A DNA stretch of 32,000 nucleotides from assembly GCF_000020025.1 (NCBI RefSeq), contig NC_010628.1, positions 1,740,001 to 1,772,000 of the forward strand, written 5' to 3'. A program made the position numbers and the translations under genes. Below the pieces are notes generated by a model. It did no database searches, was not told the DNA's origin, and saw only the letters and a program-made list of their open reading frames with translations. How positions within the stretch are numbered: the stretch's first letter is position 1; each line of letters opens with the position of its first letter. Below are positions 1 through 32,000 of this stretch, one piece after another. Source of the stretch: Nostoc punctiforme PCC 73102. GTDB lineage: Bacteria; Cyanobacteriota; Cyanobacteriia; Cyanobacteriales; Nostocaceae.

Positions 1-1
1 A

Positions 2-3000
2 GTTAACGCAATAGTATTAAGAACTAGTGCTGACTATGGTGAATATAGTGGCTCTAGAACTGGACAATCTAGCTTTGCAAACTATAAATCTTCGGTCTTT
101 AATGTTAACAACTGGACGGTCGATCAAATTGATGGTAATTATACCACAACTGCTCCAAATACCACAAATTTTACGATCGCCGCATCAACCCCCACTGTCA
201 CGATCGCAGCCCAAGATGCCAACGCCGCCGAAACTGGCACTGATCCTGGCACCTTCCGCATCTCTCGCACAGGCAGTACCACCGATGCCTTGACGGTAAA
301 TTACACCATTGCTACGGGTGCTGGACAAGCCACAAGCGCAGATTACACACCAACCCTAACAGGCACAGCAATCATCGCTGCCGGAGAATCCTTTGCTGAT
401 ATCACCATTACACCTGTAGATGATCAGACAGTTGAAGGAACTGAAACCGTTACTCTGACTCTCAATAGCAGCACCAACTATACTTTTGGTGCTACTGCTA
501 GTGCAACAGTAGCGATCGCTGACAACGATACGGCTGTAACTTCCATCGATCTCTCCACCTATGTCCGCATCGGACGTTACGATCTGCCCGAACCTACGCG
601 AACCAATCCCCCACTCAACAGCTTGTTGGCTCAAGAAGCCTCAGCAGTGACCTATAACAAGGATACCGACACGCTGTTCGTTGTCGGTGATGGCGGGAGA
701 GCGATCGTGCAAGTATCGAAGACGGGACAATTAATCGACTCAATGACGCTAGCTTCTGGCAGTAGTCCCCAAGGAACAGAATTTTACGATACAGAAGGGC
801 TTACCTATGTTGGTGACGGCAAGTTTGTCTTGATTGAGGAGCGAGATAGACAGGCTAATTTGTTTACCTATGCCCCGGGAACCACCCTTACTAGAAGCAA
901 CGTACAAACCGTAAAACTCGGTACGACGGTCGGAAATATTGGGATTGAAGGTATCTCCTATGACCCACAGACTGGTGGCTTCATCGCAGTTAAGGAGATT
1001 ACACCCGAAGGAATTTTTCAAACAAACATCGATTTTGCGGCGGGAACTGCAAGCAACGGTTCGCCCACCACAGTTAACTCTACCAACCTTTTCGATCCAG
1101 CATTGGCTGGGCTTGCGGACTTCGCGGATGTTTTCGCATTGTCGAATCTATCAGCCTTGAATGGGCAACCCAACTCCAGCCACCTGCTAATTTTGAGCCA
1201 AGAATCGGGCAAGATCGTCAACATCGATCGCACTGGGAATATCTCTAGCTCATTAACCATCGTCTCCGATGCAGGTAATCCTTTATCCGTTGTGGATCAG
1301 GGGAATGAAGGAATCACGGTAGACAAGAATGGATTGATTTATATCGCTAACGAGAATGGCGGAGGTGATATCGATCACCCTCAACTTTGGGTCTATGCAC
1401 CGTCCTCATTTACATATACCAATCAAGCCCCTGTAGCTGTCAGCCTTGCAAATACCGTCACCAGCTTGTCAGAAAGCACCAGTATTGCAACTCCCTTTAA
1501 AGTCGGTAACATTATTGTCAGTGATGACGCTCTGGGAACAAATACCCTTAGTTTGACTGGTGCAGATGCCAACTCTTTTGAGATTACAGGCAATGGTTTA
1601 TTCCTGAAAGCGGGAACTACCCTAGATTTTGAAACGAAAACCAGCTATAACGTCAGCGTCAATGTCAATGACACCACCGTTGGCAGTAACCCAGACGCAA
1701 CTACAGCATTTACCTTCTCAGTCACCGATGTAAATGAGAATCCCACCACCAGCGGTATCTTCATCACTGAAGTAGCTCCTTGGAGCAGTGGCAATTCGCC
1801 CGTCGCTGCTGACTGGTTTGAGCTTACCAACACTGGTACGAGCGCTGTGGATATCACGGGCTGGAAAATTGACGACAATTCAAATAGCTTTGCTACATCC
1901 GTTGCCTTGAGCGGTATCACCAGTATTGGCGCAGGTGAATCGGTAATCTTCATTGAAGGAGCTACCGTCAATCCTACTTTCCTATCCAACTGGTTCGGCG
2001 CAAACCCACCAGCCGGCTTGAAAATCGGCAACTACTCTGGTTCAGGCGTGGGCTTGAGTACGAGTGGTGATGCCGTGAATATCTATAATGCCACTGGTGC
2101 TTTACAGGCTAATGTCATCTTCGGAGCATCTCCAACTGCATCCCCATTTGCCACTTTCGACAATGCAGCTTTGTCAAACAATGCCACGATCGCAACACTG
2201 AGCGCTGTAGGAGTCAACGGCGCGTTCTCAGTTGTAAATACCTTAAATAATTTAAGCGTCGTGGAAATCGGCTCTCCAGGGACTATTGTTTCGTCTCTAC
2301 CCACGATCGCGATCGCAGCCACTGATGCCAACGCAGCCGAAGCATTACAAGACCCTGGCACATTCCGCATCTCTCGCACAGGGAGTACTACCAATGCCTT
2401 AACGGTAAATTACACCATTGCCGCAGGTGCTGGACAAGCCACAAGCGCAGATTATACACCAACCCTAACAGGCACAGCACTGATCGCTGCCGGACAATCC
2501 TTTGTAGATATCACCATTACCCCTGTAGATGATAGCCTGGTTGAAGGTACTGAAACCGTCACTCTGAATCTGAGTAGCAGCGCTAACTATACTTTAGGTA
2601 CTGCGACTGCAACAGTGGCGATCGCTGATAACGATGTCGCTCCTACTCTGATTCACGACATTCAAGGCAGTGGCTCAACAGCAGCTTTGACCGGAACCCA
2701 AACCATTGAAGGTATTGTTACCCGTGCATTCCTCGGTTCTACTAAACTTAACGGTTTCTACGTTCAAGAAGAAGATGCCGATGCTGATAACAATGCTGCA
2801 ACCTCAGAAGCAATCTTTGTTTTCGACCCATCAGGGAAATTTACTGGCAACGTCGGTGATAAAGTCCGTATCACTGGAACCGCTAAAGAATTCACTACTA
2901 CTAGTGGTGGAAACACCAGCAGTCTGACTGAACTGGATATCACTTCTGGAACTGTTAACAATCTAGGCGCAAGCACCTTACCCACAGTTACAAACGTCCA

Positions 3001-6000
3001 GTTACCCGTCACCAACGTTAGCGACTTAGAACGCTACGAAGGGATGTTAGTTAATCTCAGTGCTGGGAGTGGCAACCTCACTGTTACTGAGTATTTCCAA
3101 TTAGGTCGTTTTGGAGAAGTTCTCCTTTCAGCCACAGGCTCCAGCAACCAATCCGGTACAGATGCCAGACTTGACCAGTACACTCAATTTAATGCTCCTA
3201 GCGTCAGTGGAAACTCTGCTTATTTAGCTGACATTGCCAAGCGGAGAATTTACTTGGATGACGGTAGCGGTACTCAAAACCCTGACCCCATCCTCTTTGG
3301 TCGTGACGGCAATCCTCTGAGTGCGTCTAACACCCTGCGAGGTGGTGATACCGTTGCCAGCATTACTGGTATTTTAGACGATCGCTTTGAAGGCTATCGC
3401 ATCCAAACCACAACTGGAGTTAACTTTACCCCCACTAATCCCCGTCCCGTAACCCCTCCAAATGTCGGTGGTACCCTAAAGGTTGCCAGTTTCAACGTTC
3501 TCAACTTCTTTAACGGTAATGGCACAGGTGGCGGCTTCCCCACATCACGCGGGGCTGAGAACCTTATCGAGCTAAACCGTCAGCGCAACAAAATTATCCA
3601 AGCCATTGTCACATCAGGAGTAGATGTTGTCGGACTGGAGGAGCTAGAGAATGACGGTTATGGTTCTACTAGCGCCATTCAAGATTTAGTCAACGGATTG
3701 AATGCAGTTGCTGGTGCTGGGACTTACAGCTTTATCAATCCTGGAACCAGTTTGGCAACTGATGAAATCACAGTTGGGTTAATCTACAAATCTGGCAAAG
3801 TTACCCCAGTAGGTGCAGCAGCTACCCTAACCACCAGTGCAGCTTTTAACTTGGTAGGACGACAACCCCTCGCGCAGACCTTCGGACAAAATTCAAATGG
3901 CGAACAATTTACAGTAGTTGTCAATCACTTCAAATCCAAGGGTTCAAGTTCAGGGGGTGTTGGTGATGCTGATGCTGGGGACGGTCAAGGTTTCTCTAAT
4001 GGAACACGGACTCGTCAAGCTCAAGATTTGGCAGCATGGCTGGCGACAAAACCTACCGGAACTAATGATACTGACTACCTAGTTGTCGGCGATCTCAACT
4101 CTTATGCGAAGGAAGATCCTCTGACAACCCTCGCAGGTGCAGGGTACAATAACCTACTGCCTGACACTTCTTACTCTTATGTCTTTGACGGACAGGTGGG
4201 TTCCCTCGATCATGCCCTAGCCACTAGCAGTTTAGCTGCACAGGTAAGTGGTGCAGAAAAATGGCACATCAATGCTGATGAACCGAGTGTGCTGGATTAT
4301 AACACTAACTTCAAATCAGCAGGTCAAATCAGCAGTTTATATAATGCTGACCAATTCCGTGCCTCTGACCACGACCCTGTACTGGTAGGGCTAAATCTTG
4401 TTAGCACCAACAATGCTCCCACCAATTTGACTTTAAGTCCTAGCAGCACGAATGAAAATGTGGCCGCTAATACTGTAATTGGTACATTTAGTACTATTGA
4501 CCCAGACACAGGTAACACTTTCACTTACAGCTTAGTTGCTGGGACTGGTGATACTGATAATACCGCCTTTGCGATCGCAGACAACACTTTAAAAATCAAA
4601 GCTTCTCCGAACTTTGAAACCAAATCCTCCTACAGCATTCGGGTACGCAGCACCGATAATGGTGGACTTTCCTTTGACAAGGTGTTGACCATCCAAATTA
4701 ACGATGTCAACGAAGCACCTACAGCCGTAGTTGATACAATCAACGTTGCCGAAGACGCAACTACACTTAATCTCCGTAGTATCTTACTAAGTAACGATAC
4801 TGACCCTGATGCCGGAGACACTAAAAACATCATTGCTGTTAACACGACAGGCACAAAAGGTACAGTCACCTTTAACCCAACCACACAAAACCTGACTTAC
4901 GCAGCCTCAAGTTTTAACTCTCTAGCCCAAGGGCAGACTGCAACTGATAGTTTTAGCTATGCGATCGCTGACAGTAAAGGTTTACAATCTACTGCGATCG
5001 TTAACGTCAGCGTCACTGGTGTCAACGATGCTCCGACGGTAGTGCAACCCCTTGAAGACAGAATCATCTCGACAAGCAAGCTTTTTTCTTTCAACGTCGG
5101 TGACAAATTTACCGACATCGATCGAGGCGACACCCTTACCTACACTGCTACGGGCTTACCCACTGGATCTGATATCGCTAACACAGGTCTGATATTCGGC
5201 AATATCTCCCAAGCTGGCATTTTTGCCGTCACTGTTACCGCTGCTGATGGCAAAGGTGGTAGTGTTAGCGATACCTTTGACCTGACTGTTGCCAATAACA
5301 AGGCGACATCTAGCAACGACATTATCTTTATCGACCAACTTGTTGGTGTGAGCGTACTCAATGCTCTAGGTGGCAACGATCGCGTTATCGGCACTGATGC
5401 CAATGAGACACTCAGTGGTGGAGCAGGCAATGATTACATTGATGCCAAGGGCGGTAATGACTCTCTCTTGGGGAACGATGGTATTGACACACTTTTAGGT
5501 GGGGCAGGTAATGACATTCTTGAAGGTGGAGCAGCCGATGACATTCTTTTAGGTGAACTTGACAATGACACACTTCTTGGTGGAGGAGGCAATGATAGCC
5601 TCAATGGTGGAGCAGGCAATGACAACCTCAATGGTGGAGCAGATAATGACACCCTTCTAGGTGGACTTGGCAATGACATCCTTGTTGGAGGTGGTGGCAA
5701 TGACCACCTGATTGGTTGGGGAGGTGGTACAAACGAAATTGACCAACTCAACGGCGCTCAAAGTGCAGATACTTACATTTTGGGTGATGCTAGTTCAGTT
5801 TTCTATGCCAAATCTGGCAATGGTGACTACGCCGATATTGTTAGCTTCAAAGCAAGCGATCGGATTCAGCTTAAAGGATCTGCTGACAATTACTTCTTGG
5901 GGTCAGCATCAGTATCTGGATTTAGTAGTTCATCTGTGGGTATTTTCGCCAATAATGGGACGCAATTAGAATTAATTGCGGTTGTGGAAAGCGGATTAAA

Positions 6001-6040
6001 CCGCAATTTGTCAACAGATACTCGTTTCGTGTTTGTTTAA
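2..6040 (+). CDS. Giant secreted multidomain protein, 5'-partial. Domain order: Calx-beta, SdiA-regulated-like propeller, cadherin-like, lamin-tail domain, Calx-beta, ExeM/NucH-type extracellular endonuclease (EEP fold), three cadherin/Ig-like domains, 13 RTX nonapeptides
   Basis: The frame of the 290..6040 ORF stays open back to nt 2 ([15 protein letters not shown]...[20 protein letters not shown]). The TTG 'start' at 290 is therefore an ORF-caller artefact and the gene begins left of the window. Motifs read from the translation: TFRISRTG...VEGTETV (Calx-beta, twice), IFITEV..DWFELTN (LTD), IHDIQGSG...GFYVQ then [11 protein letters not shown]...SDHDPV (ExeM/NucH plus EEP), DVNE(N/A)P cadherin ends, and GGxGNDxL repeats. 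Confidence 0.9.
191..529 (+). repeat. Calx-beta unit, copy 1 of an intragenic duplication
   Basis: [65 protein letters not shown]...VAIADND. It aligns with 2300..2635 at about 83% aa identity by my hand count (19 differences in 113 positions). Long identical nucleotide runs include ggtgctggacaagccacaagcgcagatta. Confidence 0.85.
545..1405 (+). other. SdiA-regulated / phytase-like beta-propeller domain (aa ~86-372 of the 290-based numbering)
   Basis: [21 protein letters not shown]...[26 protein letters not shown]...[18 protein letters not shown]...[19 protein letters not shown]. The periodic EGI(T/S)Y blades resemble the YjiK/SdiA-regulated family. This is recognition by eye only. Confidence 0.55.
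1748..2119 (+). other. Lamin-tail (LTD) domain
   Basis: [42 protein letters not shown]...GESVIFIEG...SGDAVNIYN matches the typical LTD signature found at the N-terminus of ExeM/NucH nucleases. Confidence 0.7.
2300..2635 (+). repeat. Calx-beta unit, copy 2 of the intragenic duplication
   Basis: [65 protein letters not shown]...VAIADND. This is the same unit as 191..529, one codon shorter. Confidence 0.85.
2645..4399 (+). other. ExeM/NucH-type extracellular nuclease module (N-terminal OB-like region plus endonuclease/exonuclease/phosphatase domain)
   Basis: [24 protein letters not shown]...NGFYVQEED...[13 protein letters not shown], followed by [13 protein letters not shown]...[10 protein letters not shown]...[10 protein letters not shown]...[10 protein letters not shown]...GSLDHAL...[12 protein letters not shown]. 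These are the canonical EEP motif blocks. Confidence 0.8.
5369..5719 (+). repeat. 13 tandem RTX (hemolysin-type Ca2+-binding) nonapeptides
   Basis: [117 protein letters not shown]. This implies type I secretion. Confidence 0.9.
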
Positions 6041-6063
6041 GTCTACTTTTTCTAAGATAAAAA

Positions 6064-6092
6064 GGTGCGTTAGGCAAAGCACATAACGCACC
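6064..6092 (+). other. Perfect 9-bp stem hairpin just after the giant gene stop codon
   Basis: ggtgcgtta (6064-6072) and taacgcacc (6084-6092) flank an 11-nt loop. No T-tract follows. Confidence 0.5.
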
Positions 6093-6114
6093 CGATAGCG
6101 CAATACTAAAGTTT

Positions 6115-6155
6115 AAACCTGTCCTTCTCCAAGTCAGAGAGGGACAGGTTTTTTG
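6115..6155 (+). terminator. Rho-independent terminator of the giant gene
   Basis: aaacctgtcc (6115-6124) pairs perfectly with ggacaggttt (6142-6151). The stem runs into a TTTTTT tract at 6149-6154. Confidence 0.8.
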
Positions 6156-6231
6156 TATTAATAGAGTTCCCTGATGTAACCAAAAAAAACCAATTAGGGA
6201 CTTGCGTGAAAATAAAGTACCAGTAAACCGA

Positions 6232-6307
6232 GTTTCGACTGCGCTCAACTCTCGATGGCTGAGGGTTGAGCGCAGCGATGCACTGAGCGCAGTCGAAGTG
6301 TCGAAAC
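6232..6307. repeat. Nested palindromic intergenic element (small dispersed-repeat or MITE-like)
   Basis: gtttcga (6232-6238) pairs with tcgaaac (6301-6307). cgactgcgctca (6236-6247) pairs with tgagcgcagtcg (6285-6296). An internal gcgctcaac / gttgagcgc pair gives an alternative fold. Confidence 0.6.
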
Positions 6308-6486
6308 CTGTCTGGTTGGGATACTATTAACCCGCAGATCCCTTAGCGATCGCTACTACAACACGGCGTAAAGCCACCCAATGCAAGTTAAATGTGCAAT
6401 AGCTTTTAACAAATATTGAATGACAGATATTGATTTTTGTCATTTTTTGATTATCATAGCTTTATCACCACAGTGGAGAAGTTGCT

Positions 6487-7485
6487 ATGTTGTCACGTCA
6501 ACTTGGAAAAAACGGTTCAACAATATCGGCGCTTGGGCTTGGCTGTATGGGTATGTCTGATTATTATGGCCCAGCCGATCGCAAGGAAAGTATTGCAACG
6601 ATTCATGCAGCCCTTGATGCAGGCATTAACTTACTGGATACAGGCGACTTTTATGGTATGGGGCACAATGAACTGCTACTACACGAAGCCCTAGCAGGAC
6701 GGCGGCGGGAAGATGTCTTCATTGCGGTTAAATTCGGGGCGCTGCGGTCTCCTGATGGCAACTTTATTGGCTTCGATGGTCGTCCTGAAGCCGTGAAGAC
6801 TTCACTTGCCTATACATTGAAACGACTAGGAACCGATTACATTGACCTCTACCAGCCAGCCCGACTCGACCCGAAAGTGCCCATTGAAGAGACTATTGGG
6901 GCGATTAGCGAAATGGTGAAAGCTGGATATGTTCGCCAAATTGGTTTATCTGAAGTGGGTGCAAATGTAATTCGGCGGGCTCATGGCATTCATCCGATCT
7001 CTTGGCTTCAGATCGAATATTCACTCCTGAGCCGTAGTATTGAAGATGACATCCTCCCAACTGTGCGTGAATTGGACATTGCTGTCACCGCTTATGGAGT
7101 TCTCTCACGGGGATTGTTGAGCGGTCACTGGTCGAAAGAACGCTCTGAGCAAGCGCAAGACTTTCGAGGACATCTACCACGCTTCTCTGGAGAGAATCTA
7201 GATCGCAATTTGTTGCTAGTCGAAGCCCTTCGCCTGATTGCCCAAGAACGGAGTGCGACGGTGGCTCAAGTGGCAATTGCTTGGGTGCTGTCGCGAGGGA
7301 ACGACATTGTGCCGCTAATTGGCGCACGGCGTTGCGATCGCTTGAATGAAGCGCTGGGTGCGTTGGAGCTACACTTAAGCAAGGACGATCTTGCCCGGAT
7401 TGAGGCAGCAGTGCCACTAAATGCCGTAGCTGGCGATCGCTACGATCCAGGACAAATGGCAATGCTGGATAGTGAAAAGAGGTAA
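6487..7485 (+). CDS. Aldo/keto reductase family oxidoreductase
   Basis: 332 aa. [32 protein letters not shown] and the C-terminal LIGARR block are typical of AKRs. GGAG lies 7-12 nt upstream of the ATG. Confidence 0.9.
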
Positions 7486-7497
7486 AAAAGTTATAGC

Positions 7498-8085
7498 ATG
7501 AATGATTCACCTTTGACACCAGAGCGGATTCTCGACGCAGCAGAAGAAGTTTTGTGTCGTTACGGTCTGGCAAAGGCAACAGTGGTCGATGTGGCTCGCT
7601 TTTTAGAGGTGAGCCACGGCACAATTTATCGGCATTTTCCCAGCAAAGCTGCCCTGCGTGATGCAGTCGCAGAACGGTGGCTACATCGGGTTTCTATACC
7701 ACTAGCAGCGATCGCCGAAGAACAGGGTTCCGCCGTTGAACAGTTGCATAGATGGTTTGAGCAACTCATGATTATGAAACGTCAAAAAGTCTTGGATGAG
7801 CCAGAGTTGTTTGCAACCTATTCTGCGATCGCTCAAGAGGCACGAGGGGTAGTTCAAGCTCACATTGTTGAACTGGTAAACCAAGTTGCTGCGATCGTCG
7901 AGAGCGGTATTTCCAGTAACGAGTTTAGAGTAACCGATCCGCAAGCAGCAGCCAAGGCAGTCTTTCAAGCGACAGTCCGGTTTCACCATCCAGCACACGC
8001 ATCTGAATGGAGCGATCCAGATATCGATAGGGACTTTGCCCAAGTATGGCGCTTGTTACTTGCTGGTCTTGTGGTGGTTCAGTAG
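7498..8085 (+). CDS. TetR/AcrR family transcriptional regulator
   Basis: 195 aa. The N-terminal HTH reads ILDAAEEVLCRYGLAKATVVDVARFLEVSHGTIYRHFPSKAAL. It starts 12 nt after the AKR stop, so the two are probably one operon. Confidence 0.9.
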   Translation: MNDSPLTPERILDAAEEVLCRYGLAKATVVDVARFLEVSHGTIYRHFPSKAALRDAVAERWLHRVSIPLAAIAEEQGSAVEQLHRWFEQLMIMKRQKVLDEPELFATYSAIAQEARGVVQAHIVELVNQVAAIVESGISSNEFRVTDPQAAAKAVFQATVRFHHPAHASEWSDPDIDRDFAQVWRLLLAGLVVVQ

Positions 8086-8147
8086 TTCTGAGTACTCAGT
8101 AAGAATCAGATGAAAGACATCTAAATTAGACATCTGGTGAAAAAGAA

Positions 8148-8178
8148 TGTAGAGACATTGCAATGCAACATCTCTACA
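8148..8178. terminator. Hairpin between the convergent TetR and MlaD-like genes (possible bidirectional terminator or dispersed hairpin repeat)
   Basis: tgtagaga (8148-8155) and tctctaca (8171-8178) flank a 15-nt loop. No clear T-tract. A separate 12-nt perfect palindrome ctgagtactcag lies at 8088-8099. Confidence 0.35.
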
Positions 8179-8223
8179 AGAGTTTCAAGTCAAGCATCAT
8201 TAATTTCTGGAGATGTCTATTGC

Positions 8224-9663
8224 CTATTTTTCCGTCTCCAGTTGCTCTCGTTGCTTACCATACTCCCGCAGCTGTTTTAACAAGACTTCTTGGGATGAGT
8301 TAGGGATAGACGGACTAGGGGTTGGTTGAAGGTTGATGTCACTACTTTCAAAATTAGCAGGTGAAGGATTAACTTCATAGATGGGTAGCGACTTATCATT
8401 AGACATTGCTTGTTGGGTTGGTACTGGGGTAGGAATTAGATTATTTGGTTTGTTCACAGCAGCTTTTACCGAATCTAGAGTAGTAGCAACTTGTACTTGT
8501 TGCTGCATCTCTTGTGTAGAAGAGACTAAACCACTTAAACCATTCACCAATTGCCGCAAATTTTTTCGGAAATTAGGATCGCCTGTCAATTCATCCAAAT
8601 CAGATGTAATTTTTTGAGTATTTTCAAAGGTTACTCTTGCTGAATCTAAAGTTTGTTGCAGCAGCACCACATTCTTGGGATCGTTTAAGGTTTTAGAAGC
8701 ATCGCGTAAATTAGCTGAGGCTTGCGCTGCATTTGCTGAAAGAGCTTCTAAATTATTGAGTAATTCTCCTTGAGTCAATCGATTGACAGATGGTGATAGG
8801 CTACTGACTGTAACACGTAGTTGGTTGCTGGTTTCGGTGATATTATTTAAAGCGCCAACCAGCGAAGAACGATTTGTTGTCAACAGGTTATCCAGGTTGT
8901 TGAGCAAACGATTTGCTTGAGTTGCAGTTGCACCGAATTTATTTACTGTTTGATTTGCAGATGCATTAAGTTGGTTTGTCGCTCGTTGCACTGAATTAGC
9001 AGTGGCTGAAAATGTATTTAATTGTTGTCGCAAGCTTTTAGTCAAACCTTGTAAATCCTGACTTAGTTCAGTAAAACTGGATGCTGCACCTGTGGTAGTT
9101 TCTAGAACCCTATTGACATTTCTATAAAATTTGGGGTCATTGTATGATGAAGCTAGATCGGTTGAACTGCGAATTAATTCATCAACACTGATGCCAATCT
9201 GACCTTTTAAGCGAGAGCCATTACAGACAATCAGACTGGAATCGCAACTTTTATCTAGGGGTCTAGCAATTACAACCCCAGCAGGTAAAGTTGTTTTTGG
9301 TGTAATGTCGATAACACTTTCGCTAATTAATCCACTTTGATTAGCTTCCACCACGACATCACGGGGGATAATTAAGTCAGTTTGGGCAATTTCAATTTCT
9401 ATATCAATCGCATTCGCTTTTGGTAGAACCTGAGAAATAGTTCCTACTTTAACACCTCGATAGCGAACTATTGCTCCCTTTTGCATTCCGCCAGCGTTAG
9501 CAAATTCCACAATCATTTTGTATGAACGGCCAGCAGCAGTAAATCTATTTAACCACAATAAGAGTAACCCGAATACTCCTAGTCCTAGCAGGAGCAACAA
9601 CCCCACAGAGCCTTCTCTAAATGTTCGCCCAGACGCGAAGCGGCTTGTCATAAGACCTCGCAT
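8224..9663 (-). CDS. MlaD/MCE-domain protein (TGD2-like) with a long helical C-terminal extension
   Basis: 479 aa. An N-terminal TM (VGLLLLLGLGVFGLLLLWL) is followed by an MCE fold (YKMIVEFANAGGMQKGAIVRYRGVKVGTI...DVVVEANQSGLISESVIDI). About 300 aa of N/Q/S/T/L-rich heptad-like sequence follows. Confidence 0.8.
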   Translation of the reverse strand: MRGLMTSRFASGRTFREGSVGLLLLLGLGVFGLLLLWLNRFTAAGRSYKMIVEFANAGGMQKGAIVRYRGVKVGTISQVLPKANAIDIEIEIAQTDLIIPRDVVVEANQSGLISESVIDITPKTTLPAGVVIARPLDKSCDSSLIVCNGSRLKGQIGISVDELIRSSTDLASSYNDPKFYRNVNRVLETTTGAASSFTELSQDLQGLTKSLRQQLNTFSATANSVQRATNQLNASANQTVNKFGATATQANRLLNNLDNLLTTNRSSLVGALNNITETSNQLRVTVSSLSPSVNRLTQGELLNNLEALSANAAQASANLRDASKTLNDPKNVVLLQQTLDSARVTFENTQKITSDLDELTGDPNFRKNLRQLVNGLSGLVSSTQEMQQQVQVATTLDSVKAAVNKPNNLIPTPVPTQQAMSNDKSLPIYEVNPSPANFESSDINLQPTPSPSIPNSSQEVLLKQLREYGKQREQLETEK

Positions 9664-9686
9664 ATTTTTCCTCTACCCAATAATTA

Positions 9687-9770
9687 GTTATGAGTTTGGA
9701 GTGATGAGTTAGGAGTTATGAATTGAATTTAACTCTCATTCCTCATTTTTTACTCCTCACTTTTCACTTT
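9687..9770. repeat. STRR-like heptamer array with an inverted pyrimidine-rich arm, in the mlaF-mlaD spacer
   Basis: gttatga gtttgga gtgatga gttagga gttatga (9687-9721) is followed by ctcattcctcattttttactcctcacttttcac, which has tca-initiated heptamers in opposite orientation. Confidence 0.6.
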
Positions 9771-10553
9771 TTAACCGACGACTTGAATCGGCCCTTGCAC
9801 GCTTCCACTCATAAATTGTTTGATCAAGGGATTTTCTGTGTTGTATATCTCACTAACTGTACCCTGCCACTGCACTCTCCCTTCATAGAGAAATATAAGT
9901 CTATCAGCTGTACGGCGAATAGTGCTGTCTTGGTGAGTAACAACAGCGTATGTACTACAAACTCCATTCAAACATTGCAAATAGCGGATTAAATCTTCGA
10001 TTACAGTTGAGGCAATAGGATCGAGTCCGGCTGTTGGTTCATCGTATAACAGAACTTCTGGTCCTTCTGAGGGATTATCGGGGTTAGACATGATTGCACG
10101 GGCAAAACTTACCCGTTTTCGCATTCCCCCGGAAAGTTCGGCTGGGTAAAGGTCGCTTATTGATGGCAAACCGACCATCTCCAATTTTTCTTTTACCAAA
10201 TCTCGAATGCGCGATCGCGGCAACTTTGAATTTTGATAAAGTAAAAATCCCACATTCTCCTCCACCGTCAGCGAATCAAATAGCGCCGCCTGTTGAAACA
10301 CCATGCCAATGCCAACTGGCTGTCCAGCATCCTCAATCAAACCGTCCCGCCGTACTCCTTGAACATAAATTTCTCCTTCATCAGGAGCAAGTAACCCCGC
10401 CATCACCCGTAGAATTGTTGATTTACCAGTCCCTGATGGCCCAATAATCCCTAGTGCTTCTCCCCGGTAGATGGTTAAGTCTACATTATCTAGAACTTTA
10501 TGGCTACCAAAGGACTTAGAAACACCTTTTAGTTCAATCAATGGTTCAGTCAT
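9771..10553 (-). CDS. ABC transporter ATP-binding protein, MlaF/TGD3-like
   Basis: 260 aa. Walker A is GPSGTGKST, the ABC signature is LSGGMRKRVSFARA and Walker B is LLYDEPTAGLD. It lies directly upstream of the MlaD-like gene on the same strand. Confidence 0.9.
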   Translation of the reverse strand: MTEPLIELKGVSKSFGSHKVLDNVDLTIYRGEALGIIGPSGTGKSTILRVMAGLLAPDEGEIYVQGVRRDGLIEDAGQPVGIGMVFQQAALFDSLTVEENVGFLLYQNSKLPRSRIRDLVKEKLEMVGLPSISDLYPAELSGGMRKRVSFARAIMSNPDNPSEGPEVLLYDEPTAGLDPIASTVIEDLIRYLQCLNGVCSTYAVVTHQDSTIRRTADRLIFLYEGRVQWQGTVSEIYNTENPLIKQFMSGSVQGPIQVVG

Positions 10554-10574
10554 TAGTTATTAGTCATTAGTCAT
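10547..10574 (-). repeat. Four tandem heptamers (ATGACTA-type) that contain the mlaF start codon
   Basis: The minus strand reads ATGACTA ATGACTA ATAACTA ATGACTG. The third ATG (10553-10551) is the annotated start. Confidence 0.75.
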
Positions 10575-11196
10575 TGGTGAGCCAATGCCTTGGCAGGTTC
10601 CCCTATTTGTACCCTTACCAGGAAGCAAGCTACGCAGTGATGTCATAGTTATTGATAAGGCATTTGTATATTACATTATAAGTATATGATTAGCATTTTA
10701 ATTAGCAAACTTTATTTTTTTAGCATAATAATATTTAGTTATTTACAATTTTAATGTCATAGAATCCCCTTAACCCAACGTTCACAAAGATACCGTAGTA
10801 ACTTAATGTCTCAGTAAAGGGAAACTAAGACTCCAGTTTTCTGTGGAGATTAGCAAATCCGTTTAATAATATATTCATCCCATTAGAGGCTATAACTACT
10901 CAAATAAAAGCCAAGAAATAATTAACTGTTTAAAGTAATATATAGCAATTTTATTTTTGAAATTCAAGTTTTGCGAACTACTGACTTATCTTAAACTCTA
11001 GGTTTATAGTTATTTTAAAATGATTTGCAATTGCTATACAAATATTTAATTAATTAACATCTAAAGTTATTGCTATTAACAGAGCTATTATCTTATTTTA
11101 GATGTTAATAATATTTGTCCTAAATCTTGTAGTTGTCAACTACAAAAATTATTTACTAATATTGTAATATTACTAAGAAAAATAAAAGTAGAGATT

Positions 11197-12240
11197 ATGA
11201 GTAGCAACTTAGAACAGTTTGCAAGTGATAATTCTTCTGGTATTTGCCCAGAAGCGCTGGAATATATGATTAGAGCAAATCAAGGTAGTGTTCCAGCTTA
11301 TGGGAATGATGAATGGACTCAAAAAGCAACAGATTATTTTCGGGAACTCTTCGAAATTGATTGTGAAGTATTTTTCACCTTTAATGGTACAGCCGCAAAT
11401 TCTTTATCTTTAGCTGCCCTTTGCCAGTCATATCACAGCGTAATTTGCCATGAAACATCTCACATAGAAACAGATGAATGTGGCGCACCTGAATTTGCAT
11501 CTAATGGTTCTAAACTTTTACTTGCCCAAGGGAAAAATGGCAAGTTAACACCAGAATCTATAGAGGCAATTGTCACTAGACGCACTGATATTCATTATCC
11601 CAAGCCTAAAGTTATTAGTATTACCCAATCAACTGAATTAGGAACTTTATATTCTATTGAAGAACTTCTAAAAATTAAAGGAGTAGCGAAAAAGTATAAT
11701 TTAAAAATTCACATGGATGGCGCTCGTTTTGCAAATGCAGTTGCCGCTATGAATAAAAGCCCTGCTGAAATTACTTGGAAAACTGGAGTAGATGTATTAT
11801 GCTTTTGTGGTACTAAGAATGGAATGGCATTAGGTGAAGCAATTCTTTTCTTCAACAAAGAGTTAGCAGAAGACTTTGATTATCGATGCAAGCAAGCAGG
11901 TCAGTTAGCGTCAAAAATGCGGTTTATTTCTGCTCCTTGGTTGGGTTTATTAGAAACGGGTGCTTGGCTAAAAAATGCTAGACATGCTAATCAATGTGCT
12001 GAATATTTAGAAAATCAACTCTTAAATATAGAAGGCGTTGACTTGATGTTTCCCAGAGAAGCCAACGCCGTATTTGTGAAATTACCTGAACAAGTCATTC
12101 ACACCTTAAAAGCAAATAACTGGCAGTTTTATACATTTATCGGTGTGGGAGGAGTACGTTTTATGTGTTCTTGGAACACAACACAATCTAGGATTGATGA
12201 ACTGATTGATGATATTAAAAAAGCAATCATAGCTATCTGA
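11197..12240 (+). CDS. Low-specificity threonine aldolase family (PLP-dependent beta-eliminating lyase fold)
   Basis: 347 aa. FASDNSSG, FTFNGTAANSL, HMDGARFANA and CFCGTKNGMALGEA (candidate PLP lysine) were read from the translation. The gene is very AT-rich. Confidence 0.8.
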   Translation: MSSNLEQFASDNSSGICPEALEYMIRANQGSVPAYGNDEWTQKATDYFRELFEIDCEVFFTFNGTAANSLSLAALCQSYHSVICHETSHIETDECGAPEFASNGSKLLLAQGKNGKLTPESIEAIVTRRTDIHYPKPKVISITQSTELGTLYSIEELLKIKGVAKKYNLKIHMDGARFANAVAAMNKSPAEITWKTGVDVLCFCGTKNGMALGEAILFFNKELAEDFDYRCKQAGQLASKMRFISAPWLGLLETGAWLKNARHANQCAEYLENQLLNIEGVDLMFPREANAVFVKLPEQVIHTLKANNWQFYTFIGVGGVRFMCSWNTTQSRIDELIDDIKKAIIAI

Positions 12241-12260
12241 TTGGTAAAAATTGGTGTTAT

Positions 12261-12297
12261 CTAGATATCCGATTTATTTAAAAATTCGGATATCTAG
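12261..12297. terminator. 12-bp perfect-stem hairpin between convergent genes
   Basis: ctagatatccga (12261-12272) and tcggatatctag (12286-12297) flank a 13-nt A/T loop. Flanking T-tracts are weak. Confidence 0.45.
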
Positions 12298-12341
12298 TAT
12301 CAATTACATCTGAGGTTGCTACCAAACAACCGGATTTGATA

Positions 12342-12782
12342 TTACTTGCTATGAAACTTTAGTTGCATCTTTGATTGCTGCCACAATCCCAGATGCTTAT
12401 TTTTAGCATTAGCTTCTGCAATTAAATATTGGGTTTTGCTTTCATAGCAATTTTGTAAAGATTCTCTGTCAACGACAGCATTACCTGACTCTACCAAAAG
12501 GAGATTTACTGACCGATTATCCACAAACACTTCACCAACTGTCCGACCATTTTCGAGTTTTTCTATACTTCTAATCACAACAGGGGTTTTAGGCGGTAGT
12601 AGCTGTTTTAACCTTTGTGTCGCTGCTAAAGTATACACTTGTCCAACCGCCTTTGGTGCATTAATACACGCTAGCTTGACTGGAATTGTTTGTCCGGCAT
12701 TATCTTTAACTAAAATTGTGTTTCCGTCTGTAACACCAACTACTGTAGCTAGCACCAACATTAGTTCAAGTAATTCCATCAT
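12342..12782 (-). CDS. Staphylococcal-nuclease (thermonuclease) fold protein whose active-site residues appear substituted
   Basis: 146 aa. VTDGNTILV...VKLACINAPK...NGRTVGEVFVDNRSVNLLLVESGNAVV...AEANAKNKHLGLW follows the SNase fold pattern (DGDT...RLLxVDTPE...GR...LVxxGxA...AKxxxxGxW). N/K/N/A/K replace the catalytic D21/R35/D40/T41/E43. Confidence 0.7.
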   Translation of the reverse strand: MMELLELMLVLATVVGVTDGNTILVKDNAGQTIPVKLACINAPKAVGQVYTLAATQRLKQLLPPKTPVVIRSIEKLENGRTVGEVFVDNRSVNLLLVESGNAVVDRESLQNCYESKTQYLIAEANAKNKHLGLWQQSKMQLKFHSK

Positions 12783-12864
12783 TTTGTATGTAAGAATTTA
12801 TGCATGAATATCATGTTATTGCAGTGCTTAGGTTGCTAGTGTGATTTGACTCACAAAATATTAT

Positions 12865-13428
12865 TTACTTGATAAATGCTTTGTAATCTTCAATTAACTT
12901 TGCCAAGCGGGAAGCAAGAAATGGACTTGCATCCCGCAAAGCTTCATAAATCTGAATACCTTCTTCTCGATATCGAATAATTTTGTCTTGAGTCCAATAA
13001 TGTGGTGGTGCTTGGAGATTGGTGATTCTATCTGCTAGTTTCACCATCCATATTTCTTGTGGTTGCTTCTTTATCCTTTGTAAACTATCTGCCATTCGGA
13101 GATGTTTTGCTAAATTTTCATCTTTAGTCAGTGCAAGTACACCATTAGCTACTGATTCACCAAATTCGGTTCTGATTTCCTCAAACGTTGTATTAGTATC
13201 CTCGATTGTGTCATGCAAAATAGCACATTGAATAGCAAGATTCCCATCATGCTCTGTTTCCACACTTATGGCTGCAATTACTTCCATACTCACAAGATTC
13301 AAGTGCATAAGGTAAGGTATTTCTGAACCTGCCATTTTCTGACCTTGATGTGCGTATGCTGCTTTCTTTAAGGCTTTAATGTAAATTTCTTGAGACCAGC
13401 TTTTTGGGCTGAGTTGATATTTTTCCAT
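12865..13428 (-). CDS. HD-domain protein of the RelA/SpoT hydrolase type (small alarmone hydrolase-like)
   Basis: 187 aa. AHQGQKMAGSEIPYLMHLNLV and AILHDTIEDTNTTFEEIRTEFGESVANGVLALTKD match the (p)ppGpp-hydrolase HD signature. Confidence 0.75.
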   Translation of the reverse strand: MEKYQLSPKSWSQEIYIKALKKAAYAHQGQKMAGSEIPYLMHLNLVSMEVIAAISVETEHDGNLAIQCAILHDTIEDTNTTFEEIRTEFGESVANGVLALTKDENLAKHLRMADSLQRIKKQPQEIWMVKLADRITNLQAPPHYWTQDKIIRYREEGIQIYEALRDASPFLASRLAKLIEDYKAFIK

Positions 13429-13524
13429 TTATCTATTCTTCTCATGAAGTGATGTTATGTAGTATGCCACAATCTTAAATAGGATAACCGTAGTATAACA
13501 AGTACTTGATATCAATCAAAAACT

Positions 13525-14793
13525 CTAAAAAGAAACTACAGGTAATTGAACACTCACAGTAGTACCTGTTAAGAGGTCAGAGCAGATCGACAGTTCTCCA
13601 TTATGAGCATTGAGGATGCGTTTAGTAATAGCAAGCCCTAGCCCAGTGCCACAAGGTTTTGTGGAGAAGAATGGCTGAGAAAGCTTGCTTATAAATTCTG
13701 ATGGGATTGGTTCACCGCCATTGTGGACATTAATATAGACTTTATTTATATGAGAACAATCTACTTTACATTTAACAATATCTCCTGGTGCAACTGCCTC
13801 GCAAGCATTACGAAGAATGTTAATAAATACTTGTTTAAGTTTGTCCTTATCCCCCAAAACTTTTACTGTAGGTAACACCGGAAAAAATTCAATTTTTCGT
13901 TCCAGAGCTTCTGGCATTTCATGAATGTATACCAATAACTCATGAATTAGTTCATTCACATCTAATTCACAAAGCTGCAATACTTGAGGTTTGGCGTATA
14001 GCAAAATTTCACTTAGCAGACGCTCCAAACGACTAGATTCAGTCAATGCCAACGCTAATCGCTCTTGAGCAGATTCTGTTAAAATGGTTTTTTGGAAATA
14101 CTTTAATCCCATAATCATTGTAGTTAAGGGATTACGAATTTCATGCACAATCATGGCAGCGAATTCACCAATAGCTGCCAATCGCTCCTGTTCTAAAAGC
14201 TTGGCTTGGGTTGCTTGTAATTCTGCGGTGCGTTTTTCTACCTCAGCTTCTAAAATATGATTAAATTTGCACTGTTGTTGATAAAGATGATAGTTGTCAA
14301 TTGCTGTTGCGGCTCGTTCAGCAAACAATTCCACAATTTGGATATCTTCTTTTGTAAAATCACGCGGTTGGTGATTAAAAGAACATATAGTGCCAATTAC
14401 CTTGTTTTCAGCAGTTCGCAATGGTATCCCTAAATATGCACAATAACCTTCTGGAGCTTGTCCATATTCTGGGTATTTTTGAGCATCTTTCACGGCTAAT
14501 GAATGACCCATTTGAATAACAGTACCAGTCAGTAAACCATGTAGTGAATAAACATGTTCACCATCACCCATTTCGAGACTACTGGCTAGAACAGTTTCAA
14601 ACCCCTCTTGGCAAAAAGTAACAACTGTCCAATCAACTCCAATAAGTTCGCTGACTCCACAGGCAATATTATGCAAATAGCTACCTAGTTCACCAGTTCG
14701 ATAGTTTAAAGAAGACAAACGGATTATGATTTGTCGCTCACGTTGCCAAGTTTGGTTGTGCAACAATATTTCGTCATTACTAGTTTTGCTCAT
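13525..14793 (-). CDS. Cytoplasmic GAF-domain sensor histidine kinase
   Basis: 422 aa with no TM segment. A GAF-like region (DWTVVTF...GIPLRTAENKVIGTICSF) precedes a coiled coil, the H-box MIVHEIRNPLT and a G-box (GTGLGLAITKRI). Confidence 0.85.
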   Translation of the reverse strand: MSKTSNDEILLHNQTWQRERQIIIRLSSLNYRTGELGSYLHNIACGVSELIGVDWTVVTFCQEGFETVLASSLEMGDGEHVYSLHGLLTGTVIQMGHSLAVKDAQKYPEYGQAPEGYCAYLGIPLRTAENKVIGTICSFNHQPRDFTKEDIQIVELFAERAATAIDNYHLYQQQCKFNHILEAEVEKRTAELQATQAKLLEQERLAAIGEFAAMIVHEIRNPLTTMIMGLKYFQKTILTESAQERLALALTESSRLERLLSEILLYAKPQVLQLCELDVNELIHELLVYIHEMPEALERKIEFFPVLPTVKVLGDKDKLKQVFINILRNACEAVAPGDIVKCKVDCSHINKVYINVHNGGEPIPSEFISKLSQPFFSTKPCGTGLGLAITKRILNAHNGELSICSDLLTGTTVSVQLPVVSF

Positions 14794-15171
14794 GGATACT
14801 TATTGCATGGGTTATGAAAATAATTTCAAAAATCGACTGGATAGTTATTTTGATCGAGCTGTACTATTTTGAGAGAAAGATTCTACTAGACACATTATGC
14901 TATTTACATACAACAAACTGATTAATTTTTAGTTGAATAAATGTAAAATTATACAACAATGATATATTGAAAAATAAGTGGTGTCATCGTGAGTAAAATC
15001 AAACAATGTCAGAGTGTTATGTAGCCTAATCCATCATAGATATCGCTTGGCTTCAATCTACTCCATTTACGATGATATGGTTAAGTTTATTTATATCTAA
15101 GTACTTAAAGACTGAAAAATTAGATTTTTCTGGGAAATTTATAATAGAAAACATCTCAAACGGGAATAACT

Positions 15172-15669
15172 ATGACAGTCAATCTACAAGGAATATTACA
15201 GCAACCGGGGCAAGGTTCTTCATACTGGGTGCTTGGAGATTTGTATACTTTTAAGGCAGTAGGTGAAGAAACTAGTCAAGCTTATGCTCTAATTGAGATT
15301 ACCGTTCAACCACAAAACGGCACACCTCCCCACATTCATAGTCACGAAGACGAAGCTTTCTATATTCAAGAGGGAGAATTGGAATTTCAGCTTGATGAGC
15401 AGATTCTTTTAGCAACCCCTGGAACCTTTCTCCACTCTCCTAAAGGTCAACTTCACAGATTTTCAAATATCGGTACAAAGCCAGCAAAATTACTTTGCTG
15501 GTTCACACCAGCAGGGTTAGAGAAGTTTTTCATGGAAGTAGGTGTGCCAGTCTCAGAGAAAATACAATTACCTAGCATTAGTCCCGCAGATATCGAAAAA
15601 GCGTTGGCAGCTGCTTCAAAGTATGGTCTTAAAATTATTCCGCCGTCTGCTGCATCTTCGCAGGTATAA
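15172..15669 (+). CDS. Cupin-domain protein
   Basis: 165 aa. GTPPHIHSHEDEAFYIQEGELEF...HRFSN is a two-motif cupin signature. Confidence 0.8.
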   Translation: MTVNLQGILQQPGQGSSYWVLGDLYTFKAVGEETSQAYALIEITVQPQNGTPPHIHSHEDEAFYIQEGELEFQLDEQILLATPGTFLHSPKGQLHRFSNIGTKPAKLLCWFTPAGLEKFFMEVGVPVSEKIQLPSISPADIEKALAAASKYGLKIIPPSAASSQV

Positions 15670-15763
15670 GCTAAATATAACTACAAGCGATCGCAGTTAG
15701 ACACCAAACAACAGTGTTGGAAAGTTTCAGAAGAGCGATCGCTAACTAAGCTAATCAACATTT

Positions 15764-16147
15764 CTATTGGAGAGTTTCAATATGAAAACGCTTAAATGCT
15801 CTAGCTGCTTCAGGAATTAGCTCAATGTACCAATGCCCATTTTTTTCATCTGCAAACCAACTAATTATTGCAAGTGCCGGTTGCCCAAATTCATCATCTT
15901 TTACTCCAAATAATTGGCAGAAATGTTCACCTAAATGACCAATTTGTCCAGAAGAATCACCATCATATCCTGCCGCTTCAGATAACTCCCAAGTGCGTAA
16001 TCTGCGATTGTCTTTCATAAAGTAACAGTGCTGATACAACTTATTCAAGATAGCTTTGTGTCCCGGAGTTAATTCTTCATAAATTGAGTGGAGTGCCTCT
16101 AAATATTTTTCCTCTGAAGGAATATAACGTTCAACATCTTTCAACAC
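15764..16147 (-). CDS. Hypothetical protein, 127 aa, no family recognised
   Basis: The frame is clean and non-overlapping, with plausible composition. I could not assign any motif with confidence. Confidence 0.5.
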   Translation of the reverse strand: MLKDVERYIPSEEKYLEALHSIYEELTPGHKAILNKLYQHCYFMKDNRRLRTWELSEAAGYDGDSSGQIGHLGEHFCQLFGVKDDEFGQPALAIISWFADEKNGHWYIELIPEAARAFKRFHIETLQ

Positions 16148-16452
16148 TCTATTCTTCCTCTTTTGATTAAAAAATTCGCTGGCAATGTGTAAAATATTAT
16201 AGTTTGCCCTCCCTACTTCCTTGAAGGCGGGTGCTTCCGCAATAACGTTAAAGAATCGTTTAGAGGTATTTTAGCTTCTACTCATAGAAATGTCTTACCA
16301 AGGATACCTATATTTAATATTACTAAAGGTAATGTATTTTATTTAACCGCGATCGGCAGTTAAGATTTTAGAACTCTTTATACCATTCTCAGCACACTAG
16401 AGGATTCATAATCCATAATCCAAATATTGATCCCAAGGAAAAGTGTTGACTT

Positions 16453-18435
16453 ATGTGTATAGAATTTGGGCGGGAAATCTGCGGCAATCTTGACACGGCA
16501 GAGTCACGGGAATGGTTAGTTACTAACGGTATTGGTGGTTATGCTTCTGGAACTGTGGCTGGTTTATTGACGCGCCGATATCACGGACTATTGGTAGCAG
16601 CATTGAAACCACCTTTAGGTCGTACCTTACTACTGGCAAAACTAGATGAAACTATCCTGTATGACAATCGCTCTTATTCTCTAGACACCAATCGTTGGGC
16701 TGATGGGACTGTCAGCCCTCACGGTTATCAAAATATTGAACGTTTTTCTCTGGAAGGTACAATTCCCTTATGGCGTTTTGCTGTTGCCGATGCCTTGTTA
16801 GAAAAACGGGTGTGGATGCAACAAGGTGTTAACACAACTTATGTCCAATATACTCTGCGTCGTGCCACGCAACCTCTGAAGTTGACCCTCAAAGCAATGG
16901 TCAACTACCGCGATTATCACAGTGACACCCAAAGTAATGGCTGGAAGATGTCTATTGAGCAAGTCGAACAGGGGATTTGTGTAACTTCCTATCCGGGTGC
17001 TGTACCAATGTATTTACTGAGTGATGGTGGTAGCGCATCTATTGCCGACAATTGGTATTATGGCTTTGAATTGGCTGTTGAGCGCTATCGGGGATTGAGA
17101 GATAGAGAAGACCATCTCCACGCTGCGACTTTTGAGGTTACACTGAATCCTGGGGAAGCGATCGCTTATGTAGCCAGCACAGAAAAGCAAGCAAATCTCA
17201 ACGCCGAGGCTGCACTTAAGTTACGTCGCGCTCAAGAGCAGAAGCTAACTGGAATTTGGAAAACTAATCAACCCCTCAAGACCAAGGAATCACCTATCTG
17301 GATCAAGCAACTAATACTAGCTGCTGACCAGTTTATTGTTGACCGTCCAATGCCAGAAGACCCCTACGGTAAGACTATCATCGCTGGTTATCACTGGTTT
17401 AGCGACTGGGGACGCGACACGATGATTAGTCTACCTGGTTTGACAATTTCCACTGGTCGACCAGAGGTAGCACGCTCAATTATTCGCACCTTTGCCAGAT
17501 ACGTAGACCAGGGAATGTTGCCTAATCGCTTTCCTGATGCGGGCGAGCAACCAGAATATAATACAGTCGATGCCACTCTCTGGTACTTTGAAGCAGTCCG
17601 CGCCTACTACAGCGCTACGGATGATGATACTTTGCTTGGTGAACTCTTTCCCATACTTGCAGACATCATTGATTGGCACTGTCGCGGTACACGCTACAAT
17701 ATCCATCTCGATGCAGCCGATGGCTTACTTTATGCAGGTGTAACAGGTGTACAACTGACTTGGATGGATGCCAAAGTTGACGATTGGGTAGTTACGCCCC
17801 GAATTGGCAAACCAATTGAAGTTAATGCCCTCTGGTATAATGCTTTACGGACAATGGCCAAGTTTGCCCGTCACCTTGGTAAACCACACCAAGAATATGA
17901 GGCAATGGCAGACCGGGCTAAGTATAGATTTTCTCGCTTCTGGAATGACGAGACAGGTTATTGCTATGACGTTCTAGACAGTCCTAATGGTGATGATGCG
18001 GCATTGCGACCTAACCAAATATTTGCTGTTTCATTGCCAGAAAGCCCGCTAACACCTGCCCAGCAAAGAAGTGTGGTGGAAGTTTGTGGACGAAGGCTGC
18101 TGACTTCTCATGGATTGCGATCGCTAGCCCCTGACCATCCCCAATATCAGGGTAAATACGGTGGCAATCAGTATCAACGTGATGGCGCTTACCACCAGGG
18201 GACAGTTTGGGGTTGGTTATTGGGGCCATTCGTCTTAGCACACCTGCGCGTCTACAAAAATCCTGAGCAGGCTCGTCAATTTTTAGAACCAATGGCTAAT
18301 CATCTTACTAAACACGGTCTTGGTAGTCTCAGCGAAATTTTTGATGGTGATGCCCCAATGACTGCACGGGGATGTATTGCCCAAGCGTGGACAGTAGCAG
18401 AGGTTTTACGCGCTTGGTTTGCAACAGAGAGTTGA
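16453..18435 (+). CDS. Glycogen debranching enzyme / amylo-alpha-1,6-glucosidase family (archaeal-type GDE)
   Basis: 660 aa. EWLVTNGIGGYASGTV...TRRYHGLL (N-terminal GDE domain) is followed by GYHWFSDWGRDTMISLPGL, LTWMDAKV, NALWYNAL and YHQGTVWGWLLGPF (the (alpha/alpha)6 catalytic barrel). Confidence 0.9.
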   Translation: MCIEFGREICGNLDTAESREWLVTNGIGGYASGTVAGLLTRRYHGLLVAALKPPLGRTLLLAKLDETILYDNRSYSLDTNRWADGTVSPHGYQNIERFSLEGTIPLWRFAVADALLEKRVWMQQGVNTTYVQYTLRRATQPLKLTLKAMVNYRDYHSDTQSNGWKMSIEQVEQGICVTSYPGAVPMYLLSDGGSASIADNWYYGFELAVERYRGLRDREDHLHAATFEVTLNPGEAIAYVASTEKQANLNAEAALKLRRAQEQKLTGIWKTNQPLKTKESPIWIKQLILAADQFIVDRPMPEDPYGKTIIAGYHWFSDWGRDTMISLPGLTISTGRPEVARSIIRTFARYVDQGMLPNRFPDAGEQPEYNTVDATLWYFEAVRAYYSATDDDTLLGELFPILADIIDWHCRGTRYNIHLDAADGLLYAGVTGVQLTWMDAKVDDWVVTPRIGKPIEVNALWYNALRTMAKFARHLGKPHQEYEAMADRAKYRFSRFWNDETGYCYDVLDSPNGDDAALRPNQIFAVSLPESPLTPAQQRSVVEVCGRRLLTSHGLRSLAPDHPQYQGKYGGNQYQRDGAYHQGTVWGWLLGPFVLAHLRVYKNPEQARQFLEPMANHLTKHGLGSLSEIFDGDAPMTARGCIAQAWTVAEVLRAWFATES

Positions 18436-18490
18436 TGCGGGAAATAACTTAAGACGCTGTTTAATGGTTATGCTGCGATCGCATAAAATT

Positions 18491-21400
18491 CTATAATTGC
18501 TCACCACCAATATCTTGATCTTCAATCTGCCCGGAAAATACGGAAATCATCTCTCGAAGCTGATCTATAATTTCTTGTGCTTGTAGCTCTTGGGCAATAT
18601 CTAATGCTCGCTGTAGCTGCTTTAATCCTTCGGCGGATTTATTTTGTGCTAGCAACAGTTGTCCCAGCAAGCCTAAAGTAGCAGGTTGGCTGTTTTTATG
18701 ATTGATACTGCACTGAAATTCATACGCTTTTCGAGCAAGTTCAATTGCCTCTTCTATATTTCCTTGTTGAGCAGCAAAATTAGCTTGTTCATATAAGTAA
18801 ACTGCCTCATTGTTCTTTACTGTGAAAATTATTTCCTGTAATTCGTCAATTCCATCAAGTTGATTTTCTTGAGCCAAAGAAACTGCCCTTTCCAAATCTT
18901 GTACTCCACCTTGATAATCGCCCTGATGTGCCTTGATTTGACCAAGCATTGATAAAACTTCTGAACACCAGCGAACATCCTTTAATATTTCTGAAAGTTC
19001 TAAACATTGGTGAGCTAAATTCAGCACTTCTTCAAATTCTTGGCTTTCGCATTTTTCCTGAGCCGAATCAAAAAGGTGTCTGAGTTTTTCGTACTGTACT
19101 GCAAGGGCAATATTTTCTATCTTTTCCCTCTCAGGAAGATTATGCTGTTTGGCAATTTCAATCGCTTGTGATGCTCTTTTAACACCCTCCGCAAAATCTC
19201 CTTCATGTATCAAAAGGTTTCCCATTGATAGCAAAATACCTGCTTTCATTTCTTCGTCGCCAAGTTGTTCAATCATAGGTAGGGCTTGCTCAAGTAAATC
19301 AAGTGCCGCTCTTGCATTACCTTTTTCTGCTTCGGTTGCTGCTGATTGATACAACCGCATAGGCTTTATTAGTTGAGTATTCTTAATTAGCCCTCTAACT
19401 TTTTCGACATCATTAGTCCAATTTAATTTTTGGTAAATATTGAGGGATTCTGTTAAATGCTCAAATGCAACATCTACTTCACCAAGAAAGGATAAAACCT
19501 CTCCTAAAAGCTTGAGAATAGTAGCTCGAAGAACAACATCAACAACTGAACTACATTTCTCTAAAGCTTCCCCTAAAAAATCTGCTCCTGTATTATAATT
19601 TTCTTGTTTTATTTTAAGCCGTCCCATTTCTCTAAGAGCGAGCGCATGATGTTTTGGATTGTTAAATTGATTTAGTATTGCTAAAGCTGTATTTAATTTC
19701 TCTTCGGCCTCATCTAAATTATCTTGATCAATCAGTATCGATGCGATTCGTGGTAAAACATGGGCTTGAGTGTCTTTATTTCCAATCTTCAATGACAACT
19801 GGTAAGAATCTTCGAGAAACTTTAAAGCTTCACTGACATTATTTTGACGCTCATAGAGAATTCCTATCTCCTGAAGTGTCATTGCTTCACGCGGTTGATC
19901 GCCATTCTTTCTGTGCAGTTCAAGAGCTTGATTGTAAAGCTCTAAAGCAAGCTCACGATCACCACATTCTGAGCGGAAAGTAGCTAGATTATGTAAAAGC
20001 ATTGCCTTGAGCCAAGAGTTATCAATTTGAGGCAGTAATTTGTTCAACTGTTCTAAAATCTCTCTTGCCTCTTCTATTTCACCTTGTTTAAGCCTCAGCG
20101 ATGCTGTATTGCTGAGGAGTGGAATTTTATCCTCAAGGTTTTCGGACTGCGTTCTATGTGAAACTAAACTTGGTAATAGGTTATCCCAAGCATCAGTTTG
20201 ACCAAGATCAACTTGAAGAGTGGCAATGTTATTTTGTACAGTATATAGAAAATTTTTATCCCCTGTTTCTTGAGTAAGTTCTAGTACTTCCATATACAAT
20301 TTAAGTGCTTCTTCGGGTTCACCTAATTCTCTCTTAATATCTGCTATTTGACTAAGGGACTTAGCTTTACCGAGCTTATTATTATCTTTCTCATCAATTT
20401 TCATAACCTGCTGGCATATCGTCAGGGCTTGCTGATAGTTACCCTGCTTAACGTATAAATCCGCTAAATCATGTAAAATTGCAGCTTTTTCAGTTTCATA
20501 TTCATCCGAACAAAGTTTTAGTGCCTCTTGATAGTTATACAAAGCCTCTTCCACTTCCCCAATATGTTCTTGCGCTTTTGCTAAGTAGTAGAGGAGCCTA
20601 AAAGAGATAATATGAATTTTTAAGTGAGCATAAGCTCCATCACGGACAAATTTACATAGCGTAGCTACTTCTCTGTACCTTCCTTGGCGGTTGAGCCGCA
20701 TGACTAAAAACCAATTTGCTCTAGTTAATAAGTCTGGATTGAAAGCTTCAGTTGCAAGTCGATATAACTCAAACAACCTATCACTGGGCATGGATTTCTC
20801 AAAAGGATCATAAGGCTGAAAGTTTTCTGATAGTTTTTCCTCTGCCTTTATACTTTTTTTAAAACCTTTAAAAAACCATATTTTATCTAAATATTCCGCA
20901 GCAGCTTTATATAAATCTATGGAATCTTTAGGAAAATCAAGAAGTGGCTCTATAATTCGTGGAACATAGTACAAAGTTTCTTGTTGAGAATGTATACACT
21001 CAAGTAAACCTAATGCAACCGCTCTAGAAATATAACTATTTACATCGAAAGTTTTTGGACAAAGAACTTCTATTGCAGACTGAGGCACTGGTAACTTATA
21101 AACCAAGCTAAACCCAAGCATTCGTTGCAATTTGATTGGTTGTCGATTGAGTAATTCCTCTGCCAGAATACTTTCACGAAAGTCTTGGGTGGTTTTCTCT
21201 ACCTGTTCTAGTATTTGTGTCTTACCAACTTGTTGCACTTGTAAAACTTTGTCTAACCACTCTAACAAACGAGGATTACCTGCCGAAGTTGCCAAAGCTT
21301 TGAGTTGTAACTCTCGATCGATTTCAGAACCAGGTGCAAAAGATACTAAACGGTTACATTTTTTCTGTAGTTCAGTACCTGATAAGGCAGCTAACTGCTC

Positions 21401-23017
21401 TCGGTGGAATCGCTGATTTAGCTCTGGAAGCAAAAAATCATACCTGGATGTAATAATAATCCGGTGTGGAAGACGCGATTGAGTTATTGCCTTCAACAAA
21501 GATATCAAGACTGCTACAGCTTCAGGCTTTAAGACTGCACTACCGTCTGTTCTCAATTCTAGGTTTGCTTCAAAGTCATCAAGAACAAAGATTAGTCTCT
21601 GCACTTGCTCATTCAGTCCTTCTCGTAAGAATTTGGTTAACTTTTGCGTGAGTGGTAGATTTCTTTGTAAAATTTCCTGTCCCGTTGCTGAAAGACATTG
21701 TTCAGCAAGCTGCCTTAGCAGCTTATCCTCATCTAATTGCCGATAGATAAAAATTTCGTCATAGCCTTGTAAACGTTCTAAAAGCCTTGCTGCAACAGTA
21801 CTTTTACCAACTCCACCTAAACCATATAAAATTACACCTAACTTATCTGCTGCCCGTAATGCTCTCAAGGTACGTTGCAGTATTCTGCGTCTTCCTACAA
21901 ACTCCTGTGGTGTGGCAACCCGAACAATTCCTTGCGAATCTAGAAACTGTTCATAAATCGGTTCTTCTGGCAACCATACTTGATCGCCTAATGGTTCAAT
22001 CAATGCTTTTGGACACTGACCTCGGATATAAAGTCTAAGTAGATGCCAATCCTCAACCTTGGCCTCTCGTAGATATTGATAAGTACTAGCAAGTGCCTCC
22101 GAAAGTTCATACCCGGCAGCCAGTTTGCTGTAGAGATATGCTGCGGCTTGTGTAGCTACTACATCTGCTATCGGTCGTCCCCATCCTAAAACGGCTCGAC
22201 AACCTTGCTCAATTAATGATTCAGCTAAAGAAGATACTGCACCATCACTCGCCGCTTCACCTGTTCGGCAACCTGATAAAAACACTAGCTGCGGTATACG
22301 AAACCTTAAAGCTGAAGCAATCTCTGATGCGTATGCCGGGTGAAGTTCACCAGTTTCAGTTTCTGTAAGAAAAAACGGCCGTTCATCCTTAATAGATGCA
22401 TGTCCCGTCAGGTGAAAAACATCGAACGGTTCACGATAACGTCCCCAGAGTTTGCTTAGTTCTGCAATACAACCACTTTCTTCTACTCGTAAATTAAGAG
22501 GAATATCTCTTGTTTCTGTCAAAATTTGAGCTTCTTCCTGCTCAAAATCGAGCGGCGGTTCTACATCGTCTGGCGATGTTGCCATGAATAAAATCCGTAA
22601 AGGACGTTGCTGGGTATCCTCTAAATCTTGAATAGAACGATCAACCCAACGTATTGGAACGACAACTGGATTAACACGTTCTATTAAAAATTGCTCTCCA
22701 TTATGCAACGTTTCCCAAGGCAGATGCCCTAATCGTTCACGCACATCTAGCGCTAAAATTAACCCTTCCTCTGTGCAATTATTAATTGCTCGACTTAGCC
22801 ACCTGCCAGTTCCATCCAACCAACAAAATAATTGATACCCAATTCCTTTTAAATCAGGCATCAGCATGTAGTAGCTACCTTTTGCCTTCTGAATTAAGTT
22901 TTCAATTGATGATATATCAAGCTGTTGTGTTTCATATCTTGCTTGATGTCCTACTGCATAACGCAATTCTACAAAGTGCTTTTCAAGCGGTACTAATTTG
23001 ATGTAAAACGTCTGCAC
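18491..23017 (-). CDS. CHAT (caspase-like) protease / STAND P-loop NTPase (NB-ARC-like) / ~770-aa TPR array protein
   Basis: 1,508 aa with a GTG start. The putative dyad is His206 in FHLTGHAS (nt 22400-22402) and Cys250 in VFLSGCRTG (nt 22268-22270). Walker A is GLGGVGKST (nt 21797-21823) and Walker B is LIFVLDDFE. From about aa 740 to the end the sequence is TPR-like, with repeated A..Y...L.I......G / ...A...L motifs. Confidence 0.9.
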   Translation of the reverse strand: MQTFYIKLVPLEKHFVELRYAVGHQARYETQQLDISSIENLIQKAKGSYYMLMPDLKGIGYQLFCWLDGTGRWLSRAINNCTEEGLILALDVRERLGHLPWETLHNGEQFLIERVNPVVVPIRWVDRSIQDLEDTQQRPLRILFMATSPDDVEPPLDFEQEEAQILTETRDIPLNLRVEESGCIAELSKLWGRYREPFDVFHLTGHASIKDERPFFLTETETGELHPAYASEIASALRFRIPQLVFLSGCRTGEAASDGAVSSLAESLIEQGCRAVLGWGRPIADVVATQAAAYLYSKLAAGYELSEALASTYQYLREAKVEDWHLLRLYIRGQCPKALIEPLGDQVWLPEEPIYEQFLDSQGIVRVATPQEFVGRRRILQRTLRALRAADKLGVILYGLGGVGKSTVAARLLERLQGYDEIFIYRQLDEDKLLRQLAEQCLSATGQEILQRNLPLTQKLTKFLREGLNEQVQRLIFVLDDFEANLELRTDGSAVLKPEAVAVLISLLKAITQSRLPHRIIITSRYDFLLPELNQRFHREQLAALSGTELQKKCNRLVSFAPGSEIDRELQLKALATSAGNPRLLEWLDKVLQVQQVGKTQILEQVEKTTQDFRESILAEELLNRQPIKLQRMLGFSLVYKLPVPQSAIEVLCPKTFDVNSYISRAVALGLLECIHSQQETLYYVPRIIEPLLDFPKDSIDLYKAAAEYLDKIWFFKGFKKSIKAEEKLSENFQPYDPFEKSMPSDRLFELYRLATEAFNPDLLTRANWFLVMRLNRQGRYREVATLCKFVRDGAYAHLKIHIISFRLLYYLAKAQEHIGEVEEALYNYQEALKLCSDEYETEKAAILHDLADLYVKQGNYQQALTICQQVMKIDEKDNNKLGKAKSLSQIADIKRELGEPEEALKLYMEVLELTQETGDKNFLYTVQNNIATLQVDLGQTDAWDNLLPSLVSHRTQSENLEDKIPLLSNTASLRLKQGEIEEAREILEQLNKLLPQIDNSWLKAMLLHNLATFRSECGDRELALELYNQALELHRKNGDQPREAMTLQEIGILYERQNNVSEALKFLEDSYQLSLKIGNKDTQAHVLPRIASILIDQDNLDEAEEKLNTALAILNQFNNPKHHALALREMGRLKIKQENYNTGADFLGEALEKCSSVVDVVLRATILKLLGEVLSFLGEVDVAFEHLTESLNIYQKLNWTNDVEKVRGLIKNTQLIKPMRLYQSAATEAEKGNARAALDLLEQALPMIEQLGDEEMKAGILLSMGNLLIHEGDFAEGVKRASQAIEIAKQHNLPEREKIENIALAVQYEKLRHLFDSAQEKCESQEFEEVLNLAHQCLELSEILKDVRWCSEVLSMLGQIKAHQGDYQGGVQDLERAVSLAQENQLDGIDELQEIIFTVKNNEAVYLYEQANFAAQQGNIEEAIELARKAYEFQCSINHKNSQPATLGLLGQLLLAQNKSAEGLKQLQRALDIAQELQAQEIIDQLREMISVFSGQIEDQDIGGEQL

Positions 23018-23018
23018 A

Positions 23019-23345
23019 TTAACTCTCCAACTCTTCTAACACTGCACAGATGTCTTCAATAGTGGCATTCTCCAAGACAACTCGCATATCATCAGTTACA
23101 AGTACTACATTAAACTTCTTATTAGATCGTTTATGTTCCTGATACCATTTACGGATTTGTTCTGCGACTGCGACTGTACCTCCTACAATCCCGACCACAG
23201 TGCCTATCACAGCCAATGTACCTTCTTTGGTAGTCACAGAATTTGCTGCTATCTCCCAACTACCCTGTAGACCAGTGGTTTCAAACAGTTTTTCAGCAGC
23301 AATATCAGTTTCTTCACCTTCAAGGGACAGCTTTACCTTTACCAT
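23019..23345 (-). CDS. Small single-pass membrane protein (108 aa) translationally coupled to the CHAT-STAND gene
   Basis: ATG start. The central Gly/Val-rich helix is TLAVIGTVVGIVGGTVAVA (nt 23163-23219), followed by the basic stretch RKWYQEHKRSNKK. Its TAA stop (23021-23019) is one nucleotide from the downstream GTG (23017). Confidence 0.7.
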   Translation of the reverse strand: MVKVKLSLEGEETDIAAEKLFETTGLQGSWEIAANSVTTKEGTLAVIGTVVGIVGGTVAVAEQIRKWYQEHKRSNKKFNVVLVTDDMRVVLENATIEDICAVLEELES

Positions 23346-23416
23346 ATATTAATTGAGTAGCTATAAATATAAGTATACTATTCATTTTTTTTACAATACA
23401 CTAACAGTCAGCAAAT

Positions 23417-24490
23417 TAGACCTCTTGCAGAATTCATTTTGTGTTATGATATCGGGTTTTGTCTTAATGCTAGTGGCAAGAGATAATTGAGAAAGGCAAT
23501 ACCTAAAGCATTCAGAAGAGATGGCTACAATATTTCGTAGGAACTATCGCCAAAAAAAGATAGAATTAAATTCTGTTATTTCCATAAAATCAGGTTATCA
23601 ATAAATGAAATATCAGTGCATCCAAAAGTTAAATCCAAGAGCATTTAAACGTCGCTTTGGAGTTAGAAGAAAAACTTTTAAGAGCATGGTTAAAACTATA
23701 AAATCATTCCAAAAGATTAATAAACACTCTAATCCGGGTGCCAAACCTATAATTGATATTGAGAAACAAGTTTTAGTTACCTTAGAATATTGGAGAGAAT
23801 ACAGAACTTACTTTCATATTGCAACTAGTTGGGGAGTCTCGGAATCAACTATTTGCCGCATTGTTCATCGCATAGAATCAGAACTGATGCAGTCAGGAAT
23901 GTTTCGTCTTCCTGGAAAAAAAGCTTTGCTGCAAGGTTTAAGTCAGCCGGAAGTAGTAGTAATGGATGTAACTGAAACACCCATTGAGCGTCCAAAAAGA
24001 AAACAACAGGAATTTTATTCAGGTAAGAAAAAACGTCATACTCTCAAAAGGCAATTGATTATTAATCAAGAAACGGGCGAAATTATTTGCACTTTCTTTG
24101 GGAAAGGTCGCTGTCACGATTTTGCTTTATTCAAAGCTAGTGGAATTAATTTTCATCCCGAAACACAAGGTTTATACGATAGCGGTTATCAAGGAATTAA
24201 TCAATATCATAGTAACAGTTACACTCCCAAAAAAAAGCCTAAAAAAGGAAACCTATCTATCTTAGAAAAAGACTATAATCGGGTTCTAGCAAAAGAGAGA
24301 ATCGGTATTGAACACATCAATTGCCGTCTGAAAATTTTCAAGATTTTTGGCGATAGATATCGTAATCGCCGTCGTCGTTATGGTCTGCGTTGTAACTTAC
24401 TAGCCTCAATTTACAACTACGAATTAAGTTTACCAGAAGCAAAATTCCAAACCCCCACCATAACATAAAAGTAATTCTGCAAGAGGTCTA
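23417..24490 (+). mobile_element. Intact insertion sequence (1,074 bp), IS5-superfamily / PIF-Harbinger-like (DDE_Tnp_4 type)
   Basis: Perfect 18-bp terminal inverted repeats: tagacctcttgcagaatt (23417-23434) and aattctgcaagaggtcta (24473-24490). The outer TA could instead be a TA target duplication flanking 16-bp repeats. One transposase ORF lies inside. Confidence 0.85.
23605..24468 (+). CDS. Transposase (HTH plus DDE_Tnp_4-type catalytic domain)
   Basis: 287 aa. Candidate DDE residues lie in VVVMDVTETP, LYDSGYQGI and IGIEHINCRLK. The N-terminal HTH is WGVSESTICRIV. Confidence 0.85.
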   Translation: MKYQCIQKLNPRAFKRRFGVRRKTFKSMVKTIKSFQKINKHSNPGAKPIIDIEKQVLVTLEYWREYRTYFHIATSWGVSESTICRIVHRIESELMQSGMFRLPGKKALLQGLSQPEVVVMDVTETPIERPKRKQQEFYSGKKKRHTLKRQLIINQETGEIICTFFGKGRCHDFALFKASGINFHPETQGLYDSGYQGINQYHSNSYTPKKKPKKGNLSILEKDYNRVLAKERIGIEHINCRLKIFKIFGDRYRNRRRRYGLRCNLLASIYNYELSLPEAKFQTPTIT

Positions 24491-25121
24491 TTATGCTCTA
24501 AATCATGGTATTTTACTCAAATTTTTGAAATATTTCTTATAAAATAAAATCTTACAGAAACCTGATATTCACTTATATATAGGCATAGATAATTATTTAT
24601 AAGATATGAGAGATATAGAGATTATACAGTCAGATTTATAAGCTTCATGTCACCCCTTGTGATGGAACTATTTCACCCAAGTTAAAGTTCGTTCTCGCAT
24701 CTAGTCTTGGTGTGAAGATTCTATTGTTAGCATTTCTGATCACCAATGGCTTTTTTTTGCGATCGCACCTTGTAATGGCGAAGATACTAGATTTAAAGAA
24801 AGAATTTTCGGTATGGAAGGATAATGGTAAAGCAGGAAATATAATAAATTTTAAGGTAATTCTCATCGAAAATTAATTTAGTTACTATGAAACTAAATTA
24901 ATCTATTATTAGAGAAGGATTTGCAGGGTTGAGACGGTGATTAAAGAAAAATCTTTCGCAATCTTTCAGGGATGGCTGCACTTTTCACTGTAGGTATGCA
25001 ATAGAGCTAAGTTTAAATCAGCTATAATTAAAAATTTAGCGGTTAATAGTAACTTTACATATAGCATTCTGATTTTTTTATTGATATAGCTTTATTCAAC
25101 ACCTAAAATGTAACCACAAAA

Positions 25122-26555
25122 GTGAAGCAAATCAGAGAAATTTGGATAAATATAGACCCATTTTCATTACAGTCACGGCTCACGATCGGCACTGCTACAT
25201 TTTCAGCTTTGGTATTAGGTAGCCTTGCAACATGGCTTAGCTGGAGAATGCAGCAAATATTAGTTGATAGTCATAAGTATAATATAGAACAAATCGCCAA
25301 GCGTTTGCCGCAAGATGTGCAAATTTATAGTGAAATGATGCAACCGGAAACTGGGTTGCAAAAGGCTATTAATAACTTGGCAAATACCAACATTTTATTA
25401 TGGTTAAAAAGTCCTGATAATAAAATTTTAGTAAAATCTGCAACTTTAGATTTGGTATCTGATACTAAAGTAGCTGAGTTAATGTCTTTAACTAAGATGC
25501 CGATAAAACCACAAGTTTACAAAGTCAACGAAAGCTATTTTGTTTTATGTGGTAGTTCTGTACAAGTTCAAGGTAAGTTACTCGGTGAGCTATTTGTAGT
25601 CAAGGATATTACCCGCGAGCAAAAAATGTTTCTGGGAATGGTGCAGAGTTTAGCAATTATTAGTGTTTTGGCAATTATTATTTTAACTGCTGCGATCGCA
25701 TTTTACATCCAGCGTTCTCTGCAACCTCTACGCCAGCTAAATCAAATGGCTTCTGTGATTTCGGCTGAAGATTTAGGACAATCGCAGCTATCGGTTAAAA
25801 ATGCACCCAGCGAAGTTAAAGAATTAGCTCAAACTTTAACTATGCTGTTATCGCGCCTCTCTCAATCTTGGAAGCAAGAACGAGAATTTGTGAGTAATGT
25901 TTCTCATGAATTACGCACGCCATTAACAATAGTACATGGTTACTTGCAAAGCGTGTTGCGGAGGCAAAATAATTTAACACAAACCCAACAAGAAGCTTTA
26001 GAAACTGCGGCATCGGAAGCTGAACGAACTATCCGTCTGCTACAAGATTTACTTGATTTAGCGCGAGCCGATAGCGGTTACTTATATTTTCAAATGAAAT
26101 CTTATGTGCTGAATGACTTGATTGAAGAAGTGGTGATGATGGCAAAAAAATATAGCGATCGCATAATTAAAATCGAGTCAAAAGTTGATCGAATTGAGGT
26201 GAAAGCAGACTACAGCCGTCTCAAACAAGTATTATTGAATTTGATTGATAATGCTATTAAATATTCTGAGATTGATACACCTATAGCTTTTAAATTAAAT
26301 CAACTTGAAGATCGGGCAATTGTTGAAGTTTGCGATCGAGGCTATGGAATTCCTTTGCAACAGCAAGCACGGATATTTGAAAGATTTTACCGCGTAGATG
26401 AATCCCGCTCTCATACTACTGGGGGTTGTGGTTTGGGTTTATCTATTGTCAAGACACTTGTAGAAGGTATGGGGGGTAGTGTCAGTGTGCAATCAAAGTT
26501 AGGGGAAGGGAGTACATTTACAATCAGTTTACCGATGTATAGCAGTGCTATCTGA
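25122..26555 (+). CDS. Membrane sensor histidine kinase (2 TM, HAMP, HisKA, HATPase), with no cognate regulator in the window
   Basis: 477 aa with a GTG start. The H-box is FVSNVSHELRTPLT, the N-box is LLNLIDNAIKYS and the G-boxes are DRGYGIP and GGCGLGLSIVK. Confidence 0.85.
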   Translation: MKQIREIWINIDPFSLQSRLTIGTATFSALVLGSLATWLSWRMQQILVDSHKYNIEQIAKRLPQDVQIYSEMMQPETGLQKAINNLANTNILLWLKSPDNKILVKSATLDLVSDTKVAELMSLTKMPIKPQVYKVNESYFVLCGSSVQVQGKLLGELFVVKDITREQKMFLGMVQSLAIISVLAIIILTAAIAFYIQRSLQPLRQLNQMASVISAEDLGQSQLSVKNAPSEVKELAQTLTMLLSRLSQSWKQEREFVSNVSHELRTPLTIVHGYLQSVLRRQNNLTQTQQEALETAASEAERTIRLLQDLLDLARADSGYLYFQMKSYVLNDLIEEVVMMAKKYSDRIIKIESKVDRIEVKADYSRLKQVLLNLIDNAIKYSEIDTPIAFKLNQLEDRAIVEVCDRGYGIPLQQQARIFERFYRVDESRSHTTGGCGLGLSIVKTLVEGMGGSVSVQSKLGEGSTFTISLPMYSSAI

Positions 26556-26572
26556 ATTTTTAAAACATCCTT

Positions 26573-26800
26573 TCAAGAATCAGGACTTTTATAGAGAAGG
26601 AACCACCACAACTCTAGTCCAATCAAGGCTAAACCAGCGATCGCAACACCAACTTTCAAGCCCAAAGGTTGCTCTATGTGGTTAAATTGACTGTTTTGCT
26701 CTGACGAGTGGGCTGGCATTTCTGCTAATGTTATACTTGGTGTCCCGGTGAGAAGCGCTAAAGCTGCAAGGCTTCCCCAAAGCATTTTTTTACTGAACAT
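26573..26800 (-). CDS. Small exported, C-terminally anchored protein (75 aa) downstream of the Cu-ATPase
   Basis: A signal-peptide-like N-terminus (MFSKKMLWGSLAALALLTGTPSITLA) is followed by a short M/H-containing segment (EMPAHSSEQNSQFNHIEQ) and a TM helix (VGVAIAGLALIGLELWWFLL). It starts 19 nt after the ATPase stop. Confidence 0.55.
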   Translation of the reverse strand: MFSKKMLWGSLAALALLTGTPSITLAEMPAHSSEQNSQFNHIEQPLGLKVGVAIAGLALIGLELWWFLLYKSPDS

Positions 26801-26819
26801 TTCCTAATTTAACCTGCAA

Positions 26820-29102
26820 TTATGAAGTAGCTTTTGGTTGAAATTTACGCAATCTGAGAGCATTGCTAACAACAGAGAGCGAAGAAAGAGCCATCGCAGC
26901 TCCGGCGATAATTGGATTGAGTAACCAACCAAATATAGGGAACAAAATTCCAGCCGCAATGGGAATACCAATGACGTTGTAAATAAAGGCAAAGAAGAGA
27001 TTTTGCTTGATATTGTTGATGGTGGCATGGCTGAGTTGAATTGCTGTAACAATTCCTTGCAAATCTCCAGAAATTAGGGTGATATCGCTAGCTGCGATCG
27101 CAACATCTGTTCCCGTACCAATAGCAATTCCCACATCAGCCTGTGCTAGGGCTGGCGCATCATTTATCCCATCGCCTACCATCGCCACAATTTTAGATTT
27201 TGAATTGGGGGATTTTTTTATCTCCCCTTGTAGAGATTGGATAATCGCCGCCTTTTGATCTGGACGCACTTCGGCAAAGATTCGTTCAATGCCAACTTCT
27301 GCTGCGATCGCATCAGCCGTTTTACGATTGTCTCCAGTAAGCATTACTACTTCTAAACCTAACTTCTGTAATGCTTTCACCACTGCTGCTGATGAAGGTT
27401 TCAGGGCATCGGCAATACCCATTATTCCTTGTAGTTCGCCATCTACAGCAATCAAAATGACTGTTTTACCAGCAGTTTCCCAGGTATCTTTATACTGCTG
27501 AAGAGTCATGGTGTTAATTCCAAGTTCTGTTAACCAGCGTTGTGTACCAATTTGCACAAGCTGATTTGAAACAACTGCTTGGACACCACTACCTGCATTA
27601 GCCTGAAAATTCTTTACCTCTATTAAACTCACTTCTTGAGACTGGGCGTATTTTACCACCGCTTCAGCTAAAGGATGCTCAGAATTTCGTTCTACCGTTG
27701 CTGCTAACTGTAAAAGCTTGATTTCATTACCATTAGCTGTACCGTTGACAGTCACAAAGTCTGTAACCGTGGGTTTACCCTGAGTCAAAGTGCCAGTTTT
27801 ATCTAGAACGATGGTTTGAATTTTGTGTGCTAGTTCTAAGCTATCCGCACCCTTAATCAAGATGCCATTTTCTGCACCTTTGCCCGTCCCCACCATTACA
27901 GAAGTGGGAGTGGCTAAACCCAAAGCACAAGGACAAGCGATAATCAGTACACCCACCGTTGTCATTGTTGCTAGGGTGAGGTTGCCCGTGAAATTAAACC
28001 AAATGACGAAAGTGGCGATCGCAACGGCAATCACAGCTGGTACAAACCATCCTGTAACTCGATCTGCCAAGCGCTGAATTGGTGCTTTAGAACCTTGGGC
28101 TTGTTGCACTAATTTGACGATTTGAGCCAAAAACGTATCATTTCCGACTCGTGTCACCCGAAACTGAAATGCACCCGCACCGTTAATCGTCGCCCCAATC
28201 ACTTCATCTCCTGGCTGCTTTTTGACTGGCAAACTTTCACCAGTCACCATCGCTTCATCTACTGTCGAATCGCCTGCAATCACCTCGCCATCGACTGGAA
28301 TCTTTTCACCAGGACGTACCAAAATTACATCGTTGATTCTGACTTCGGCAATGGGAACATCAATTTCTCTACCATCACGAATAACTCTGGCATCTCTGGC
28401 TTGCAATCCGATCAGTTTGCGGATAGCTTCAGAAGTTTGTCCCCTAGCGCGATTTTCCAATAACCGCCCCAGCAAAATTAAGGTAATAACAATGGCTGCA
28501 ACTTCATAATAAACATGAGGTATCAAGCCCTGAACAATAAAAAAATTCGGGAAAACAGTTACAAACAAAGAATATATATACGCTGCACTAGTACCCAAAG
28601 CAATCAACGTGTCCATCGTCGCCGTATGGCGCTTGAGGGATTTCCAGCCATTGCGGTAAAAAGATCCACCACACCAGAAAATGACAGGTGTTGTCAGCGC
28701 TAACTGTACCCAAGGATTTTGCAAAAAGCTGGGAATTAAGGGGAAGTTTAGCCCAGTCATCATGGGCAACGACCCCAAAAAGAGGAAAATGCTGATTACA
28801 CCTCCCACAATTACCTTGAGGAAAAGTTCGCGTTGTAATGCTTGCCTACTCGCAATCTCTGTATCATCTTCTTCAGAGAGCAATTCTGACTGGAGTGAGT
28901 CAGAAGAGTATCCCGCAGCTGCGATCGCAGTTTGAATTTTCTCTAAACTTGCTAGAGAGCGATCGTACCGAATGGCCGCTTGTTCTGCTCCAAAGTTAAC
29001 GTTACAGTCAATCACCCCAGAAACAGAGCGAATTGCCTTTTCGATGTTGTTGGCGCAACCAGCGCAACTCATACCTCGAAGTTTGAGTGTGAGAGTATCC
29101 AT
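26820..29102 (-). CDS. copA: Copper-translocating P1B-type ATPase
   Basis: The N-terminal HMA domain is [16 protein letters not shown]. The TM metal site is CPC ([13 protein letters not shown]), with DKTGTLT, TGD and GDGINDAP also present. I prefer the ATG at 29102 ([10 protein letters not shown]...) over the TTG at 29117 used by the ORF track. Confidence 0.92.
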
Positions 29103-29148
29103 AACTAGATGAACCAAACCCCTGTGATTGATGTGGGAGGATCTGAAA

Positions 29149-29233
29149 GTAATTCGTAATTAAATTATTTGGGGATTTAGACCCCAACAGGTAAATACCG
29201 CCAACAATTACGAATTACGAATTACGAATTAGT
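29149..29233. repeat. Heptamer repeat (aattacg x3 plus aattagt) with an inverted copy, in the chaperone-ATPase spacer
   Basis: aattacg occurs at 29206, 29213 and 29220, then aattagt at 29227, which overlaps the chaperone stop codon. The inverted copy gtaattcgtaatt lies at 29149-29161. A small GGGG..CCCC hairpin lies at 29171-29185. Confidence 0.7.
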
Positions 29234-29426
29234 TAGCAACTGGATAGCCAGCAGCAGCCAACGCTTCCTTAATTTCTGTTTCTGATGCTTGAGTTTCTAC
29301 ACTGACAAGCTTGGTTGTTGGATCAGCCTGAACGCTTGCATTGGCATCGACTGCTTGAAGTGTTTTGGTGATGGTGCTTGCACAAACAGAACAAGACATA
29401 TTGGGAACTGTGAGTTGGAGAGTCAT
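29229..29426 (-). CDS. Copper chaperone (HMA domain, Atx1/CopZ-like)
   Basis: MTLQLTVPNMSCSVCASTITKTLQ... carries the MxCxxC motif. I prefer the ATG at 29426 (65 aa). The 88-aa track ORF starts at a TTG and adds a non-conserved-looking leader. Confidence 0.85.
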   Translation of the reverse strand: MTLQLTVPNMSCSVCASTITKTLQAVDANASVQADPTTKLVSVETQASETEIKEALAAAGYPVAN

Positions 29427-29532
29427 AGATTTACGGGATAAAAATAAACAACCTAGCCAAACCAAGTTGGATGACTGAGGGATAATCGTCAACAATCAGA
29501 AATTTCTGGTTGAGAGTCCCCTTGAATTCATA

Positions 29533-29562
29533 CTAGACTCTCTAGCCGGCTGGAGAGTCTAG
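29533..29562. promoter_or_regulatory. 30-bp near-perfect palindrome, candidate operator upstream of the copper operon
   Basis: ctagactctc t agccggct g gagagtctag has 10-bp perfect outer arms and a perfect 8-bp inner palindrome, with only one non-complementary pair. It lies 107 bp upstream of the chaperone ATG. An extra half-site gagagtc lies at 29512-29518. Confidence 0.4.
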
Positions 29563-29815
29563 AGAATTTTAAAAGTTTTTAGCTAAAGTTCAATTTTCTT
29601 TACAGATGTAGTATATAACTGGCTAAAAATACAAAATACTACAAAACACTTGTTTTCCAATGCAAGTTTGTGTTATCAAAGCTATATAACCTGTTGTTTT
29701 CCCCCAAATTCTGGGAAAATAACCATCCGCACCACTTGAGACGCGGCTGCTGAACCCAAGTCTCCTACTCTCTTCATAACCAAGAGTCTTTTTTAAGGCT
29801 CAATTTGGAGTTTTC

Positions 29816-30850
29816 ATGCAGCCAAAAAATTTAAAACGTCTCCTGCGTGCTTTAGAGCGGCAGGGTTTGGATGTAACTTACGATAATCGCACTTATTCTG
29901 TCCGTTTAGTTAATTCTCCTGATGCCCCTGTAGCAGAAGTGCTACTGCCAGAAGGCTTACCTGTAGAAGCTAGAGCACTGAAGCAGTTAGCGAATTTGGC
30001 AAGCGTCCGCCACCCATCTGGTGGATGCGTTTGCCGTGCCTGTGCTACCCCTGACTTTCACCCAGGTGATGCGGGTGTTGCCATTGGTTCAATTGTAGAA
30101 ACTGTGGGTCAGGTTATCCCTGGCACTGTCGGTTCTGATATCAATTGTGGAATGCGCCTGCACGTTGCTGATTTGACAATCGATGAATTCATGGCAAAGC
30201 GCGACCAATTCGTCGAAAAAATGAAGGGGGATTACTTCTTTGGTACGCGTGATGTGACAATGACTGCTGAGGCAATGCGATCGCTATTTCAATACGGAAT
30301 TCCTGGTTGGCTGGATGCCATGCTAGATCGGCCTACCGGGAGTGTAGTCAAATCTGATTTGCAGCAACTTACCCAAGAGAGCGAACGCATCTTCTTAGGT
30401 GGTTCAATGGATGGTAACTGGAAACTCGCGCCTGAAGAATTGGTTCCCGATGCTGGAATAGTACGCGATGGTGGACTGGCAACTATTGGCGGCGGCAATC
30501 ATTTTGTAGAAGTTCAGCGAGTTGATAAAGTCGAAAATCGCCCACTTGCCCACGCTTGGGGAGTGCGCGAGGGACAACTAGCTTTTATGATTCACTCTGG
30601 TTCTAGAAACGTGGGTAAGTATATCGGGGGAATGTGGCGAGATAAAGCTAAGGCGACTTGGCAAAAAGGTCTGAAGTACCCTGATTCTCAGATTTTTCCT
30701 CTCTCTACCCATTCTCACCCCGAATTAGTCGCCAGTTACCTGCAAGCTGAGGCAACTGCTGCTAACTATGCTTTTATTAATCGCCTGCTATTAGCAGAAC
30801 TGCTACGTCTGCGTTTGCGAGAAGTATATAATGCAATACGGTTCAGTTAA
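29816..30850 (+). pseudogene. rtcB: rtcB (RNA 3'-phosphate ligase family), C-terminally truncated and probably interrupted by the adjacent IS
   Basis: TPDFHPGDAGVAIGS, GSDINCGMRL, GGGNHFVE and IHSGSRNVG are the N-terminal RtcB metal-site motifs. The ORF ends about 85 aa after HSGSR in non-conserved-looking residues (..EVYNAIRFS*). IS4-type sequence follows directly. Confidence 0.7.
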
Positions 30851-32000
30851 GGCTCAAAGTGATGTAAATTAGGCATTGTTCCCAAGAATAGAAATTAAGT
30901 ATCGTGCATCTGAGGGATTTTTCGTTGGTGTCTCCTGAGATACAAAACGCTGATTTGCTCAAAGCAATCGAGATGGCTATTCCAGCAACAGCAATTGAAC
31001 AGGCGATAAGCCTGCGGCATGGCTTCGCTTACCGCTAATATCCAAACTCAAGAAGAACGCAAACGATCATTACCAGCACAATTGGTGGTAAGCCTTGTAA
31101 TTGCAATGAGTCTGTGGTCAAAAGACTCGATGCGGGATGTATTGAAGAATTTGATTGATGGACTCAGTGAGGCATGGCTTAAGGTTGGTAAATACTGGCG
31201 AGTAGCTTGTAAGTCAGCCATTACACAAGCCCGGCAGCGATTAGGTGCAAGGGTAATGTGCAAATTATTTCATCAGCTAGTAAAACCAATGGCGACACAG
31301 GAGACATTAGGAGCGTTTCTCCAAGAACTAAGAATTGTAGTCATTGATGGCAGCTGTTTTGATGTTCCAGACAGCGATGAAAATGCGAGAGTTTTTGGTC
31401 GTCCTGGTAGCCGTCCTGGGACAAAAGCCGCGTTCCCTAAAGTTAGACTAGTATATTAGTAGAAGCAGGAACACATATAATATTTGATGCACTGATGTGG
31501 CCGTATCGCATCGGAGAGCGAGTACGAGCATTAAGATTATTACGTTCGGTCACACCAGGAATGTTGTTGATGTGGGATAGAGGATTACATTCCTACGCAA
31601 TGGTACAAGCAACAGTAACCAAGGGATGCGATTATTTAGGCAGAATACCAGCCAATATCAAATTTATTGCCGAAAAACCCTTAGAAGACGGCTCTTATTT
31701 ATCATGGATTTACCCATCGGGAAAGCTACGAAAAAAAGCTAGTCAGCCAATACTTGTACGCATCATTGAGTATACAATTGAGCATCCTGACAATCCAACC
31801 GAACAACTGACATATCGCTTAATTACTAGTTTATTAAACATTGAGAAATTTCCTGCCGAGTTGTTGGCGAGGGAATACCATCAGCGATGGGAAGTAGAAA
31901 ATACCATTGATGAGTTGAAAATACATCTTCTAGGGCGAAAAACTCATGTCCGTTCCCAAAAACCACGAGAGGTTGTGCAAGAAGTATATGCTTGGTTATT
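30851..32000 (+). mobile_element. IS4-family insertion sequence, partial (runs off the window). The left boundary is unresolved, somewhere around 30826-30903
   Basis: It contains an IS4-type transposase reading frame (see the next feature). The right end and the second inverted repeat are outside the window, so the ends cannot be defined. Confidence 0.7.
30904..32000 (+). pseudogene. IS4-family DDE transposase with two apparent frame disruptions
   Basis: Frame 1 from GTG 30904 reads VHLRDFSLVSPEIQNADLLKAIEMAIPATAIEQAIS... Frame 2 (31019-31459) reads TQEERKRSLPAQLVVSLVIAMSLW...VVIDGSCFDVPD...KVRLVY**. Frame 1 from 31462 reads EAGTHIIFDALMWPY...LMWDRGLHS...YHQRWEVENTIDELK, open to nt 32000. 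One missing T at about 31455-31457 (tat tta gta gaa -> tattagtagaa) would restore ..KVRLVYLVEAGTH.. Confidence 0.65.

Follow-up and report, generated by a model that had tools for sequence, protein, structure and literature searches.

Two-gene conflict systems in which a small protein precedes a caspase-like peptidase were computationally defined in 2020 as the “EACC1-caspase two-gene system”, or “System 4” (Kaur, Burroughs, Iyer & Aravind, eLife; PMC7159879). In that survey the system was found to be common among actinobacteria and only sporadic among proteobacteria, EACC1 systems were strongly associated with a multicellular habit, and about a third of the caspase partners carried TM helices. 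The hallmark of the EACC1 family is a single hydrophobic helix, strongly conserved and with small residues (often Gly) at its centre, which is extended by short α+β elements (PMC7159879). In 2025, genetic and biochemical work was published on the EACC1 and caspase-Avs12 pair of Ktedonobacter racemifer (Evans et al., bioRxiv 10.1101/2025.11.14.688446). In the autoinhibited EACC1 monomer described there, a strand near the N-terminus is paired with two strands of the C-terminal part. Caspase-Avs12 cleaves EACC1 a single time, within the linker, in a reaction that requires the catalytic Cys, with Asp49 as the putative cleavage site and reported fragments of 5.7 and 7.1 kDa; toxicity stems from the C-terminal fragment only, liposomes are permeabilised only by the cleaved protein, and the pair becomes toxic in response to a phage tail connector protein (bioRxiv 10.1101/2025.11.14.688446). 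In more general terms, Avs-type STANDs sense core phage proteins, the portal adaptor being the reported target of Avs12 (PMC13581612).

A gene pair of this kind (ACC80144/ACC80143) is carried by Nostoc punctiforme PCC 73102, within the 32,000-nucleotide stretch of DNA analysed here (the window). The locus is a further, ordinary case of the already described EACC1-CHAT module and not a new kind of system, because the EACC1-caspase system was defined in 2020 and the mechanism of a homologous pair was shown in 2025. The preliminary description of this DNA had presented the pairing as uncharacterised, which the two publications contradict (PMC7159879; bioRxiv 10.1101/2025.11.14.688446). Its coordinates and architecture for a 1,508-aa CHAT/STAND/TPR protein with a 108-aa ORF upstream were nevertheless borne out by the ORF calls and by Pfam, and the sensor-switch-effector logic that it proposed fits the tripartite, Avs-like layout of published systems. 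Both genes lie on the minus strand. The small gene (23019..23345, ATG start; ACC80144.1 / WP_012408165.1) is annotated as “hypothetical protein”, and is followed by the large gene (18491..23017, GTG start). At the junction (23015..23028, minus strand), the TAA stop of the small gene (23019-23021) is separated by a single T (23018) from the GTG start of the large gene (23015-23017), so that the letters read TAA-T-GTG, as already noticed in the preliminary description, and the gap is of 1 nt. A GGAG (23025-23028) stands 7 nt ahead of this GTG. The position of the GGAG and the 1-nt junction are compatible with translational coupling of the two genes, and in close relatives the intergenic gap is likewise of 0-2 nt. 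Both ORFs are intact and every catalytic residue is present.

The N-terminal portion of the large protein (residues 1-345; 21983..23017, minus strand) is a CHAT protease domain of the caspase fold (clan CD), with the Pfam CHAT model matching residues 86-320 (E 2.6e-24). The catalytic dyad consists of H206 (22400-22402) and C250 (22268-22270), both encoded on the minus strand, which are conserved in 98% and 100% of 51 homologues, respectively, and invariant in alignments A3 and A4. In the AF2 model of the domain (pLDDT 69.5), H206 follows the strand 200-204 and C250 the strand 244-248, and the top Foldseek matches in the PDB, all with probability 1.00, are SAVED-CHAT (8tl0), Craspase TPR-CHAT (7zoq/8d9f/7y84), DdvA (8rot), separase and caspases. 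The earlier reading of an intact His/Cys dyad is thus upheld, with both residues at canonical structural positions. Among the Pfam matches of the large protein, no TM segment is predicted.

The CHAT domain is followed by a STAND-type P-loop NTPase module (residues 346-790; 20648..21982, minus strand), recognised by the Pfam AAA_16 model at residues 372-495 (E 1.6e-10 to 1e-9), while NB-ARC, NACHT and nSTAND6 remained below the Pfam threshold. The Walker A (GLGGVGKST, 21797-21823) and Walker B (LIFVLDDFE, 21569-21595) motifs, both on the minus strand within the module, had been proposed previously and hold, with the P-loop at its canonical position; the key residues of GxGGxGKS and VLDDFE are invariant in the 51 homologues. 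Two other STAND hallmarks are also conserved, FVGRRR (hhGRxx) ahead of Walker A and GNPRLLEWL (the GxP motif). The C-terminal portion (residues 791-1508; 18491..20647, minus strand) is a TPR array matched by TPR_12 (E 2.4e-60, in 7 stretches) and TPR_MalT (E 1e-23). TPR_12 and related models cover about residues 803-1490, which confirms the TPR region but shortens it, by Pfam, from the about 770 aa first estimated to about 700 aa. Kinesin-light-chain and LGN-type TPRs are the sole solved relatives of the array by sequence, and no tandem repeat was found at the DNA level in the TPR region of this copy. No Avs model matched the large protein in PADLOC-DB v2.0.0, a release that predates Avs6-21, the only match being a generic TPR model, and no solved Avs was detectable from it by sequence. 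The TPR array presumably senses the ligand, and within the family it is the part that varies.

Recognition of the small protein as EACC1 was less direct. Against the Pfam EACC1 profile (PF19953), the 108-aa protein aligned over positions 16-103 of 107 with 20.5 bits (E 5e-4), a score below the 23.6-bit cut-off of the family. When a profile of its own family (A1) was searched against 1.84 billion proteins, it matched the EACC1 protein P0387 (E 7e-11), which exceeds the cut-off with 24.9 bits and carries a precomputed PF19953 annotation; alignment of the two by hhalign gave a probability of 98.2% (E 4.6e-14) over 110 columns. The EACC1 gene of P0387 is also followed by a CHAT gene, and EACC1 is the sole family recurrently matched by the relatives of the 108-aa protein. 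Taken together, these comparisons place the 108-aa protein in the EACC1 family, an assignment that depends on one bridge sequence, P0387, lying marginally above the cut-off. The preliminary description had suggested, with reserve, an “effector-associated constant component”, and this suggestion turned out to be correct, given the near-full-length match below the Pfam threshold, the profile search and the hhalign result. An EACC1 domain was precomputed for 0 of the 120 relatives listed, and a Pfam rescan matched EACC1 in 6 of 38 members at E<=0.01 and in 5 of 84 at E<=0.001. Judged by these matches, the protein belongs to a large, divergent cyanobacterial clade of EACC1 that falls mostly below the Pfam threshold. 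Automated annotation names cyanobacterial EACC1 relatives “hypothetical”, or even “Na+/glutamate symporter”.

The AF2 model of the 108-aa protein (pLDDT 75) comprises strand 4-10, helix 13-24, a disordered stretch at 36-43, helix 56-73, strands 78-83 and 88-90, and helix 96-107. In order, a β-α unit leads into a disordered linker, which precedes the hydrophobic segment with its helix, two strands and a final helix. This predicted order of elements matches the published account of autoinhibited EACC1, with the N-terminal strand and the two C-terminal strands all present in the predicted secondary structure. A search for solved structural relatives returned no significant match, and EACC1 itself has no solved structure. 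The Gly-rich hydrophobic segment TLAVIGTVVGIVGGTVAVA (residues 43-61; 23163..23219, minus strand) has the highest 19-residue Kyte-Doolittle mean of the protein (2.09), and in A1 its G52 is invariant while G55 and G56 are 97% conserved. Residues 43-61 correspond to the TM helix, with small residues at its centre, by which EACC1 is defined. Of the single TM segment announced previously, what stands is this Gly-rich stretch of 19 hydrophobic residues, as a sequence-level reading.

Immediately before the hydrophobic segment, the disordered linker contains a candidate site for the protease at K40-E41 (codons at 23223..23228, minus strand). Position 40 is K or R in 97% of A1 and in 96% of the divergent set A2, and position 41 is E or D in 97% and 64%, respectively; the stretch 33-39 varies and contains many indels, and the pLDDT is below 50 at residues 36-43. 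A cut at K40-E41 is predicted to yield fragments of 4.3 and 7.5 kDa, the latter being C-terminal and comparable to the 7.1-kDa fragment of the Ktedonobacter EACC1. K40-E41, or an adjacent bond, is put forward only as a candidate for the cleavage position, because the published site is described as Asp49 whereas the best-conserved linker residue here is basic (K/R40, then E/D).

The association of the two genes is not peculiar to this genome. In 77 of 79 informative cyanobacterial loci, a homologue of the small protein is followed, in the same orientation, by a CHAT(-STAND) gene, so that the synteny on which the preliminary description had made its reading depend holds. The directly next downstream ORF was a CHAT homologue in 69 of 80 loci, and in 8 more a CHAT homologue with the same orientation lay within about 0.5-1.8 kb. 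The identities of EACC1, CHAT and STAND co-vary across loci (r 0.88-0.99). In distant loci TPR identity drops to 21-42% while CHAT holds 45-63%, and the total length of the large protein ranges from 712 to 1545 aa. The family thus combines a constant EACC1, CHAT and STAND with a variable TPR region. Its members come mainly from cyanobacteria that are filamentous and multicellular, where a genus has numerous CHAT-STAND-TPR paralogues, and comparison of loci indicates that the module moves as a cassette between genomic contexts.

Like Kaur System 4, the Nostoc module has a 5' gene for a small protein with one Gly-rich hydrophobic helix flanked by α+β elements, and a 3' gene whose product starts with a CHAT peptidase and continues into a variable part comprising a STAND NTPase and superstructure-forming repeats; the gene order is kept and the host is a multicellular bacterium. 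It departs from the actinobacteria-centred System 4 in coming from the large cyanobacterial clade below the Pfam EACC1 threshold. The predicted layout of its small protein is that of the Ktedonobacter EACC1, where an autoinhibitory unit at the N-terminus is joined by a linker to a hydrophobic, oligomerising C-terminal part. The Ktedonobacter pair belongs to another phylum (Chloroflexota), and a phage tail connector or portal adaptor is the reported ligand of Avs12, whereas the Nostoc protein has a long canonical TPR_12 array as its sensor. With Avs proteins (Avs1-21), the large protein has in common an N-terminal effector, a STAND NTPase with intact Walker A/B motifs and a C-terminal repeat sensor, as well as the exchange of effectors and sensors as modules; the difference is that the effector would act via a separate substrate protein, unlike the nuclease or similar domain borne by Avs on the same chain.

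The CHAT fold and His/Cys dyad are common to Craspase TPR-CHAT and SAVED-CHAT, the best structural matches. The principle of an activated protease unleashing the product of a neighbouring gene is shared with Craspase (TPR-CHAT/Csx29 cutting Csx30), SAVED-CHAT and gasdermin-associated proteases, but activation is proposed to occur here via the fused STAND NTPase, in place of a CRISPR effector (Craspase) or a cyclic-nucleotide SAVED domain. Membership in type III-E Craspase was rejected since CHAT is fused to STAND and no cas genes are nearby: cas-related Pfam families were absent from the scanned neighbouring ORFs and from the called genes of identical public contigs. The 108-aa protein also showed no similarity to Csx30 in Pfam. 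A bacterial gasdermin system was discarded as well, because the putative substrate has only 108 aa and gave no match to any gasdermin family of Pfam, NCBIfam or PADLOC; the likeness to gasdermins, where cleavage is also proposed to free a pore-former from autoinhibition, is one of logic only. Finally, an NLR-associated amyloid signalling (BASS) pair was rejected, as a CHAT domain occupies the N-terminus of the large protein and BLASTP of the small protein against the first 150 residues of that protein found no shared motif (best E 0.70).

We consider it probable that the gene pair constitutes an EACC1-caspase conflict module, in which a STAND-gated CHAT protease cuts EACC1 to form membrane pores and bring about abortive infection. 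In this model the TPR array of the NLR/Avs-like STAND receptor would bind a trigger, for which a protein conserved in cyanophages is the most plausible candidate, and binding would lead to NTP-dependent oligomerisation via the P-loop module. The N-terminal CHAT domains would thereby be gathered and their H206/C250 dyad activated, enabling them to cut the co-expressed 108-aa EACC1 in its disordered linker, putatively at K40-E41 or an adjacent bond. Loss of the N-terminal autoinhibitory β-α unit would free the C-terminal fragment of about 7.5 kDa, whose Gly-rich segment would assemble into oligomeric membrane pores, with cell death or arrest ensuing before completion of the phage cycle. For the Nostoc pair, we infer EACC1 cleavage, release from autoinhibition and pore formation by analogy with Ktedonobacter, and the phage origin of the trigger is likewise a presumption. 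Several observations weigh against this reading: the small protein scores below the Pfam EACC1 threshold, the large protein has a canonical TPR sensor and no PADLOC Avs match, the conserved linker residue is basic where Asp49 is published, an IS lies upstream with no sigma-70-like promoter match behind it, and no phage or defence genes adjoin the locus. The preliminary description had left open whether the protease would act on the small protein or be localised by it; the published homologue favours the former, through cleavage.

The same STAND-CHAT-EACC1 membrane lesion could serve a purpose other than antiviral defence, with a signal from the cell itself or from its surroundings (for instance damage, stress, contact with non-kin, or symbiosis) leading to regulated cell death or sacrifice in Nostoc filaments. 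The concentration of the family in filamentous, multicellular cyanobacteria with many paralogues per genus agrees with this, as do the tie of EACC1 systems to a multicellular habit (PMC7159879) and the fusions of EACC1-proteases to DnaK-like chaperones, from which stress-response roles were suggested (Evans et al., bioRxiv 10.1101/2025.11.14.688446). The sensor is moreover a canonical TPR array without an Avs model match, and next to the locus lie housekeeping genes, for a glycogen-debranching enzyme and for a histidine kinase. However, the sole experimentally tested EACC1 system answers to a phage protein, and variable sensors on constant effectors combined with cassette mobility are typical of defence genes, which makes a non-antiviral purpose possible but unlikely. 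It is rather doubtful that the divergence goes further, to the point of the cyanobacterial clade being a functionally distinct EACC1-like subfamily, largely missed by the Pfam model, with the basic K/R40, and not an acidic residue, as cleavage determinant and long canonical TPR arrays sensing cues other than phage structural proteins (for example damage, stress or symbiosis), so as to form a cell-sacrifice switch in filaments and not classical abortive infection.

Whatever its purpose, the module may be affected in its expression by an IS5-type insertion sequence, which belongs to the context and not to the module (23415..24493, plus strand, including the ATTA duplication). The IS proper (23419-24489, 1,071 bp) has terminal inverted repeats of about 30 nt, encodes a transposase (23605-24468, plus strand; Pfam DDE_Tnp_4 / HTH_Tnp_4) and is bordered on either side by a copy of the 4-bp target duplication ATTA (23415-23418 and 24490-24493). 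The element had been reported at 71 bp upstream; it is present, at a distance of 73 nt from the ATG of the small gene. This insertion could have parted the operon from its native promoter, leaving the module silent or decaying in PCC 73102, an outcome suggested by the clean target duplication, the empty site in the related Nostoc sp. P12646 (L001), the lack of a sigma-70-like promoter match between the IS and the ATG, and the large gene of Nostoc sp. LEGE 06077 (L004), where the ortholog is apparently interrupted after 435 codons with DNA similarity continuing. Silencing is nonetheless improbable, considering that the two ORFs are intact with their full set of catalytic residues and that the promoter scan was a crude consensus search. 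Cyanobacterial promoters often lack a -35 element, and IS ends can provide outward promoters. In addition, loci L002-L005 resemble the window no further than 36 nt ahead of the ATG, which means that little upstream sequence may suffice for expression. The pair also lies in a HIP1-free stretch of 6.3 kb pointed out previously: the 25 HIP1 sites (GCGATCGC) of the window leave none between 18482 and 24759, but this gap is only modestly unusual, with P = 0.007 as a pre-specified interval and P = 0.11 as the largest of 26 gaps.

That EACC1 is a membrane-resident sensor or anchor and neither substrate nor toxin, its Gly-rich helix sensing membrane perturbation and activating the caspase for auto-processing that frees its C-terminal region or for cleavage of other cellular targets, was the original proposal of 2020 and finds some accord in the strongly conserved hydrophobic segment, which could be a true transmembrane helix, and in the TM helices of about a third of the caspase partners (PMC7159879), but is highly improbable since the EACC1 of the homologous pair is cleaved, its C-terminal fragment alone is toxic and its cleaved form permeabilises liposomes, while the large protein here has a C-terminal STAND and TPR sensor/switch, not a releasable effector, and no TM segment predicted among its Pfam matches.

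In summary, Nostoc punctiforme PCC 73102 offers an intact EACC1-caspase-STAND example in a genetically tractable filamentous cyanobacterium, and reveals a large cyanobacterial EACC1 clade that the current Pfam model overlooks. Should the published mechanism apply in Nostoc, the pair would be a test case for K/R40 as cleavage-site determinant, for the ligands of cyanobacterial TPR-type STAND sensors, and for protease-gated pores in cyanophage defence or in the programmed cell death of filaments.

The two genes lie tightly linked on the minus strand, as the preliminary description had it. Rereading of the sequence returned the same coordinates and the same junction, with a small ATG-initiated gene (23019..23345) encoding 108 aa followed, across TAA-T-GTG, by a large GTG-initiated gene (18491..23017) encoding 1508 aa. 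A GGAG motif is found 7 nt before the GTG and, read together with the junction, would be compatible with translational coupling. Exact matches in Nostoc punctiforme PCC 73102 correspond to ACC80144.1 / WP_012408165.1 ("hypothetical protein") for the small product and to ACC80143.1 / WP_012408164.1 ("tetratricopeptide repeat protein") for the large one, and a literature search on both protein accession numbers found no paper. The pair is flanked by genes for a glycogen-debranching enzyme and a histidine kinase.

Profile searches with Pfam resolved the large protein into the three parts initially read by eye: a CHAT domain (residues 86-320, E 2.6e-24), a P-loop NTPase (residues 372-495; best match AAA_16, with NB-ARC, NACHT and nSTAND6 just below threshold) and TPR repeats (residues ~803-1490, TPR_12, E 2.4e-60). 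The motifs quoted at that stage for the CHAT His/Cys pair and for Walker A and B are also real, and their conservation was counted in 51 large-protein homologues from syntenic loci. H206 is conserved in 98% of these and C250 in 100%. Neither the G-GG-GKS residues of Walker A nor the VLDD residues of Walker B vary, and conservation extends to the STAND-specific FVGRRR ahead of Walker A and to GNPRLLEWL, the GxP motif. Searches of PADLOC and NCBIfam yielded generic TPR or weak matches only, with no direct family assignment, and no Avs model in PADLOC matched the STAND-TPR part; among solved chains, only kinesin-light-chain and LGN-type TPR proteins matched the latter. Because the CHAT region, queried as a single sequence or as a 26-sequence profile, had no meaningful sequence match among PDB chains, the catalytic dyad was assessed by fold comparison and secondary-structure context. 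In the AF2 model of this region (pLDDT 69.5), H206 directly follows strand 200-204 and C250 directly follows strand 244-248, each residue thus standing just past a strand in what we take to be the clan-CD arrangement. The best PDB fold matches, all with probability 1.00, were SAVED-CHAT (8tl0) and the Craspase TPR-CHAT/Csx29 (7zoq, 8d9f, 7y84), with the DdvA CHAT domain (8rot), separase and caspases also at probability 1.00. Members of the family are very numerous in Nostocales (879 matches at E <= 1e-5), the typical architecture being CHAT + AAA_16 (+ PF20703) + TPR.

[quoted passage not shown] Relatives number 296 at E <= 1e-3; among the matches listed, every named one comes from cyanobacteria, and lengths are mostly 104-110 aa. 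None of the relatives among 120 matches listed carries a precomputed Pfam domain, and a Pfam rescan of more distant relatives recovered EACC1 in 6 of 38 (E <= 0.01) and 5 of 84 (E <= 0.001), this clade being therefore barely visible to Pfam. Public (JGI) labels of the close homologues P0001, P0003, P0012 and P0017 include several "Na+/glutamate symporter" entries and other unrelated names, evidently spurious automatic labels for an unrecognised EACC1 clade. Searching 1.84 billion representatives with a profile of the close family retrieved 236 proteins, one of which (P0387, E 7e-11) scores above the EACC1 threshold (24.9 bits) and has a precomputed PF19953 annotation. The close-family profile and P0387 aligned in hhalign with 98.2% probability (E 4.6e-14, 110 columns), and on its own contig the P0387 gene is followed, after 95 nt, by a gene encoding a CHAT domain. 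Since a homologue search seeded with P0387 returned only 3 proteins, the link to Pfam-certified EACC1 consists of this one bridge plus recurrent sub-threshold matches. The hallmark of EACC1 is a single strongly conserved hydrophobic helix with a central small/glycine patch and alpha+beta flanks (Kaur et al. 2020, PMC7159879). In the 108-aa protein the hydrophobic segment reads TLAVIGTVVGIVGGTVAVA, with G52, G55 and G56 essentially invariant, and the AF2 model (pLDDT 75) shows strand-helix, a disordered linker (36-43), helix and strand-strand-helix. A fold search of this model against the PDB found no relative below E 1e-3, only weak generic ferredoxin/PII-like matches.

In 69 of 80 loci encoding a relative of the small protein, a CHAT homologue is the very next ORF, and 8 others have one on the same strand within about 0.5-1.8 kb. 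Of the remaining three loci, one stops at a contig edge and two are without a CHAT homologue. The lack of synteny that the preliminary description had named as its main counter-evidence is therefore not what these loci display. Identities to the window co-vary across loci for EACC1, CHAT and STAND (r 0.88-0.99), while the TPR part differs greatly in length between loci (712-1545 aa for the whole protein) and its identity to the window falls to 21-42% in distant loci. EACC1 owes its name to this pattern of "constant component plus variable region". Three Pseudanabaena / Phormidium tenue loci (L065, L066, L074) have small genes over ~0.5-1.4 kb between the EACC1-like and CHAT genes (e.g., L074 7278-8632), which by eye look like DUF29-like and antitoxin-like ORFs and an oppositely oriented DUF433 / PIN-like pair. 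The L074 homologue (8758-12504) also bears a TPR array with long near-identical 42-residue repeats, e.g., GQVEQAIALYQQSLEITDRIGDVQ.KAATLH, a sign that repeats have expanded recently; no DNA-level tandem repeats are present in the TPR region of the copy in the window. In Nostoc sp. LEGE 06077 (L004, ~7329-8636) the ORF orthologous to the large gene has only 435 codons and the 85% DNA similarity spans the whole gene, making a frameshift, pseudogene or assembly error probable.

The pair was correctly placed in a stretch free of HIP1 octamers, none of the 25 in the window falling between 18482 and 24759. As a sign of foreign origin this depletion is weak alone, with P = 0.11 for the largest of 26 gaps and P = 0.007 if the interval is pre-specified. 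Better evidence of mobility comes from Nostoc sp. DedQUE02 (L002 6965-11871), where similarity to the window is confined to 23381..18475, just the two genes: it begins 36 nt before the small gene and stops exactly at the HIP1 octamer 18475-18482, just past the large-gene stop. The pair therefore behaves as a discrete cassette of ~4.9 kb in different genomic contexts. Elsewhere in the window, a second HIP1-free stretch (10218-15687; 5.5 kb, low GC of 0.31-0.39) contains genes for a beta-eliminating lyase, a staphylococcal-nuclease homologue, an HD-domain protein and a GAF histidine kinase, and may be another acquired region. A 1,916-aa ORF (290-6040) with SdiA-regulated, lamin-tail, Calx-beta, cadherin-like / bacterial Ig and RTX calcium-binding repeat domains probably encodes a giant secreted or surface adhesin-like protein. 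At 29816-31459, a 344-aa RtcB-like ORF that aligns to the RtcB model (426 positions) only over 1-264 precedes an ORF whose product carries the N-terminal domain of an IS4 transposase, and an RNA ligase gene may have been interrupted there by a mobile element.

The two-gene "System 4" combines a 5' EACC1 gene with a 3' gene for a caspase-fused protein, the latter having up to 50 alternative C-terminal domains, STAND NTPases and repeats included (Kaur et al. 2020, PMC7159879). One such pair, EACC1 and caspase-Avs12 of Ktedonobacter racemifer, was studied by Evans et al. 2025 (bioRxiv 10.1101/2025.11.14.688446). They report that toxicity is set off by a phage tail connector and depends on EACC1 as well as on the catalytic Cys, that the protease splits EACC1 into fragments of 5.7 + 7.1 kDa, of which the C-terminal one alone is toxic, and that EACC1 permeabilises liposomes only when cleaved. 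Homology to the published pair and an architecture identical with it make the following the best-supported reading for N. punctiforme: the TPR array would bind a trigger, STAND oligomerisation would activate the CHAT domains, these would cut the linker of EACC1, and pores would be formed by the C-terminal fragment. What the present analysis establishes is the architecture, the intact motifs, the family membership and the synteny; that EACC1 is cut, that it forms pores and what kind of trigger acts are inferred. A candidate cleavage site is K/R40, conserved at 96-97% in the alignment of close relatives as well as in the divergent one, within an otherwise variable, indel-rich, low-confidence linker directly before the hydrophobic segment. 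The fragments predicted from a cut there are of 4.3 + 7.5 kDa. Assignment to type III-E Craspase was rejected (no cas genes nearby), as were a bacterial gasdermin system (no gasdermin similarity in the small protein) and an amyloid-signalling (BASS) architecture (no motif shared by the two proteins).

The same biochemistry might answer a non-phage trigger, in regulated cell death of filaments. We consider this unlikely, while recognising that it would fit the multicellular bias of the family, its many paralogues, its canonical TPRs and the relatives fused to DnaK to which Evans et al. draw attention (bioRxiv 10.1101/2025.11.14.688446). Silencing of the pair by the upstream insertion sequence seems less probable still, given that both ORFs are intact. 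This IS5-type element is real and occupies 23419-24489 (1,071 bp; 23415-24493 with the duplication), with terminal inverted repeats of ~30 nt, a 4-bp ATTA target duplication and a DDE_Tnp_4 transposase (23605-24468); its distance to the small-gene ATG is 73 nt, not 71 as first given. The empty site is kept in Nostoc sp. P12646, and the element's DNA had no match in the plasmid collection. That EACC1 is instead a membrane sensor activating auto-proteolysis, an idea of 2020 (PMC7159879), is the most doubtful reading, disfavoured by the 2025 experiments (bioRxiv 10.1101/2025.11.14.688446).

Returning to the proposed protease-activated EACC1 pore, the sensor-switch-effector logic originally proposed stands; the pairing can no longer be called uncharacterised, since Kaur et al. 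2020 and Evans et al. 2025 cover the EACC1-caspase pair. The N. punctiforme genes are a member of a divergent, poorly annotated cyanobacterial clade of a known, recently characterised kind of system, and the value of the locus lies in its genetically tractable host, in the trigger of the system and in the annotation gap of the cyanobacterial EACC1 clade.
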